Source of the DNA: Escherichia coli
GTDB lineage: Bacteria > Pseudomonadota > Gammaproteobacteria > Enterobacterales > Enterobacteriaceae
Reading direction: 5' to 3' (one strand)
Assembly (NCBI GenBank): GCA_002099625.1
Contig: GCA_002099625.1_4857.1
Length of the DNA: 64,000 nt
Below are positions 1 to 64,000 of this stretch, one piece after another (position 1 is the first letter of the stretch; every line of letters starts with the position of its first letter). A model generated the notes under the pieces. That model was not told the DNA's origin and did no database searches. It worked only from the letters and a program-made list of their open reading frames with translations. The translations under genes and the position numbers were made by a program.

Positions 1-33
1 GTGTTCCAGCACTCGGGTAAGAGTTATTTCATG

Positions 34-180
34 TTAACTTTTGTTTAGTAGTATTTCACCTCCTAAACCCTTGATACGACGAACAGTGTTCTGCTTGGGC
101 GCAGTCAACTGTTGTACACGTTGGTTGAATTGGGTTTGCTTAACGTAATAGTTAAGTATTTGCGAACGTAGTTGTTCCAT
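34..180 (-). CDS. small basic protein (48 aa), tandem paralog A
   Basis: ATG at 180 preceded by AGGAGG; translation MEQLRSQILNYYVKQTQFNQRVQQLTAPKQNTVRRIKGLGGEILLNKS shares QLR..QQR..IKGLGG..NK pattern with the ORF at 293-439; it is the C-terminal part of the GTG-started track ORF 34-318. Confidence 0.5.
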   Translation of the reverse strand: MEQLRSQILNYYVKQTQFNQRVQQLTAPKQNTVRRIKGLGGEILLNKS

Positions 181-257
181 GTAGTGCCTCCTTAGGCAGG
201 TTGTTAATATATCGCTGCGCTGTGGTGGTACACAATGCACCGATATACTGTCACGGG

Positions 258-286
258 AGTTAAAAGGGGTGCTCGAACACCCCTGG
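258..286 (-). terminator. putative intrinsic terminator between the two small paralogs
   Basis: hairpin GGGGTG-CTCGAA-CACCCC flanked by an A-run on the plus strand (short U-run on the minus transcript). Confidence 0.35.
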
Positions 287-292
287 TTAGTG

Positions 293-439
293 TTACTTCT
301 TATTGAAGATGATGTCACCTCCTAGTCCTTTAATGGTACGGGTGGAAGTCTGCGTTGGGCGGCTAACCTCTTGCAGACGTTGTTGAAAAGCGACTTGTTT
401 CAGCTGTTGCTGACGCAGTTGTTGCATAAAGGTATTCAT
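293..439 (-). CDS. small basic protein (48 aa), tandem paralog B
   Basis: my own translation MNTFMQQLRQQQLKQVAFQQRLQEVSRPTQTSTRTIKGLGGDIIFNKK; AGAGGT Shine-Dalgarno ~6 nt upstream; not in the ORF track as a separate ORF (overlaps track ORF 34-318 in another frame). Confidence 0.45.
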   Translation of the reverse strand: MNTFMQQLRQQQLKQVAFQQRLQEVSRPTQTSTRTIKGLGGDIIFNKK

Positions 440-463
440 GTTAACCTCTAAGTGGATGTGAAT

Positions 464-505
464 AAGCTCTCTCCTTCGGGAGAGAGCGCCTTTTATTTTC
501 TTTTC
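464..505 (+). terminator. intrinsic terminator, plus-strand oriented
   Basis: hairpin GCTCTCTCC-TTCG-GGAGAGAGC followed by TTTTATTTTCTTTTC. Confidence 0.5.
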
Positions 506-506
506 G

Positions 507-547
507 GAAAATAAATATAAAACCCTCTTACCCGAAGGTAAGAGGGG
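507..547 (-). terminator. intrinsic terminator after gene 553-1413
   Basis: hairpin CCCTCTTACC-CGAA-GGTAAGAGGG; on the minus transcript it is followed by UUUUAUAUUUAUUUU. Confidence 0.6.
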
Positions 548-552
548 TACTA

Positions 553-1413
553 CTACGGTTTATAATCAACTTCGTTGATCTTGCCGCAAGCCGGACAAGC
601 AATGTTCATTGTCTGCGAAGTATAGCGATGGGTTCTCGGTACTGTAGCGACATGGTTGCGGTTACAGCCGGAACACGTCCAGCCAACCACTGGTGCCTTC
701 GATTGTTTCTGGGCAGGTGTGTCTTCTTTTAACAATGCGACTACCGCGTGAAATTTACGAAGCTCTGCGTTAACATGCGCTTCCCAGTCGGCGTCCAAAC
801 GCGCCGTGAACCAACGTTGAATCTTCTGGCCAAGTCCGTCTTGATTTTCTTCTTCATGGGACATCACAAACTTGAGATTTGCACGACCCCATTGCACGAC
901 GTTCTCTACTTTAATCCCGTCTACGGTGTCGCTGATTGGCGTATAGTTAAAAGTTGGATAGGTGAGATAACAAGCTTCAGCTGTTGCAAAGACAGTATTG
1001 CCTTCAAACAGTGCCATGGCCTCATCGCCCTTAGCATCCTTCTGTGCGGCTTCCAATCGTGGGCAATGGAAACCTTCAAGTTGCTGGATTTTGGTCGTTA
1101 GCACATTGATACCCTGTAGCACGGCAATGCGCTTTTTGCTGTCTGTGATCGTCGCCATTACCTTGCACAACGCGCGCGAGATAGCGCTATACATTGACGT
1201 TTTGCGGTTTTCATCGAGGAAACGCTCTTGCTGCTCCAGGTCGTAAGAAGACAGGCCGTAGCTCTGCCCTTCGACCAACACGACATAAGTACGACGTTTG
1301 TCGCGGTCCAGCTGGACAATGGCCGCATCGGTTAACGGATCGCTAGCCAATACTTCGTGGTTGGGAGGTAGGGGGAAATCCGAACTTTTGATAAAATCAG
1401 TAATGCTGTACAT
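553..1413 (-). CDS. hypothetical protein with C-terminal Cys4 zinc-ribbon
   Basis: 286-aa ORF, ATG start; C-terminus contains CSGCNRNH...CPACGK. Confidence 0.65.
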   Translation of the reverse strand: MYSITDFIKSSDFPLPPNHEVLASDPLTDAAIVQLDRDKRRTYVVLVEGQSYGLSSYDLEQQERFLDENRKTSMYSAISRALCKVMATITDSKKRIAVLQGINVLTTKIQQLEGFHCPRLEAAQKDAKGDEAMALFEGNTVFATAEACYLTYPTFNYTPISDTVDGIKVENVVQWGRANLKFVMSHEEENQDGLGQKIQRWFTARLDADWEAHVNAELRKFHAVVALLKEDTPAQKQSKAPVVGWTCSGCNRNHVATVPRTHRYTSQTMNIACPACGKINEVDYKP

Positions 1414-1416
1414 TTT

Positions 1417-1833
1417 TTAGTCCTTAAGAGAGTTAATAAAGTCATCTAAACTAATATCACGGAATGGGAAGTAAACACCTTCAAGCGGAATCGTGTAGTG
1501 TTCACTAATGGCACGTTGCCAATCCAGAACAGTTGCAGGGTAGTTCACAACCTCAAAGTTAGGATGCGTGATTGGCGGAATTGCGTTGTAAACATAGCCG
1601 TTAATATTTTTCGATGGGAACGCTGCACGGAACTTCGGCTCCATGTAGAACATTTCTTCTTTTACTTCCTGGCCTTCCCAGAAACGATAGCCACCCTTAC
1701 CGTCAGGAATATAAATCGCCTTGTCACGGGGTATAGGGGAATCCTTGGATAGCGGAACAAATCGCCCGTACTGGTCAAGAACCATCCAGTCAGTGTCATT
1801 CTTTAAATACTTTTGGAGCTTCTCATTAATCAT
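1417..1833 (-). CDS. hypothetical protein
   Basis: track ORF 1417-1914 starts at GTG; an internal ATG (MINEKLQ...) at ~1833 has an AAGGA SD at good spacing, so the start is probably there. Confidence 0.6.
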   Translation of the reverse strand: MINEKLQKYLKNDTDWMVLDQYGRFVPLSKDSPIPRDKAIYIPDGKGGYRFWEGQEVKEEMFYMEPKFRAAFPSKNINGYVYNAIPPITHPNFEVVNYPATVLDWQRAISEHYTIPLEGVYFPFRDISLDDFINSLKD

Positions 1834-1891
1834 TTTCATGTTCCTTAGGCAAAAAATAATACCACCCGTAGGTGGTATTAAATTATCTATA

Positions 1892-2080
1892 CTACTTCTT
1901 CCCGAGTTCCCCACGGAACTTCGCCAGCTCTTCTTTCCAGTCCGGCTTCGGTAGTGCGCTTTTCGGCCCCACGATAAACGTACGTTCTGAGGTTTGCGGA
2001 TTCACCTCTACTGTTTCGTTATCTTCCACTTCGCGAAGCACGATTCCGTTTTTACCATCGTAATTAACTAAAACGCCCAT
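1892..2080 (-). CDS. small hypothetical protein (62 aa)
   Basis: ORF with TAATG stop-start overlap with the upstream gene. Confidence 0.45.
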   Translation of the reverse strand: MGVLVNYDGKNGIVLREVEDNETVEVNPQTSERTFIVGPKSALPKPDWKEELAKFRGELGKK

Positions 2081-2262
2081 TAGTAAATCTCCTGCTGCAT
2101 TGGAAACACATTACCTGTCGGTGAGACGAGTAAGACTTGCGCGGTAACGTGAACAATTTCTTCTTCGTCCTGATGACGAACACCGTTAGTGAGATTATCC
2201 CACTCACGTTTAACACGAGGGTGAGATAAGAACTCGGCAAACTGCGTATCAGAAAAGTCCAT
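2080..2262 (-). CDS. small hypothetical protein (~60 aa)
   Basis: track ORF 2080-2280; likely start is the internal ATG (MDFSDTQ...) overlapping the TAA of the upstream small peptide gene (TAATG). Confidence 0.4.
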   Translation of the reverse strand: MDFSDTQFAEFLSHPRVKREWDNLTNGVRHQDEEEIVHVTAQVLLVSPTGNVFPMQQEIY

Positions 2263-2405
2263 TAGCCGCGACCTGTGCACATGGCAACAGAGTTACCGTT
2301 ATCGATGCATTTGTTGTAATCTTGAGTTACAGTGATAGACAGTACCGCGAAAGCAACAACAGCAACGATTGCGAAGATGGCACGTTTATGGTTACGAGTT
2401 AACAT
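2262..2405 (-). CDS. small hydrophobic peptide (47 aa), predicted membrane-spanning
   Basis: my translation MLTRNHKRAIFAIVAVVAFAVLSITVTQDYNKCIDNGNSVAMCTGRG; AAGGAG SD 8 nt upstream; absent from the ORF track (below length cutoff). Confidence 0.45.
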   Translation of the reverse strand: MLTRNHKRAIFAIVAVVAFAVLSITVTQDYNKCIDNGNSVAMCTGRG

Positions 2406-2457
2406 GGTAATACTCCTTTAGCTTAATAGTCGATTGAGTTGATAGATTGTCTTCTAT

Positions 2458-2490
2458 CACCTAGGTAATATATATCTGAAATTATTTTTA
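2458..2490 (-). promoter_or_regulatory. conserved promoter-like element (long form), copy 1
   Basis: plus-strand CACCTAGGTAATATATATCTGAAATTATT, near-identical to the copy at 10963-10992; ~55 nt upstream of the minus-strand start at 2405; minus-strand reading contains TATATTAC. Confidence 0.5.
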
Positions 2491-2512
2491 TTCAGAGTAC
2501 ACCCTCTATAAC

Positions 2513-2603
2513 GCTCTCAAACGCGTTTTGAGAGCTTTTATCACTTTAGAGGGTCGTTCTACCGTTAGAGTGGCTTTAGAAGGTTGTGTGTGCGTTTAGA
2601 GGG
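2513..2603. repeat. intergenic palindrome plus four direct repeats of TTTAGAGGG-like motif
   Basis: palindrome GCTCTCAAA-CGCGT-TTTGAGAGC at ~2513-2535; TTTAGAGGG / GTTAGAGTGG / TTTAGAAGG / TTTAGAGGG at ~2545, 2564, 2575, 2595. Confidence 0.5.
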
Positions 2604-2641
2604 CTAAAATAAAGAGACCTGGTCTCACAAGGAGACCAGGC
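2604..2641 (-). terminator. intrinsic terminator after gene 2648-3445
   Basis: hairpin CCTGGTCTC-ACAAG-GAGACCAGG; minus transcript followed by U-rich tract. Confidence 0.55.
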
Positions 2642-2647
2642 ACACTT

Positions 2648-3445
2648 TTACATCAAATCCAGGCTCTGAGAGACCGCAACTTCCGGTTCACTGATGCCGC
2701 TGGTCACTGACAATGTAAAGCGACGATCGTTAATCACTTCAACTGCCTCGCTCGCACGCAGTGAATACTTATCGGCGATTGGCAGTACACTGTTATCGTT
2801 CTGTGGCGGCAGAATCTGTGCCGGGAACGGAATGTACGAGTTGAAAGTGATATACGGACCGACTTGCATCATCGGGAACACTTCGTTCACGTTATTCGAC
2901 ATCCCTTCATCCGAAGAGATAACGGAGTGACGCAGACAGGCACGCAAGCCAACGGTGTACTCCGGATCGCGCGATTCGCCGATCAGTGCGAAACGGAACA
3001 CGTTGAAATCGTAGTCGTCTGCAGCGAAGTGTTCTGGCAGGATACGCTGTACGTATTCAGGGTAAGTGGTCACGTCACCCGGAATAACATTCACGGCGAG
3101 TTTCTGTGCCAGGAAATACGCATTCGCGAAACCGTACTGCCCCGCCAGCGCAGCTGATATCGGTGCAGTGGTTACGCAGTGCAGGAACAAGTGATAACCC
3201 AGCCCGCCTTTATCTTCGATTGCCAGGTCCTTCTTACTCTGCACACCGTCAGCAGTATAAATAACTGCCACTGTTTTATCCAACGTTGATGCCATGACAA
3301 AATCCAACTGCACCTCACCGCTTTGCGGCAGTACCTTAACCAGGCGATCCCAGAGCTTGGTCGGTTTGGTGAAGTTAGCGGCTTCGTACGCATCAATGTC
3401 GAGAACAGTTTGGCCGGTCATGCGAAAGGTGTGAATCGCTTTCAT
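2648..3445 (-). CDS. hypothetical protein
   Basis: 265-aa ORF with coding-like composition; no recognisable motif. Confidence 0.65.
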   Translation of the reverse strand: MKAIHTFRMTGQTVLDIDAYEAANFTKPTKLWDRLVKVLPQSGEVQLDFVMASTLDKTVAVIYTADGVQSKKDLAIEDKGGLGYHLFLHCVTTAPISAALAGQYGFANAYFLAQKLAVNVIPGDVTTYPEYVQRILPEHFAADDYDFNVFRFALIGESRDPEYTVGLRACLRHSVISSDEGMSNNVNEVFPMMQVGPYITFNSYIPFPAQILPPQNDNSVLPIADKYSLRASEAVEVINDRRFTLSVTSGISEPEVAVSQSLDLM

Positions 3446-3488
3446 TGCAATATTTTCCTTAAGGTTACTTACGGGTCATACTAGATGA

Positions 3489-4802
3489 CTAAGCTGTAAA
3501 TTTTTCATCTTTGAGCCAAAGACTCAGTTGTGATTGGGTGTTATAGCGTCCTGATGCCATCGTTTGACCGTCGACAGCAGACTGGAACACTTCACCCACC
3601 AACGTGCCGTAGCGGGTATAGACCCCATACTCGTTGGCAAAAACGTATTTTACTGGCATACCGGGATATAGGATGCCGTGCGTTGATCGGTTCCAGGTTG
3701 TTTGCACAATCGTACCCAGACCCATCTCCAGTTTAGACCGCTGTGGTTTATCGGTATCGCTAAAGTGCTTATCAGGATCGATTGGTGCGTTAACCACACC
3801 ACCTGGATACGCAGCAGGGTCGGCCTGTGCCACAAATTTATCAGGTGTGGTCATACTGATGTCGCCAGGCGTAAATGAACTACTACGCCCATCCAACACA
3901 CGTACAGACCCTACCCGGTAACCCGTACCCTGGTTAAGCGCGGCCTGGTCACGGTATTCCAAACTACTGGTGTCGCCGCCACAAATCAGATAGATAACAT
4001 TACCCGCGATATCGGTGGTGCGGTCAATGTGAGCAGCCTGTTCACGAGGCAAGTTATAAATGACCAGTTTAGGCTTCGTTGTGTTATTAAACTTCAACGA
4101 GTCCCAAGGTCGATACAGATACCATCGTTGTAGGTATTGGAAGACCCCAATACCTTTGCTGTAAACACCGTAATGGTTCTGCAGATAATCAAACACGCTT
4201 AAGAAGTCTTCGGAGTCTGGTATAACGATGTCCCGATATGCCTGCTGTTCTTCTTCATCGTATTCAATCCCTTTCAACTGCCCCTCTGCAGCCACCCCTT
4301 CCGGCAACGTATCCGCCAATATCGAGCGAGCCACTGTTAACCCATCTGTTTCGTGGTAGATGCCGCCCACTTGACGATTACGCAGGAACCACATCGACTC
4401 ATCCATCAGCTCCAATGTTACCAATGCGATAGATTTCTCATCAGACTGACTCAAGAACATCGTCGGTGATTCCGCGTTGTGGTCGCGGTTATTTATCACG
4501 ATGCCGCGGTAGTTAAAGACCCCTGCGATTTTCTGTCCACGACGCAGTAACAGCTTTACCTTCAAATCCCCTTCTGCGGACGATGTGATCATTCGCATGT
4601 GGCTGTAGGGGATAGCCAAGGTGAGATGTGTCAATAAACAGATATCACGCGTAAAGTGACCGGTGTGAATGATAGACAGCATCTTCAACACCGTCACTGG
4701 GGCACCGTGCACCGTGAGGAATATCCCGTAGTCGATAGCCGGTAACCCCCGAGCATTAGCGATGTGACCGTTCGCCATCTGTTGTAACCGACCAAACGAC
4801 AT
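3489..4802 (-). CDS. hypothetical protein
   Basis: 437-aa ORF; start-stop overlap with the downstream gene. Confidence 0.65.
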   Translation of the reverse strand: MSFGRLQQMANGHIANARGLPAIDYGIFLTVHGAPVTVLKMLSIIHTGHFTRDICLLTHLTLAIPYSHMRMITSSAEGDLKVKLLLRRGQKIAGVFNYRGIVINNRDHNAESPTMFLSQSDEKSIALVTLELMDESMWFLRNRQVGGIYHETDGLTVARSILADTLPEGVAAEGQLKGIEYDEEEQQAYRDIVIPDSEDFLSVFDYLQNHYGVYSKGIGVFQYLQRWYLYRPWDSLKFNNTTKPKLVIYNLPREQAAHIDRTTDIAGNVIYLICGGDTSSLEYRDQAALNQGTGYRVGSVRVLDGRSSSFTPGDISMTTPDKFVAQADPAAYPGGVVNAPIDPDKHFSDTDKPQRSKLEMGLGTIVQTTWNRSTHGILYPGMPVKYVFANEYGVYTRYGTLVGEVFQSAVDGQTMASGRYNTQSQLSLWLKDEKFTA

Positions 4803-5341
4803 TAGCGACCTCCTCGGGCTCTATAAGCGTACTCAATACGTTTCATAATCGTATCATTAAAACGGTGGAGTTTAGACTCCAGGCGGACCTGTCCAAATAA
4901 CGACTGAACACAGTCCGCCATCGTTGCGGTGGGTTTCTTGAAATACCCGTAGCGGTTAGCCACAGGAAACAGTTTCGAAGCCAGCACATTGAACTGACGC
5001 AACCCTTCGATAGGGACTTCCCGGTAAATCAGCGTCGGGTTCTCCAGATAGTTCAGCCAGTCCGCAAGGTGTTCCATAATCCACCCGTACACTTTAATCC
5101 CGTCATGCGGGTCGTGTACATCCAACGCACCACCTGTCGCTAAATACTCGGCAGCTTCTGAGGGGTGCAGATAGATAGGCTTCATGTTCAGTAACAACGC
5201 TTGTCGTTTCTTCGGGTCTTCTGGCAAGAACAATCCGTGTTCCTGACTGGCGTAGGTTGTGATGGTTGCGTATTCCGGTACCCGGAAGAACACCCACGCT
5301 TTAAACAGCATAAATGCTGCACTGCGCTTCTTCTCCGACAT
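4802..5341 (-). CDS. hypothetical protein
   Basis: 179-aa ORF in an overlapping minus-strand gene array. Confidence 0.6.
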   Translation of the reverse strand: MSEKKRSAAFMLFKAWVFFRVPEYATITTYASQEHGLFLPEDPKKRQALLLNMKPIYLHPSEAAEYLATGGALDVHDPHDGIKVYGWIMEHLADWLNYLENPTLIYREVPIEGLRQFNVLASKLFPVANRYGYFKKPTATMADCVQSLFGQVRLESKLHRFNDTIMKRIEYAYRARGGR

Positions 5342-5343
5342 TA

Positions 5344-6699
5344 CTACCTCGCGTATTTCAAAATCACGTAGACCATCGGGACGTAATAGAACTGACTGTC
5401 CTTCGGTAAAGCCAGCACCAATTCTGCTAAACGCGCAGCCACTTCACTAGGTACTGGTTGTTTGTTCAGATACAGGTACAAACAATGCTCCAGAACCGAG
5501 CTATACGAGCCGCTATAGAACGTTTCGCTTAACAGGTAGGGTTTATACGTCAACGGCAGAAAAGCCACCATATCCTCGCCTGCGTTGCCCTGATACTCAG
5601 GGAACATAACCGGTTCGAATGCTTCGAACTCTGGCCACTCCCCATCGTACGTTGCCAACTGACGAATCTGTGATGTAAAGTAACGCGTTGAACTGAACTG
5701 TGACCATGCGATGGTGTTGCGGGTCTGCATCGTTCTGAACGTGCGCGGGTTAACTGCGCTGCATTCTTTCTCGACGTAAGGTAGCAGTTCTGGCTGTTGA
5801 TTTAACAACACCGTGAACAGCGTTTCGATATCTTGCACGGGTTTCGGCGGGTGCGGGTAAATACGGATATCTTTACCAACGGTTCGAAGACCGATACCCT
5901 TCACAAACATCGCCAAGAAGACGTCGTAGTAGCCGCCTGCCTTTAACCCGTCGAGTTTCCAGTCGCGTGGATAAGCAAGGGTTTCTAAACTGGTATCGTA
6001 GAAGCGACGGACAAACGTCGTCTCAATGTCCTTAATGCGGTCTCCCAGCTCCAGGAACGTACGATATTCGTTGGGGGTCAGTAAGGTATCACCACCGGTC
6101 CACGCACGCTCACGGACGTAATGGAGCGTTCTGACGGTACACAGACGAATCGTCTCTGCAATCTGCGGCGTAATCTCGTACAACATCGTGTAACGTATTT
6201 GATACGTTGCAATTTTGTTGTTCGACATTCGGGTAACGGTAGTGATGTTAAACAGTCCGTGTCGATGATCACCTATTGGGGCAACGAAGAAGTCTCCTTC
6301 ATTCGGTGTAATCGATGCTACCAAGGTCGACGTCCCGGTCAGTTCGAAAGTCTTACGTTGTTCGTCCTGCGTACGGTCGAGCGGTGCGTTAACACGTAAT
6401 GACAGATTAACAATCTTAAGCAGCTGTTGCGTAGGGCTGTCATTCTGAGTATCGAACATCGTCTTCGGATCGTTACGACCCGACAACGCGTGATAAAAAT
6501 CAACCGGCCATTCAGAACCTTCGTTGTATTGCAGGAGATACTGTTTCGGAATCCTGTCGAAGTCCGTTACCGTGGTGCGGGTTGGAATCGTTACCAAGTT
6601 GCTGGCTTCTTTCACCCCGTCCTGCGGTTTATTGATAATCGGAATTTCAGGTTCAACAGGAACGAATTTAGTATCACCCCTCTTGTTCGCCTTGAGCAT
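5344..6699 (-). CDS. hypothetical protein
   Basis: 451-aa ORF; its start overlaps the 3' end of the upstream gene. Confidence 0.65.
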   Translation of the reverse strand: MLKANKRGDTKFVPVEPEIPIINKPQDGVKEASNLVTIPTRTTVTDFDRIPKQYLLQYNEGSEWPVDFYHALSGRNDPKTMFDTQNDSPTQQLLKIVNLSLRVNAPLDRTQDEQRKTFELTGTSTLVASITPNEGDFFVAPIGDHRHGLFNITTVTRMSNNKIATYQIRYTMLYEITPQIAETIRLCTVRTLHYVRERAWTGGDTLLTPNEYRTFLELGDRIKDIETTFVRRFYDTSLETLAYPRDWKLDGLKAGGYYDVFLAMFVKGIGLRTVGKDIRIYPHPPKPVQDIETLFTVLLNQQPELLPYVEKECSAVNPRTFRTMQTRNTIAWSQFSSTRYFTSQIRQLATYDGEWPEFEAFEPVMFPEYQGNAGEDMVAFLPLTYKPYLLSETFYSGSYSSVLEHCLYLYLNKQPVPSEVAARLAELVLALPKDSQFYYVPMVYVILKYAR

Positions 6700-8176
6700 T
6701 ATCGGCTCCTCTGATGGCTATAATCGTGGTATTAAATTGCGTCAACAGGACACGGCGATAGAACTTCGTGATTTCATCAATCACACTTGGTGGTAACACA
6801 GGTTTATCCCACCACCAATCCGGGCAATCCCAATCTGGGAATAACCACTCAATAAGCACTTTTGCCGCTTTTGGATAAAGATGCAGTGGCCATAAGTCCA
6901 GATTACGCCAGTCGTGTATTGCCGACTCTGTTAAGTAGTACGCTTTCTCGACATGAACTTCACGGTTACGTAGCGAGAAGACACCGTTTTCCCAATGGTA
7001 GAAACGTGGTTCAATGATTTGACCGTTCTCGAACAACTCCATACGGATAATGCCCGTCTGACCTGTCGGGTCTATCGTGCGGCAGTGTTCAATATAAGGA
7101 ACCACCTCAGCGTTCCAAACATACGGCAGGTCGTCAATGCTACAAACTTCAGGATCGGTCATGTTTTCTTCACCGAATGCTACATCGGTGCCGAACACAT
7201 GCAGAAGCTTTGCTTTTAGCGGCGAGTGTGTACGTTCAAACTGTTCTGTCGGTGACAGCAGATACGGTAGGCGTAAGAACTGGCGAGATTCATTAATCCA
7301 CCAAGTACCGTCAAGGTTCTTTTGCTGTTGGTGACGTTGCACGCCCTCTTCATTACTCACAAACGGTGGGTCTATCTCAGGCCACCATTCATCAGGCAAC
7401 GGTGTCTGGTTGATGATGTACGGGTAGGTAATCACCACCTCTTCGGGTCGCTGATATGAGAAGCGTATAACGAAGCTGGTCTCGTAATGGTTTTCGTCGT
7501 TATCCCAGGTAGGAGAGATAACATCGTAAACCGTCTCGATACGGGTTGGTGCGTAGCGTACCGCTAAGACATTCTGACCACCGGCGACATTACCTGTGGT
7601 GAAAACGTCTGGTGTGAAGTGCGCCTTTAGATAATCTTTAAAGTCGTCGTACTTCGGCACACGTGTCCCTGCGGCGATATAGCATTCGTTCAATAGCTTA
7701 AGCGCGGGCTTTGGAATCAGGTAGTACGCTTCGGATTCCGTCATGGTCGAATAGCGACCCATGTCGATAAGTGAATCCAGGCGGTTCGCCCAACGTAACA
7801 ATTCGTCGCGTGATGGGCCGACACGCCGGAGCGTGATGGTCACGTTATACATTACGCGGACAGGAGCAGCGCGTACTTGGTCTTCGGGATTATGGAAGAA
7901 TGGAATCTCTGCCGCTAACCCAACTTGACGGTTAATGCGTGCGCGTTCATCACGTTCTTCTTCCACTTCGACGTAGACACGGTTCGGTGCTGAATAGTCC
8001 ACCGGTGTCTCATCGCCGAGCGTAGAGCCTGGCTGATGGGCGGTGTTGAAGCTATCCGTGAAAACAACACTGGCACGTTCAATACCAGATTCGTTTAGCA
8101 CACGTTCTACGACGCCGTCGACCACAGCTTTGCGCATGGTCTTGTCCAACGACGGAATTTCAAAATACTGTTGCAT
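6674..8176 (-). CDS. hypothetical protein
   Basis: 500-aa ORF; no recognisable motif. Confidence 0.65.
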   Translation of the reverse strand: MQQYFEIPSLDKTMRKAVVDGVVERVLNESGIERASVVFTDSFNTAHQPGSTLGDETPVDYSAPNRVYVEVEEERDERARINRQVGLAAEIPFFHNPEDQVRAAPVRVMYNVTITLRRVGPSRDELLRWANRLDSLIDMGRYSTMTESEAYYLIPKPALKLLNECYIAAGTRVPKYDDFKDYLKAHFTPDVFTTGNVAGGQNVLAVRYAPTRIETVYDVISPTWDNDENHYETSFVIRFSYQRPEEVVITYPYIINQTPLPDEWWPEIDPPFVSNEEGVQRHQQQKNLDGTWWINESRQFLRLPYLLSPTEQFERTHSPLKAKLLHVFGTDVAFGEENMTDPEVCSIDDLPYVWNAEVVPYIEHCRTIDPTGQTGIIRMELFENGQIIEPRFYHWENGVFSLRNREVHVEKAYYLTESAIHDWRNLDLWPLHLYPKAAKVLIEWLFPDWDCPDWWWDKPVLPPSVIDEITKFYRRVLLTQFNTTIIAIRGADNAQGEQEG

Positions 8177-8211
8177 TAGCTGTCCCTCGTTGTAGTCATA
8201 TCACTGGCCTA

Positions 8212-8246
8212 AAACGCAAAAAAAAGAAAGGGAGCCGAAACTCCCT
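8212..8246 (-). terminator. intrinsic terminator after gene 8254-8583
   Basis: hairpin GGGAG-CCGAAA-CTCCC preceded on plus by GCAAAAAAAAGAAAG (U-tract on the minus transcript). Confidence 0.55.
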
Positions 8247-8253
8247 TCGTGTT

Positions 8254-8583
8254 TTAGTGGGCCAGCCAAGCTAGCTGCCACTTCTTACATTTTATTCCGC
8301 TGTGTCCAACCGGATTGCGGATAATGTCCATCGTTTTCCCGACAACGAATTCAATCATCTTGTCTGATAGCATTTTACCCATCGCGATAGAGAGGGCCGT
8401 AACCTGATCAGGGTCATCGATGTACGCATAGACCGGCTCATTACTGCCGAAGATAAGATAGAAGGAACCCTCGCAGGCCACGATTGAGGTCAGTGGCACG
8501 ATGCACCCGGTATACACTCTCGCCAGTTCAGCCGCTTTTGGGGTTACTTCCATTACGTAACCCTTAACAGATTTCTTTTCCAC
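8254..8583 (-). CDS. hypothetical protein
   Basis: 109-aa ORF directly downstream of the DHFR gene. Confidence 0.55.
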   Translation of the reverse strand: MEKKSVKGYVMEVTPKAAELARVYTGCIVPLTSIVACEGSFYLIFGSNEPVYAYIDDPDQVTALSIAMGKMLSDKMIEFVVGKTMDIIRNPVGHSGIKCKKWQLAWLAH

Positions 8584-8584
8584 T

Positions 8585-9136
8585 TTAAACTCCAGCGATA
8601 CGATTTAAAATTTGATACGTCCAACGGTGCGTGTGTTTCTGGCCGTCGGGTAAATGGGTCATGGTGTAGTCGACTTGAAAAACATCTCTGTCGATTTCTG
8701 GGAAGAAAGCATCGGCACCTTCAACAGCGATGTCAATACGCGATAGATAGATACGATCCACTCGAGCGAGGGTTTGATGATAAATTGATGCGCCACCAAT
8801 AATCATCACCTCTTGCTCTTTCCCGGTATCTTTCTCAATACGTTCCAGAGCTTTGATAGCTAAGTCAATACTCGTGTGATACGTCACCAAACGCATGTCC
8901 GTGTGTTCTTCCCGGCCACTAATATAAGCTTCTGGGTTACGAGTAACGATTAAGTTACCGCGGTTAGGCAAAGGACGACAACCTAACGATTCCCAGGTCT
9001 TACTACCCATGATAACGTTCTTCCCTGTGGTAATTGCCTTAAAGTTAGCCAGGTCGGCAGGCAGACGCCACGGCAGTTCATTGTTTTTACCGATGGCATT
9101 GTTGCGGTCCATCGCGACGATAATAGAGAGTTTCAC
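8585..9136 (-). CDS. folA: dihydrofolate reductase
   Basis: translation has the DHFR pattern: IIVAMDRNNAIGKNNELPWRLPADLANFK, VIMGSKTWESLG, RPLPNRGN, MIIGGASIY; GTG start; 183 aa. Confidence 0.9.
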   Translation of the reverse strand: MKLSIIVAMDRNNAIGKNNELPWRLPADLANFKAITTGKNVIMGSKTWESLGCRPLPNRGNLIVTRNPEAYISGREEHTDMRLVTYHTSIDLAIKALERIEKDTGKEQEVMIIGGASIYHQTLARVDRIYLSRIDIAVEGADAFFPEIDRDVFQVDYTMTHLPDGQKHTHRWTYQILNRIAGV

Positions 9137-9504
9137 GGTTTGCTCCTACGGGCTTTAGATAATTCTTTCATTGCGTGGCGTAAATGGCGACTAAATTCAA
9201 GACGGCTATACGAGAATGTCACCGGATAGTCCAGAATCACCGACAGTGATACCGTTCTGGCATCCACATCGACCAACAGACTGTTCGTACAGCAACCTGC
9301 AAACATCCCACCACCAACCAACGGCCTCTTAAGCCTAATAGTTAGCGTGCCAAGCCATTCCCTGTCGCCGAGCAGCAACAAGGCCTCTGCCAGGTCTTCT
9401 TCAACTATCGCTAGACAGTATTCGTCATCTCGTACACGGAGGCGAATCTGCGGTTCTACGTTTGCGGTTTCTGGCATCATCTCAAATTTAAATTTATCGG
9501 TCAT
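9133..9504 (-). CDS. hypothetical protein
   Basis: 123-aa ORF; 4-nt start-stop overlap with the DHFR gene. Confidence 0.55.
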   Translation of the reverse strand: MTDKFKFEMMPETANVEPQIRLRVRDDEYCLAIVEEDLAEALLLLGDREWLGTLTIRLKRPLVGGGMFAGCCTNSLLVDVDARTVSLSVILDYPVTFSYSRLEFSRHLRHAMKELSKARRSKP

Positions 9505-9551
9505 CTCACAATCCCAAAAAAGAAGGTGGCTTGTTAGGCCACCTTATTAAA

Positions 9552-10097
9552 TCATTGAACCATACGCTGCGCGTCGTAAGACGGTGCGAGGTTCACAACA
9601 CGACCATGTAGAGTTTGCTCTGCTTCGTCTAACAGGTCATCGCGTACGAGCGTCTGGCGAATGTAAAGCGTTGCCCGTATCCCCTCAGCGCTGTAAGGCG
9701 CGGTGACCATTTTGGTCTGGTAACCTTCAATCGTCACCGGAACACGCTCGCCATTACGACGAACAAAATGCTCCAGCTTACCGTAATCGTGACTGCAGAC
9801 TTTAGACATGTCAGACAATCCCGCATCGATTAAGTATTTCCAAAGACTGACGATGCCTTCTGAGCAATGTTTGTTAAGTTCACCTTCGACGACAAACTCG
9901 TACCCACCGTACGTTAGAATGTGCGTGCCTGCTGAACGACGGTCACATTCTAAAATGAACACGCCCAGACCAATCATAACCGGACGTGGGATTGTCATGA
10001 CACTGGTACTAAATTGCAGCGTAGTAACCTCATCCCAAAGGGGCGATGATTTGTCGTTGCTTACACTAATAACATCTTTGAGATTGACACGTTTCAT
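9552..10097 (-). CDS. hypothetical protein
   Basis: 181-aa ORF. Confidence 0.6.
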   Translation of the reverse strand: MKRVNLKDVISVSNDKSSPLWDEVTTLQFSTSVMTIPRPVMIGLGVFILECDRRSAGTHILTYGGYEFVVEGELNKHCSEGIVSLWKYLIDAGLSDMSKVCSHDYGKLEHFVRRNGERVPVTIEGYQTKMVTAPYSAEGIRATLYIRQTLVRDDLLDEAEQTLHGRVVNLAPSYDAQRMVQ

Positions 10098-10155
10098 TAT
10101 AAATACTCCTTACGATTAATGGTCGATTACATACGGTTTCAGGCTAACGTAATAT

Positions 10156-10917
10156 TTACGCTGCTGGTTCTTCAGCGGTTTTCACTTCAACTGGTTTCAT
10201 CAACGAGTTCGCACAGTCGAAGATAGCATCCAGGAAACCACGGAACGGCTTCATGGCTTCACGCTGGGCGTTCTGACGTTCTTCTTCAATTGCTTCTTCT
10301 TGCGCCTGAATTTCTTCAGCAGTCAGCTCTGGGTGTTCCGTCATGCTTTCTGCCAGGGTCATCACTTTCGGCTGCGCATTCAGAATCGGAATACGGCGGA
10401 TGACCTTGGTGATATTCCCGAGCTTCATGCCACCCAGCATGGTATCGAACAGCGTACCGAAATCTTGCAGTGGGTCTTCGCTGATTTCCAGTACCGCCGG
10501 AGTCGCAACCAGACCAAAGGCAATGACCAATTCAACGGCAGTGTCAGTGACGTGCGCAGCGAACGGGGTGTCTTCCATCTGCAGGTAATTGTTGCCATTA
10601 TAGGTCACCGGAATGAATTTGATTTCTTCCCCTTTCTTCAGTCGCAGTGTATCGACTGCGGCTTTGTACTGAACTTCGTACAGTTCCGGTTTAACACCGT
10701 CAACGTTATCCAGTGTAAAGAGCAGGTCACCAACCGCCATACGGCGCGGCAGTTTGCGTTTGTTGATTTCGCGCAGCCAGACTTGTAAGCCGGTGAATTG
10801 AATTGGGGACAGTCTAATTTTAAAGCCGTTGGTTGCTTGCAGGATAGCACCGTCGTCTTCGCTACGTTCGATAGAGCCATTAGCCAGAGTAAGCAGATTG
10901 ATAGTTTTCATTTTCAT
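10156..10917 (-). CDS. hypothetical protein, first gene downstream of a conserved promoter-like element
   Basis: 253-aa ORF; acidic C-terminal region; promoter-like element ~45 nt upstream. Confidence 0.65.
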   Translation of the reverse strand: MKMKTINLLTLANGSIERSEDDGAILQATNGFKIRLSPIQFTGLQVWLREINKRKLPRRMAVGDLLFTLDNVDGVKPELYEVQYKAAVDTLRLKKGEEIKFIPVTYNGNNYLQMEDTPFAAHVTDTAVELVIAFGLVATPAVLEISEDPLQDFGTLFDTMLGGMKLGNITKVIRRIPILNAQPKVMTLAESMTEHPELTAEEIQAQEEAIEEERQNAQREAMKPFRGFLDAIFDCANSLMKPVEVKTAEEPAA

Positions 10918-10962
10918 ATTCCTTAAGTAATGGTCAGTTAGTAAAGCAAATCATTGTTTGCT

Positions 10963-10992
10963 CACCTAGGTAATATATATCTGAAAATTATT
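10963..10992 (-). promoter_or_regulatory. conserved promoter-like element (long form), copy 2
   Basis: plus-strand CACCTAGGTAATATATATCTGAAAATTATT; ~45 nt upstream of the minus-strand start at 10917. Confidence 0.5.
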
Positions 10993-11001
10993 GTAATCGG
11001 A

Positions 11002-11045
11002 GACAAAAAAAGAAGAGGTAAATCCCCCACCGAAGTGGGGGATTC
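11002..11045 (-). terminator. intrinsic terminator after gene 11056-12315
   Basis: hairpin AATCCCCCAC-CGAA-GTGGGGGATT preceded on plus by an A-tract. Confidence 0.6.
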
Positions 11046-11055
11046 GCCAGTCTAA

Positions 11056-12315
11056 TTACTTAGACTTTTCATACGCACCGATACCAGCGCTGATGTAGCC
11101 GTTAACGCCGGCGATCAGGTTTTTCTGGCCAGTTGCAACGCAACGTTCGGTCCAGGAGATGTACTGGTTCGCAACGGTGATTGCACGACGCGCAACACGG
11201 ACGTTGGAAGTCAGTTCAGCATTGTCATCGATCTTCACGCCGTCGATACGTTTCAGCAGCGCCTCAATAGCCCGCTCGTACGATTCTTGAGCCTGGTTAT
11301 TTTTGTGGTACGCTTTCACGTTCTCTTCGACTGCTTTACCCAGCTGGTTGAAGAACGCAACCAGAGAAGACAGCGTCTGAGCAGACGGAGTAGAAACAGA
11401 TTTTTCTACGCTGCCTTCAGCATCGATAACGGTGAAGGAAGCTTCCAGGTCATCCCCGTTCACTTTCACGTCAGCTTTACCGATCTGGTTACCCAGCAGT
11501 TGAACTTCGCCCGCTTTGCCTGCAGTGGCTTTGTTAACCGCTGCTGCGAAGCCGCTGTTCAGTTTGCCGCCTTCAACTGCGCTGACCATGCTGGTTGCAG
11601 CTTTGACCACTGCATCCTGCTCGCCGTAGATGCTGCCGATAGTAGACAGAACACCTTTCAGTGCATTGATGTCGTCACCAACAAACTTACCACCGGTGGT
11701 CAGGTTCTTAATGAACCCACCGCTAATGGTGTCTTTCTTCTGCTTGCCCAGGCCACGCAGAGCCGCGTCATATTTCTTAGCGCGCGCCTGAATGGATTTA
11801 CCCTGGTTGCTGAACTTGAGCCAGCGATCTTTGATTTTACGGCCTTGTTCTTTCAGCCAGTCGAAGATACGCTGCAGGAACGCTTTGATGTCGTCCCACA
11901 GTGATTCGCGAGCAACCTGACGGCGTTTACGTGCGCCGTAAGATTCCTGCGCAACGCTTACGCGGTGATCAAATGCCCAACGTTTACGGATAGATTCCTG
12001 CGCAACGTCCAGCTGCTCAGCAGCTTCGTCAGGCATATCTTCTTCCACTTCCATTGGCTCTTCGCCATCTTCGCCTTCACCGTCAGCGGCGGCTTCAGCA
12101 GCATCAACTGCATCCAGCTGTGCATCAGTTTCGTCACCGTCTTCTGCCAGCACGTCTGCTTCTGCGTCCAGCTGGTCGATCGGTTTGGTGTCATGCTCGA
12201 TGTCAGCCAGAGTACCTTCCACGGACTCAGCCGGCAGCTCGATACCATCTGGAACGACAGTGCCTGCGCCTTCGACAGATTCACGAGCGAGTTTACTTTT
12301 TACAAAGTTTGCCAT
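11056..12315 (-). CDS. acidic protein, tandem paralog 1 (possible virion or inner-body type protein)
   Basis: 419 aa; N-terminus MANFVKSKLARESVE and C-terminus G.NGYI.AGIGAYEKSK shared with the 12393-13670 product; internal AQESIRKRWA shared; long D/E-rich N-terminal region. Confidence 0.7.
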   Translation of the reverse strand: MANFVKSKLARESVEGAGTVVPDGIELPAESVEGTLADIEHDTKPIDQLDAEADVLAEDGDETDAQLDAVDAAEAAADGEGEDGEEPMEVEEDMPDEAAEQLDVAQESIRKRWAFDHRVSVAQESYGARKRRQVARESLWDDIKAFLQRIFDWLKEQGRKIKDRWLKFSNQGKSIQARAKKYDAALRGLGKQKKDTISGGFIKNLTTGGKFVGDDINALKGVLSTIGSIYGEQDAVVKAATSMVSAVEGGKLNSGFAAAVNKATAGKAGEVQLLGNQIGKADVKVNGDDLEASFTVIDAEGSVEKSVSTPSAQTLSSLVAFFNQLGKAVEENVKAYHKNNQAQESYERAIEALLKRIDGVKIDDNAELTSNVRVARRAITVANQYISWTERCVATGQKNLIAGVNGYISAGIGAYEKSK

Positions 12316-12392
12316 CTTTTTCTATCCTCTAGGCGGTACGCCGTGTACCGCCATTAATGATTTGTCAACTGACGTTCAGTACGTAAAGCGGA

Positions 12393-13670
12393 TTAAGCTT
12401 TAGACTTTTCGTACGCGCCAATACCAGCACCGATGTAGCCGTTCAGGCCGCTGATAACAGTGTTACCAACGTGAGCCACAGCACGGTTCAGAGTCTGGTA
12501 GTTACGCACAGCCTGGTCAGCCGCAGTGCGTGCATTACGCAGCGCTTCCCACTCGCCTTCGTCGTTGGATTTTTTCAGAGCGGCAGCAGCTTTGGCAGCA
12601 GCCTCTTCCAGTTTCTCAACGTCAGCGTCGTAGCTGCGGAAGTCTTGCAGGACTTTCTCGAAGCCTTTACCGATAACGTCCAGGGCAGACGCAGCAGATG
12701 CCAGTGCAGAAATAGCCGGAGTAGCGATTTCTTTCGTTTCAGAAACGTCACCCGTCGACAGGAAGGCCACTGCGGTGAATTCCTGACCGCCTGCCAGAGT
12801 TTTGCTGCCGGTCTGTACATAGGCGTTGCCTGGCAGTGCCAGAACTTTCTGACCGCCTTCGCCGTCTTCGAATTGCGGCAGTGCGCGCAGTTTCTTCGCA
12901 GCGGTACCAAACAGGGCAACGTCAACAGCGCCTTTAGCAGCGGTTGCGGTACCGTCTGAAGTTTTGGTGATCGCTACAGCAGAGTCAGCCGCCTGAGAGG
13001 ACAGCTTGTTGATGGCATCTTTCGCTTTACCGCCGGTCAGCTCTTTCGCGATAGCGATAGAGTTGGCCACATCGAATTCACCTTCGATAGACAGTTTGCT
13101 AATAAAGCCACCAGAAATGTTTTCTTTCTTCTGTTTGCCGAGCTTACGCAGCATCTCCTGGTAAGCTTTCGCACGTTTCTGCGCGGACTTACCAACGTTG
13201 ATGTACTTCAGTTTCAGCTCTTTCGCTTTCGCGATAACTGCTTTACACAGTTCAACGAAGCGTTCGAACAGATCTTTCAGGGTTTCTTTCCAGCCTTCCT
13301 GAGCTGCTTTGGTCATGCCACGGCCGCGACGATAAGATTCGCGTGCCAGTTTGGTACGATCGATAGCCCAACGCTTACGGATAGATTCCTGCGCCACTTC
13401 GGTGTGAGCGATGGCTTCTTCAGGCATCTCTTCACCGTTTTCGATTTTTTCGTCAGCAGCGTCGATAGCAGCTTCGGTACGCTCGGTATCAGCAGCCAGG
13501 GTTTCCTGGTCACCATCGAGCTGTTCCAGCTGACCGTCGATAGACGCAACTTCTGCCAGCTGAACGTCGATGTTCTCTTCTGCCGGTTCAACGTTGCTCA
13601 GACCGTCGATTACGTCGCCGGTAGCTTCAACGGACTCGCGGGCGAGTTTACTTTTTACAAAGTTTGCCAT
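12393..13670 (-). CDS. acidic protein, tandem paralog 2
   Basis: 425 aa; same conserved N-terminal 15-mer and C-terminal GIGAYEKSK as the 11056-12315 product. Confidence 0.7.
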   Translation of the reverse strand: MANFVKSKLARESVEATGDVIDGLSNVEPAEENIDVQLAEVASIDGQLEQLDGDQETLAADTERTEAAIDAADEKIENGEEMPEEAIAHTEVAQESIRKRWAIDRTKLARESYRRGRGMTKAAQEGWKETLKDLFERFVELCKAVIAKAKELKLKYINVGKSAQKRAKAYQEMLRKLGKQKKENISGGFISKLSIEGEFDVANSIAIAKELTGGKAKDAINKLSSQAADSAVAITKTSDGTATAAKGAVDVALFGTAAKKLRALPQFEDGEGGQKVLALPGNAYVQTGSKTLAGGQEFTAVAFLSTGDVSETKEIATPAISALASAASALDVIGKGFEKVLQDFRSYDADVEKLEEAAAKAAAALKKSNDEGEWEALRNARTAADQAVRNYQTLNRAVAHVGNTVISGLNGYIGAGIGAYEKSKA

Positions 13671-13726
13671 TTGTTTCGGTTCCTTTGGTTATAACCCAAT
13701 TACACGCCCCTAGATAAGGGGCCCCC

Positions 13727-14284
13727 TTAGGGACGTGCGATTTTTAAAAACACTGCTAACGACGAGATCATATCGGATAACCCGTTCGGACGTGTCAACC
13801 AACGTGCCAGCAGTTCGTGGTCTGCATAAGATAATAGACGCCGGTCAGGCGTGTACGTCTGATGCGCAGTTCCCATACGGCGAACTTGCCCACTACGACC
13901 GTAAGCCGCAGCAAGAAGTCGTGAGCCCAGAGAACCAGTTCGCTCTACTTGCTTAGTAGAGTGGATATCGTTCATGTACGATACCAGAAGAACGGACCAC
14001 TGTCCTGTTGACACTGTACGGCGTTTACCGTCAAGTATGAACGATGCAGTTTCGTTATAGAACGTATTAAACGTAAAACCGACCTGCGGATATTCGTCAT
14101 ATAATACTTGTTGGACAGAGTCAGCGCCCATCATGCGGAAATACGGCAACACAACGGCTGCAGCTTCCAGGGTTTCATGTATCAGTTCGTCGTCATGAAC
14201 CAGCACGGGGTTTTGGGTCAGTTTCGCCATGTAGTTTTTAATCAACTTCTCGGCGAGGTTAAAATTCTGGTCATTGTCAAACAT
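13727..14284 (-). CDS. hypothetical protein
   Basis: 185-aa ORF. Confidence 0.6.
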   Translation of the reverse strand: MFDNDQNFNLAEKLIKNYMAKLTQNPVLVHDDELIHETLEAAAVVLPYFRMMGADSVQQVLYDEYPQVGFTFNTFYNETASFILDGKRRTVSTGQWSVLLVSYMNDIHSTKQVERTGSLGSRLLAAAYGRSGQVRRMGTAHQTYTPDRRLLSYADHELLARWLTRPNGLSDMISSLAVFLKIARP

Positions 14285-14307
14285 GAGACTCTCCTGATAA
14301 TACGGTC

Positions 14308-15240
14308 TTAGACCAGACCGTATTTTTTCTCCAGACGTTCACGTTTGTACTTGAGTTCCATCAAACGCTTTTCGTGCGCTTCGATGAGTTTCTCAATGTG
14401 CACGTCCCCTTCACCGGCAGCCAGTTGTTTCTTGTACAACAGAATACGCAGCTCAGTCGCTTTCGCGGCTTCCACGCACTCGTCGTAACGATCCATTTGC
14501 CATTCTGCAATGTTCAGACGCACGCGGTAAATAATCGACAGCGGGAACGGAACGGAGGACATACCCAGTGGGTCAGTGGTGTTCGAACCGAACTGCTGAA
14601 CCAATTGGCTATATGTCTCTTCGTCAAACACCGCTTCAGGTATCTCAGCGTAGTCTGCTTTCAGTTTGGTAATGGGGGTTGCCAGGACGCGCACCGCAAT
14701 ACAGAAAGACGTCTTACGAGTTTGCAGATACTGAAGGTCTTTCGGACCGATTCCCTTCACTGCAATGTTCGAGTCTTGTACAGCGGCAATCTCTTCGGCC
14801 GTGATGTAGTTAATCAGGGTGCTAGCGTAACCGACGAAGAATTCGATCATATCCAGCAACTGCAACACGGTTTGTTTGTTGAACGTTAGAGATGATGTCA
14901 CTAACGTCTTCCCGATGTCGCGGTCGATACACTGCTCCAGGAAAGGTCGCAGCGCCTGTACGTTCTGCATAGACGCGATGACGTACTCCAGCATACTTGC
15001 GTTACGTAACCCTTTAACTTCCAAACCGGAGCTATGCAGGTACTTAACGATTTCAGTAGAAAGGTCAGCAACAGGCTTCGCTTTAAATGGCTTACCCTGG
15101 ATACTTCCTACCAGTTCCTGGAGGTTCTGGAACTGTGGCTCTAACGCAGCAATCGAGTCGCAGTTAGATGACAGTTGGTTTTTTAAGTTCGTGGCTTCGA
15201 AGCTCGGCAGCAACATCGCCAACATATTCGGAATCGGCAT
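14308..15240 (-). CDS. hypothetical protein
   Basis: track ORF 14308-15285; probable start is the internal ATG (MPIPNM...) just after the stop of the upstream gene. Confidence 0.6.
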   Translation of the reverse strand: MPIPNMLAMLLPSFEATNLKNQLSSNCDSIAALEPQFQNLQELVGSIQGKPFKAKPVADLSTEIVKYLHSSGLEVKGLRNASMLEYVIASMQNVQALRPFLEQCIDRDIGKTLVTSSLTFNKQTVLQLLDMIEFFVGYASTLINYITAEEIAAVQDSNIAVKGIGPKDLQYLQTRKTSFCIAVRVLATPITKLKADYAEIPEAVFDEETYSQLVQQFGSNTTDPLGMSSVPFPLSIIYRVRLNIAEWQMDRYDECVEAAKATELRILLYKKQLAAGEGDVHIEKLIEAHEKRLMELKYKRERLEKKYGLV

Positions 15241-15250
15241 TCTTTTCCCC

Positions 15251-16369
15251 TTACAGTACCGGATTCGCGCCGACGCGATAGGCATCGATGATTTTGTTTA
15301 CATCGCCGCTACCGGACTTCGCCTTGCTAAAGTCTGATTTGTCGAGTTCTTGAGACCCGGTCTGACCACGCGTATAAATGGTTACACGGTTCCAGGTCTG
15401 GTCGACAACCACGTAGTAAACAGTCAGGGTGTCTTTGAACACACGCTGGCGGATATTGTAATCATCGAAGTCACCGCCCAGCTGAGCAGTCAGATCGTCG
15501 ATAGTTTCTTGAGAAACCACCATAACCGAAGACGCGTTGTTGATGGATGGGCTCAGCGTCAGCAGGCCAGACAGCCAGTTGGCGTTTTTCTTTTCCATCA
15601 TCTTACGGTAATAACCGGACTTATCACGGAAGCGGTTCTTACGGTATTCTTCAATGAGGTCATTACACAGCGCGATATCTTTCGCGTAGCTGAGAGAACC
15701 GACCTTCGCACGCAGCACACGTTCCCAGAAGGTTTTGGTTTGATCGCTGAACGCAATGAGCGTTTTCATTTCGTCGGTCGGCAGAGACTTCACATCAAGA
15801 CGCAGACGCATCGGCAGCTCGACTTTATTACCGTCACGTTCGAAGGTAACAGAGAACACTTTACCGTTGGACAGACCTTCTTGATCATGCAGGAGCTTCA
15901 GCGTGTTGTTCGGCAGCACAGAACCTGCGGACGATTCAGTCGCTACTTTGTTATCGGATTTCTGGCGACGGGATTCACCGACCGCAAGCCCGATTTTATC
16001 GTATGACGGCAGCGCGTGACGGGAGGACTCGCCGATTGCGAAAGACGCTAAGCGAGAACCCGAACGTGCAGCCGCGTCGAGGGCATTACGACGGGTGCTA
16101 ACCTGGTCAAGCGTACCAAGGATATCAACCTCAGGAACACCTACCAGAATTGAGATGGCGGTAAGTTGGTTGCCCGCGAGCAGGATTTGGATTTTCTCCA
16201 GAATACCTGGCAGGTAATCTAAGCCCAACAGACTTTGTTCAACCAGCGTGGTGTGCTCGTTGTACAGCACAGAGTTGAATTCTTCCGTCGATTCCGCCCG
16301 CTGGCGAAGCAGCATGGGAAACTTAGAAAGAAAGGAGACGAGCGATGTCTCAAATGTTTTTTCTGCCAT
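15251..16369 (-). CDS. hypothetical protein
   Basis: 372-aa ORF; divergent from the plus-strand gene at 16392 with only ~22 nt between the starts. Confidence 0.65.
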   Translation of the reverse strand: MAEKTFETSLVSFLSKFPMLLRQRAESTEEFNSVLYNEHTTLVEQSLLGLDYLPGILEKIQILLAGNQLTAISILVGVPEVDILGTLDQVSTRRNALDAAARSGSRLASFAIGESSRHALPSYDKIGLAVGESRRQKSDNKVATESSAGSVLPNNTLKLLHDQEGLSNGKVFSVTFERDGNKVELPMRLRLDVKSLPTDEMKTLIAFSDQTKTFWERVLRAKVGSLSYAKDIALCNDLIEEYRKNRFRDKSGYYRKMMEKKNANWLSGLLTLSPSINNASSVMVVSQETIDDLTAQLGGDFDDYNIRQRVFKDTLTVYYVVVDQTWNRVTIYTRGQTGSQELDKSDFSKAKSGSGDVNKIIDAYRVGANPVL

Positions 16370-16391
16370 TTTTAACTAAACTCCGGAGTTA

Positions 16392-17654
16392 ATGATGAGT
16401 AACGAGACCGATAAGAACGATCCGGGGTATGACCCGAATACCGACTACGACAATTCGTATCAAAACCCGAATAATATCGATGCAGTACCATCGGTCGCCG
16501 ACTACTTTGACCGTCGACTGTCCGATGCGAAACCCACCACGGCGTACAACGTTAATGATGAGTTATCGGGTTGGAATGACCGTATCCGTCTTACGTTAGG
16601 TTTGGGTCTGGCTGCGCAGCGTGTGACCAACCCCTACATGGGGTTCAACCATATGATGGCGTCGAACCCGACGCCTGTTAACCGTGAGTACGGTGGCCTA
16701 ACCTTCATTACCCGCCCTGACTTCAACTTGTGCTTTGACAACATTGCCAACTCGCGCAAGATGTCGAACATGGCTTCTCAGCCGAAATCGTCACTCGACT
16801 ATTCCATTCTGGCAGCGTTAGACCCAGATTTTGAATTGGGGTTCTCTGATTCACCGATGGAAGATGGACGAAGAAAGAACCGTTTGGGCACGCCATTCAT
16901 GAAGGACATTATGTTTGACAATCTTCAGGCATTCATACCATTGCTGAGTACGCAGATGCTGAGCCTCTCGGGGATGCCTGACCAGTCTGTCGATAACTGG
17001 ATGTCTGAAGAAGGTTTAATGCGCGAACAGTGGGGTATGGTTGACTCCACACATGAAATCAATAACCAGTACAGCATGTCAATGTCGCTGAACAACCCAT
17101 ACGGCAACCCTATCATGCGAATGATGGGCGTGTGGCTGGAATATATGTCCGGCATTAAGATGGGTAAGTTCAAACCGAAGATGCGTAATTCCATCCAACG
17201 TCGCATTGACTACCAGTCGAGGATGTACGGGTTTAAATACGACGCGCTCGGAAACATCACTCGTTTCTGGACAGCGTGTGTTTGTTGGCCAATGAACGAT
17301 AACGCCGGTCAAATGGCGAATGTCGATAACACCAAGCCTCAATTAAATGACGACACCACAATTAACCTCAACTGGCAATGCATCGGGGCGCGCTTCGATG
17401 ACCCATTGTACATGGAGATGTTCAACTTGACGGTGTCTATGTTTAACCCGGATATGATGCCGCAACCAGGGAGCGTTGCAGCGGGCAACTTTATCCCGAT
17501 TGCTGAAGACCAGCTTGTGCCGATTGCACCACAGCTACTACCGCTGTTCAACTACTACGGCTATCCGCACATCGACTCCCTGCGTCGTAAACTGACCTGG
17601 TATGTTTATCAGGCAGATTACCAATTCATCCTTAAACGAGCGGGCTTACTGTAA
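16392..17654 (+). CDS. hypothetical protein
   Basis: 420-aa ORF with GGAG SD; its stop overlaps the start of the 986-aa gene. Confidence 0.65.
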   Translation: MMSNETDKNDPGYDPNTDYDNSYQNPNNIDAVPSVADYFDRRLSDAKPTTAYNVNDELSGWNDRIRLTLGLGLAAQRVTNPYMGFNHMMASNPTPVNREYGGLTFITRPDFNLCFDNIANSRKMSNMASQPKSSLDYSILAALDPDFELGFSDSPMEDGRRKNRLGTPFMKDIMFDNLQAFIPLLSTQMLSLSGMPDQSVDNWMSEEGLMREQWGMVDSTHEINNQYSMSMSLNNPYGNPIMRMMGVWLEYMSGIKMGKFKPKMRNSIQRRIDYQSRMYGFKYDALGNITRFWTACVCWPMNDNAGQMANVDNTKPQLNDDTTINLNWQCIGARFDDPLYMEMFNLTVSMFNPDMMPQPGSVAAGNFIPIAEDQLVPIAPQLLPLFNYYGYPHIDSLRRKLTWYVYQADYQFILKRAGLL

Positions 17655-20614
17655 TGACTACGAAAACGTACGACGCATTATCGAAAGACTTGCTACTGAT
17701 GGCACATAACCCATCAGCAATGCAGTCATTAATGCTGAACCAGCTCCAAGACGTGCAGGACGCCGACGGGCAAATCCTGCTACGTGACCCGACCGACCCG
17801 GTGGTCTACATGACCGAAGTCGGAATTACGATGGGTCACACGATTATCCAGGGCGATCGGGACACCATTCCGAAAATGTTCCCCTCTATGGCACAAACTC
17901 ACGACGATCTGTTTCGCCATATGTCTGACGTGGATTATGTCGATGTTTTTGCCCAGCCATCACAAGCGACCTTACTGTTGCTTCTAGATGTCGACTCTCT
18001 ATTAGCGAAGGCGATGCCGTTAAACGTGGCAGGTATTCGTAAAGTCGTGATTCCACGGGATACCGTCTTTACTGTTTCAGGTTACAACTTTGCCATTCAG
18101 TATCCCATCGAAATTCGAGTGCTGCCGTATGGTACCGTTGATAATCCAGCCTTCCAGGTCTTGTGGATTACCGAAACCCAGTCACCGATATCGCCCGTAA
18201 CCACTAACGCGTTGGACTGGGAACTGACAAGTGTTCCTAGCACACCGTCGCAGATACTGGCTATCCGTATTCCGGTGATGCAGTACAGTGTAAAGGACGA
18301 GAACGATACGTTGTTGGGGCAGAACACGTTTGTGATGACGCGCACGTTCACCAACAAGTTCTTCTACGCACGGGTGTGGAATAAACCGTCCAATTCAAAC
18401 ACCTGGACAGAAATCCACCACACGCACAGTCGTGACGTTTACGATCCAAACACACCTACGGCGCTGATTCAAGTCGTTAACCAATCCATTCGCTGTACGA
18501 TACCGTCTATCTACATGGCGAAGAACCTGGTAAGTGGTGAAATCCGCATGGACGTATATACGACCATCGGGCCACTCGACCTCGACGTTTCTGCATTTCC
18601 GGCGGACGAATACACCTTCTCATTGCGCGACTTGAACGGTGAATACGACGCGGGATACATCAATCCGTTGAAATCATTCTCCATCAAAATGTTGGTTGCG
18701 GAAGAAGGCAGTTACGCCACCGGGGGGCGTACACAACTTTCGTTTGATGAGCTGCGTGACCGTGTGGTAAACAATGCAGTGGGGATTCGCAAACTGCCAG
18801 TAACAGAGAAACAGTTAGAAGCCACGGTATCGGATTACGGCCTGACCTTGTCCAAGCCGAACGATTACGTAACTGGGCGTACTTACTTCCTGACTGCGCC
18901 GATGCCGGAGTCCACGTTATCTAAAGTGAGTTCCCCTATCGGGACCATCACCGCCCCGCTGTACTTTAGCTGGGATGAACTGGTGAAACTGCCGACGGTC
19001 CGTATTAACGGCAACCGTTTGACGATTGAGCCGGATACGCTGTATCGCTTCACGGATACCAGTCTGCAAATCGATGCGGAGATGACCATCCTTGCGAAGA
19101 CCATGCGTAAAGAAGATTTGGTTAACGCGGGTAACACTAACCGTTACCTGTTCACGCCGTTCCATTACGTGGTGGACATTAACAACAAATCTTGCGATGT
19201 TCGTATTTACCAACTCGATAAACCGCAGTTGAACTCAAAACGTTTCGTTAGCACCAACGTGACAACGGAGCTGAGTGTTGTCACTGCAGATTATCAGATT
19301 GAGAAAACGAGCGAAGGTTATATCCTGCGCACTGTGACTAAGTCAGAACCGCCATACCAGGCGTTAAGTGATGACCAAGTCTTTGCACAGATTTCCTTCT
19401 CGCCACGCAACGCAGACGGTAAGTTGGCGTACATCAACGGCACCTTAGTGGGTCGTCAAGGTTCGGAGCGTGTATGGGAATTCTTGTTGAAAACCAATCT
19501 CGATGTTGACCGTAACGATGAGCTGATTATCAACAACACCCGAATCACCACCGAAGTGGATGTGGACACACCTGCACCGTTGTTAACCGAGTATAACGTG
19601 TTCTACGGCTGTACGGGTTACTACCCCGGTAATTACGAACGCGCTGAAATGGATACAATGATTGTACCGCCTGCACGCGATGGTATTGGGATTACTCATG
19701 AGATTTTCAAAATCGAGCTGGGTAAAGCCATGTCCTATTACTGGCGAAAAGCACGTGCAGTAACAGACAGCATCAACTACGAATACTACCAGAAGGATGT
19801 TCTGGCGTATTGGGAAAAGGATGTTATTAAAACCAAAGACGATGGTGTAACGCCTGAGTATACGTACGACCCTAATGCTGTTCCACCGTTGCAAATCACG
19901 TACCTGCATCGCAAAGGCGATCCGAAAATAGACCCGGCCACCGGTGAACAAGAAATCGCACACCACGTTGGGGAGCAAATCTTCGACGGGAACGGTCAGC
20001 CTATTATTGCGAAGCCGCGCAGTATTAAGTTCCGTAGTGAAATGGCTGTCTTTGATGCCCGTTATAAGTTCGCAACCACGAAAGCGGTTAAAACGTACCT
20101 TGATAGCGTAATTGACAACATCATCAACTATGTTACGGTGGTACTGCCTAATCTGAAACCGCTGCTGTTGGAGCAAACTGAAGGCTTCTTTGTTCCTATC
20201 ACCACGATGGGTTATATCGACGTACGTACCGAAGACGGGGTTGTGTCACCACTGCCTGCTGAAAACCAGTTCACTGTCAAATATTACCTCACGGCAGCGA
20301 ACCGCGCAAACAGCGAGCTTCTGGCACAAATCCGGAAACGGACTTCGCAAGTCATTAACGATTATCTGTCAACACATCTGACCGTTTCAGCAACCGAGAT
20401 TGGTAATGCGCTACGCACCACGCTTAACGATGCCATTATCGGTGTTGAACTCGACGACATGGGGCCAGATAAAGACCTGCGACTGTTCACTGTCATCACC
20501 GAAGCGGCACGTGCCACGATTGGTAAGAAGCTCGATATCGAAGCCAATGGCGACATCGGTTTGAAAGATGACATCGTACTGTCGTACAACCGTCACGATA
20601 CCGAAAAAGAATAA
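17654..20614 (+). CDS. large hypothetical protein (986 aa), possibly structural
   Basis: long uninterrupted ORF followed by a strong terminator; no catalytic motif recognised. Confidence 0.7.
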   Translation: MTTKTYDALSKDLLLMAHNPSAMQSLMLNQLQDVQDADGQILLRDPTDPVVYMTEVGITMGHTIIQGDRDTIPKMFPSMAQTHDDLFRHMSDVDYVDVFAQPSQATLLLLLDVDSLLAKAMPLNVAGIRKVVIPRDTVFTVSGYNFAIQYPIEIRVLPYGTVDNPAFQVLWITETQSPISPVTTNALDWELTSVPSTPSQILAIRIPVMQYSVKDENDTLLGQNTFVMTRTFTNKFFYARVWNKPSNSNTWTEIHHTHSRDVYDPNTPTALIQVVNQSIRCTIPSIYMAKNLVSGEIRMDVYTTIGPLDLDVSAFPADEYTFSLRDLNGEYDAGYINPLKSFSIKMLVAEEGSYATGGRTQLSFDELRDRVVNNAVGIRKLPVTEKQLEATVSDYGLTLSKPNDYVTGRTYFLTAPMPESTLSKVSSPIGTITAPLYFSWDELVKLPTVRINGNRLTIEPDTLYRFTDTSLQIDAEMTILAKTMRKEDLVNAGNTNRYLFTPFHYVVDINNKSCDVRIYQLDKPQLNSKRFVSTNVTTELSVVTADYQIEKTSEGYILRTVTKSEPPYQALSDDQVFAQISFSPRNADGKLAYINGTLVGRQGSERVWEFLLKTNLDVDRNDELIINNTRITTEVDVDTPAPLLTEYNVFYGCTGYYPGNYERAEMDTMIVPPARDGIGITHEIFKIELGKAMSYYWRKARAVTDSINYEYYQKDVLAYWEKDVIKTKDDGVTPEYTYDPNAVPPLQITYLHRKGDPKIDPATGEQEIAHHVGEQIFDGNGQPIIAKPRSIKFRSEMAVFDARYKFATTKAVKTYLDSVIDNIINYVTVVLPNLKPLLLEQTEGFFVPITTMGYIDVRTEDGVVSPLPAENQFTVKYYLTAANRANSELLAQIRKRTSQVINDYLSTHLTVSATEIGNALRTTLNDAIIGVELDDMGPDKDLRLFTVITEAARATIGKKLDIEANGDIGLKDDIVLSYNRHDTEKE

Positions 20615-20660
20615 AAAGCACTACCCTCTCCTTCGGGAGAGGGTAGCCTTTTATTTTATT
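20603..20660. terminator. bidirectional intrinsic terminator between convergent genes
   Basis: hairpin CTACCCTCTCC-TTCG-GGAGAGGGTAG flanked by an A-tract upstream and TTTTATTTTATT downstream. Confidence 0.65.
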
Positions 20661-22389
20661 CGCCGTCAAGCATGTTTTTGCGATTATTGCCTTTCACCAA
20701 CGGGTTACGTTTGGCCAGGTTCAGTATCGTCTGCAGTGTAGCGGCAGCACCGCAACAACGACGCACCAACGACAGGTTACGTCGCAAGCCGACGAAGAGG
20801 TCTTCATCCCCGTCTGGGGAGAATAACACCATCGAGAGTTCACGACCGTCGGTACGCAGGCCAGAAGGCTGATTAAGCTCATTCATGATGACTTCGCTAA
20901 TCAGGTTAACGTATTCAACGTTATCCTTGGTTGCTTTCTGGAACTGCTCCAACACTTTAATCGTGTTGTTAACCGCCTTATCCAGCGCACTGTAACGATT
21001 CAGGTTAGTCGCAGCGGTGTCGTTGGTAAAGCCTTGTTTACCTAACGTTACCACTACAGCCAGCAACTCACGTTCGTCACCAACCGATAACGTGCCTGCC
21101 TGGCGCATTTGCTCTAAGCACTCGCGTCCCAAGAACGCAGATGCTTGTGCGTTGACCAATACCTTACCAGGCACGAAGTCCACACCATCATCATGACCCA
21201 CTAAACCACGAACTTTGTTTTCTGGGATAACGACCAAAGGTGCAGTAGCGTATTCGAATCCTTTGCGGGAAACGTCGCTGATGATGAAGTTCATCGTGGT
21301 GTTCAGCTGCGCTAACGCCTGACCGAAAATAAGCGCGGTGTCGTGTGCTGCTTTGTTAACTTGCTTACCGTTGTGCGTGGTGGTTGAACCTTGCTGATTC
21401 TTAAAACCTTCGGCGACGCTTGGGTCAATCATCGCTTTAAAGGCACTCTGGAGCGAGCCAAAGTAGCCGATAAGTTCGCTGGCAACATTCGACATCTGAT
21501 GGAAGTTCAACAGGTTCGGAATACGCACACCGGCTTCGCGAGCAGACTTCGGTAACGCCTGCCAGGCTTTCTTACCCACTTCAATCGGGTAGATACCGTA
21601 CGTCACGTTATGTTGTAACAGGGTATCTAACAGATCGTGAATAACCTGCTGGCTTGACTGACGTTTCTTAGTGTAGCCTTTGAACAACTCAGTGAACGGC
21701 GAACGACCCAGTGCGCTGCTCAAGTCGTTCAGATACTCTTCCGCGTTCATGTTCGTAAACACTTCGTCGGCCATCGCGATAGCCAAGTTCAGGTTTTCCA
21801 GGTCACGACCTTTCAGACCCTTAGAGGCTTCGATGTATGCATCTTTCACTGCGCTGATTTTCAGCTGACCGATGATAGTGTTTTCGGTCTGGGAGAAACT
21901 CTCTGCTTTTTCGCCGACTTTCTCAGCGTAACCTTCGCCGTCGAATTCGCCATTACCAGCAAACCCGTTACCATTGCTGATAATCCAACCGATGATTTTG
22001 ATAATCGCGGTCATGATTAACACAACCAATCCCACTTTACCTGCATTTGCCCAGGATTCGAGCGCAACAATAGTCTCTTTCTGGTGCGTGCGGGTATAGT
22101 TCGAGGTCAGGATTTTGCGAACGGCTTCGGGAATTGTACCTGGGCGAGAAGATTCAACCGCGACGGCGACATCTTTCGACAGACCTGCGCGACGAACTTC
22201 GTCAAGAATCGCTTCAATTTGCAGAATCAGTCGAGAGCCGTAGATTAAGTCGGCTTCGTTGCGTTGCATGTACAGATTGAGCTGGTTGACAGAATCAATA
22301 CGCTCGGCCATACGTGAACGCAGGACTTCACCGATCTCCCCCAAACGCCATTTGGGGTGGGTGGCGTTACCTGTCATTTCCATGCTCAT
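20656..22389 (-). CDS. hypothetical protein with one predicted transmembrane helix
   Basis: 577-aa ORF; hydrophobic segment VGLVVLIMTAIIKIIGWII. Confidence 0.65.
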   Translation of the reverse strand: MSMEMTGNATHPKWRLGEIGEVLRSRMAERIDSVNQLNLYMQRNEADLIYGSRLILQIEAILDEVRRAGLSKDVAVAVESSRPGTIPEAVRKILTSNYTRTHQKETIVALESWANAGKVGLVVLIMTAIIKIIGWIISNGNGFAGNGEFDGEGYAEKVGEKAESFSQTENTIIGQLKISAVKDAYIEASKGLKGRDLENLNLAIAMADEVFTNMNAEEYLNDLSSALGRSPFTELFKGYTKKRQSSQQVIHDLLDTLLQHNVTYGIYPIEVGKKAWQALPKSAREAGVRIPNLLNFHQMSNVASELIGYFGSLQSAFKAMIDPSVAEGFKNQQGSTTTHNGKQVNKAAHDTALIFGQALAQLNTTMNFIISDVSRKGFEYATAPLVVIPENKVRGLVGHDDGVDFVPGKVLVNAQASAFLGRECLEQMRQAGTLSVGDERELLAVVVTLGKQGFTNDTAATNLNRYSALDKAVNNTIKVLEQFQKATKDNVEYVNLISEVIMNELNQPSGLRTDGRELSMVLFSPDGDEDLFVGLRRNLSLVRRCCGAAATLQTILNLAKRNPLVKGNNRKNMLDGE

Positions 22390-22829
22390 GAAATTTGCCC
22401 TTTCAATTCTGCCATGTAGAAACCAACCACTTCCATAAAGCGGCTAATCCACAGACCGACGGTTTCCCAGATATCTTCCCCGAGTGCCTGGTTGAAAATC
22501 TCACGAACTGAGAAACTTTCCAGAGCTTTAGCGCCACCATACACGTTGCAGTAACGATTGCAGTACAGACCCACGGTCATGTCCTCAATCACGCCCAAAT
22601 CAACACAGTACAGCTCGTTAACGTCAGAGACGATGTTACGCATTACCGGACGTAAAAACGTCCCAGCGGCCTCTGCAGCGCCATATTGGCCATTATCAGC
22701 CAGTACCGCGTTATACGCCAGTGAGAAAGCAACCAGGCCGGTCAAAGCACGTTGGGCGTGTACACCTTTCCCTTCGTTGGTACGTTTGAAATCCAGTACC
22801 AGGTTATTTAAAGAAACTTTATGCGTCAT
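22386..22829 (-). CDS. hypothetical protein
   Basis: 147-aa ORF; 4-nt overlap with the downstream gene. Confidence 0.6.
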   Translation of the reverse strand: MTHKVSLNNLVLDFKRTNEGKGVHAQRALTGLVAFSLAYNAVLADNGQYGAAEAAGTFLRPVMRNIVSDVNELYCVDLGVIEDMTVGLYCNRYCNVYGGAKALESFSVREIFNQALGEDIWETVGLWISRFMEVVGFYMAELKGQIS

Positions 22830-22844
22830 GTTAAGTACCCTTAC

Positions 22845-24197
22845 TTAGGAAGAAGTCGCCTGACTAAGCTTCGCAGAAGCCACACGCAGGTCATTAGAAA
22901 GATAGCGTTCCATCGTACGCTGATAATCCACCCCAGCACGTTCACGACGACCACCAGGGGTCAACGTTTTCATGATGAAGCTAAAGACGTTGTCTTTGTC
23001 TTTCACGGTTTTCAGTAATTCGTCGATAGACGCAATGCCCTGCAGAATACGTTTACGATGTTCGTTCGCTTCTTTCGTGGTGCTACCTTTTAAGGTGTTC
23101 AGCTCCTCCACTAAGTTACGACGCATCGTCTCAAAACGTTCCTGCGGCGGATCGTAGATGGTGTTGCGTGGGTCGTTCACAATCAGGCCGAACGCGACTG
23201 AGATAGTCGTGAAGAACAGGCCGACTGGGTTGGACGATGCCACAATCAGCAGCGAAACGTTAAGCATTTCCAGCATCAGATGCACACCGTAGTTCATGTA
23301 CGACGCGTTCCGGCAGAGATAGAATTGAGACGTTTCGATTTTGTACAGGGCTGACGCCAGGTACGGGGCTGCACCAAAGCGAGCTGCGAAGTCATCTGCA
23401 GCACGTTCCCAGGTACGGTTAGCGAACCCTTCCGAACCGGTAACAAACGGACGCTCAAGCAGAATGTCTGTCACCAGATGCATGTAGATGTTCTCTTTAG
23501 ACATCTCTTTGCAGATAGTTTCCGGCTGATTCACTTTGGTGTTCAGCATACGTTCAACGTCTTTTACGACTTTCAAACGCACAGTCGGGTCTTCGGTTTG
23601 CATCATGCGGTTCGCTGCAGCATCCGCAATCAGGTTCGTTACTACCGTACGCATCAAGGTACGGAAATAGTAATAGACGTGGCCGACTTCATGTAGAATA
23701 ATCGCCGCGACTTCTAAATCCGTTAACTCGATACCGGTCAGTAGTTTCGGGGTCAGCCAAAGTGGGGACGGCACCTTGCTGAGTTCGCCTGAAAGCTTCG
23801 CATTTTTATCGTCGAACTCGCCGTTCAGCTCGTTCTCTTTTAAGAACTTACTGTAGACATCCAGGTCGGTGTTGCCCTGCACCATCTTGCGTTGCAGGTC
23901 GGCGATGATTGGGTTGTTCGCGTCGAGCTTCGGTGGCTCCACACCCGCAAACACAACGTCCGCCACACCTAAGTCGGACCCGTTACGAGGCAGGACTGTA
24001 ATACCGTTGTTGTCAAAGACCCAGGCAGCAATACCAGAACTCTGATAACCCGCTGGCGAGAAGTCGCCCGCATCACGGAACTTACGTACCACTTCCGCCA
24101 AAGAGGCGAGTTTCTTTTTATCTTGGAATCCGATGGACTCCGAGGCCACGGCTTTCGCGTCGGCCAACGAGGTTATGTGCTTTTGCCAGTGTCCCAT
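22845..24197 (-). CDS. putative zinc metallopeptidase (HEXXH motif)
   Basis: 450-aa ORF containing AIILHEVGHVYYY; hydrophobic stretch near the C-terminus. Confidence 0.4.
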   Translation of the reverse strand: MGHWQKHITSLADAKAVASESIGFQDKKKLASLAEVVRKFRDAGDFSPAGYQSSGIAAWVFDNNGITVLPRNGSDLGVADVVFAGVEPPKLDANNPIIADLQRKMVQGNTDLDVYSKFLKENELNGEFDDKNAKLSGELSKVPSPLWLTPKLLTGIELTDLEVAAIILHEVGHVYYYFRTLMRTVVTNLIADAAANRMMQTEDPTVRLKVVKDVERMLNTKVNQPETICKEMSKENIYMHLVTDILLERPFVTGSEGFANRTWERAADDFAARFGAAPYLASALYKIETSQFYLCRNASYMNYGVHLMLEMLNVSLLIVASSNPVGLFFTTISVAFGLIVNDPRNTIYDPPQERFETMRRNLVEELNTLKGSTTKEANEHRKRILQGIASIDELLKTVKDKDNVFSFIMKTLTPGGRRERAGVDYQRTMERYLSNDLRVASAKLSQATSS

Positions 24198-24267
24198 TTA
24201 GACGTTCCTTTTAGAAAATACGTTACCCACAAATCAGTATAGCAGACACCATATTTGAGAGTAGACC

Positions 24268-26052
24268 ATGGAAATCAATACCTATTACGCACCCGAGGAT
24301 GTCATCGCTAAAGAGTGCAAGCACGTCGCTTATGCGACGGACGAAGAAAAAGAAAATGACTTTGTCCTCATCAAAGAGGTCATCCATACTAAGGATGGCA
24401 GGCTTATCCCGCGCTTGGTAATGCGTGAGAATTTAAAGCGTCCGGTGTACGTTACCCGTGAAGAATATCGTAACCACCAGGAGAAAAAAGAGTTCGAAGA
24501 AAAAGGAAAATGTCAAGAACTCTGGACTACTGATGCGCAGATGGCGAAGACGTTGCAGATGGGTTTAGGTGCGCGTTTCCCTGACCCGAAAAAGAACCTG
24601 CGGCGTGTTTGTACTAGCCCGTACGTTTATTGGGCCGACTTACCGATTACCAGCTGGATTAAACAGAAATACTTAAAACGCTGGCCGAACAACATCAGTC
24701 CTAACCGTCTTTGCGTATACGACGTGGAGACCAACGAAAAGGACGGCACGAAGGAACCCTGGATCGTGTCATTTATCTTAGATGATGAAATCCATTTCTT
24801 TGGTGCTAAGAACTATATGGACCGTATCGGTAAAAACGCGGAAGAAGTCATTCTCAAAAAAGCACAGGAACTGTTAAGCAAAATCGAGTTCGACGAGAAA
24901 GACAAAAAGACTGGCGAGAAGGTGACAAAGACCAAAGACATTATCAGTGGTTATAAAATCTTCACCTATACCTGCGCTACAGCAGGGCAGTGTATCGTCA
25001 GGATGTTCGAAGAGATTCATCCGCGTCTTCCTGATTTGCTGGTCGCATGGAACCACCAGTTCGATATTTCACGCATGTTAGAAACCTTGCAGAAAGAAGG
25101 TATCGATCCGCTGGGTGTCTTTAACCATCCGGATGTGCCGGAGAAATACCGTCGTCTGTGGTTTAAAGAAGACCAGGCGAACAAAAAGACGGAATCCAAG
25201 TCACTCACCAAAGCACCGTCTCAACAGTGGCACGTACTCTACTGTACTGCGTCTTTCTACTGTGTGGATGCCATGGTGCTGTTTCGTTCGTTGCGTGTCC
25301 ACGAAGGGCAACGTCCTTCGTACAAGTTATCTGCCATACTGTACACCGAACTCGGTTTACACAAACTCGACATTCCTGGACTGCCGTATGAAGATAACCT
25401 GCAATGGCACATAAAAGCACAACGGGACTACCCTGCCGAATATGCCGTATACAACATGATGGATAACTTGTTAATCGTGTTGCTGGATAAGAAGACGAAC
25501 GACCTGTCTTCAGCAATATCCATTCTGGCAGGTTTCTCAATGTACGATATCTTCCCGTCGCTACCAAAACGTATCTGCGTGGCCTTTACCTATTATCTGT
25601 ATGACAAAGGATACGTCATCGGTTCCGTAGGGTCTGCAATGCGTAACGATTACGATGAAGAGGTTATCGGTACAGACGGTTGGATTGTTACCCTGACGGC
25701 ATGTATGAATGCTGAGAACGGTCTGAATAACATTCTGGAGGAGATTGACGAATATTACTCTGCGTTCCGTGGTCAAACTGCGGATGCGGACTTAACCCAG
25801 GCTTACCCATCGGCCACAAACATGATGAACCAGTCTCGTGAGACCACACTCATTGAGCTGCTATCCATCAATGGGGTTAGTGAAGAGATTCGACGTCGCA
25901 CGGGCGTCAACTTAACTGCTGGGCGAGTTAATGCCATGGAAATAGCGACAGACTTCTTCTGCTTACCGGACAAAGACACTGTCCTGTCTACGTTCTTACG
26001 TAAGCAAGGGGAAGTAGTGACAGAGCCTATGGAGTACATCTGCGGGTTCTAA
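24268..26052 (+). CDS. family-B DNA polymerase, N-terminal 3'-5' exonuclease part (split gene)
   Basis: 594 aa; exonuclease-like motifs in order: LCVYDVETNEKDG (Exo I, D.E), VAWNHQFDISRM (Exo II, N...FD), YAVYNMMDNLL (Exo III, Y...D); no polymerase motifs in this ORF. Confidence 0.5.
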   Translation: MEINTYYAPEDVIAKECKHVAYATDEEKENDFVLIKEVIHTKDGRLIPRLVMRENLKRPVYVTREEYRNHQEKKEFEEKGKCQELWTTDAQMAKTLQMGLGARFPDPKKNLRRVCTSPYVYWADLPITSWIKQKYLKRWPNNISPNRLCVYDVETNEKDGTKEPWIVSFILDDEIHFFGAKNYMDRIGKNAEEVILKKAQELLSKIEFDEKDKKTGEKVTKTKDIISGYKIFTYTCATAGQCIVRMFEEIHPRLPDLLVAWNHQFDISRMLETLQKEGIDPLGVFNHPDVPEKYRRLWFKEDQANKKTESKSLTKAPSQQWHVLYCTASFYCVDAMVLFRSLRVHEGQRPSYKLSAILYTELGLHKLDIPGLPYEDNLQWHIKAQRDYPAEYAVYNMMDNLLIVLLDKKTNDLSSAISILAGFSMYDIFPSLPKRICVAFTYYLYDKGYVIGSVGSAMRNDYDEEVIGTDGWIVTLTACMNAENGLNNILEEIDEYYSAFRGQTADADLTQAYPSATNMMNQSRETTLIELLSINGVSEEIRRRTGVNLTAGRVNAMEIATDFFCLPDKDTVLSTFLRKQGEVVTEPMEYICGF

Positions 26053-26104
26053 AACAAAAAAAAGAAAGGCCTCTCTACCCTAGGGTAGAGAGGTACTTTT
26101 ATTT
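26052..26104. terminator. intrinsic terminator (bidirectional)
   Basis: hairpin CCTCTCTACCC-TAG-GGTAGAGAGG with an A-tract upstream and TACTTTTATTT downstream. Confidence 0.6.
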
Positions 26105-26603
26105 AGCCGCCGAAGGCGTGCATAACCAGCGAACGCAGGTCCGGGTCGTTCAAGCGACGGGCCAGGCGGTCAACGTCGTTGGTATCACGGAAACGGCCTT
26201 TATCGGCGCAACGTGCGTAACGAATCAGCATGTTAATAAAGATAACGAAGACTTCACGTTCGTCACGATTCGGGAAGTTCTCACTGATACGGTTATTAGC
26301 AGCCGGTGCGTAGAAAATACCGTTACGGTGCTTATTAGCCGCTTCTACAAAGGCGTAGAAACCATCCAGGAAGGCCTGACCGCGCAGTTTAAACAGCTCA
26401 CGGAAAGAGTGATGCAGCTTATTATACGCATCTTTCTCAGCCTGGGTACCAGATGGTTTACGTGGGCCGGCATTGTTACCTGCTTCATCGAGCATCGTGG
26501 TGATCAGTTTAACACGATATTGGTCGTCGTTGCTGTAAGAAGCGCTATCACGGACCACGCCTTCTGTACGCGGGTCAAGGGTAGTAGTGTCTTTCTTAGT
26601 CAT
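26103..26603 (-). CDS. hypothetical protein
   Basis: track ORF 26103-26678; probable start at internal ATG (MTKKDTT...) with AAGGA SD, 11 nt after the upstream stop. Confidence 0.55.
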   Translation of the reverse strand: MTKKDTTTLDPRTEGVVRDSASYSNDDQYRVKLITTMLDEAGNNAGPRKPSGTQAEKDAYNKLHHSFRELFKLRGQAFLDGFYAFVEAANKHRNGIFYAPAANNRISENFPNRDEREVFVIFINMLIRYARCADKGRFRDTNDVDRLARRLNDPDLRSLVMHAFGG

Positions 26604-26616
26604 GAGGAAACAATCC

Positions 26617-27915
26617 TTAGGTGATGTGGAATTTAGGGATGTACTCTTTAACCACGGTTTCACGACCGTGCATCGCACCCATTGCAGTGGTCATAACGTT
26701 CGAGAAGCCGGAAGAGATATCCGCAGCGATTGCCCGTGGCTCTTCTGCTTTGTGTGCAGAGGCGCACGCCGCACAACAGTCTACGTGACCTTGCTGACAT
26801 AAGATGGGTCGGCGGAGTCGAACAACTTTACCAAATTGAGTTTTCAAATACTCTTCAGTAAGTTGGGTAACTTTACCGTTAATCATCGCGTTCATGCCAA
26901 CATAACGCTTGTAGTTATACTGGTTAATTACAAGTGCATGTGTCAGTTTTGTCCCGCAATCTCCAGGCACGATTTTGTGGTTCTGGAAGATCATCTGGAT
27001 GATACGTACTTGCTCCCCGCCCTTGGCAGTTTCTGCACCACGCATGAAGGAACCTTCTCGCGTATCATTGAATTTCTCTACCAGATACTTCATCCCGGTC
27101 TGATCAACTTCCATCAGACTCGTTGGGATTAAGGTAAAATCTGCCCCTTCTTTAAAAGCGGTCTGAATACCGTACATCAGCATCAGCTTACGGCGACGCA
27201 TACGCGCTTTAGGCGAGCTGTAGAACTCAACGGACTGGTCGCCACTCAACCACTCTTTATCAAGTTCGTCGAGAGCTTTTTCAATCATAACGATAACCGC
27301 AGGGTTATCCAGCTCGTCTTTATGCTTCAACAGCAACGCATCACGTACCTTATACGCGTCAGGATGCGTTGTAAGGCTTCTAATAGTACCGGTTGGGGCT
27401 ATCCCACGACACAACGGGGCAAGCTCGTGTAGACCCCCTACAAAGCGTCCTATCATGTATGGTCGAATCGCGTCTTCGTTGTCTGGATCGGTGTCATCAT
27501 ATTCCACACAACGTTCGTACATCTCTTTACGGTAGGCTAGCGGGTCACGAGACTCTGCCAGATACGGGAGACGGGTACCGAAAGCGTAATAGATAGCAAT
27601 CCAGTTAAAGACATAGCGACCCACGGTAGTCGGAATAGGACCAGCTAAACCTGGGTACATCTCAGGACGCAATTCAAACTGCTCTTCCGGCACGAACAGC
27701 TCTTCATCTTTTTTGCACCCTTCAATCGGCACCCACTTGGTTTCTTCGTTTTCCCAGTAATGGGGCAAGCCGTCAATGTAGTTCAGGTCGTATTGCTCAG
27801 GTGGCTCACCTTTTTCATTAAAGATAGCCACGTTGAAAACCGCAATACGCCACACCAGTCTACGCCAAGCTTCTGCTTTACACGCAGCGACCAGATAATC
27901 AATCTTGTTCATCAT
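26617..27915 (-). CDS. hypothetical protein
   Basis: 432-aa ORF; cysteine cluster DCCAACASAH near the C-terminus. Confidence 0.65.
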   Translation of the reverse strand: MMNKIDYLVAACKAEAWRRLVWRIAVFNVAIFNEKGEPPEQYDLNYIDGLPHYWENEETKWVPIEGCKKDEELFVPEEQFELRPEMYPGLAGPIPTTVGRYVFNWIAIYYAFGTRLPYLAESRDPLAYRKEMYERCVEYDDTDPDNEDAIRPYMIGRFVGGLHELAPLCRGIAPTGTIRSLTTHPDAYKVRDALLLKHKDELDNPAVIVMIEKALDELDKEWLSGDQSVEFYSSPKARMRRRKLMLMYGIQTAFKEGADFTLIPTSLMEVDQTGMKYLVEKFNDTREGSFMRGAETAKGGEQVRIIQMIFQNHKIVPGDCGTKLTHALVINQYNYKRYVGMNAMINGKVTQLTEEYLKTQFGKVVRLRRPILCQQGHVDCCAACASAHKAEEPRAIAADISSGFSNVMTTAMGAMHGRETVVKEYIPKFHIT

Positions 27916-28783
27916 CTACCTCCGCGTCCCCACTAGCGTATATGACTTTCAACGCTTCCAATCCTTTCCGCAAGATTTCTCCAGGCGGGACGTTGTCGAC
28001 GTTCAACAGGGCAAGGTTCTTTTCTAAGTCACCGTAAGCCCCGTCAAACTCCGCATGAGGAATAATCGATAAGCCCACTGCATACATTGTCAGCAAATCA
28101 ATTTCGCTAATGTCTTCTACGCGAAACTCTAACGACTGCTGCACTACCGTTAAGTCTGGCTCAGCAGGCAGATTCATAAAGACAAACGCTGACGGGTTCT
28201 CAGGGAACAACCGCAAGTAAGTGACGATACGCTCTTGGCGCACATCATCGCTGTTTCGTTTCTGGCTTTCCAACGACTCTGCTGCTAAGAAGTTTTCCAT
28301 CACGGTAAGCACGCGTGGACTTACAACAGTAATCAGGTCTTCAAAGTGCAGGTTTTCGTCACCGTAAACATAACGACACATGTTCTCCAGGATATACTCT
28401 GGTGTCTCACCAGAGGAGACGATCCCGTAAAGAGCGTCGCTATCTTCAAACTCTTCGAAGGCTTCCAACACACCGTGAAGGATACGTACGGTTTCTTTCG
28501 GTTTCTGGAAGACGATTTGTGGATTAAGTCCGATACCGAGGCGGTTGCCTAATCCAACCGCTACCTTCACGATAATGGATTCCAGACGGACAGTTTCGTC
28601 CGCGGGGTCAGACAACGGGTTGCTATAAACATCGGATAACGCCACATCGTAACCGTAATCCATACCGAGCGTCACTAAATCTAGCATCGGTGCTGCACGA
28701 CCTTCGTGACGGTTGACTGTCAATACAGCCGCATAGTCGGTATAAATATCAATCATGGCTCTGTTCCATAGTGAAAAGGGCAT
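27899..28783 (-). CDS. hypothetical protein
   Basis: 294-aa ORF. Confidence 0.6.
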   Translation of the reverse strand: MPFSLWNRAMIDIYTDYAAVLTVNRHEGRAAPMLDLVTLGMDYGYDVALSDVYSNPLSDPADETVRLESIIVKVAVGLGNRLGIGLNPQIVFQKPKETVRILHGVLEAFEEFEDSDALYGIVSSGETPEYILENMCRYVYGDENLHFEDLITVVSPRVLTVMENFLAAESLESQKRNSDDVRQERIVTYLRLFPENPSAFVFMNLPAEPDLTVVQQSLEFRVEDISEIDLLTMYAVGLSIIPHAEFDGAYGDLEKNLALLNVDNVPPGEILRKGLEALKVIYASGDAEVDDEQD

Positions 28784-28795
28784 TCATACCAAGGC

Positions 28796-28830
28796 GAATA
28801 AAAAAAGAAAACGGGGCCGAAGCCCCGAAT
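28796..28830 (-). terminator. intrinsic terminator after gene 28836-29207
   Basis: hairpin CGGGGC-CGAA-GCCCCG preceded on plus by AAAAAAAGAAAA. Confidence 0.6.
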
Positions 28831-28835
28831 TTCTA

Positions 28836-29207
28836 TTAATGTCCCGTCAGATCTTTCTCCAGCTCCTTTAACGCACGTTCACCTGCCACCTGTTCGCCGG
28901 CTTTGGCGATAATCGCTTTGCGACGACGGATGTTGTCGAGCATCAGGAGTATCTGCCAGCGAGGGCGGTCGAGGAACTCGTCTATCGACATCCGGTAGTT
29001 TTCACCGACCTCTTCACGTAAGTAAGTGGCGTACCAGATATCGTAAAGACTACCGTATACCGGGTTTTCAAAATCCGACAACCCTACCTGATGGTCGCCG
29101 GTATTAAGAGCCAGTGTACGGTCATACGCTTCCAGAAGCTCGTTATGGGCTTCCTGATACGTAATAGGACGTGTGCTACGCTGCTTGAAGAGAGAGGTGG
29201 TATCCAT
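28836..29207 (-). CDS. hypothetical protein
   Basis: 123-aa ORF. Confidence 0.6.
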   Translation of the reverse strand: MDTTSLFKQRSTRPITYQEAHNELLEAYDRTLALNTGDHQVGLSDFENPVYGSLYDIWYATYLREEVGENYRMSIDEFLDRPRWQILLMLDNIRRRKAIIAKAGEQVAGERALKELEKDLTGH

Positions 29208-29251
29208 CTTGAGCGTTGTGATGATTTGCTCGGACGGAACGTCTTCCTGGT

Positions 29252-31222
29252 CTAGCCAATATCGGCGTATTGATCCAGCAAGAATTTCTGAATCTCGGAC
29301 ACCACTCGAGAGAGCACGAAAAAAACCCTGTCCGGTGAGATGGTAACAATACCACGATACAGACCGTCTTTCTCGCCGTGTGTTTTACCGCACGCCGGGC
29401 AGCGTTTACCCATGTAACCGAATACCGCTAAACGTGTACGTTCGTTGTATTCAGCAATTGCGTTTTCAAACTGGCCAACGTAGATACGGTCGGAAGACAG
29501 CTCTTCTAGCATCTCAACGATTTTCGCTGTGTCGGTTTCAGTTTGTGGGATAACCTGCATTTCACCGTTTACTTCACGTTGCTCGTTAACAGTGATAGAT
29601 TTCACCATGTGAGCATAGCGCGTTAAGCGACGGGCTTCCGCAGTTAAACGCATATGGGATTCACGTTCACGCTCGGTAGCAAATTCAGACAGCGCTGCCG
29701 TAGTTGACGCGTTAACATCTTCAATCCACTTCTCAGTGGAGTCAAAGAAGCTACCCAGGGTAGAACGGCCAAATTCAACACGCACGTCGTGGTATTCAAA
29801 TACCGAGGATGGGTCAACCTGATGCGCCGCGATATATTCGCGCTGTTCAGCAATGGAAATCACTGGACGCTCAGTACCGCGTTGACGTGCCCACAGTTGT
29901 TTCTGCAGGTCGCTAAACAGACCGGAACCGAAACGGATACAGCGTGCGATATTCAGCTTCACATCTTCCTGCTGAGTACAACCGTCCTCACCGCACATCA
30001 GCGTCCATGGAATACCAGACGGCCATTTCGCTTGCAGCGGACCCAGAATTACCAGCCAGTAGTCAGCCAGATCAATGGTATCCAACAGCACAGTACGCAG
30101 ATCGTTACCCGCGCAGTCGATGGTTGCTTCAGTAACAAACTGAAGTGCGAATTCAACCATGTGACGCATGTACACACCAGAAGACGACGACAGCATCAAA
30201 CCGTAGGTCTGCATACCGATGGTCGCAGTTTCCAGTGTGAGGCGCATGTCGAAGTCACAAAGGTCACGTTCATGCGGTGCGCGGAAGCCCACGTAGATAC
30301 CTGTGGCCGGCAACCAAACCATATTCGGAATACCCGACTTACGTACACGGCGCAAAGCAGCCAGCGCGCCAGTGTGCATATTGTCACGCGGTGCAATAGC
30401 ACCAGAAGCCTTACCGTCCGGCAACATCACACGCTGTTCCCAAGCGGTGTCGCCACGGTCCAGTGCACCCGCGAATGCTGGTACGCCGTCCTGTAGACGT
30501 GGCGGGGTCATGTTCAAAGCACGATAGATGTCGTCGTATACCTGTTGCTGTTCAGGGCTTTCGAATAGCAGCCGGCCGTCTTTCGGTGAACGTTTAATAT
30601 TACCGAGGAACTTTTGCAGGGAGTCTGCAATGATGTTAGGGTCTTGTTTCAGACCAATCAACATCTTCGACTGTGTCAGAATACGATCAGCTTCGTCTTC
30701 ACCCATTTCGGCAGTTTCAGCTAAATGGGTATTACCGAAGTTAATCTCACGCACCTGTTGTTGTTCCGGAACCTTCGGTGCTGCATCTTCCATTTCTTTT
30801 ACAGCCGGCTGGGCCGGTGCAACCGCTTCCGGAGCTTTTGGCTGCGGAGCAGGTTCTACCGCAGGCGCTTTCTCTACTACCGGTTCCGGGGCACGATGTA
30901 GGTGCTCCTGCACCTGTTCAGCAAAAGTCTGAGGTGCCGGTGGTACAGGCGCAGCAGGTTCAGGCAACGCCTCTTCTACAAACGTCGGACGCTCAAGCTT
31001 AGGCTCAGGACGATGATAGTGTTGGTGATAAACTTCTTCTGCACGGGCAAAAGAAAAATCGGGATTGGCTTGTTTAATAGCCATGATGATTGCATCCGAG
31101 GTCGCGTCATCAGGCACGGTCGGAAGAATCATCTCTTGTTGGGTAGCAGCCGCCACAGGGGCTGGCTGGTCGGGATTAGGGCGACGGGCATTACCCGGAC
31201 GCTGATCTTGGATCTCAGACAT
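29252..31222 (-). CDS. hypothetical protein with Pro/Ala-rich low-complexity N-terminal region
   Basis: 656-aa ORF; residues ~10-170 rich in P/A/E (PAPQPKAPEAVAPAQPAVKEMEDAAPKVPEQ); C-terminal CPACGK motif. Confidence 0.65.
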   Translation of the reverse strand: MSEIQDQRPGNARRPNPDQPAPVAAATQQEMILPTVPDDATSDAIIMAIKQANPDFSFARAEEVYHQHYHRPEPKLERPTFVEEALPEPAAPVPPAPQTFAEQVQEHLHRAPEPVVEKAPAVEPAPQPKAPEAVAPAQPAVKEMEDAAPKVPEQQQVREINFGNTHLAETAEMGEDEADRILTQSKMLIGLKQDPNIIADSLQKFLGNIKRSPKDGRLLFESPEQQQVYDDIYRALNMTPPRLQDGVPAFAGALDRGDTAWEQRVMLPDGKASGAIAPRDNMHTGALAALRRVRKSGIPNMVWLPATGIYVGFRAPHERDLCDFDMRLTLETATIGMQTYGLMLSSSSGVYMRHMVEFALQFVTEATIDCAGNDLRTVLLDTIDLADYWLVILGPLQAKWPSGIPWTLMCGEDGCTQQEDVKLNIARCIRFGSGLFSDLQKQLWARQRGTERPVISIAEQREYIAAHQVDPSSVFEYHDVRVEFGRSTLGSFFDSTEKWIEDVNASTTAALSEFATERERESHMRLTAEARRLTRYAHMVKSITVNEQREVNGEMQVIPQTETDTAKIVEMLEELSSDRIYVGQFENAIAEYNERTRLAVFGYMGKRCPACGKTHGEKDGLYRGIVTISPDRVFFVLSRVVSEIQKFLLDQYADIG

Positions 31223-31835
31223 TAGCCGCTTCCTCGGTTTCTACTACAACGTCGTTGTGATCGACGATGGCGTTTTTAGGGAGTTCTTTCGAATTATTAG
31301 CCAAAGCTTCGGCCAACAGAACTTCGGCTTGTTCCACGGTATGACCGTTATTCAGCGCCTGCTTCACGAACTTCACTTTCGCGTTATACGTGGAGAAGAT
31401 TTCGATACTGGTGCCCTGAATATCCATCGCAAGCATGTTTGCCCGCTGGTCAATCAGGGACAGTTCGGTGTGGTCGACGTGGAACTGGTCTTTGATTTCT
31501 TTCCACGTTTTGCTGTTATCGTTCAGCATGTCAAACACCGGCACCGCCTTAGCGTCTGCCTCAACAATCAGTTTACCGAACAGCTCTTTGCCCTGTTGGC
31601 ACATGCCAAGGAAAGCCGCCTGTGCTTCATCCAGCGCTTTCAATGTGAAAGCTTTCAGCTCTTCGTGCGCAATGGCTTCAGTTACTTCACGCTCCCGATC
31701 GATTTTGCCTGACAGGAATTCGGTACTTTCGATAAACACAGCTTGTTTTTTCAACACAGACTGCATCATCGCCTTGACGAAATCGCGTGCGTCTTTACGT
31801 GGGTTATAAGCGGGTTTCTTTTTGCGACGACTCAT
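31215..31835 (-). CDS. hypothetical basic protein
   Basis: track ORF 31215-31877; probable start at internal ATG (MSRRKKKPAYN...) with AAGGA SD. Confidence 0.6.
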   Translation of the reverse strand: MSRRKKKPAYNPRKDARDFVKAMMQSVLKKQAVFIESTEFLSGKIDREREVTEAIAHEELKAFTLKALDEAQAAFLGMCQQGKELFGKLIVEADAKAVPVFDMLNDNSKTWKEIKDQFHVDHTELSLIDQRANMLAMDIQGTSIEIFSTYNAKVKFVKQALNNGHTVEQAEVLLAEALANNSKELPKNAIVDHNDVVVETEEAANV

Positions 31836-31862
31836 CGTAATAATCCTTTTGAAATTAGGGGT

Positions 31863-31887
31863 TGGGTGTATACACAATATACACCCA
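31863..31887. repeat. perfect 10-bp inverted repeat (palindrome)
   Basis: TGGGTGTATA-CACAA-TATACACCCA between two minus-strand genes, without a convincing U-tract. Confidence 0.5.
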
Positions 31888-31895
31888 AAACGTGA

Positions 31896-32279
31896 TTAAC
31901 TTGCATCGTGTGGAACAGTCACCCAATCGTGCCATTTTTCAGAGTAAAGCCGATAAGCCATCTTTGGATTCTGATCGACGCTACCGGCCGGGTTCTCATT
32001 CCACAACACGTACGTATATAACTCGTACGACGAAGTGTTACGGATACTTGACGTGCGGGTGACGTAGTACGTCAACCCGCGTTGGTTAAGGAACAGGCCG
32101 CTGTAATGTTCAGTGACCATGTAGTAGTGAAACGCCTGGTTGATAGTGGCGTCGGTGCAGAGTTTCTTAGCGACGTCTTCTACGCCGGGATACGCCTTTA
32201 GAATGTTTTCGAGAAAACTTGCTAAAGTCATTCCGATGTAGGGTGGCAGCGGCTCTGCTGGACGCGGCGGAGTGAGCAT
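31896..32279 (-). CDS. hypothetical protein
   Basis: 127-aa ORF; overlaps the 3' end of the helicase gene, true start uncertain. Confidence 0.45.
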   Translation of the reverse strand: MLTPPRPAEPLPPYIGMTLASFLENILKAYPGVEDVAKKLCTDATINQAFHYYMVTEHYSGLFLNQRGLTYYVTRTSSIRNTSSYELYTYVLWNENPAGSVDQNPKMAYRLYSEKWHDWVTVPHDAS

Positions 32280-33930
32280 GTGATTTCCTTACAACGTAGG
32301 GGGATGTCGCGATACGGAACGACAATACGACATCCTTGAGTGATTTCTGGCGGGCATTCAGGTAATTGCAATGCTTCGGTACGTTATACGCATGGAATAA
32401 CCACACCGTTGGGTCTATTTCACCCCATTCGTTGTGGAGAATCTTACGTGGACGACCGGCCATCTGTTCGTTCAGTTGCTGGTCTTCTACCGGGGTTGAA
32501 ATGTACATGTGTACCAACCCAGGTTTATCGACCGCAGTCCCCGCTTTCCCCGGTGTGGAGATAGAGAAGTCTGCTTGGATAAAGTCGTCATACGAATCGC
32601 CTGCATTATATTTCGCCACCATCAACGGATGGAATACAGGGTCACGCGATAACTTATCTTTCACATACTCGGTAAAGAACTCACACATCGCTACCGTAGC
32701 AAAGAGTATCAAACATTTTTGGCCAGGTTGATACCGTTTAAGGAACGATTTCTCAACCACATCCCAGATCATGTTCGCGTATTCTAAATGCAAGTTCTCT
32801 TTAATCAGCTTCCCTTCGAAGAGTTTGTGGTTATACGGCGTCATCTTCGACGCCCACCACGCAAACTTCTTATCATCCAGTCGATAGTACAACGCCTTCA
32901 CGTCAACCACCGGAATGATTGGAATACTGATTCGGTACTCCATTGGGAAACGTTCTAAATACCGCTCCGCGATAAAGGCTTTACTGCTACCCGGCTTAAG
33001 GGTTGCAGACATCTCTATCGATGCCGGAGGGTTCAACATTATACCAGCCATGTAAACGAGGTGAAAATGCTCGTGCACCTCATCCATCGCCACCAGACCC
33101 ACACCCAGAACATCATAAAACGTATCCAGGTCCACAGGGTTAGTCGCAGCAGTGTTAATGTACTCCTTCAGGAAACGCTGTAGAGAGACCGTGGGGAGGA
33201 TTATTACCTTAATACCACGACTATCTAACTCTCCCGACTTACCCATCTCCAGCGCGTCGTAAATCGCCTGTACGCCTGTACAAACTAACACCTCGTCACG
33301 AAGTATACGAAGTCCTGTTTCATCATCACAGACGTCAAACAGCCATTTGGGAACGTACGACGGACGGTGAATCAATGCGGTACGGGTTCCCCGTTTAACC
33401 ATCGACTTCATACACGACTTCGTCTTCCCACGACCTGTCTGAATGGCGAAGATTGTCTGTGGTCGGTTTGGATCGGACGCTGCATCCACAACCTCGTTCT
33501 GATAGTAGAAACGCGACTCCGGATCGCTTTCTACCATCGAGAAGCCGTAGTTATCAAATGTACAGCAGTAAGGTGTTCCTCGCTCAGGATGGTGCTCTGT
33601 CAGCTTGTACTGAAAAGCATATTCAATTGCTGCTCGTTGGAGGATATGTTTAATCTTCTCAGCGAACACTTTATGGAAAATGAACGTCCTTAAAGACGGA
33701 ATGTGGGCGTAGTACGCGTCACCGCGTTCCGTAGTTATTCGTCCATGTTGCTTGCCCATCTTTGGGGCGTGCATATTCTCTTCGGCCCACGCGAGTATGG
33801 CCCTTTCAGCCTGGCGGATAGGGACTTCAACCCGTACCCCCATACTCGTGTAAGTCATTTGAATTTCTACCATGCTGCCCCTCTTCGCACAAAAAAAGAG
33901 GGGCGCAAGGCCCCTCGGTTTACAACTCAA
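32167..33930 (-). CDS. SF2 (DEAH-type) helicase
   Basis: 587 aa; Walker A-like IQTGRGKTKS, motif II VAMDEVHEHFH, motif III-like MSATLKP. Confidence 0.7.
   Translation of the reverse strand: MSCKPRGLAPLFFCAKRGSMVEIQMTYTSMGVRVEVPIRQAERAILAWAEENMHAPKMGKQHGRITTERGDAYYAHIPSLRTFIFHKVFAEKIKHILQRAAIEYAFQYKLTEHHPERGTPYCCTFDNYGFSMVESDPESRFYYQNEVVDAASDPNRPQTIFAIQTGRGKTKSCMKSMVKRGTRTALIHRPSYVPKWLFDVCDDETGLRILRDEVLVCTGVQAIYDALEMGKSGELDSRGIKVIILPTVSLQRFLKEYINTAATNPVDLDTFYDVLGVGLVAMDEVHEHFHLVYMAGIMLNPPASIEMSATLKPGSSKAFIAERYLERFPMEYRISIPIIPVVDVKALYYRLDDKKFAWWASKMTPYNHKLFEGKLIKENLHLEYANMIWDVVEKSFLKRYQPGQKCLILFATVAMCEFFTEYVKDKLSRDPVFHPLMVAKYNAGDSYDDFIQADFSISTPGKAGTAVDKPGLVHMYISTPVEDQQLNEQMAGRPRKILHNEWGEIDPTVWLFHAYNVPKHCNYLNARQKSLKDVVLSFRIATSPYVVRKSHAHSAASSRAAATLHRNDFSKFSRKHSKGVSRRRRRR
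33888..33920 (-). terminator. intrinsic terminator after the beta'-C gene
   Basis: hairpin GAGGGGC-GCAA-GGCCCCTC preceded on plus by ACAAAAAAAG. Confidence 0.55.
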
Positions 33931-36025
33931 TTACCACAGCGGCTCCTAGGTCATCGTACAACGATGCCGGGATTTTGTACTCGGTATAAAAACCAACGCG
34001 ATCGATATTCCCCTGCTGTCCTTCAAACAACAACATCGGAATTGCCGAGCGCAAACTAATGAGCGTGTTGTGATCGACAAACCGTTTCCCGGTGGCATTA
34101 GTAGAATCCTCACTGTCAAATCCTACTGCCGGGAACGGATTGGTTGGCGACTCTACACGAGATATCGCCAACATAATCGCAATATGCGTCATCGGTATAC
34201 CACTCAGCTTACGCTGGATATACTTAAACGTGTCCATCAACGCATAAGTACACTGTTTCTCTGTAGCACCACCCATCTCAACCAACGTCACTGGTTTCAC
34301 ACGACCTTGTTTCTTGTTCAGCTTCACAGTCGATGCCGTGTTGATGATTTCCACAATGTCTTCGTTCTTATCGGCAGCAATCGAACGGAGCTTGGTTTCT
34401 AAGCCGGCTACGAACTCTGCCATCGATTCAGAACGGTTGGTGTAGACCAGGACCGGGTGTTTCGGGTTCCATCCTTTTAAGGGGATTTCTACTGTCTTCT
34501 TCTCGATACGAATGTTCGCTCGTTGTTTCAAGAAGTAGTGCAGGAACGGTTTAGAGAAGTTCCCACAAACACCCATTCGCACATCGATAGAATCCGCAGC
34601 GATTATCTGCCCATCTTCTAAACGACGTTGGAAAGTTAAGTCGGTGATTTCTGGTAATGCCGTTTCATCAATTGCATCGAGATCTTCATGATACGCAATC
34701 TGGCTCAGCTCCGAATAAATTTTGTCGGTAACAACCAACTCGTATTCTGACCAATTCCCACGCTGTGGTTTTGGCAGCAAGCACAACCCTTTCAGAGAGT
34801 TATGTTTGTATTCGGTCATATACTCACGCATACGTGGGGTGAGTACCAGGTTGAGCAGATAACGCAAGAAGTCAAGGTGCTTGGTAGAGAGAATTCCCTG
34901 TGTACCCTTTTCCGAGATGGACGTGGACGCCAGGTGACCTGGTGACGTACCTTCAGAGAGGTTATAAATCAAATCCCCCATACAGGTCGCACAGATGGAC
35001 TGATTCGCCATCTCTTTACAGGTCATGGCACTACGGAAGACCAGCGGTTTGCCAACCAGGTCTGCGTATCCACCTTTCTCAAATCTCAACCACGGACCAT
35101 TATCGCCTTCTAAACGATAACGCATCCCCACCATCGCTTTATAGGCACGCTCATCCAGCTGCGTATCCTTAAACGTGTAGCGGTGTGCGTGAGTTGTACC
35201 GCAGTCGTCGTACGTGAAATACATCAGTACGTTTGCTGCCAACTGCAGTTTACGTGAGGCGTATTCTGCTTCGGCAATCTTGTCAGTGTTGTACAAGTGG
35301 GAACGTGAAGTTGCACCGGATTCTTTCAAACGCGAAATAACCGAGTGCATTCCGGTAAAGAAGCCTTCCCACACCTGATTGGTGTATACACGTGAGTCAA
35401 TTTCTGACGTTTTACCACGCACGAAGGCTTGCAGTACCTGGTTCATCTTCACAGTACCGTCCAGTACCGACATCACGACCGGGTTATACCGTAGCGCAGG
35501 GTCTTTGAAGATTTTCTCGATAAGCTTGTACGCTTCTTCAACCATATCCTGACCATCTTCATCGTAGCCAGTAGGGTATTGCACTTCCCACTGACGGATG
35601 AGTTCGAAGTTCGGGTGGTCGTAGATCTCCATCATCGTATCAAAGTCGATTGTCGTACAATAGGACAGCAAGTTCTTCACTGTCATGTTGAACGCATCGG
35701 CGTAGACATGTTGACTCAGGATATAACGCGTTTCAGCAAGGTCGACACCTGCTTTACGGGCCAGTACCGCTGCTTCCGACATAAAGTCCAGATGCAGGTC
35801 ATCTGTTGCTACCTGACCTGGACGATACGCCATGGTCGATGGAGTGGGCACCTGCGGATACAGACGCGACACACCCCAATACGGCCAGCTGAGTTTGATG
35901 TGGCGACTAGACATTTCCAACGACTTACCATCGTCGAATGTCACGTAATAACGCCCGCGTAGTTTCCACACCTGATCAGAGTTAAGCATACGCAAATCAC
36001 GTACGTGTACAGAACGACCCGCCAT
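33920..36025 (-). CDS. multisubunit RNA polymerase beta'-like subunit, C-terminal fragment
   Basis: 701 aa; RSAMTCKEMANQSICATCMGDLIYNLSEGTSPGHLASTSISEKGTQGILSTKHL resembles the bacterial beta' segment RSV.TC...GVCA.CYG.DL...SIGEPGTQLTMRTFH; no DFDGD motif, so not the N-terminal half. Confidence 0.65.
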   Translation of the reverse strand: MAGRSVHVRDLRMLNSDQVWKLRGRYYVTFDDGKSLEMSSRHIKLSWPYWGVSRLYPQVPTPSTMAYRPGQVATDDLHLDFMSEAAVLARKAGVDLAETRYILSQHVYADAFNMTVKNLLSYCTTIDFDTMMEIYDHPNFELIRQWEVQYPTGYDEDGQDMVEEAYKLIEKIFKDPALRYNPVVMSVLDGTVKMNQVLQAFVRGKTSEIDSRVYTNQVWEGFFTGMHSVISRLKESGATSRSHLYNTDKIAEAEYASRKLQLAANVLMYFTYDDCGTTHAHRYTFKDTQLDERAYKAMVGMRYRLEGDNGPWLRFEKGGYADLVGKPLVFRSAMTCKEMANQSICATCMGDLIYNLSEGTSPGHLASTSISEKGTQGILSTKHLDFLRYLLNLVLTPRMREYMTEYKHNSLKGLCLLPKPQRGNWSEYELVVTDKIYSELSQIAYHEDLDAIDETALPEITDLTFQRRLEDGQIIAADSIDVRMGVCGNFSKPFLHYFLKQRANIRIEKKTVEIPLKGWNPKHPVLVYTNRSESMAEFVAGLETKLRSIAADKNEDIVEIINTASTVKLNKKQGRVKPVTLVEMGGATEKQCTYALMDTFKYIQRKLSGIPMTHIAIMLAISRVESPTNPFPAVGFDSEDSTNATGKRFVDHNTLISLRSAIPMLLFEGQQGNIDRVGFYTEYKIPASLYDDLGAAVVIEL

Positions 36026-38262
36026 TATTTATCCTCCCGAATTGGACGCACTAATTCAAAACCTTCACAGCGATGGATGTTACGTATCATCCTGTCAATC
36101 TGCGAATCACCCATTGGTAGTTTCTTACGATCGACCAGCACCCCTGGATTGGTTGGTGTTGGCGAGTTATACAGCCCCGTTACGATCGCACGGTGTACCG
36201 CTGGGTTATTAGCGCGGTCATGAGTTTCGGGGAAGTTGCCCGGACCAAAGCCGTCGGTAAGACGCTGCTCGGAAGGACCACCCCACTTCAACCCTTTCAG
36301 GTTAATCGGATATGAACCACGTCCTTGGTTGGATGCATCAATACAACCCAAATAGTTCGTGTACATCGACGAGATACTGGAGAACTCACGACCGGTTTTA
36401 TCCAGGCGCAGAGTCTCTACCATGCCGACGTAGAACTGGTTCTTCGTCCACTCTTTCTCACCCTGATAGTTAGTAATCAGTAGCTTAGACTTGCGTGGTG
36501 CATACTCGCCTAGAGCACGGCAGATTTCTACCTGGGTGGCATTCAATTCGTGGGGAAGCCAGATACGAATCGTGAAGTCGTAAATCTCTTTAAAGAGTTC
36601 CAGACGTGACCCAGTATCCGGGTGACTGGCATTGAGATAGAATGTCCAGCGTGGGTTATAGCGATCGATATAGTCCATCAGGATTTCCCAGGCTTCATCA
36701 ACCTGGTTGGCGGCAAGTAATGGTTTCAACCGCATCTTCAACTGCTCGGATGCAGCAGACCAATACATGTGGAACAGCGCAGCATAAGTCGAACGACGAA
36801 TTACGGCGTTCATGGAACGAATGACATGCACACGTTCTCCGAACTCGTTAATCGGCATTTCTTCATCAGGCCGCACTGCGCCCACGATACCTTTTGTACC
36901 TGAACGGTCGGTGATTTTCGATGAGACGGTAACTGGGATTGGATAACGTACCACGATGCGTATCGTGTAACTACCAATTGGGTCCCAGAGACCACGCTGA
37001 ACCGGCTGCGCCAGTTTGTTCAACACGTTCTTATCAGCAGAACGGTTATACTCGCCTTTGCGCATGGCTTCATCGTATTCACGACCAATCTCTTCACGGA
37101 AGTCGTTATAGACTTCATACGTCTCAGAACAGAACGCCTTGTCGAGAATCTCAAACGCTTTCGGTGACCAGACAATATTCTTGTCCTTGGACATCGCAAA
37201 ATAGAACCGCACGATATCATTGTAAAAACGTTTCAAAGCGTTCGCGTAGTGATCTAACTCGCGTTTGTTCTCTTCGGTACATGCGATATTGTTAACACCA
37301 CGATCGCATTTGGTTTCGTCCCGCCATACCTGAATATCAACGACACGAGAACCAGTACGTTCCATCTTTTCAAAGTCGCCAGCCTGACGCGCTTTGTAAT
37401 GCTCAGGGTCGGCATCAACATACTCACAACGGTCGAAGTGCGGAGAGATATGTTGTGTTTCGCCCACGTGTGAGTCAATAGCCGCCCACAGCTTATCGAA
37501 ACGACGCGCGGCTATAACCAACCCATCATCGCGAATTGCCTGTCCTTTATTGGGCAGGTACTGTGGTCGACGAACGCCATCAATACCCGTTGTCCCATAC
37601 GTATCAAGCAGGTACTCGTCGTCGCGCAAGGTAAAGTCGATTGCACGCAAACCATAAGCGTGCATCGCCTTCGCTGCAGTTTCGGAGATGGTGTACGAGT
37701 CCTCGATAATGTCCGGGTGCGACATTGTCACAGTGTGCAGGTTGACCCCATCGACAAACTCACCGTCTTTCTGTGCCGGCAGCACGGTAAGCATTTCATC
37801 TTTTTCCAGGTGCTGAGTCTGCCCGCGCAGCAACGCCTGAAGTTTCCCAGTAGCCTCTTTCTTAGACGAGAAAATGTTATCGTGGTTGGTGTAATACTTG
37901 ATATCGATTACATCAATCATCACTTTGCGCTGGTTGGTTAAATCTGCGCGCGTGAAGAAGATAACATGTTGGAGCGGATCGTGATCCCCTTCACGACCAT
38001 AGCGTGCAAAAACAGCTGCACGAGTAACACCTTCTTTGGTTGTGTAACTGCACACGGTACCACTATCTTCCACGATATCGTTAAAACAATAATCGTGGTA
38101 GTTCACATCAGCGCCGGTAAAATGGATAGTCGGGTCTGGATTGTCCAGTGGTACCGCCGACTTCATATGTCCACCCACCATTGAGGCACGTGCCCCAGAT
38201 ACGCCAGTGATATTCACCTCACGGTCAGCAACGCTTGACATGAGTTCGACTGGTGTTTTCAT
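36025..38262 (-). CDS. multisubunit RNA polymerase beta-like subunit (C-terminal two-thirds)
   Basis: 745 aa; DRSGTKGIVGAVRPDEEMPINEFGERVHVI resembles the bacterial beta active-site segment GRHGNKGVISKI.PIEDMP; start overlaps the stop of the beta'-C gene. Confidence 0.65.
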   Translation of the reverse strand: MKTPVELMSSVADREVNITGVSGARASMVGGHMKSAVPLDNPDPTIHFTGADVNYHDYCFNDIVEDSGTVCSYTTKEGVTRAAVFARYGREGDHDPLQHVIFFTRADLTNQRKVMIDVIDIKYYTNHDNIFSSKKEATGKLQALLRGQTQHLEKDEMLTVLPAQKDGEFVDGVNLHTVTMSHPDIIEDSYTISETAAKAMHAYGLRAIDFTLRDDEYLLDTYGTTGIDGVRRPQYLPNKGQAIRDDGLVIAARRFDKLWAAIDSHVGETQHISPHFDRCEYVDADPEHYKARQAGDFEKMERTGSRVVDIQVWRDETKCDRGVNNIACTEENKRELDHYANALKRFYNDIVRFYFAMSKDKNIVWSPKAFEILDKAFCSETYEVYNDFREEIGREYDEAMRKGEYNRSADKNVLNKLAQPVQRGLWDPIGSYTIRIVVRYPIPVTVSSKITDRSGTKGIVGAVRPDEEMPINEFGERVHVIRSMNAVIRRSTYAALFHMYWSAASEQLKMRLKPLLAANQVDEAWEILMDYIDRYNPRWTFYLNASHPDTGSRLELFKEIYDFTIRIWLPHELNATQVEICRALGEYAPRKSKLLITNYQGEKEWTKNQFYVGMVETLRLDKTGREFSSISSMYTNYLGCIDASNQGRGSYPINLKGLKWGGPSEQRLTDGFGPGNFPETHDRANNPAVHRAIVTGLYNSPTPTNPGVLVDRKKLPMGDSQIDRMIRNIHRCEGFELVRPIREDK

Positions 38263-38292
38263 TCGTAAATGCTCCTTTTGGTTACCTCGGTA

Positions 38293-38307
38293 AGATAATA
38301 TCTATCT
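38293..38307 (-). promoter_or_regulatory. conserved promoter-like element (short form) upstream of the RNAP beta-like gene
   Basis: plus-strand AGATAATATCTATCT ~35 nt upstream of the minus-strand start at 38262; also ~20 nt upstream of the plus-strand gene at 38329. Confidence 0.5.
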
Positions 38308-38328
38308 GTTTTATTTTAAGGAGAGACG

Positions 38329-38652
38329 ATGCTAGATAAATTTGCTACCTTATCCGAAATAATACCTTCGCCTGATTCGACCAAGTATAAGGTGTTGCAT
38401 GACTATACAGACTTCCTTCGCAAACACCCAGATACTACAGAAGAAGTTGTTGACCCAAAATATGCCTACCCAGAGGTACACAGTTTCTACGCGTACTGTC
38501 GTCTCAAACAGTACGATAATAGTATTATTTATCCGATGATGTTAATGAACGGAATTTCTACTCCGTTTGATTTCACGCCAGAGATAAGGACCTTATTGGT
38601 TCCTAGTGTCGGTGTGGTAAGTAACATCTTATCGACTATCGTAGAATCTTGA
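38329..38652 (+). CDS. hypothetical protein
   Basis: 107-aa ORF with AAGGAG SD, followed by a terminator. Confidence 0.6.
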   Translation: MLDKFATLSEIIPSPDSTKYKVLHDYTDFLRKHPDTTEEVVDPKYAYPEVHSFYAYCRLKQYDNSIIYPMMLMNGISTPFDFTPEIRTLLVPSVGVVSNILSTIVES

Positions 38653-38685
38653 AAAAAAGAAGGGACGCCCAGTCCCTTCTTTCTA
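38650..38685. terminator. bidirectional intrinsic terminator
   Basis: hairpin GAAGGGAC-GCCCA-GTCCCTTC with A-tract on one side and T-tract on the other. Confidence 0.6.
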
Positions 38686-38689
38686 ACGC

Positions 38690-40057
38690 TTAACGTAAAT
38701 TAGCTGATGAGAATGGTAGGTTGCCTAAACTGCTGCTACTTCCGCCACCTAAACCACCCAGACCACCTAACACGTCACTACTCCCTCCTAAGAGGTTGGT
38801 GCTACCGCCGCCCAACTGCGTGCTACCCCCCAAGAGATTATTACTACTTCCCAGCAAACCAGAACCCAGACCACTTTCTTTCGTCACCGCATTACCACGC
38901 AGCGCCTCACCGAGAGACAGTTCTTTAATTGTCCCTTTCGGTAAATGGCCGTTGTTCTCACGCAGCGCTTCCTGAATCTTCGGTGCTAACGCATTGAAGC
39001 TATTAGCTGAAGACGCCTGTTGCGCTTTCTTCGCACGGAAATAGTTTACCGGATCGTTGAGATCAAGATTTTCCTGCGGAGCTTGTTGAGAAGCTAAAGC
39101 AACGACCGGCTTTGTGCCGGCAGGTGTACGCCCGATACGGAAATCCGTTGCGGTGGTGTCTGTTGCCTGATCGGTGCGTGGGCCGGTATTATACGGCAGA
39201 GTTTGGATAACGTTATCATAAACGCTCATGTTATCCAGTTGGCCAATCCATTCTTCTTCTAACGGACGCAGTGGAGTGTGGTCACGCAGACCACGAACCA
39301 CTTGATTGTAGTTGGTCACGTATTGTGCCCAACCGCGTGCCAAAGAACCGAAGTACGGACGCGGATCGTTAGAACCCGTAACCGAAGGATACCAACCAAA
39401 CACTGCAGTGAGCAGGTTAAAGATAATGACCTTATCCTGCTTACGCTGGAGCTTGGCACCGAAGAATGTTGCCGTACCATCCAGCGACTCTTCTTCAAAC
39501 ATGTGTTTGTAGTTCGCCACACGGATATATTTGATACCTTCAATGGTCATATCGCTGGAGATGAAGATACTGGTGATCTTTGTCTTTTTATCTTCTTCCA
39601 GCAACCCGTAAACGTAGTTCTTCACTGCGTGCCAGCTCTGAACCAGTTTCTTATCCATCGTTGGATCTTTCAGGTCAGCACAAACCACATCGCTTAAAAA
39701 CTTCTTGTACGCTGCCAGACGGATATTTTTTCCTTCGGCTGCTGTTTCCAAAATCGCATCGATTAACTCGAAGCTTTTCAGGAAGAGGTTCGCGTTGATG
39801 GCTTTCTTCAGGAAACGAATCGTTCCAGATTCGCCAGCCAGTACCGATTCACACAGTGGGTGGAACGCATGACATTCACTACCTTCGTCATCTTCCAACC
39901 CACGCTTAATCATCGCTGCAGTTGGAAGCACCAAGCGGCGCTTCACTTTGTTGTAGGTGAACATTGCCGGATGACCATCATCGATAGTCAGCATGTCACC
40001 TTCGAATCCGTATCCGAGCGAGGTCAGAAACGAACGGTAGAATTCAATCAATTTCAT
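38690..40057 (-). CDS. hypothetical protein with Gly/Leu/Ser-rich low-complexity C-terminal tail
   Basis: 455 aa; C-terminal ~60 aa GLGSGLLGSSNNLLGGSTQLGGGSTNLLGGSSDVLGGLGGLGGGSSSSLGNL. Confidence 0.65.
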   Translation of the reverse strand: MKLIEFYRSFLTSLGYGFEGDMLTIDDGHPAMFTYNKVKRRLVLPTAAMIKRGLEDDEGSECHAFHPLCESVLAGESGTIRFLKKAINANLFLKSFELIDAILETAAEGKNIRLAAYKKFLSDVVCADLKDPTMDKKLVQSWHAVKNYVYGLLEEDKKTKITSIFISSDMTIEGIKYIRVANYKHMFEEESLDGTATFFGAKLQRKQDKVIIFNLLTAVFGWYPSVTGSNDPRPYFGSLARGWAQYVTNYNQVVRGLRDHTPLRPLEEEWIGQLDNMSVYDNVIQTLPYNTGPRTDQATDTTATDFRIGRTPAGTKPVVALASQQAPQENLDLNDPVNYFRAKKAQQASSANSFNALAPKIQEALRENNGHLPKGTIKELSLGEALRGNAVTKESGLGSGLLGSSNNLLGGSTQLGGGSTNLLGGSSDVLGGLGGLGGGSSSSLGNLPFSSANLR

Positions 40058-40069
40058 GGTTAATAATCC

Positions 40070-41770
40070 TTAATCAATGAGACCGTTGCCGAGTCCGTTT
40101 CCGCCTATACCGCCTAAGCCACCACCCAGGTCAAGACCTCCAAGAGGATCTAAGCCACCTGTGTTAGTTGGAATGTTAGATAGCATTCGACCCCGGCCTT
40201 GGCCTTTCTCGAATTCTGTATAACCTTCTTCCACGGCTTTCAACAGCGTTGCGGTGTTCTGTGCCAGCTCACCAACGTATTTGAGATCGGTGGTGTTGCC
40301 GGTATGGAGACGGAATTGCATAAACGACGCGTAGGTGTAATATTCCAGCGGTTCGTCGTCGACACGGATTTCAATACGAGTAACGGTCCCCAACAATGCG
40401 GTGACCAGCATGTGGCAGCGAATATGGTTATGTTTAGTAACCTGAACCATCGCTTCTTTCATGTTCTGCAAGAAACGACGACCTAATGCAGCAGGTAACT
40501 GATGGTGCGTGATGCTGCTGACTGAGTTAGGAATAACTTCCAACGTAGGCTCTATCATGATATCTGTGTTGCGGTTATCAAAGACAAAGCTCACTTCACC
40601 AATCAGGTTACGTGACATAATCGGCCCGATAGACATAGCCAGATCATACGCAACTAGACTACCCTGCGTGGAGAAGCCATTACGTCCAATCCAGTGGTCG
40701 GTTTGGTTAACCAGCCCTGCACCCAACCCACGGCGACTTGCCAGCGCCAGCGATTCACGGATACATTCATCCAACCGCATTGGGTTGACAATCGCATTAC
40801 GCAAATCAGCCAAACGGAACGTCGCCTTACTGGTTGCTTTCCAACCGCCAGATACATCAGACATCCCGTTCTGGAGTGCTTGACGCATCGCAGCAATCAG
40901 TTCGTGGTTGCTGTAGTTACGGATAACACCACGCTGCTTCAATTCAGATTCAACGCCGATGGAGTTATTACCTGCAAAGAAGCTTTCCACGCTACCGAGT
41001 TCGGTATCTACCCCAGAGCTTGCCAGATACGCATTACTGATGGCAGATACGTAGTTTTCTGGACGCTGGAGTTGGGATACCATCAACTGTGGTGCAGAGC
41101 TACTGGTTGCGGATAGCACAGAGTCGCTCGTTGGGACGAACTTCTCACCGCTATTCATTTCAATACGTTTTACCATGTCCGCTGCTTTCGCGATCGAAAT
41201 GATATCTACCGTACTTTCTGTTTGACCTTCAACAGACAGCGCTTTCGATAAAACGTAGTTATCCAGTAGACGGAATGAGTCTGGGTTCAATGTTTTGCCG
41301 CCCAGGGCATCGTGTGTATACGTTGCCTGTAAGCCGTAGATGTCGTTAATGTACAACACCATATCGTCCGGCAGCAGGCTACCCAGGCTGGTTTCTGCCT
41401 GACTGGTATAACCGGATACGATGTATTGCGTTTCCTGAGTGCGTGTTGCATTCAGAGGTTTAGCAATAAACACCGCCACGAAGTTAAAGATACCGGTATC
41501 ACGTGATTCCCATTGGAACTGTACAGGACGATTGTCATCATCGGACACGTTGATGAATGGACGCTCAAAACCATTCTGGGTGCCATCGAAGCCCACGATG
41601 GCAGATAATGCTTCTTGATACTGCTGTGTTCCCACAGCTTTTTCCCCGCCCAGTTCAACCGCTGCTGCTAAGTCATCCAGTGCACCCGTCGATGCGTTAA
41701 AGCCGATGCGGCGACGAACTTGCTCTGGAACATCGTAGACCGGATACATCAGTAGATTTACAAGCTGCAT
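40070..41770 (-). CDS. hypothetical protein with Gly-rich C-terminal tail
   Basis: 566 aa; C-terminus NTGGLDPLGGLDLGGGLGGIGGNGLGNGLID. Confidence 0.65.
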   Translation of the reverse strand: MQLVNLLMYPVYDVPEQVRRRIGFNASTGALDDLAAAVELGGEKAVGTQQYQEALSAIVGFDGTQNGFERPFINVSDDDNRPVQFQWESRDTGIFNFVAVFIAKPLNATRTQETQYIVSGYTSQAETSLGSLLPDDMVLYINDIYGLQATYTHDALGGKTLNPDSFRLLDNYVLSKALSVEGQTESTVDIISIAKAADMVKRIEMNSGEKFVPTSDSVLSATSSSAPQLMVSQLQRPENYVSAISNAYLASSGVDTELGSVESFFAGNNSIGVESELKQRGVIRNYSNHELIAAMRQALQNGMSDVSGGWKATSKATFRLADLRNAIVNPMRLDECIRESLALASRRGLGAGLVNQTDHWIGRNGFSTQGSLVAYDLAMSIGPIMSRNLIGEVSFVFDNRNTDIMIEPTLEVIPNSVSSITHHQLPAALGRRFLQNMKEAMVQVTKHNHIRCHMLVTALLGTVTRIEIRVDDEPLEYYTYASFMQFRLHTGNTTDLKYVGELAQNTATLLKAVEEGYTEFEKGQGRGRMLSNIPTNTGGLDPLGGLDLGGGLGGIGGNGLGNGLID

Positions 41771-41782
41771 TTTAAATACTCC

Positions 41783-43417
41783 TTAAGAATTAAACCATTC
41801 AACTTCTTCTAACTTGCGACGTGCATTCAACACCATAAACTCCGCCAGGCTATTGTGCAGTGACAAGTGAGGTATATAGTTTGGCTGATCCGTCTCACAC
41901 TTCAGCAGCGCAGCTGCTTCTGGTGTAGCCCTGAGATGGAACAGATACGGGTTGATGTGATCCTTGTGTAACAAGGTCAGTGATTCCCGTGGTGTAGATT
42001 GCGGTTCGAGATTACGCGGGTTGCGATACTCCTGAAGATAATATCTATCTAAATCTGCTTTGAGTTCAGATCGAATTGGGTCGGCTGCATAACCGGCAGA
42101 CATCTCAGAACGCACCATATTGCAACTTAACAGTTGCGCAACGTCATACATTCCATAATTGAGATAAGTTGCCTGTGCCAACGCCATACCGTAGCGAAAC
42201 GCTTCTGGCCCACATTCAGTATACGTCTTATAATGCGCGCTACGATGGAGTGCTAATGCGACTAACCATTCGTGCAACGTATAGACAGGACCGTCATGTG
42301 TTGCCAGTTGCGAATCAATCAATAACTTAACATCTGCTGGAGCGGCATTATCCAGACGCATTGTTTTCAAGAAAGAGCGGTATTCTTTAAATACGTACTC
42401 GGTACGGACGTATTCTTTCATCTGTGCAGGAGAACGTGCCTGCACCAAATCCATGGCGTTTATCTTACCCTTTTCGCCATTGAATACCACACTTTCCGGA
42501 TGCGCTTTTAACAGCACCGGCTGGTTAGAGATTTTGTTTGCAAAACCTGTTTCAATCTCTTGTTTAACCAGAAAATACATGCCGGTGACGATATTGTTGT
42601 TAACCATGATTTCAACCGGTAATTCACCACCGACTTCACGGACAGCCAACAATTTAATAATAGCATACGCCAGGATATAATCTTCCATCATATCCGTGCC
42701 ATAGCCCCGCACCGTAGCCAGTACCGACAAACTGGTGCTGTTCGTACCTTTGTTTGCCAGTTCTTTTTCTACCTTTTCCATCACTGTCTGTAGGAACCCA
42801 CGCAGTTTCGGAATAGCAGGTAAAGACATGACTTCCGTGTCTTGAAGCATCTCCAGACAGTATGTCAGATTGTACACCATTTTCCGGTGTGTTTCGATTG
42901 GCAAGTTCTTACCTATCGGGAACGTCCCCATGGTGAGGAACACCGGAATATACGGTTTAATCATCAGAACCAGTATCAACAACTCGTAATAGTCCGGACG
43001 AATGTACGTCATCGCTTCCGGATAATTACTGTTCATTTCATCGTGCGTATCTTCCATGTTCTGCGGAATCCACAGCTTATCGATGGGATACAGCTTACGA
43101 TACACTTCGGCCTTGTGGAACTTCGCAATCGTCTGCACAATCTTCGGCATGTGCTTACGCTGCGTTTCCGTCGATTCGTTTGCCAGCTCGTCCAGCATCA
43201 GATACGCCATGAACAGTTCATCTTGTTCGTCTGGCGTTAAATAATCCCACACGCGTTGTAATTCCATGAAGAGAATGTTGTCGCGTGCAATCTGTTTACC
43301 TTTAACAGTGATGTAGTCGGGTGCGTTGTTATCCTTCCGATAACGTAAGCCAATAAATGTGACCTCTTGACCGTGATGCTCGATTGTCATCCGGTCTTTA
43401 ATCTTCGTAATTTTCAT
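41783..43417 (-). CDS. hypothetical protein
   Basis: 544-aa ORF, first gene downstream of a promoter-like element. Confidence 0.65.
   Translation of the reverse strand: MKITKIKDRMTIEHHGQEVTFIGLRYRKDNNAPDYITVKGKQIARDNILFMELQRVWDYLTPDEQDELFMAYLMLDELANESTETQRKHMPKIVQTIAKFHKAEVYRKLYPIDKLWIPQNMEDTHDEMNSNYPEAMTYIRPDYYELLILVLMIKPYIPVFLTMGTFPIGKNLPIETHRKMVYNLTYCLEMLQDTEVMSLPAIPKLRGFLQTVMEKVEKELANKGTNSTSLSVLATVRGYGTDMMEDYILAYAIIKLLAVREVGGELPVEIMVNNNIVTGMYFLVKQEIETGFANKISNQPVLLKAHPESVVFNGEKGKINAMDLVQARSPAQMKEYVRTEYVFKEYRSFLKTMRLDNAAPADVKLLIDSQLATHDGPVYTLHEWLVALALHRSAHYKTYTECGPEAFRYGMALAQATYLNYGMYDVAQLLSCNMVRSEMSAGYAADPIRSELKADLDRYYLQEYRNPRNLEPQSTPRESLTLLHKDHINPYLFHLRATPEAAALLKCETDQPNYIPHLSLHNSLAEFMVLNARRKLEEVEWFNS
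42035..42049 (-). promoter_or_regulatory. intragenic copy of the conserved promoter-like element
   Basis: AGATAATATCTATCT inside the coding region of gene 41783-43417. Confidence 0.3.
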
Positions 43418-43451
43418 TATAGTTGAACTCCGCGAATAGTCGATTGCACTG

Positions 43452-43466
43452 AGATAATATCTATCT
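43452..43466 (-). promoter_or_regulatory. conserved promoter-like element (short form)
   Basis: AGATAATATCTATCT ~35 nt upstream of the minus-strand start at 43417. Confidence 0.5.
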
Positions 43467-43511
43467 CAATCTTCTTACAGTGTGTGTTGCAGGACCACGC
43501 ATAAGCGTTAA

Positions 43512-43550
43512 TAGCCCAAGGTTTCCCTTGGGCGTATTTTTTATTTTGTT
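43512..43550. terminator. intrinsic terminator after the SSB-like gene
   Basis: hairpin GCCCAAGG-TTTC-CCTTGGGC; strong T-tract on the plus side, A-rich on the other. Confidence 0.5.
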
Positions 43551-43552
43551 TC

Positions 43553-44206
43553 TTAGAGGAATTCGTCGTAAGAATCAGTGGTTGCTGGAGGTGCAGATTG
43601 TTGCTGTTGATAACCGCCGCTACGCTGACCGCCACCCTGGCCACCGCCGTATCCGCCACGACCGAAGCTACCACCACCTTGCTGGAATTCACGCGGCTTA
43701 TATTTCTCTTCCAGGTTCTGTAAGAACTTCTCGAAGTTAGTGATAAACGCACGTGCACAGCGCTCAGCAAGTTCTAAATCAGAAACCTGCTGGCCGTCGC
43801 GGAAAATACGGAAACCTTTCGGGTAGGAGAAGTAGAACTTCTTCTGGCGGGCACCAACGCCCTGGATTTCACCGGCAATAGCGATGAACGGTACCAGGTT
43901 GTCTTCACGGCCAACAATCAGACTAACGGGCGGTTTGTTGCCGTTTTCGTTAGTAAACTTCAGCATACTCTTTTCGCTCTTACGCAGACAATCCTGCAGA
44001 GCTTCGATAATGGTACGGCAAACCGTAATCGGCGCAGAGAAATAGAGACCTTCGCCCTTACCAAAGGAGTAGCTAAACTTCATAGTTTCAACATCACCGT
44101 TGAAATCATTCGGTTCGATGTTGAGTTTACGCGTACGGTTTTGCTGATCCGGTTCGGTCTGCGGGTAAAGCCATTTGTCTTTGAAAATTTCTTGGTTAAT
44201 CATCAT
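43553..44206 (-). CDS. putative single-stranded DNA-binding protein
   Basis: track ORF 43553-44245, probable start at internal MMINQ with AAAGGA SD; C-terminal tail GGGSFGRGGYGGGQGGGQRSGGYQQQQSAPPATTDSYDEFL (Gly/Gln-rich with acidic tip, as in SSB proteins); OB-fold not verified. Confidence 0.35.
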   Translation of the reverse strand: MMINQEIFKDKWLYPQTEPDQQNRTRKLNIEPNDFNGDVETMKFSYSFGKGEGLYFSAPITVCRTIIEALQDCLRKSEKSMLKFTNENGNKPPVSLIVGREDNLVPFIAIAGEIQGVGARQKKFYFSYPKGFRIFRDGQQVSDLELAERCARAFITNFEKFLQNLEEKYKPREFQQGGGSFGRGGYGGGQGGGQRSGGYQQQQSAPPATTDSYDEFL

Positions 44207-44271
44207 TTCATCCTTTTCGGAAAAGCAGTCTAGTGGTTCACACATGATGTCCCACTAACGTAAATTTTAAC

Positions 44272-45108
44272 TTACTTCATAAGCCTGCGGAGCAGTTCAA
44301 TTACAAATGGCTCATTCACCAGTTTTAGACAGTTATAAATACGGTCCATTGTGGTATCCTGTTTCCAGCTGTACTTCTCTGCGGTTTTTAACACCACCCC
44401 ACGCGTTTTGCGATCGAGGGGTGAAAACATTATCCCGTCGCCAAACAACGTCAGGAACGCTTTGTTAAACGGAATATGTTGGGGTTTCCCGTTAAGTTTG
44501 GTGTACCACTCCAGTTGCGTTTTCACTTTACCGGTGTGTGATTCCAACAAACCCAGTTTAGGGAAATCTTTACGTGCCAGGAGATCAGCTGGCATGTGGG
44601 TCAGTAACAGTGTGTCGCGGCTACCCTCTGGGAAAACATCGAATTGACGGAAGTCATTTTCGTGTTTCTCACCGTACATTTTTAAGGTGTCGTGTTCCAG
44701 TGCATTATAGTGCAGCTGGTTTGGCGTCATCTTATCCTGCCCGCCTGCGATGTTTTTGAACGAGGCTTCGGGAAACACTTTGTTAGCGCTACGATAGCTA
44801 CAAAGGTACGGAACGCATAACACCGAAGGGGCTACCGCTCTCGCGGTAGCCGTAAGATTATTAATATCTTCTTCAATCGATGTTAGCATCACGTCGGGTG
44901 TTAACCGTTCTCTATTCTCTTCAAACGCATAGAAGGCGTTACGGAACAATGTCCGGAGATTCAGGTATATTTCCTGATAGGAATGGATAGGCAATTCGCC
45001 TTTCCAGTCGGCGTATTCGCCGGTATGCAGCAGACCTTCAAACGCCAGCGAACTGGCGATTGACACTGAATAGAACCCGAAAGTGCGATCAACACTGATT
45101 GGATTCAT
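44272..45108 (-). CDS. hypothetical protein
   Basis: 278-aa ORF; ATGA overlap with the upstream gene. Confidence 0.6.
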   Translation of the reverse strand: MNPISVDRTFGFYSVSIASSLAFEGLLHTGEYADWKGELPIHSYQEIYLNLRTLFRNAFYAFEENRERLTPDVMLTSIEEDINNLTATARAVAPSVLCVPYLCSYRSANKVFPEASFKNIAGGQDKMTPNQLHYNALEHDTLKMYGEKHENDFRQFDVFPEGSRDTLLLTHMPADLLARKDFPKLGLLESHTGKVKTQLEWYTKLNGKPQHIPFNKAFLTLFGDGIMFSPLDRKTRGVVLKTAEKYSWKQDTTMDRIYNCLKLVNEPFVIELLRRLMK

Positions 45109-46256
45109 TCTATTTTCCTAATGATTGCAGTAACAACATCAGGGTCGTACTTCACTGATGTTAGCTCTTCGAGAACCAACCGTTCGAAGTTCTCAGGAGT
45201 AGGTTTTTCGTACACTGGGGCTTCGTTCGAAAAACTCTTCACTAACAACTCCTCTTCTTCAGAGGAGCGCACACGCTCTCCAGAAATGTGGAACGTGTAT
45301 TCTTTTTTCCACCGACTGACGTATTCGGCCATCGGTGAACCTGCGTAATACTCGACCTCAAATCGCCCAATAGCGGACGAGGGATGATTGTCGATGTATT
45401 CTAATGCAGAAAGACAAGCTGCTAACTGCGCATCAAAGTCTTCCTGTGCCCGAATCTTTTTCTGCGGGCACGCGCGTGGGTTAACCAGGAAATAATCCCT
45501 GGCAACCGTATCGGTGAAATCGACAAGAGCTACGCCTTTGTCCTCCTCTTCACCTTGAGATAGCCGCTCAGGACTACCTACAACTCTTATCTTGTCTAAT
45601 TCTTTAGGTCGATGGTCGTGCCCGATAAATATCAGGTGCTTGACTCTCGGCAACCAGAACTCCTCGTGGAAAGAACGAGGGGACTCGACAGGGAGTTGAA
45701 ACTGGAAGCAGCCGTGCATGAAGATAAAGTCTAACTTCTCCAGGCCTCGTGTCGCCATCAGTTCTGCCATTTCTGCCTCAGTGGCAGCGGCATTAATTTC
45801 ATCGACGCCAGCAGCTTTATATTCGTCCTGCACCCAACCTACCATCGCATCGAGAGCCGGATCGTAAAATATCCCGATTCCTGCCAAATACAAACAGTCT
45901 GCGCCTATACTGATGTTCAGCGACTCAACTATTTTGGACTGGCCATGGTCATGGGACGGTGTTCCCTCAACGATGCGAACGGCGGTATTAGTGGCCTTAG
46001 ACCACTGGAGCAACCACGTCAAGAAGCCCACAGCTTCTTGAGAATCTTCCTGGCGAAGATGTCGGGAATCATCAAATAAATCCCCTGCTATATAAAAGGC
46101 GTCAAGCGTATTTTCGCAGCTAATGAGTATCTCACGTATCACATCCACGATGTGCCATGTGGGCACACGTTTATGCAACAAATGGATATCGTTAGTGTTC
46201 AAAAGGCGCTTAACACCTTCTGGTTTCTTAGGAGGTTTAGTAATCTTCTCCATCAC
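45105..46256 (-). CDS. calcineurin-like metallophosphoesterase, Mre11/SbcD-like nuclease candidate
   Basis: 383 aa; phosphoesterase motifs in order: NTNDIHL (D.H), IAGDLFDD (GD..D), GTPSHDHG (GNHD-like), MHGCF, IGHDHRP (GH.H). Confidence 0.55.
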   Translation of the reverse strand: MMEKITKPPKKPEGVKRLLNTNDIHLLHKRVPTWHIVDVIREILISCENTLDAFYIAGDLFDDSRHLRQEDSQEAVGFLTWLLQWSKATNTAVRIVEGTPSHDHGQSKIVESLNISIGADCLYLAGIGIFYDPALDAMVGWVQDEYKAAGVDEINAAATEAEMAELMATRGLEKLDFIFMHGCFQFQLPVESPRSFHEEFWLPRVKHLIFIGHDHRPKELDKIRVVGSPERLSQGEEEDKGVALVDFTDTVARDYFLVNPRACPQKKIRAQEDFDAQLAACLSALEYIDNHPSSAIGRFEVEYYAGSPMAEYVSRWKKEYTFHISGERVRSSEEEELLVKSFSNEAPVYEKPTPENFERLVLEELTSVKYDPDVVTAIIRKIE

Positions 46257-46911
46257 CGATCCCTACGATTGGCTGCGTTTGAGCTGGGGCTTGCACCGAA
46301 GTCTCTGCAGCTGTCGCCGTGTTTTTACCGCCGGTAATTTTATCGACGTATTCAACCAACCCTTCCGGATATGGCAATTGACCACCCACACCGTAGCGTC
46401 GGAAAATCCAGTTCAGCAAGTCAATAATGTATTTCGCACGAACTGAATTTTCAGCCAGAGACATATTTTCGATCCCGGTTAAGGTGTAATCGATCATCTT
46501 GTACATCTGGGTTTCACCGACGGTTGCAATCACATCAACCTGACGACGGATGTACTCAGTCTCATCGGAGAGGGAAGGTTCGCCGTCAACGGTGATTAAC
46601 GAGCGGCCGGTGTTCAGCAGAGCAGGGATGGTAAATAGCAGTTTGCTGTTATCAGCATCGTCCACAATCTGTAGGGGTACAAATGGACTTCCTACGTAAG
46701 CCGTCCAGGTCTCTTCGTTAAAAGTACCATCAAGCATCCCGGACAGCAGTGGTAAGCCCTGTCGACGGAACTGTGCTTCGGTGAACACACTGCAAACGTT
46801 CTGGCTTTCCGCCAAATCGTTTTCAATCTCTTTGAGTTTGTTATACTCAAAGCGCATCTGCTCATTCATCTGACTTAACGGTACACCGTTAAATGTAGGT
46901 TCCTGGCTCAT
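46237..46911 (-). CDS. hypothetical protein
   Basis: 224-aa ORF. Confidence 0.6.
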   Translation of the reverse strand: MSQEPTFNGVPLSQMNEQMRFEYNKLKEIENDLAESQNVCSVFTEAQFRRQGLPLLSGMLDGTFNEETWTAYVGSPFVPLQIVDDADNSKLLFTIPALLNTGRSLITVDGEPSLSDETEYIRRQVDVIATVGETQMYKMIDYTLTGIENMSLAENSVRAKYIIDLLNWIFRRYGVGGQLPYPEGLVEYVDKITGGKNTATAAETSVQAPAQTQPIVGIGDGEDY

Positions 46912-47297
46912 TACATATCCTCAATCGCACTCGACTCGGTATCCACGTACCGCTCAACATCGTACCATTCACCGTCTACAACTTCTTGCACACGGACACT
47001 AATGAAGATGCGGTAACGCACATCTGAATCTTTTAAAAACTCCCAGCTGGTTTCAACTTCAACGCCAGCAGGAAATACGTTCCCGTAGAGGTTCTCCAAA
47101 TCCATTTTAATCTGGGCAACCATCCCGTCGGGATCTTGTGCAAACACAGCTTGCGTATACGCAAGTGATTTAATGTTCCCACGATAAACCACCGATTGGC
47201 TATAGCCAGACTCGGTGTAATGGTTCATCAACTCACGCGCCTTTTCCTGGGGTGTACGTGCCCAGCCACGTGTGGATAAGGTTCCTACCGCAATCAT
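46911..47297 (-). CDS. hypothetical protein
   Basis: track ORF 46911-47417 runs through a terminator hairpin; probable start at internal ATG (MIAVGTL...) with AGGAG SD at 5-nt spacing. Confidence 0.55.
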   Translation of the reverse strand: MIAVGTLSTRGWARTPQEKARELMNHYTESGYSQSVVYRGNIKSLAYTQAVFAQDPDGMVAQIKMDLENLYGNVFPAGVEVETSWEFLKDSDVRYRIFISVRVQEVVDGEWYDVERYVDTESSAIEDM

Positions 47298-47346
47298 GTT
47301 AGCTCCTGTCAAATTCAAGGTAGGATGCTGCATACAGCCCCCAGTG

Positions 47347-47383
47347 AAGAAAAAAAGAGGGGCCGAAGCCCCATCTTTTTTAA
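47347..47383. terminator. bidirectional intrinsic terminator
   Basis: hairpin GGGGC-CGAA-GCCCC flanked by AAAAAAAG and ATCTTTTTT. Confidence 0.6.
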
Positions 47384-47961
47384 CACGTCGCGCCAAGTTC
47401 CGAACAGGGATCACCATCTTCCCAGTCGAAAGCTGACATGCGTGCCCAGTTAAGTTGAATATCCACTTTATCGATTCGACTCAGTCGTACTGCACGATCT
47501 TCATTGGTAGCCCATTGCCAAATCTTATCTTCATCGTACTTCGTCGAAATGCCCGATGTTGCTTCGCGGAAGTGGTCATCGGTACGCATATACGCATTGC
47601 CTTTGAACACATCCAACCGAGAAAAGCCGTTCTCATAACCAGTCGCCATACCGTCATTATACAACTTACGATATTCCGGCATGGCAACGAGGAATGGCTG
47701 TAAAGCAGCATTGGCGAACTGGAATTCACCCAACTCTTCGATCTGTCTTACCATCTCTACCGCATCGCTATAACGTAATTTACGTGCGGTACTGAATGTT
47801 TCACGGAAACGCTCCAGTGAGATTAAGTCCTGACAATGTTCTTTTACACGGTCAACGAGATCGGGTGCCAGGCTAGACAGCGAAAACGATTCTTTGAATA
47901 CGCTGAGTGCCCCGCTACCTTCGGTCTGTTTCGTCCACACCGTGCTACCTTGTAGCCACAT
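47380..47961 (-). CDS. hypothetical protein
   Basis: 193-aa ORF with AGGAG SD 8 nt upstream; begins right after the stop of the beta'-N exon 2. Confidence 0.6.
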   Translation of the reverse strand: MWLQGSTVWTKQTEGSGALSVFKESFSLSSLAPDLVDRVKEHCQDLISLERFRETFSTARKLRYSDAVEMVRQIEELGEFQFANAALQPFLVAMPEYRKLYNDGMATGYENGFSRLDVFKGNAYMRTDDHFREATSGISTKYDEDKIWQWATNEDRAVRLSRIDKVDIQLNWARMSAFDWEDGDPCSELGATC

Positions 47962-47974
47962 TACAATACTCCTA

Positions 47975-48247
47975 TTAGCCCATCACCGCTTCCAACGGAA
48001 TGCCTTCTTCATCATCCTCATCTGCTTCAATAAGGAACTGGTTCTGCATACTGATTAGCTCGTTATGTAAAACCATGCCGTGTTCTACGCGGTCCACATC
48101 AGTAGAAGACATAAAGCCGTTATCTGGACGGAATTGGAGCGCCAACTTCATCTCAGTTTCATCGACTGGCAAACGTACCTGGAACTGGTCGCCATCAAAA
48201 TCCTGTTTGTCCACTCCAATCCTTTTGGAGCAGGTGTGTAGTAACAC
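47975..48247 (-). CDS. RNA polymerase beta'-N, exon 2 (carries the catalytic DFDGD motif)
   Basis: translation ...LLHTCSKRIGVDKQDFDGDQFQVRLPVDE... matches bacterial beta' ...[24 protein letters not shown]; track start is GTG with no properly spaced SD, consistent with a spliced exon. Confidence 0.65.
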   Translation of the reverse strand: MLLHTCSKRIGVDKQDFDGDQFQVRLPVDETEMKLALQFRPDNGFMSSTDVDRVEHGMVLHNELISMQNQFLIEADEDDEEGIPLEAVMG

Positions 48248-48249
48248 CC

Positions 48250-49660
48250 TCCCTAACTTTCATTAGGGCACAGACCATACCTTAGCCATGAGCTTTCGCT
48301 TTTAGGCTCCTCCCCACTTCGGCGCTATTCTAAGCACCTACGAGCATTTCAGCTCCGGTCGTTGAACGTTCCTCTTACGAGGCTTCGCTGCTGATTACCC
48401 ATTGTTAAAACCCTTAGCAGTATTGTTTAGCATAGGTCATCTCATTACTTGTTTCCGACTTTCGTCTCCACATGGGCAAATGAGCTTTAGGGGTTCCCAG
48501 CAATTCAGGGAGATACACATCAGAGGTTTCCCGTCTGATGGGGCAAGGTTATTCTGCTGTTAAATATTGAACTTCAAATTGTTTGTACTTTCCAGTTTGT
48601 GAGACTGCTTTGGCCACAGTGTTTCTTTTCACACCAATCGCGTTTGAAAACTCTTGTAGAGAATTCCAAATGGTTTTGATATTAGTGGTCGTATCAGTCA
48701 CACGCACCATCGATGGTACACGTTTTGGCATTTGTGATTGTGGTCTGGGTTTGCGGAGATCGATCATGTCGGTTATGGCAACATCGATATCCACCATATA
48801 CCACGCCTCATATCCAAACTTAGTCAAATCGACGGTACCGCCGTTGAGGTGAGAATAGATGAGGTGTGGTTTTATACCCACGTATTCGGCTGCTGCCGGT
48901 ACAGACGAGAACAGGAAATATGGTTCCTTACCAACCTTTCTGATGACCAGTCCTTTATTACCTGGTCCTGAGTTCTTGCCAATAGAATTCTTGGTGAGAA
49001 TCCAGTCGTCTGCCGGTAGCTTGACTTCAAACACATCATTTAGCGTGTATTGACGATTAAGTCCACGCGTGATCGAGCTTGAAACCAAGTGCCGATTAAC
49101 GCCGATATACTCAGCTGCCTTAGCCATGCTACGGAACTGAACTATATCGCCGGTCTCGAGATTTCTGACATCGACAATAATGTTGTCAGTTCTTAGACCA
49201 GTATCGAAAGCATGATTAACATTTTCCTTTCGATAACACCACTCAAGGTTTACCACAGATGGATTACTCTTAACACCATCACGATGGTTAACCTCGTCAC
49301 CACATTTATCCAGGAACACAGTCGCAACAATTCGATGTAAATGGGTTTCGTCTTTACAACCGCGCACTCCCAGGTATCCACTTTTGAGAATGAAGACCGG
49401 TAGCGGCATGACCATACCTTTTACTTTACAGTCACCCAATGCATCAACAAAGAGATCACGATAGACTGGGTGTCTGTAATACCCCTTAAAAACATACGAG
49501 GGCTCTAAATCATCGCGTAGTTTCCTACTCAACTTTTCAATAATCACAATTTATTCCCTATTACCAGTCACCGACTAAGAATAAGGAATAGCAGAATAAC
49601 ACTTTTACCGTTAGCCATCTTGATCACACGGTCAGAGATACGCAGCGAACACTGGTTAAC
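48250..49660 (-). mobile_element. putative group I intron with embedded HNH homing endonuclease, interrupting the beta'-N gene (boundaries approximate)
   Basis: conserved beta' sequence is interrupted between ...NPTLVQLSIQ... (exon 1) and ...DFDGDQ... (exon 2); between them an HNH ORF and ~300 nt of hairpin-rich non-coding sequence (48250-48548). Confidence 0.55.
48549..49547 (-). CDS. HNH homing endonuclease with NUMOD-like DNA-binding repeats
   Basis: 332 aa; HNH motif ETHLHRIVATVFLDKCGDEVNHRDGVKSNPSVVNLEW; three repeats of the type AAEYIGVNRHLVSSSITRG / AAEYVGIKPHLIYSHLNGG / FSNAIGVKRNTVAKAVSQTG. Confidence 0.85.
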   Translation of the reverse strand: MIIEKLSRKLRDDLEPSYVFKGYYRHPVYRDLFVDALGDCKVKGMVMPLPVFILKSGYLGVRGCKDETHLHRIVATVFLDKCGDEVNHRDGVKSNPSVVNLEWCYRKENVNHAFDTGLRTDNIIVDVRNLETGDIVQFRSMAKAAEYIGVNRHLVSSSITRGLNRQYTLNDVFEVKLPADDWILTKNSIGKNSGPGNKGLVIRKVGKEPYFLFSSVPAAAEYVGIKPHLIYSHLNGGTVDLTKFGYEAWYMVDIDVAITDMIDLRKPRPQSQMPKRVPSMVRVTDTTTNIKTIWNSLQEFSNAIGVKRNTVAKAVSQTGKYKQFEVQYLTAE

Positions 49661-50974
49661 ATCGGTAACAACTTCATCGATGTACAGCGTTTGAATAGAC
49701 AACTGTACCAGCGTTGGGTTACGTAACGGTATGACCATGATCCCAAGACCGCCTGGGGATTCACGAATCAGTTCTTTAAAGATTTCATCTACAAGCGGGT
49801 CATACTGCATTGCCGCTTTTGCAACGATACGTTCACATTGCCGTGACGAATAACCCCGTCGTAGCAGTTTGTTCTCGATGTGGGTCGACATCAACCCAAC
49901 CATCCAACGCCATGGTGCTTTTAACTTCCAGGCATCGTGTGGTTCTGAGATAGGTGAGATGGTTGCACGACCACCGAACGGGATATGGGTAGAACCCAAT
50001 TTCGCACGATAGTCACCCGGTTTACCTTCCATAGACTCACGACGGAAGTCCATGTGGAAGTATGTTAACTGACGGTTGGCTTTCAAAGCGCGACTAATCA
50101 GAAAACGTGGTTCGATCGCTTTACGCCGCGTATAAAGTAACGCGATATTTTTCACCGCATCGATAGCACCCGTGAACACTGGGTCTACCATGACACCACG
50201 ACGACCTTCCTCAGTAACGATAAGCTTAGAGGAGATTAGCGGTAAGTGTCTTGGGAAGAATGCATGGCGTTGCGTTTCGAATAGCTCCTTCCATTGTAAA
50301 CGTAAGCGTTCACCTTCAGCGGCGTTATGCCGATTAGGTGCGAAGATTTCCTTCCAGGCTTCCGGCGTGGTAAGGATGTTAAAGATACTAACGTGGTTAT
50401 CAACCAGATTGCGCAAGCCACGAACGAAACCGTGTTCTTCCAATACACGTTTCACAGCATGTGCGCGTTTACCGTCTGGTTCTTCTATACGGTAATACGG
50501 GTCAATCATCCACATCATCAAGTCATTACCGCGTTCGATAGTGACCTTGTTACGTTCAAACTTCTTCAACTTGCTATTAAAGAAAGCATTGAACATTGCC
50601 CAGAATCGTGGGTTGACGAAGTTACCCATTTCATCAGGTGCACGTAACCAGACATCGGATTCAATTCGATATTCAGTTACAACATAGCCACACGTCGGAC
50701 ACTTACAACCGAGATTGTAACGATGCGCGATCGGTGCCGGACAATCCAAACTACAAATCGGTGCAGAGTTCAGTTCTTCGTCAACGATTCTGTTCTGTAC
50801 CATGCGATCGATAAGTTCAGCAACTTCGATCGCATCCCCGTTAACGGCGACATCGTTAATAATAGTGGGTGGTTTAATACCTTTGGCAGCAGCTTCTATT
50901 TGCAAATCGGACAAATAGTTATCCTGACTAACCAACCGGCCGGATATTCCGTAGAATTTTGGTACCTTTCTCAC
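49568..50974 (-). CDS. RNA polymerase beta'-N, exon 1 (3' end of the ORF runs into the intron)
   Basis: N-terminal zinc finger CSLDCPAPIAHRYNLGCKCPTCGY; IPLRNPTLVQLSIQ resembles bacterial NRAPTLHRLGIQ; the last ~30 codons of the track ORF are probably intron sequence read in frame. Confidence 0.75.
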   Translation of the reverse strand: MRKVPKFYGISGRLVSQDNYLSDLQIEAAAKGIKPPTIINDVAVNGDAIEVAELIDRMVQNRIVDEELNSAPICSLDCPAPIAHRYNLGCKCPTCGYVVTEYRIESDVWLRAPDEMGNFVNPRFWAMFNAFFNSKLKKFERNKVTIERGNDLMMWMIDPYYRIEEPDGKRAHAVKRVLEEHGFVRGLRNLVDNHVSIFNILTTPEAWKEIFAPNRHNAAEGERLRLQWKELFETQRHAFFPRHLPLISSKLIVTEEGRRGVMVDPVFTGAIDAVKNIALLYTRRKAIEPRFLISRALKANRQLTYFHMDFRRESMEGKPGDYRAKLGSTHIPFGGRATISPISEPHDAWKLKAPWRWMVGLMSTHIENKLLRRGYSSRQCERIVAKAAMQYDPLVDEIFKELIRESPGGLGIMVIPLRNPTLVQLSIQTLYIDEVVTDVNQCSLRISDRVIKMANGKSVILLFLILSR

Positions 50975-50987
50975 TCTGTCAACCTCA

Positions 50988-51030
50988 ACAAAAAAAGAGG
51001 GAAGGACGGAGGCGTTAGCCCCCGTCCGTT
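50988..51030 (-). terminator. intrinsic terminator after the 617-aa gene
   Basis: imperfect hairpin GGACGG...CCGTCC preceded on plus by CAAAAAAAGAGGG. Confidence 0.45.
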
Positions 51031-51056
51031 TCCTAACTACTCAGTAACCGATTCGA

Positions 51057-52910
51057 TTACAGTTTGAAGTTGCTCAGAGACACGCCCAGACCGAAATCGG
51101 AACCGCTTGCAGACAGGCCGTTGCCAGACAGCGTGAAGTCTTCCCCACCGTTGTTGAAGAACAGAGAGGTCGCCATCGTGTTGTAGGCATTTACACCAGT
51201 CATAGACCAGGTGCAGTTGTTACGGACGAAGTCCAGCAGGCATTTACCGAAGATCGGGTTGATAGCCATATCCAGAGATTCACCGGTAGCTTGCGGTGCT
51301 TTGGATGCGAACAGAGAAGCGGCCAGTTTCAGCATGTAGATACGCTGTTGACGCTCGTTCAGTTCACGGTGGCTGTAGGACTGTGCGTTCAGGTAGCTAT
51401 AGACGTCGTTCGCGTTATCACCCAGTTTGGTAACAACGGAAATCAGGTCCATATCCTGGAAGCTACGTTTCTGTGCAGTACCGGTGTAAACACCGGAAAC
51501 AGTCGGTACGGCTGCTTTCACGATGTGGCTGCAATGGATGGTACCATTGAAGGCATCGCCCAGCTGTGCTTTCAGTGCAGAAGCAAATACTGCAGTGAAG
51601 CTGGTCGCTGCAACAACTTCGCCGTTCTGATCACGCGGGGACATGGAATTCAGAATAGCGAGCAGCTGTTTCAGAGAGTTGTCGTAACCGACCGCAATTT
51701 CAGACAGCATAGTAGACAGACCACCCAGACCGTTACCGGCACGATGGCTAACTACCAGTGCTGCTTCACGCGGTGCGAACATATCCAGGCAACCTTCGAT
51801 AGCTTCACGGCTACCGTCGATTTTGGATACATCAGGACGAGCGTCAGCACCCCAGGACAGGTATTCTGCCACACGGGAGAACTTGCGATCTTGTTTGTTC
51901 AGACGTTTCACAAACAGGTCACGCCAGCCACCGATTGCCGCGATTTCTGCAAATGCAGCCAGCAGCAGCAGTTGACGTTCATACGGTGCCATTGCACCTT
52001 CAGTTTGAGAATCGACCAGACTTACTACGATTTCAGCCTGCAGCTGTTTCAGGTCGTAGACGCCGTTAACGACAGGCTTCTGACCGGTGAAACGCATGTT
52101 GACGAAACCAGTACCGGATACACGCGGATACACCTGTACCTGATTGGTGTCCAGCAGAGTCGGAGTGGCGTCGGATACGTTGCTTGGGCTGTGCTCAACG
52201 GTGATTGCGAAATCAGCACGTTGTGCGTGGCCGTTAGCATCCACAACCGCACCATCTTCCAGCGGCATTACTGCAGCCTGATAACGGTCATGCTTACGCA
52301 GGTTCAGCGTACCCAGGTAGCCTGCGATACGACCGAAGATGCCCATCATCATCTGACCCATCAGAGTACGTGCCCACTCAGCATCCAGAACTTTACCCAG
52401 GTCTGGTACGGAGTTGATGATCATGAAGTTCGCATTGGTCAGACCATGCGCTTCCATGATGTTTTTCTGTACTACTGCCAGCACGTCTTTGTTGAACAGT
52501 TCAGTGATGGTGTAGTAGTCTTCCTGGCCGTTGTTGGTAGTTTCTTTCAGACGCAGAGACTGACCGCGTTCAAAGAAGATAATACCGTACAGCCAGTGGC
52601 CCTGCCATTGGCCTGCGACATACGCCGCGGAACCCATTTCGTTACCCACGCCGGCGATGGTGCCCCAGCGGAACGCGTTGAGGTATTCGTTGCTTTTCTT
52701 CAGCTCGTCCAGGAGGTTGACGAAGTGCATTGCATAGGTGCTGATGTTGCGGATGCCAAATGCGTTATCGAATTGGCTGACAGTAGAAGTACCCGGCACA
52801 GCAGTTTGCACTTTTACAGTCTCGTTGCCCAGACCGCCCAGTGGTGCGGTGTCTTGAGTCTGAGTGTTGTTCTGCTGAGCGTTGTTGTTAGAGTCAACGA
52901 TTTTTACCAT
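51057..52910 (-). CDS. hypothetical protein; candidate phage-nucleus shell protein (chimallin-like), speculative
   Basis: 617 aa; low-complexity N- and C-termini; own promoter-like elements and terminator; lies immediately upstream of the beta'-N gene, the arrangement I recall for phiKZ gp54-gp55; no sequence-level verification possible here. Confidence 0.3.
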   Translation of the reverse strand: MVKIVDSNNNAQQNNTQTQDTAPLGGLGNETVKVQTAVPGTSTVSQFDNAFGIRNISTYAMHFVNLLDELKKSNEYLNAFRWGTIAGVGNEMGSAAYVAGQWQGHWLYGIIFFERGQSLRLKETTNNGQEDYYTITELFNKDVLAVVQKNIMEAHGLTNANFMIINSVPDLGKVLDAEWARTLMGQMMMGIFGRIAGYLGTLNLRKHDRYQAAVMPLEDGAVVDANGHAQRADFAITVEHSPSNVSDATPTLLDTNQVQVYPRVSGTGFVNMRFTGQKPVVNGVYDLKQLQAEIVVSLVDSQTEGAMAPYERQLLLLAAFAEIAAIGGWRDLFVKRLNKQDRKFSRVAEYLSWGADARPDVSKIDGSREAIEGCLDMFAPREAALVVSHRAGNGLGGLSTMLSEIAVGYDNSLKQLLAILNSMSPRDQNGEVVAATSFTAVFASALKAQLGDAFNGTIHCSHIVKAAVPTVSGVYTGTAQKRSFQDMDLISVVTKLGDNANDVYSYLNAQSYSHRELNERQQRIYMLKLAASLFASKAPQATGESLDMAINPIFGKCLLDFVRNNCTWSMTGVNAYNTMATSLFFNNGGEDFTLSGNGLSASGSDFGLGVSLSNFKL

Positions 52911-52955
52911 TTTAAATATTCCTTAATAGTGATTGCAATCATAGTTCGGTTCGCA

Positions 52956-52972
52956 GAGATAATATCTGCCTA
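52956..52972 (-). promoter_or_regulatory. conserved promoter-like element (variant) upstream of the 617-aa gene
   Basis: AGATAATATCTGCCTAT ~45 nt upstream of the start at 52910. Confidence 0.45.
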
Positions 52973-53049
52973 TAATTTCATGGAATGCAAGTACGCCGTC
53001 GCTTACTTACAAGGCACATAGTCCAGACATTTCTCAGGAACTGTCACAT

Positions 53050-53064
53050 AGATAATATCAATCT
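53050..53064 (-). promoter_or_regulatory. conserved promoter-like element (variant), second copy in the same intergenic region
   Basis: AGATAATATCAATCT; ~140 nt upstream of 52910 and ~50 nt upstream of the plus-strand gene at 53117. Confidence 0.35.
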
Positions 53065-53116
53065 GAGATATTTTTGACTGTGACTGACTTCCTATGTGGA
53101 ATCTAAGGAGTCTGCC

Positions 53117-54184
53117 ATGTTCAGCCAAGCCGAGTTAAACCAAGTGGCCATAAAGGGTCACAGCACGGACCCCTCCGCTATAACATTAGCGGCTCACGTA
53201 AAAAACAACAGCCAGCGTATACGCAACTACTACGAACAGCTTAATCGCAGTGCTGGTAATGGCCATTTGTTGCAACAGGTGTTGTCTGCCATCGGCTATG
53301 CCGGTGAACCAGAGTACGAAGACATCGAATGGGCTTGCCGTCGCAAGCTTGTTCAGATTGGTAACGCCTTACGCTTGACGTCTGTTGGTGAGTACGGTCA
53401 AATCTTTAATAGCAAGTTTATCCAGGGCCAAGATGAGGTAATCTCTCTCGTAGCCCGCCCAGTAAATCCAGACCTTTCGTTCCGCGACTACACCCCCGCC
53501 CGTTACCTCTACCATGAGTATACCAACCTCAATTGGAAGTTCGGTGACGGACGGCCCCGAGGTGTTACGGTGATCGAAATCAACCTGGTTGCTTTGCTTT
53601 GGCAATATGTCAAAGGTCAGCAACACTACAGTCGCGGTACCGAACCTATTGCCACACCTGTGTATCTCCAACGACATGTGATCTCTCGCATGTTGCCGAG
53701 CTACATGGATATCGCCTTTGTAAATATACATCGTGCGATAGCCTTCGGGAAAGAGATTGAACCGGATGAAACATTACGTGTCATTCCTGTTCCACCGCTT
53801 CAAGCTTTAGCTGTGAAGCACGCAAAAGGCATCCGTAGTAAACTACTGGCTGCCAACCCGTTACCGGGACAAGTCTTAAACAACATCCCATTGTTCTTCC
53901 AACACCCTGATGAAGAAGGCCACACAGCACTGGAACTGATTGTCTTTCGAGAACCAGGTCAAACACTGCAGAACACCTGGCACCAGAACATGGTGAACTG
54001 GTACTGGGCACTGTTTTGTCTTCAATACAACCAGGGGAATATGGAAAAACATAAACGTACGATGTTGGTTGATTTGGCGCGTTATGTGGACTCTAAAGTC
54101 CTCACACGTTTGACCAAATCCTTCTATAACTTTATCCAACGGGATTTGATTATCCCGTTGACGACAGAGCTAGAAGAAAAATAA
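53117..54184 (+). CDS. hypothetical protein
   Basis: track ORF 53096-54184 starts at GTG; ATG at 53117 (MFSQAELN...) has an AAGGAG SD; followed by a strong terminator. Confidence 0.65.
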   Translation: MFSQAELNQVAIKGHSTDPSAITLAAHVKNNSQRIRNYYEQLNRSAGNGHLLQQVLSAIGYAGEPEYEDIEWACRRKLVQIGNALRLTSVGEYGQIFNSKFIQGQDEVISLVARPVNPDLSFRDYTPARYLYHEYTNLNWKFGDGRPRGVTVIEINLVALLWQYVKGQQHYSRGTEPIATPVYLQRHVISRMLPSYMDIAFVNIHRAIAFGKEIEPDETLRVIPVPPLQALAVKHAKGIRSKLLAANPLPGQVLNNIPLFFQHPDEEGHTALELIVFREPGQTLQNTWHQNMVNWYWALFCLQYNQGNMEKHKRTMLVDLARYVDSKVLTRLTKSFYNFIQRDLIIPLTTELEEK

Positions 54185-54234
54185 GACTTACTCTCTCCTC
54201 GCGAACACTCTTTCGAGTATTCATACTATATACA

Positions 54235-54277
54235 AAAACTACACACTTCGGTGTGTAGTTCTTTTTTTATTTTTTGT
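54235..54277 (+). terminator. intrinsic terminator after gene 53117-54184
   Basis: hairpin AACTACACAC-TTCG-GTGTGTAGTT followed by CTTTTTTTATTTTTTG. Confidence 0.7.
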
Positions 54278-54281
54278 CTGT

Positions 54282-54482
54282 CTAGTATTTTATCGTCTCC
54301 GTGAAGTCACTTGCGTATGGTTTACCCCACACGGTGATTTTGCGTTTACGTTTGGCGTCCAATGCCGTGATGTGCACTGTTTCGCCTGCTTGATGTAACT
54401 CAATATCCACACAACCCCGTTCTTCGAGGTCGCGACGGATTGTGGTTATCATCTCTGTGGATTTCCCGCTATTGCGATACAT
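54282..54482 (-). CDS. small hypothetical protein (66 aa)
   Basis: ORF downstream of the polymerase gene on the same strand; coding status uncertain. Confidence 0.35.
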   Translation of the reverse strand: MYRNSGKSTEMITTIRRDLEERGCVDIELHQAGETVHITALDAKRKRKITVWGKPYASDFTETIKY

Positions 54483-54574
54483 ACCCTTCCACCCGAATGT
54501 TCATCCCGCCCACTAAAGACCGATCTTCAAACGTAAAGGTTATCGCTTGCGGCTCTGGCTTCCGTGGAACAGAT

Positions 54575-56854
54575 TTATTCTTCCGCCTCTTCCCCATCTT
54601 CTTCCTCTCCATCACGTTCAGATTTCTTAACGTACTCACCGCTACCTAATTCTTCCTTGACCGAGTCTACAGATTCGCCGTAGTAATCCGAAAGCAGACG
54701 AGTTCTATTCTTGTCCATCATGAACACACCCAGACATTCCAGGATGTGATAGTAAGGTTCTACTGTGGAGAATGCGCTTCGGCGTGTGTCTGCAGCATCA
54801 ATCAGCTCCGGCGGAATACCGAAGTTTTCCACCAAGAACTCTGGCAGTATCAGAGTACGATAGGTACGATAGTTGTTTTCTTCGAACCACCGTGTTGCAG
54901 TGGTCTTAATCATCGGGTCTTTAATGTTTTCCAGCCACTCTTTAACGGCTGTTTTGTTCTCCAGGTTTACCGGAAGCTTCACGGCGTCATAAGGCGGTTC
55001 GTCCAGGTAGCCGTACTTCGGTCCAAAGATGGCGTTGTACATGCGGTGGTAGTGGTAGCTCTTTTCATCATCTTCAGAGTACGCACTACGGTCTTTGACG
55101 TTGGTTGTTTTCAGGTAGCCTGCTTTACCAGCACGAATAGAGTCCACCACAACGTGCTCAATTGCAGCAACCTTTTCCAGCAGAGGCAGAATCTTAATCT
55201 TATCGCCGCGCGCTACAATCTCACAGAGTTCTTTAATCGTGCGTTTGAACTCTTTCATGACCACAGGCGGTATGTTTGACGTACGTAGAGACACACCTTT
55301 AACTTCTAACTCAGGGTCGGACTTCAATTGTCCTTCCTGACCAGTGATGATGGAGAAGTAGTGTTTTGCTTTTGTGGTTAACGCAAAGGAGTCGAACTTA
55401 AATTCGTTCTTCATTGCGTACAAGAACAAACGCTCTTTCGCCACGCCAATGTTCGCCGACATGCTCGCCATCAGATGACGTAAGTGCTGGGTTGCAATAT
55501 AAATCATCGCATCCGATACGCGCGTAGCTTCACGACCGTAATGTTGACCGGTATACCACTGTGCCCACCACTGTGCAGTCATCATCGTGGAGTCGGTATC
55601 AGATACCACACCGACACGACGAACCACGTCAGGCATCCTGGCAATGTTAATCGGCAGGTTTTTGGTAGTCAGGATATTGCGAATCAAGCACGCGTACTTA
55701 CCGATGGTTTTCTGCAGATACACAGCTGAGCGAATCAGCTCTTTGTATTTTTCCTGCTTATCCCACGGTTCCGCTTTGTTCGTGTTTTCGTCTTTGAGTT
55801 TAACGTCAGAGAACGACTTACCTAACGGCACGATATCAGTACGGAACTGCGAGATAATGATCTGCATGTCACCGTCGATAGAGCGCTCAGCAGCATCCCA
55901 ATCGGTGATCTCGTCTTCCATCTCCTCGGCAATCAGCGCACCGATAAACCCACGCATGAATTCATCGTTGTATTTCGCCAGGTGGTAGAAGTCACCCATG
56001 TAGACAAACGCTGCACGTACCAGCGGGCTACAATTACCGACGTAGTGACGAATGAACTCCAGCCCTTCGTCGTTACGGAAGTAAAACTCTGCAGAGTACA
56101 TAACCACTTCCATAACCTCGTCCACTGTTGGGTAGTGGAGGTTATAGAGTTCCATACACTTCTTGAACTCCGCAAAGTTAGTCAGTGTACCAATAGACAG
56201 TAAGTGGTCGATAACACGGGACGGCGTGTCGTAGTGACGATTACCGCCCAGTAGACGTTCGTTGCCCGCGTTACCGAACGATGTAGCCGTACGGCAGGTT
56301 GACGTCAATACAGAGTGCGAAGACTGGTTAAAGATTACCGTGTACGGTGATGAGAATGCACCCGACATCCCGTTGTTCAACGTCTTAACAGCGTTCTGTT
56401 CGTTCTTTTTGTTAATACGCAGAACTTCATTACCCGCAGCACCTGCTGCGTACATCTCTTTCTTAACAACCGCACGCTTACGCACGTTCTCTGCGGTAAA
56501 TTCAGCAAGCTTAGAGCGCTTGACGTGCTCAGGCAGATAAAAGGTCAGCGACGGTGCAGAAATAATCTGCTTATCAATCACTGTACGGAACAGTTTATCT
56601 ACCGTGGTGTATTTTTCTTCGCGATCGCCGGTCTTTTGATTGCGCACCCACATCTTACACACGGGGAATTCGTGTACTAACTCACCACCAGGTTGGAACA
56701 TTTCTTCGACCTGCTGTCGACAGAACTCCAAAGAATATTTCCCGTTGGTGACGGTATGAATGTAGAGCGCCAGTTGTTCGTAGTACGCATCGATAACGTC
56801 AATGTCGCGATGATACTCGTCTTGACTAAGACGAAATGGTGAATTGTAGTCCAC
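54575..56854 (-). CDS. family-B DNA polymerase, polymerase (palm/thumb) part (split gene)
   Basis: 759 aa; VGVVSDTDSTMM (motif C, DTDS) and KTLNNGMSGAFSS (motif B-like K...N.G.SG); no exonuclease motifs in this ORF; spacing between motifs is atypical. Confidence 0.5.
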   Translation of the reverse strand: MDYNSPFRLSQDEYHRDIDVIDAYYEQLALYIHTVTNGKYSLEFCRQQVEEMFQPGGELVHEFPVCKMWVRNQKTGDREEKYTTVDKLFRTVIDKQIISAPSLTFYLPEHVKRSKLAEFTAENVRKRAVVKKEMYAAGAAGNEVLRINKKNEQNAVKTLNNGMSGAFSSPYTVIFNQSSHSVLTSTCRTATSFGNAGNERLLGGNRHYDTPSRVIDHLLSIGTLTNFAEFKKCMELYNLHYPTVDEVMEVVMYSAEFYFRNDEGLEFIRHYVGNCSPLVRAAFVYMGDFYHLAKYNDEFMRGFIGALIAEEMEDEITDWDAAERSIDGDMQIIISQFRTDIVPLGKSFSDVKLKDENTNKAEPWDKQEKYKELIRSAVYLQKTIGKYACLIRNILTTKNLPINIARMPDVVRRVGVVSDTDSTMMTAQWWAQWYTGQHYGREATRVSDAMIYIATQHLRHLMASMSANIGVAKERLFLYAMKNEFKFDSFALTTKAKHYFSIITGQEGQLKSDPELEVKGVSLRTSNIPPVVMKEFKRTIKELCEIVARGDKIKILPLLEKVAAIEHVVVDSIRAGKAGYLKTTNVKDRSAYSEDDEKSYHYHRMYNAIFGPKYGYLDEPPYDAVKLPVNLENKTAVKEWLENIKDPMIKTTATRWFEENNYRTYRTLILPEFLVENFGIPPELIDAADTRRSAFSTVEPYYHILECLGVFMMDKNRTRLLSDYYGESVDSVKEELGSGEYVKKSERDGEEEDGEEAEE

Positions 56855-56901
56855 GTCTGGCCCCTTGGTTTTTTACTCAGCTATAAGACTTGCGGGATAC
56901 G

Positions 56902-56942
56902 TGAAAAAAGAAAAAAAAATAACCCACTCCGAAGAGTGGGCT
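56902..56942 (-). terminator. intrinsic terminator after gene 56947-57357
   Basis: hairpin CCCACTC-CGAA-GAGTGGG preceded on plus by CGTGAAAAAAGAAAAAAAAA. Confidence 0.6.
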
Positions 56943-56946
56943 TACT

Positions 56947-57357
56947 TTAACCGGCAATACTCTCAACGATTTCAAAATCGACGTCATTGAAACCATTGGC
57001 AGCCAGGGCACGTTTAAGGTCGTCAATCTCCTGTTTGTTATCCAGGGTGACGGTGAAGCGCACCTTCGTGTTTTCGATAATCTGAACATCACGAATCCAG
57101 GCATCGGCAGCGACTTTTGGTTTGCCGTCAACACCTTTGAAAATCAGATACGTGTATTTGTTCACATTATCTTCTGGCTGAGAAACAATGGAAGAGTAGA
57201 TATTCTTCTGCTCCGCCATCACATCCATATAACTTTTGGCCATCTCGTAGCCAACGCCGGTTGCCAGAATAATTACACGCGTCTCTTGCCCTTTCAAAGG
57301 GGTGTCGTAAACAATGTTAACTTTTTGCCCAGCGACCAGTGTGCGTAAATCGAACAT
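56947..57357 (-). CDS. hypothetical small protein
   Basis: 136-aa ORF, last gene of a translationally coupled array. Confidence 0.55.
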   Translation of the reverse strand: MFDLRTLVAGQKVNIVYDTPLKGQETRVIILATGVGYEMAKSYMDVMAEQKNIYSSIVSQPEDNVNKYTYLIFKGVDGKPKVAADAWIRDVQIIENTKVRFTVTLDNKQEIDDLKRALAANGFNDVDFEIVESIAG

Positions 57358-57956
57358 TATTCCTCCTCAGGAACATCAATAAGCAGCCTCATATCCAAAG
57401 CATTGGTCACTGGTGTTTTCGGGAAGTCCACCTTGAGAACCAACGTACGGATAGCGCCATTATGCGCCTCTAAGAACATCTTCACCGGCTCAACATAATG
57501 CGCCATAACTGCCTCCGTTACGGCGGTCGCCATTAGATCCAACGTGTAGTGCTTGAGCGTGGCCCAGTGTGAGCTGTCTTGCTCTTTGTACATCAACGCT
57601 AAATCTAACAATGGTGTCAGCCCGTTAAAATGTGACTCGGTGCTGGCTTCCATTGCAACATTAAACTTCCACCGACGGTACTCGTCAGTCAGTAACGTAA
57701 AGAAGTCGTGCAAGAACGTAAGGTCGGTGCGAGGCAACATGCAACGAAACTCGTACGTATAGCTAGTCAGCGTTTCACGTATAAGTTCGTGTATCTCGTC
57801 CTGGTCCAATTCTTTTACGGGTATCTCCACGGTGATACGCGGCAGGCGGACTACGGTGTCAACCACCAAATCCAAAAACCGCATACCGTCCGGAAGATAC
57901 CCCACGACCCCCAAGTCCACATTAATCAAGTGGTTGGCGATCACCTTGTAGATCAT
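57357..57956 (-). CDS. hypothetical protein
   Basis: 199-aa ORF; 1-nt start-stop overlap with the downstream gene. Confidence 0.55.
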   Translation of the reverse strand: MIYKVIANHLINVDLGVVGYLPDGMRFLDLVVDTVVRLPRITVEIPVKELDQDEIHELIRETLTSYTYEFRCMLPRTDLTFLHDFFTLLTDEYRRWKFNVAMEASTESHFNGLTPLLDLALMYKEQDSSHWATLKHYTLDLMATAVTEAVMAHYVEPVKMFLEAHNGAIRTLVLKVDFPKTPVTNALDMRLLIDVPEEE

Positions 57957-57965
57957 TCGTACTCC

Positions 57966-58397
57966 TTAACATTCAACACAGATGAGTGCGTTGCCAATTT
58001 CATTCATAAGGAGTGAAACCTTTGTCTTTTTTGCTCCGTCTTCTGGAGTCAAGCCAGCCATGCCCCACACACGTTCTATCACGGAAAGGATTTCATAGAA
58101 CCGAACATCATCCTTAATCCCACTGCTCATGCTGTAGCAGTTTAGAGGCAGTACCTTTTCAGTACCCCACATCCCGCGCAACTGTTCCAGTATCAACGCA
58201 GGGTCTGGGGGAATAAAAGTAAGAAAGTTCTTACCCTTACCTAGCCCATTAACAATAGAACGAACCGTTAATTCGGCGTAACTGGCCAGAAACAAATAAG
58301 CGACAGCGGGCTCGATCTCGCTAGTATCAGCAATCTCGGCCCGTGCCAACAACGACTCATATTTGAAGACTTCGCCTATGGTCATGTACAGTTTCAT
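57966..58397 (-). CDS. hypothetical protein
   Basis: 143-aa ORF. Confidence 0.55.
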   Translation of the reverse strand: MKLYMTIGEVFKYESLLARAEIADTSEIEPAVAYLFLASYAELTVRSIVNGLGKGKNFLTFIPPDPALILEQLRGMWGTEKVLPLNCYSMSSGIKDDVRFYEILSVIERVWGMAGLTPEDGAKKTKVSLLMNEIGNALICVEC

Positions 58398-58882
58398 TCG
58401 CAGATTAACACCACATCGTTAAAACTATCACCTACATACGTTTGATATCGACCCGGATACAGCGACTCTATCAATCCAGCGAAACCAGTTAAGTTTGTTA
58501 ACTCCTCGACCAACAAACTTACCGCAGCGCCGAAGGCAGCTTGATGTTGTTCGGGCGAACCTTGTGCTGCCAGAAACGTCGTATCGACAGACGTTTCTTT
58601 AGCGAACTGGTCAACGGACAGACCATCGGTCACCAACTCCCAATTGCCCAGAGGTTCAAGCGTGTCTTCCTGTAACAAATCAACCATTGTCGATGGGTCA
58701 CGAGTTTTCACACCGATGATATACGCAAACGCAAAACGTTGATAAAAATCACGTATCTGCGTTTCATCAATCTCCAGGTTACTGGCTTCCAATACACGCA
58801 ATGCTGCTTCGCGAACGTGCTCGTAAAACCGAGTCGCGCTATATTGGTTCGCAATATCCGCCACATCAAACAGAACACTCAT
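58394..58882 (-). CDS. hypothetical protein
   Basis: 162-aa ORF; ATGA-type overlap. Confidence 0.55.
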   Translation of the reverse strand: MSVLFDVADIANQYSATRFYEHVREAALRVLEASNLEIDETQIRDFYQRFAFAYIIGVKTRDPSTMVDLLQEDTLEPLGNWELVTDGLSVDQFAKETSVDTTFLAAQGSPEQHQAAFGAAVSLLVEELTNLTGFAGLIESLYPGRYQTYVGDSFNDVVLICE

Positions 58883-59388
58883 ACACGGCCTCCGAGATTA
58901 CCGATAAGCAAATCGATAACAGGCAGAAGCTGTGGGGTAATGCGCTCGTACGCTTCCTGGCTGGCAAACTGTGGGAATTTATCACCACCATTATAGTCTA
59001 ATAAGAATTCGACATCCGCCGGATTGCGCGTTGTGTATTGTGCACCGACCCAACGACCGTAGTGAGTAAACCAATAAGGAGACTGCGATACGGCGGTCAT
59101 ATACGCACGACCGATGTTTTGAATTGCGGTGCCGTAGGTGATTACTTGCTCATTTTCCAACACAACACCATGGGCGTTCAGTGTACGAGAAACAAACCCA
59201 AAGGTATTGTTCATCATAAACTTTAACTCACTACCAATGGTTCCACGTTCCACGAAGCTCATGGCGGTATTGATTATCGAGTTCAAATCGTCATTCACTT
59301 CGCGGAGCACATCGTTTGGCGAAAACTCCGTTAACGGCCCAGCCAATAACTGATAGCCGGGGATATAAAAATGAGATCGCTCAATCAT
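58879..59388 (-). CDS. hypothetical protein
   Basis: 169-aa ORF; ATGA-type overlap. Confidence 0.55.
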   Translation of the reverse strand: MIERSHFYIPGYQLLAGPLTEFSPNDVLREVNDDLNSIINTAMSFVERGTIGSELKFMMNNTFGFVSRTLNAHGVVLENEQVITYGTAIQNIGRAYMTAVSQSPYWFTHYGRWVGAQYTTRNPADVEFLLDYNGGDKFPQFASQEAYERITPQLLPVIDLLIGNLGGRV

Positions 59389-59788
59389 TGTAAGTAACCC
59401 CTGTAGTTAACATTTTCCAGACACCGTCTCCTACATGCCAGAGGAGAAAGTCGGATTGTGGTAAAAAAGTCATGTCCTCGTCGATTGCTTGCCAGATGCA
59501 ATCGGTGTCCCGTATCAACAACTCAAATCGACAAAGAGCCCAGTATTTTGCCGACGTGGTTGGGGTAATGATTGGGTTATCGTGAACATACTCCATAAAG
59601 AACTGACGTATCATGCTATCGATAACGCCATATTTTTTCCGCAGAACATGCAACCGAACAATTTGCTCGATATAGTCGTCAAGCTCTACCGCAGCATCCT
59701 GGTAATCGATGCCGAGATTCTCTTTGACGAGTGCGGTGAGTCGGCAAGTCAATCGCACGAACTCAGTATAAACCGTCATCATAGACAT
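59381..59788 (-). CDS. hypothetical protein
   Basis: 135-aa ORF. Confidence 0.55.
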   Translation of the reverse strand: MSMMTVYTEFVRLTCRLTALVKENLGIDYQDAAVELDDYIEQIVRLHVLRKKYGVIDSMIRQFFMEYVHDNPIITPTTSAKYWALCRFELLIRDTDCIWQAIDEDMTFLPQSDFLLWHVGDGVWKMLTTGVTYND

Positions 59789-60071
59789 CTGTTACCTTAC
59801 GTGGAATGAAACGGAGAATTCTGTCTGCTTGATTATAATGATACCGATACCCTTTTGGAGGAATGCCCATTTCCTCACAGATAGCACGATGAACGTGTGA
59901 CGCGATGGTGTGGATTTCCCGCGAATGACTTCTGGGACGATAACACCTAACAATCAGTGAGACTGTTTCTGTGTCCCACGCACCGTGTTCTGTAAATGTC
60001 GGAATCATGTATTCGAGCATACAGAGAATGATATGCTTCAACCCCGTGTTAACATCATACATGCTGAACAT
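59763..60071 (-). CDS. hypothetical protein
   Basis: track ORF 59763-60230; probable start at internal ATG (MFSMYDV...) 13 nt after the upstream stop. Confidence 0.45.
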   Translation of the reverse strand: MFSMYDVNTGLKHIILCMLEYMIPTFTEHGAWDTETVSLIVRCYRPRSHSREIHTIASHVHRAICEEMGIPPKGYRYHYNQADRILRFIPRKVTDVYDDGLY

Positions 60072-60084
60072 GATGTCGCTGGGG

Positions 60085-60648
60085 TCATTCAATATCCTGA
60101 CGTATGCCGTCGAGGCAATGTGATCGATCAGTACCAGACGGACGATATCGTTTGTTTGGGAAGCATTGGCGGTAGTGGATGAATCTGATGTCTTCTCCAA
60201 TTTGTAACTCCAGAGATTGCACCTGCCCACGACGGGTTATGTGTGGTTCCAGTTTAATCGTCGCATAACGATTAAACGGGTGTTTGGCGGCTTTCACAGC
60301 ATTCTCCACAAGTGCATGGATACTGTCCAGGAAACTGTTGTAACAGTCTTCGAATGCCAATCCGATAAGATATTCGGTAGAACGTAAAATCGCTACGGTC
60401 TCCTTCGTCTTATTAACCGGAGTACCCAAACCGCCACTGGAAACGTGTGTACGTTCCACAGGAACTGTTTTCGGTGGAAGTATGATCTGGTCAGCCACCA
60501 ACATCATCGTGAGATTAAAAGCGTCAGTATAAGGTTCCAGCAAAGGTTCCATACGTGCATTAGGCATTTCCGGAACGGAGTAAAAGATATCTTCGAGCGC
60601 AGTGTGTAACAGTTGTACAGTTAACATCTCGCGTTCTTTTTGGCTCAT
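60085..60648 (-). CDS. hypothetical protein
   Basis: track ORF 60085-60846; probable start at internal ATG (MSQKEREML...) that overlaps the TGA of the upstream gene (ATGA). Confidence 0.5.
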   Translation of the reverse strand: MSQKEREMLTVQLLHTALEDIFYSVPEMPNARMEPLLEPYTDAFNLTMMLVADQIILPPKTVPVERTHVSSGGLGTPVNKTKETVAILRSTEYLIGLAFEDCYNSFLDSIHALVENAVKAAKHPFNRYATIKLEPHITRRGQVQSLELQIGEDIRFIHYRQCFPNKRYRPSGTDRSHCLDGIRQDIE

Positions 60649-60965
60649 CCGCAGAGCGGTAGCGTACTGGGAAGCATCGACAGGCCCCCAGAAGCTAGAA
60701 TGAACCGCAGCTGGTTCGAGGTATATTCTGACCACGTTTGCACAACTCCATTTTTGTAATGAAAGGGATAGCGATGGTTTCGGCCCAACGCCGAAATAAC
60801 AAACCACGCTTCCGTGCCAAAATAACTTTCGGCAATGCGTATCCACTCACGTGGAAACTCATGCGTGCCGGGATAAATGACTTCTTGTATCGCGCACAGT
60901 AACATGTCCGCAGGCACAATCAGTTCATTTGTCCCTGGAGAGAAATTAAAGAACATGCGCGTCAT
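60645..60965 (-). CDS. hypothetical small protein, first gene of the array
   Basis: 106-aa ORF ~30 nt downstream of a promoter-like element. Confidence 0.55.
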   Translation of the reverse strand: MTRMFFNFSPGTNELIVPADMLLCAIQEVIYPGTHEFPREWIRIAESYFGTEAWFVISALGRNHRYPFHYKNGVVQTWSEYTSNQLRFILASGGLSMLPSTLPLCG

Positions 60966-60995
60966 CGAGAAATGCTCCTTAAGGATAATTCACGA

Positions 60996-61009
60996 AGATA
61001 ATATCTATG
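60996..61009 (-). promoter_or_regulatory. conserved promoter-like element (variant)
   Basis: AGATAATATCTATG ~30 nt upstream of the minus-strand start at 60965. Confidence 0.45.
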
Positions 61010-61128
61010 CAAAATTTCTTCGAGTATGGTGCGCACATAAAGGTCGTAAAACGTATTTTAATGTCAGGTAATGCTATCCCATTACCCGATGGTATGAGTT
61101 GTCCTACGAGCTTCATAGGAGCCTTAGA

Positions 61129-61941
61129 ATGAATGTTATCGACTACTGCCTGCGTAAAATCAGACAGCATATCCCTGCCCCGATTCTACAGGCGGCTTTT
61201 GTTCCAGAAAACCTCAAGTTACTGGGAATTGCAAGCTCTGTAGATAACGAAATTCAACAACGCGTTATTCGTGAAATTCTGGTCCCTGAAATCTCCAGAA
61301 TGGGGCAGTATCAAGAAGTAGATTTGCAAGGTGTTCCTTGGGATAACGACACGCAAGATTATTTCAGTCGCGTGTATTATCTCGACGACATCAAAACAGG
61401 TGGTCGCCCAATTCTGGACGCCCATATCTCTGTAACACCTGTTGCCGGACAGGCGTACACCATGCCACCCGCGGGTTCGTATCTGGACGGTGCAACCTCT
61501 GGCGTACTGGCGTCCACTCAACAAGTGGTTGATAGTCAATCCGCGATGCCGCGTATCGCCTCACCAGAAGTTGAAGTGCTCGGTCCGAATACCATTCGTA
61601 TCAAAGACCCAGGCATGTTCGTTTACTCTACCAAACTCGTGGTGAAGTACGAACTGTCCCAGGAGATGAACGAAATCAAACCAGCATTCTATCCGGTTGT
61701 AGGTGAGCTGGCAGTCATGGCTGTTAAGCAATATATCTACAACACCATGATCTTCGACATGGATTCCGGTAAACTGGAAAATGGTATGGAGTTCGGTGCC
61801 TTCAGAAACGTTATTGAAGGTTACTCGGACGCCGGTCAAATGTTCGAAGACACCTTGCCGAAAATGCAACGTTGCCTGGTCCACAACGACAACATCGGAA
61901 ACCGTTGGAACTACATGAACGGTGGACGCTTCAAGTCGTAA
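61129..61941 (+). CDS. hypothetical protein
   Basis: track ORF 61099-61941; ATG at 61129 (MNVIDYC...) has AGGAG SD at 7-nt spacing; followed by a terminator. Confidence 0.65.
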   Translation: MNVIDYCLRKIRQHIPAPILQAAFVPENLKLLGIASSVDNEIQQRVIREILVPEISRMGQYQEVDLQGVPWDNDTQDYFSRVYYLDDIKTGGRPILDAHISVTPVAGQAYTMPPAGSYLDGATSGVLASTQQVVDSQSAMPRIASPEVEVLGPNTIRIKDPGMFVYSTKLVVKYELSQEMNEIKPAFYPVVGELAVMAVKQYIYNTMIFDMDSGKLENGMEFGAFRNVIEGYSDAGQMFEDTLPKMQRCLVHNDNIGNRWNYMNGGRFKS

Positions 61942-61997
61942 CAAAAAAAGAAAGATTCCGTACCTCTACTCGCGTAGAGGTACTTCTTCTTTTTTAA
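61942..61997. terminator. bidirectional intrinsic terminator
   Basis: hairpin GTACCTCTAC-TCGC-GTAGAGGTAC flanked by CAAAAAAAGAAAG and TTCTTCTTTTTT. Confidence 0.65.
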
Positions 61998-62383
61998 CCG
62001 GCAACACCCAACACATCCTTAAGATGGTGGGTAATGCCTGACGTCCACGCTTCACCTTCACGCACGATTTCTGGTTGAGCGTTAACCAGTCGGCGGAGAG
62101 AAATTGTGTGTTCCGCTAAACCCGCTACTGGGAACACAGGCGGAACGGTGGCTTGTTTAACATAATCGACGACATCATCAAAGCCTTCGTTAGAAGACCA
62201 ATCGATTTCTACGCCGTCGCAGACATCTAATTGACGCGTGTTGTTCTCTTCATCGGGGTGGAAAGTAAAACCCCATTGAATAGTATCCAGGAGACCACGG
62301 TCAAGTTCGTTGACCACTTTAATTTTCTTGAGGGTATCCGGATGCGCCATAATCACGTCCAGCGGACGCAGTTTGTTTTTCAT
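61994..62383 (-). CDS. hypothetical protein
   Basis: 129-aa ORF. Confidence 0.6.
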   Translation of the reverse strand: MKNKLRPLDVIMAHPDTLKKIKVVNELDRGLLDTIQWGFTFHPDEENNTRQLDVCDGVEIDWSSNEGFDDVVDYVKQATVPPVFPVAGLAEHTISLRRLVNAQPEIVREGEAWTSGITHHLKDVLGVAG

Positions 62384-62450
62384 CGAGCATCTCCTTTGGA
62401 ATCTATTACAGCACAGACTCCCTACAAGATAGGTGCCTGCCGTAAAAAAG

Positions 62451-62867
62451 TCAGTGTAAGGTTCCGAGGGTTTTATAGTGTTTGTAATTCATTGCGTGGA
62501 TGCTGTCTAACACAATGGCGAATACTTCCTCATAAGGTAGTCGTTTCTGCATAACTGCAGCGCACATCGAATCGAATAAAGAAGGCATTAGCTGCGGCAT
62601 TTCATTTATCGCCGACGATTCGCTACGGGATAAACACTCGCTTGTATTTATTGTTGGTGTGTCTGACCCAGTGTAGATAGCCACAACATCTACCACATCT
62701 AGCGAGTCGAGCCACGGTTGGAATTGAGGCAACTGCATTAGCACTGGAAAAACCTCACTTGCAAGTATTCTCGAATAACTGCACTGCGGTCTTAAAGTCG
62801 TGGGTAACTTATTTTCTTCCAATGCTTTAAATAAATCTTGCGTCTGGTAATAGCACTGCGTAATCAT
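62451..62867 (-). CDS. hypothetical protein
   Basis: 138-aa ORF. Confidence 0.6.
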   Translation of the reverse strand: MITQCYYQTQDLFKALEENKLPTTLRPQCSYSRILASEVFPVLMQLPQFQPWLDSLDVVDVVAIYTGSDTPTINTSECLSRSESSAINEMPQLMPSLFDSMCAAVMQKRLPYEEVFAIVLDSIHAMNYKHYKTLGTLH

Positions 62868-62901
62868 GGTAACTTCCTCCTATAAGATTCTGAGGCAGTC
62901 G

Positions 62902-62940
62902 TGAAAAAAGAAAAAAAAGAGGGAACCGAAGTTCCCTCAA
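62902..62940 (-). terminator. intrinsic terminator after gene 62953-63900
   Basis: hairpin GAGGGAAC-CGAA-GTTCCCTC preceded on plus by CGTGAAAAAAGAAAAAAAAGA, same leader as the terminator at ~56902. Confidence 0.6.
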
Positions 62941-62952
62941 AAGCATCGACTA

Positions 62953-63900
62953 CTAACCAAACTGATTTTCATACGCACGGAGCCATTGCTCATGCGGGAA
63001 TAAATTATAGACCTCTTCGGGAACGTGTAACATCAACCACCTCACGCCAATACTGCTCGCGTACCACGAAGCGTATGGATAGATTGAATCCTTCGGTGGT
63101 GCTAACGGTGATGGTAACTGTTGAACATCGGTGACAGGGTTACCGATAACTTCACCGCCGGGTAGTACAGCCGCTAGCATCCAGGTCGTTGGGTAGTAAT
63201 TACCGCTATCTGTTTTAGCCAGATAACGTAAGTCTAAGTTTTCTGGCTCGAGCTGTTTGCGTAACGTTAAGAACAGGCACAACTCAAACGGTGCGATGTT
63301 CAATCTGGTGTTCGGAAGACTGTGCTCTTTATACCAGTTTGCATAGCCTGCCTGGAGAGCATGGATTGCCAGAATCGGTCTATCCACATCCACAGGTAAC
63401 TGGAGCGGTGTAATGTTCAAATCAGCTACAGTTGGAAACATTACCGGTTCAGGATTGATAAGTTGGTTATACGCTTCCCGTAAACGATTCATCTTGATGC
63501 GCAATGCACCGTTCGTTAACATCAGCCTACGTCCGTGGTTTTCATCTGTAGCCCGTTCCGTAAAGAGTGCATCGCCGAAATGGCGAACGAATTCGATACT
63601 TAAGAACCTGGTGTGGTACGTAGGTGAGGTATACTCAATAAACTCGTTCTGTTGGAATCCGAAGTAGTGGAGCAATTCGCCGTTGCCCCATTTGAACACA
63701 AATCGGAATTCGAAGTTCTTGTACTGCAGTGCATCTTTTACAGCACGTATCGCTTCCCAAGCGTCGAAGTTCGTTCTGTATAACGAACCGAAAGGGAAGA
63801 ATCTGCGAGGTAAGAAAGGTCGAATGCGGGTTGCTTCTGCGAGGCTGAAGCCATCCTGGTTTAATCCTTCAATAGCGCTAGGATTACTTGGTCTGTACAT
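62953..63900 (-). CDS. hypothetical protein
   Basis: 315-aa ORF ~55 nt downstream of a promoter-like element. Confidence 0.65.
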   Translation of the reverse strand: MYRPSNPSAIEGLNQDGFSLAEATRIRPFLPRRFFPFGSLYRTNFDAWEAIRAVKDALQYKNFEFRFVFKWGNGELLHYFGFQQNEFIEYTSPTYHTRFLSIEFVRHFGDALFTERATDENHGRRLMLTNGALRIKMNRLREAYNQLINPEPVMFPTVADLNITPLQLPVDVDRPILAIHALQAGYANWYKEHSLPNTRLNIAPFELCLFLTLRKQLEPENLDLRYLAKTDSGNYYPTTWMLAAVLPGGEVIGNPVTDVQQLPSPLAPPKDSIYPYASWYASSIGVRWLMLHVPEEVYNLFPHEQWLRAYENQFG

Positions 63901-63958
63901 GATGCTTACCTTTTATAGTCGAGTTGGGGGAATTCAGATGAGGCTTTCTCATCTCACT

Positions 63959-63974
63959 TAGATAATATCTATCT
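63959..63974 (-). promoter_or_regulatory. conserved promoter-like element (short form)
   Basis: TAGATAATATCTATCT ~58 nt upstream of the minus-strand start at 63900. Confidence 0.5.
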
Positions 63975-64000
63975 GCGAATATTTGGAATACAAAAAAAAA

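Follow-up and report, generated by a model that had tools for sequence, protein, structure and literature searches.

The phage studied here carries nine small, closely spaced genes just ahead of its DNA polymerase gene, and we asked what this array does and whether it is a host-takeover or anti-defence module of the kind found in large phages, as had been proposed from the sequence alone (below, the original prediction). The analysed stretch of DNA, referred to as the window, is 64,000 nt long and belongs to a Seoulvirus with 99.6% identity to Salmonella phage SPLA1a; SPN3US is 97% identical to it, and the window phage is an SPN3US-type nucleus-forming (Chimalliviridae) jumbo phage. The nine minus-strand ORFs predicted between 60965 and 56947 are indeed present. 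They correspond to SPN3US gp9-gp17, are annotated as nine CDS both there and in relatives, and are called genes A to I below. A divergent family-B DNA polymerase gene follows directly downstream, with the nuclear-shell gene close by. The features of the locus are as follows.

60990 to 61013, minus strand: early-type promoter motif, core TAGATATTATC at 60997-61007, ~32 nt upstream of the gene A ATG
60976 to 60981, minus strand: Shine-Dalgarno AAGGAG of gene A, found by sequence inspection and kept in the alignment
60645 to 60965, minus strand: gene A (SPN3US gp9), 106 aa, non-virion (not in the virion mass-spectrometry table), in 22/22 lineage loci, with collinear matches at loci L098 and L099
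60085 to 60648, minus strand: gene B (gp10), 187 aa, ATGA overlap with A
59763 to 60230, minus strand: gene C (gp11) including upstream candidate starts; the annotated ATG at 60071 gives 59763-60071, 102 aa
59381 to 59788, minus strand: gene D (gp12), 135 aa, 26-nt overlap with C
58879 to 59388, minus strand: gene E (gp13), 169 aa, best conserved among A-H
58394 to 58882, minus strand: gene F (gp14), 162 aa, pI 4.2, ATGA overlap with E
57966 to 58397, minus strand: gene G (gp15), 143 aa, ATGA overlap with F
57357 to 57956, minus strand: gene H (gp16), 199 aa, own AAGGAG after the G stop codon
56947 to 57357, minus strand: gene I (gp17), 136 aa, phiKZ gp49 family, Pfam PF20287 'SH3DP', TAATG overlap with H
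56903 to 56942, minus strand: intrinsic terminator, stem AGCCCACT/AGTGGGTT, loop CTTCGG, long T-run
54575 to 56854, minus strand: divergent family-B DNA polymerase (SPN3US gp18), Pfam PF20286 E=4e-284, a separate unit past the terminator

The close packing of these ORFs, also part of the original prediction, is real and conserved. Read off the sequence, three junctions are ATGA overlaps (A/B, E/F and F/G) and H/I is joined by TAATG, while C/D and D/E overlap by 26 and 8 nt, respectively, and G/H are separated by a 9-nt gap with the AAGGAG inside. The B/C junction depends on where gene C begins: there is a 13-nt gap by the annotated start, or an overlap of 35-83 nt as relatives have. Because an alignment with upstream-starting relatives revealed a conserved N-terminal extension (LIDHIASTAYVRILND) in the same frame upstream of the annotated ATG, the true start of gene C is probably upstream of 60071, either at TTG 60200 (GGAG 7 nt before) or at GTG 60230, and both candidates would overlap gene B. 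At the far end, the terminator predicted at ~56902 was recovered by a terminator scan as a hairpin at 56942-56921 with 9 base pairs, followed by the T-run. It is conserved in 5 genera, and in Machina, Wellington and Phobos the stems differ yet still pair, these compensatory changes being judged by eye from the alignment and not by a formal covariation statistic. Genes A-I were in this way shown to be one tightly packed unit, with a conserved AT-rich motif at its head and the conserved intrinsic terminator at its end.

The promoter-like element that had been placed at ~60996 was likewise borne out. Its TAGATATTATC core is invariant in an alignment of 8 phages from 5 genera, the extended form of the motif being aga-TAGATATTATC-t-N3-gtga, and at one mismatch or fewer the core has 9 matches in the window versus 0.59 expected, the majority of them upstream of minus-strand gene or operon starts. 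Two copies (52968 and 53061) stand ahead of the gene for the ChmA homologue, a 617-aa ORF that an iterative HMM search connects to phiKZ gp54. In L098 and L099 the motif is found ahead of both the first array gene and ChmA, and in L034 ahead of the first array gene; the element ahead of the array gave no sigma-70 match. According to reviews, the virion RNA polymerases of jumbo phages have early promoters marked by AT-rich motifs of ~10 nt, and phiKZ gp54 carries one such motif (PMC7598289; PMC8244752). The phiKZ motif AGAT.TATATTAC is located upstream of gp31, gp36, gp53 and gp54 and heads the phiKZ array as well. Since the window motif is also found ahead of the shell gene and is similar to the early promoter motif of phiKZ, early transcription of the array is likely, and describing it as an 'early' unit, as the original prediction did, is plausible on this resemblance.

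The last gene of the unit is of a different kind. It was originally held that none of the nine ORFs has a recognisable motif, which is wrong because gene I matches Pfam PF20287 over the full model length (120.9 bits against a cut-off of 25, E=3.2e-35). A profile of its family, which included gp49 itself, matches PDB chain 9xqs_M ('PHIKZ049') and independently matches 11lx_V/36za ('SH3 fold domain-containing protein', E=2e-26); phmmer with the window gene I protein alone gave no match to the chains of solved virion structures. In phiKZ, gp49 builds the baseplate ring HR1 (PMC13250141), and in SPN3US gp17 was detected with 21, 19 and 21 spectra in virions and with zero in tailless particles (PMC5105663 Table S4). 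Judged by these matches, the gene I product belongs to the phiKZ gp49 family of baseplate hexagonal-ring proteins, whose gene lies ahead of the polymerase gene in 83 of 84 loci. For this ninth gene the takeover proposal fails, as its SPN3US counterpart is a virion (baseplate) protein, and a late structural gene sits oddly as the last coupled cistron of a purely early unit.

Genes A-H co-occur in the same 22 loci, in identical order in all of them, and nowhere else among the 84 polymerase loci. These 22 loci span phages of Salmonella, E. coli, Proteus, Erwinia and Cronobacter. The array is also collinear in L098 and L099, where the polymerase is 57-62% identical and where A, B, C, E and H match genes at corresponding positions; the gene B HMM finds the second array gene of both (E ~1e-22) and weakly matches the second of L034. 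A homologue of gene D, the fastest diverging member (17% identity to CR5), was not detectable in L098/L099, and a same-size gene occupies its place. Gene F has a ~22-aa deletion compared with other genera. Overall, A-H diverge several-fold faster than the neighbouring polymerase, and dN/dS, as whole-gene averages counted only where dS is unsaturated, is 0.06-0.5 for all nine genes, indicating purifying selection. Since no locus of the lineage lacks any of A-H or departs from their order, which is also kept at 57-62% polymerase identity, these genes behave like core genes and not like a variable accessory island. Chimalliviridae have a common layout, consisting of a gp42-like gene, a small-gene array, SH3DP, PolB, a gp52-like gene, ChmA and a non-virion RNA polymerase beta subunit, with the small-gene array directly upstream of the divergent polymerase in each clade examined. 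The array is a fixed component of this core layout and not a variable anti-defence island, and the conservation pattern does not support the module type originally proposed.

The products of A-H are soluble proteins without transmembrane segments and mostly acidic (pI 4.2-7.05). Pfam and NCBIfam searches gave no matches to them, and PHROGs matched function-unannotated families only, with no known anti-defence or host-modifying protein among the matches. The SPN3US virion proteome contains gp8, gp17 and gp21 and lacks gp9-gp16 (PMC5105663 Table S4). Gene E has only 19 relatives among 1.84 billion representative proteins, and its distant homologue is pVa21_202 in the array of Vibrio phage pVa-21 (hhalign probability 82%, E=1e-5). 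With a homologue in the equivalent array of so distant a phage, gene E appears to be ancient, and the link to pVa-21 gp202 is a first hint of such an age for at least one member of the array. Structure prediction, as the original prediction had suggested, was carried out for gp13 and gp16 and delivered confident AlphaFold folds (for gene E, AF2 pLDDT 88.6 and pTM 0.86) and no informative fold matches. The gene H model matched no non-orthologous viral protein in BFVD. For the gene E model, gp79 of 201phi2-1 (an Imp2 homologue) ranked 5th with a weak score (E=0.27, TM 0.15-0.21).

The position of A-H, just upstream of a gp49-family gene and PolB, is that of the phiKZ genes for Imp2 and Imp4. The phiKZ cluster runs orfX, gp43, 44, 44.1, 45, 46, gp47, gp48, gp49, in which orf47 is Imp2 and orf48 is Imp4, both cargo-specific nuclear import factors; among the array genes import function was shown for these two only, and Imp2 itself enters the phage nucleus (bioRxiv 10.1101/2024.03.27.586873). 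Moreover, gp47 and gp48 are free of transposon insertions and gp44-46 are dispensable (PMC12676376). Searches of A-H by hmmsearch and hhalign against the genes and gene clusters of phiKZ and 201phi2-1 gave nothing significant. Compared with the array genes of the sampled loci, clustered into families, A-H reached an hhalign probability of at most 13%, and gene E matched the Imp2 cluster with a probability of 1%. The equivalence between A-H and phiKZ gp43-gp48 is therefore one of position, which is not homology. It is doubtful, in our estimate, that A-H are true orthologues of gp43-gp48 that can no longer be recognised by sequence, and that an early operon of cargo-specific import adaptors or nuclear accessory proteins beside PolB and ChmA is ancestral and universal in Chimalliviridae. 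If they were orthologues, array members would evolve so fast that synteny and fold alone survive, and Imp2- and Imp4-type factors, reported so far from Pseudomonas phages alone, would be present in all nucleus-forming phages.

We tentatively favor the view, to which we assign somewhat less than an even chance, that the A-H products assist the programme of phage nucleus and replication as accessory factors and are in this the lineage's counterpart of phiKZ gp43-gp48. The TAGATATTATC motif would be the early promoter of the lineage, used by the injected virion RNA polymerase, so that the array and the nuclear-shell gene would both be transcribed from the onset of infection. Translation would be coupled through the overlapping stop and start codons, giving the A-I products in fixed ratios. 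The A-H products would then probably serve as adaptors for, or binding partners of, phage or host proteins, and their fast divergence may reflect co-evolving protein-protein surfaces.

Several features of the array would also be expected if A-H were early effectors of host takeover or anti-defence, acting by binding and neutralising host proteins: an early-type promoter stands at the head, the proteins are small, mostly acidic (F most clearly, at pI 4.2) and without family matches, and their quick divergence is what an arms race would give. Anti-defence islands, however, normally gain and lose genes, whereas the order of A-H is constant throughout the lineage and beyond, in phages of five host genera, and the whole-gene dN/dS averages carry no sign of positive selection. 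The array is furthermore surrounded by core genes for replication and the nucleus, the phiKZ genes at the equivalent position are import factors, and nucleus-forming phages depend largely on the shell for protection from DNA-targeting defences (PMC12908238). We regard takeover or anti-defence as unlikely, and less likely than an accessory role in the nucleus and replication.

The constant place next to the divergent polymerase could also mean that A-H are nucleus-imported accessory subunits or loaders of the PolB replisome, replacing unannotated clamp, single-strand-binding or primase-associated functions. This would fit with Group 1 jumbo phages being without a recognised sliding clamp (PMC7824862) and with the entry of phiKZ Imp2 into the nucleus. 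We consider it improbable, given that the array is set off from the polymerase gene by a conserved terminator and a separate upstream motif, that its proteins are acidic rather than basic, and that neither the E nor the H model scored meaningfully against a clamp, single-strand-binding or loader fold. Divergence beyond recognition is rare for replisome parts when the polymerase is still 57-62% identical, and SH3DP, the gene earlier tied to the polymerase by neighbourhood, proved to be a baseplate protein. That protein raises the further idea that A-H, co-expressed with the ring protein gp17, help to assemble the baseplate or tail as non-virion chaperones: the gp17 gene lies in the same unit and is translationally coupled to H via TAATG, and absence from mature virions is expected of chaperones. 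Yet the early-type promoter is shared with ChmA, the remaining tail and baseplate genes are elsewhere in the genome (gene numbers in PMC5105663 Table S4), the neighbouring phiKZ genes encode import factors, and phiKZ gp48 and gp49 are separated by a 34-nt gap with an inverted repeat inside. Eight chaperones for one small ring protein would in addition be implausible, and we hold this idea to be very improbable.

Large lytic phages of the T4 type have early small-gene clusters for host takeover, the content of which varies between relatives. The A-I array resembles these clusters in its short overlapping ORFs, mostly of no assigned function, behind an early-type promoter, and differs from them in its constant content and order. 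The similarity to phiKZ-like early (virion RNA polymerase) promoters includes the conserved AT-rich core of ~10-11 nt, its location 30-40 nt before the first start codon, and its recurrence ahead of several operons including that of ChmA; the core ATATTA is common to AGAT.TATATTAC and TAGATATTATC, whereas the TAGATATTATC sequence as such is specific to the lineage. Gene I aligns with phiKZ gp49 and PF20287 over its full length and has a tail-dependent virion protein as its SPN3US orthologue, with only 18% identity to gp49. As for the phiKZ gp43-gp49 cluster as a whole, the eight genes A-H have no detectable sequence or profile similarity, nor (for H) fold similarity, to it; the phiKZ array has internal terminators and looser spacing; and PhuZ and gp40 to gp41.3 lie between gp42 and the array, where other clades have PhuZ directly. 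In both phages, nevertheless, the small genes lie on one strand with an early-type motif at the head and a gp49-family gene last, and they fill the same slot, which follows the divergently oriented gp42/DUF7484 virion gene and precedes the series from SH3DP through divergent PolB, the gp52-like gene and ChmA to the non-virion RNA polymerase beta subunit.

Over the 4.1-kb region that carries the array, identity was 99.6% to Salmonella phage SPLA1a and 97.3% to SPN3US, and 24 of the 36 matching phage records covered the region in full. The window is therefore Seoulvirus DNA, from a phiKZ-related nucleus-forming jumbo phage. All nine ORFs of the original prediction were present at their window coordinates. 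They correspond to positions 7435-11453 of SPN3US, i.e. gp9-gp17, directly upstream of gp18 (annotated DNA polymerase), and the 759-aa ORF downstream of the array matched the divergent family-B polymerase PF20286 (Pfam, E=4e-284). The genes, named A to I, and two landmark neighbours are listed below.

Genes of the array with their junctions (read from the sequence), and neighbouring landmarks
61129-61941, plus strand, DUF7484 gene (Pfam), divergent neighbour upstream of the array
60645-60965, minus strand, gene A (gp9); ATGA overlap with B
60085-60648, minus strand, gene B; junction with C uncertain, a 13-nt gap if C begins at the annotated ATG 60071
59763-60071, minus strand, gene C; 26-nt overlap with D
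59381-59788, minus strand, gene D; 8-nt overlap (ATGATTGA) with E
58879-59388, minus strand, gene E; ATGA overlap with F
58394-58882, minus strand, gene F; ATGA overlap with G
57966-58397, minus strand, gene G; 9-nt gap containing AAGGAG before H
57357-57956, minus strand, gene H; TAATG junction with I
56947-57357, minus strand, gene I (gp17)
51057-52910, minus strand, 617-aa ORF, ChmA homologue (SPN3US gp22) by iterated HMM search

Because dN/dS was 0.06-0.5 for all nine genes wherever dS was unsaturated, we consider them real coding genes, and the array is a real, well-delimited feature. The overlaps that had suggested translational coupling were found at A/B, E/F and F/G (ATGA) and at H/I (TAATG), and G/H is gapped; such overlaps would couple translation. 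In relatives, C starts 35-83 nt inside B, and an N-terminal segment conserved in those relatives (LIDHIASTAYLRILND) is encoded in the window in the C frame upstream of ATG 60071, with TTG 60200 (GGAG 7 nt upstream) or GTG 60230 as candidate starts. In this extended form of gene C (59763-60230, minus strand), no ATG or GTG stands at the relatives' start position, the ATG start of C in SPAsTU is CTG in the window, and databases carry three different starts for the gene (99, 102 and 124 aa). SPAsTU and the Erwinia and Cronobacter relatives have, in the middle of gene F (58394-58882, minus strand), a variable acidic segment of which SPN3US-type phages lack about 22 residues.

The claim that none of the ORFs has a recognisable motif was wrong, as gene I matched PF20287, 'SH3 fold domain associated with phage DNA polymerases' (SH3DP; Pfam, E=3e-35). 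This family name rests purely on gene neighbourhood. Iyer et al. drew attention to a small gene with an SH3 fold located upstream of the polymerase and asked if its product might be a subunit (PMC7824862), and the pairing was near-universal in our comparison set (83 of 84 polymerase loci). Purified SPN3US virions yielded 21, 19 and 21 spectra of gp17 (15.3 kDa), against none from tailless particles (PMC5105663 Table S4). Table S1 labels phiKZ ORF049 as structural, and mass spectrometry also detected 201phi2-1 gp81. The phiKZ structural atlas (2026) places twelve gp49 dimers in the baseplate hexagonal ring HR1 (PMC13250141), and the gene I family profile matched PDB 9xqs_M 'PHIKZ049' as well as a second virion entry, 11lx_V/36za. 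Given the gp17 virion spectra, the place of phiKZ gp49 in HR1 and the PDB matches, gene I is a baseplate ring protein, and the name of PF20287 is misleading. Between the gp17 homologue and the polymerase, Derbicusvirus (Phobos, CR5; loci L009 5623-6976 and L010 5594-6523) carries two or three extra small genes, and a 120-aa gene occupies that position in locus L034.

For genes A-H, family searches returned nothing in Pfam or NCBIfam, and PHROGs placed each in a small family of unknown function. Their products are soluble, as hydrophobicity over 19-residue Kyte-Doolittle windows never rose above 1.4, and most of them are acidic (pI 4.2-7.05). All of gp9-gp16 are missing from the SPN3US virion spectra table (PMC5105663 Table S4); virion incorporation, which had been expected to speak against an early module, was found for gene I alone. 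Paralogy among the nine genes was rejected by all-against-all blastp and hhalign, and so was a kinship of E and H, whose secondary-structure order is loosely alike but whose models did not retrieve each other's orthologues. Sequences that looked like additional G cluster members most likely represent spurious short ORFs, located on the same strand upstream of G in the F region.

A tblastn search with the concatenated products recovered the complete array, its gene order intact, from 54 phage records (Seoulvirus, Erskinevirus, Machinavirus, Wellingtonvirus and Derbicusvirus), at identities as low as about 29%. When 84 loci with the polymerase and its upstream flank were searched with iterated HMMs, all of A-H were confined to one shared set of 22 loci. 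Divergence was steep: against CR5, the polymerase retained 70% identity whereas A-H retained 17-35%. In the deepest searches, 5.8 billion proteins contained no more than about 20 clusters matching H and 38 matching E, and a search of 1.84 billion representatives gave 19 proteins for E. Two distant relatives of E lay in metagenomic phage contigs (loci L098 and L099) with polymerases 57% and 62% identical to that of the window. Both have a DUF7484 gene on the minus strand, ten small genes, SH3DP, the divergent polymerase and a reverse-strand gene, followed in L098 by chimallin. HMMs of A, B, C, E and H matched genes 1, 2, 3, 6 and 9 of these two arrays; those of D, F and G matched none of their genes, and genes of the same size fill their places. 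Given this collinear retention combined with steep divergence, the array is an old module with very fast-evolving members. Three of eight genes are undetectable between lineages whose polymerases are about 60% identical, though same-size genes remain, so a missing sequence match between chimallivirus clades cannot be taken to mean a missing orthologue. In the public records, matches of several SPFM entries (LR535901-LR535917) to the array region were split into 5-40 fragments of low protein identity, and these entries yielded truncated protein clusters (P0006-P0010, P0054-P0058), which suggests error-rich assemblies. In the gene H cluster P0001, 126 member sequences are labelled as Salmonella enterica proteins but come from contigs of ~241 kb, which are whole phage genomes deposited inside bacterial assemblies.

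We examined the promoter-like element predicted at ~60996. A sigma-70 promoter was rejected, there being no sigma-70-type match nearby, but a conserved motif was present: in an intergenic alignment of eight phages, CATAGATATTATCTTCGTGA, located about 32 nt ahead of the gene A start, contains the core A.A.ATATTAT, which did not vary. At one mismatch or fewer, TAGATATTATC occurred 9 times in the window (0.59 expected), and several minus-strand gene runs have it 30-60 nt ahead of their first gene (38304, 43463, 61007 and 63971). The 617-aa ORF is preceded by two copies, at 52968 and 53061; they stand in tandem (52958-52968 and 53051-53061), about 93 nt apart, an arrangement reminiscent of the primary and secondary starts described for phiKZ gp54. 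The motif also stood before the first array gene in three more distant lineages, and in two of these three before ChmA, the nuclear-shell protein. According to a review, every RNA-polymerase-encoding jumbo phage has its own AT-rich motif of about 10 nt, at approximately -10 of early virion-RNA-polymerase promoters (PMC7598289), and a dRNA-seq study reports the early motif at the primary start of PHIKZ054 (PMC8244752). In phiKZ, AGAT.TATATTAC was common to the sequences upstream of gp31, gp36, gp53 and gp54, with another copy before an unannotated ORF heading the gp43 array. The recurrence of the motif, its placement before ChmA, its likeness to phiKZ and these two reports argue for an early promoter upstream of A, and the label 'early' is probably right. 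A variant, AGATATATATTACC, at 2464-2474 and 10969-10979 (minus strand), precedes two other minus-strand gene runs; it differs very little from the early motif of phiKZ and could represent a second type of early promoter. The early motif is also near-palindromic (GATATTATC / GATAATATC) and scores on both strands at 53049-53061 and 63959-63971. Since the plus-strand copy at 53049 lies 37 nt before the plus-strand gene 53096-54184 (gp21, head protein), 53049-53061 could be a bidirectional promoter region.

The terminator claimed at the array end was borne out by a terminator scan (AGCCCACTCTTCGGAGTGGGTT followed by a T-run, 56942-56921), and the hairpin is retained in five genera, with stems that differ yet still pair. 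Between terminator and polymerase gene lies TTTTTTCACGT-N12-TTATAG (56881-56906, minus strand), conserved in five genera, with a looser copy upstream of ChmA (53178-53203, minus strand). It might represent a second, possibly middle, promoter class; its count (2 found, 0.46 expected) is not above chance.

The 617-aa ORF gave no direct match to chimallin by BLASTP (against phiKZ gp54), Pfam (E<=0.01) or PDB sequences. An HMM iterated over the syntenic large ORFs of 66 loci took three rounds to reach phiKZ gp54 and four to reach the annotated shell proteins of Simmy50 and PhiEaH1; the ORF is the ChmA homologue, with this iterated search as the only link. The neighbouring 468-aa ORF (49568-50974) is gp23, the non-virion RNA polymerase beta subunit gene (Thomas 2016 Table S1), and immediately downstream of it is an HNH/NUMOD1 homing-endonuclease ORF (48549-49547, minus strand), paralleling phiKZ gp56 after gp55.

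Links between A-H and other clades were sought with hmmsearch, iterated HMMs and hhalign, and with profiles enlarged with L098 and L099. Against the array genes of phiKZ, 201phi2-1, Agricanvirus, PCH45, FBKp24, PhiEaH1, RisingSun, L034 and L035 nothing was significant, the sole exceptions being weak hints linking B and E to L034, and HMMs of the other clades' array families (gp43, Imp2, PhuZ and others) had no matches in the window. The model of E was confident (pLDDT 88.6, pTM 0.86), with a predicted fold in which an N-terminal strand is followed by four helices, then by two strands and finally by a long helix at the C-terminus. In BFVD it retrieved its orthologues and an unrelated-looking 145-aa protein, A0A1S6L237 (E=1.2e-3, TM 0.63/0.72). 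Further matches were sub-threshold and rich in chimallivirus proteins; ranks 5 and 6 were 201phi2-1 gp79 (UniRef100_B3FK54, an Imp2 homologue) and a 287-aa Phabio protein, which at E ~0.3 and TM 0.15-0.3 proves nothing. That A0A1S6L237 is a Seoulvirus gene C product was rejected, the SEGD1 annotation being 99 aa; by its equal length it is probably pVa21_202, a 145-aa gene product of Vibrio phage pVa-21 encoded three genes upstream of the SH3DP gene. The E profile matched the pVa21_202 family over 90 columns (hhalign, 82% probability, E=1e-5), with the common motifs DDLN..(I/L)N, NT..Y and W(F)T, while the other seven array profiles stayed below 1%. One or more of the array genes must therefore be older than the separation of very distant chimalliviruses; no bridge was found from the pVa-21 homologue to other clusters, including phiKZ-type arrays.

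We favour the reading that gp9-gp16 are non-virion proteins made early, with accessory roles in the nucleus and replication programme; coupled translation would yield them in fixed ratios. The anatomy of these genes, their conservation, their absence from virions and their synteny are shown, whereas early timing, translational coupling and function are inferred. The originally proposed host-takeover or anti-defence role would agree with the early promoter, the small acidic products and their fast divergence, but is less likely and does not fit a gene content that is invariant across phages of five host genera. Constant adjacency to PolB could instead point to replisome accessories. This is weakened by the terminator between array and polymerase, by acidic composition and rate of divergence, and by the baseplate identity of SH3DP, the sole gene formerly tied to the polymerase by neighbourhood. 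Baseplate chaperones would explain co-expression with gp17, but such a role does not fit the promoter class, and the phiKZ precedent also speaks against it.

The accessory-protein reading concerns a mostly ordinary finding, since the genes are already in GenBank as nine hypothetical proteins and small early-gene clusters are common in phages. The array is, however, fixed and collinear within the replication and nucleus gene neighbourhood of a large branch of nucleus-forming phages, which makes gp9-gp16 reasonable candidates for lineage-specific nuclear import or accessory machinery. Amber-mutant genetics already exist for SPN3US.

Every clade examined shared one layout: an oppositely oriented gp42-like virion gene, six to ten small genes sharing one strand, SH3DP, PolB, a gp52-like virion gene, ChmA and the non-virion RNA polymerase beta subunit. 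In PhuZ-bearing clades, PhuZ follows the gp42-like gene; unlike the window, phiKZ, Agricanvirus, PCH45, FBKp24, PhiEaH1 and RisingSun have it between that gene and the array, and we found no homologue of the PhuZ tubulin in the 64-kb window. In phiKZ, orf47 (Imp2) is needed for Nlp1 import and is itself imported, and orf48 (Imp4) is needed for import of host TopA; both are reported as conserved only among Pseudomonas phages (bioRxiv 10.1101/2024.03.27.586873). Homology of A-H to Imp2 or Imp4 was tested and not demonstrated. No transposon insertions were recovered in phiKZ gp43, gp47, gp48, gp49 and gp50, and gp44-46 tolerate them (PMC12676376). SPN3US homologues of Imp3 (gp24, ORF059) and Imp6/ChmC (gp29, ORF067) lie a few genes beyond the array (Table S1). 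Like Imp2 and Imp4, some of gp9-gp16 may serve as adaptors specific for a cargo or partner, and the array is an uncharacterised unit of a known type, the chimallivirus early operons.
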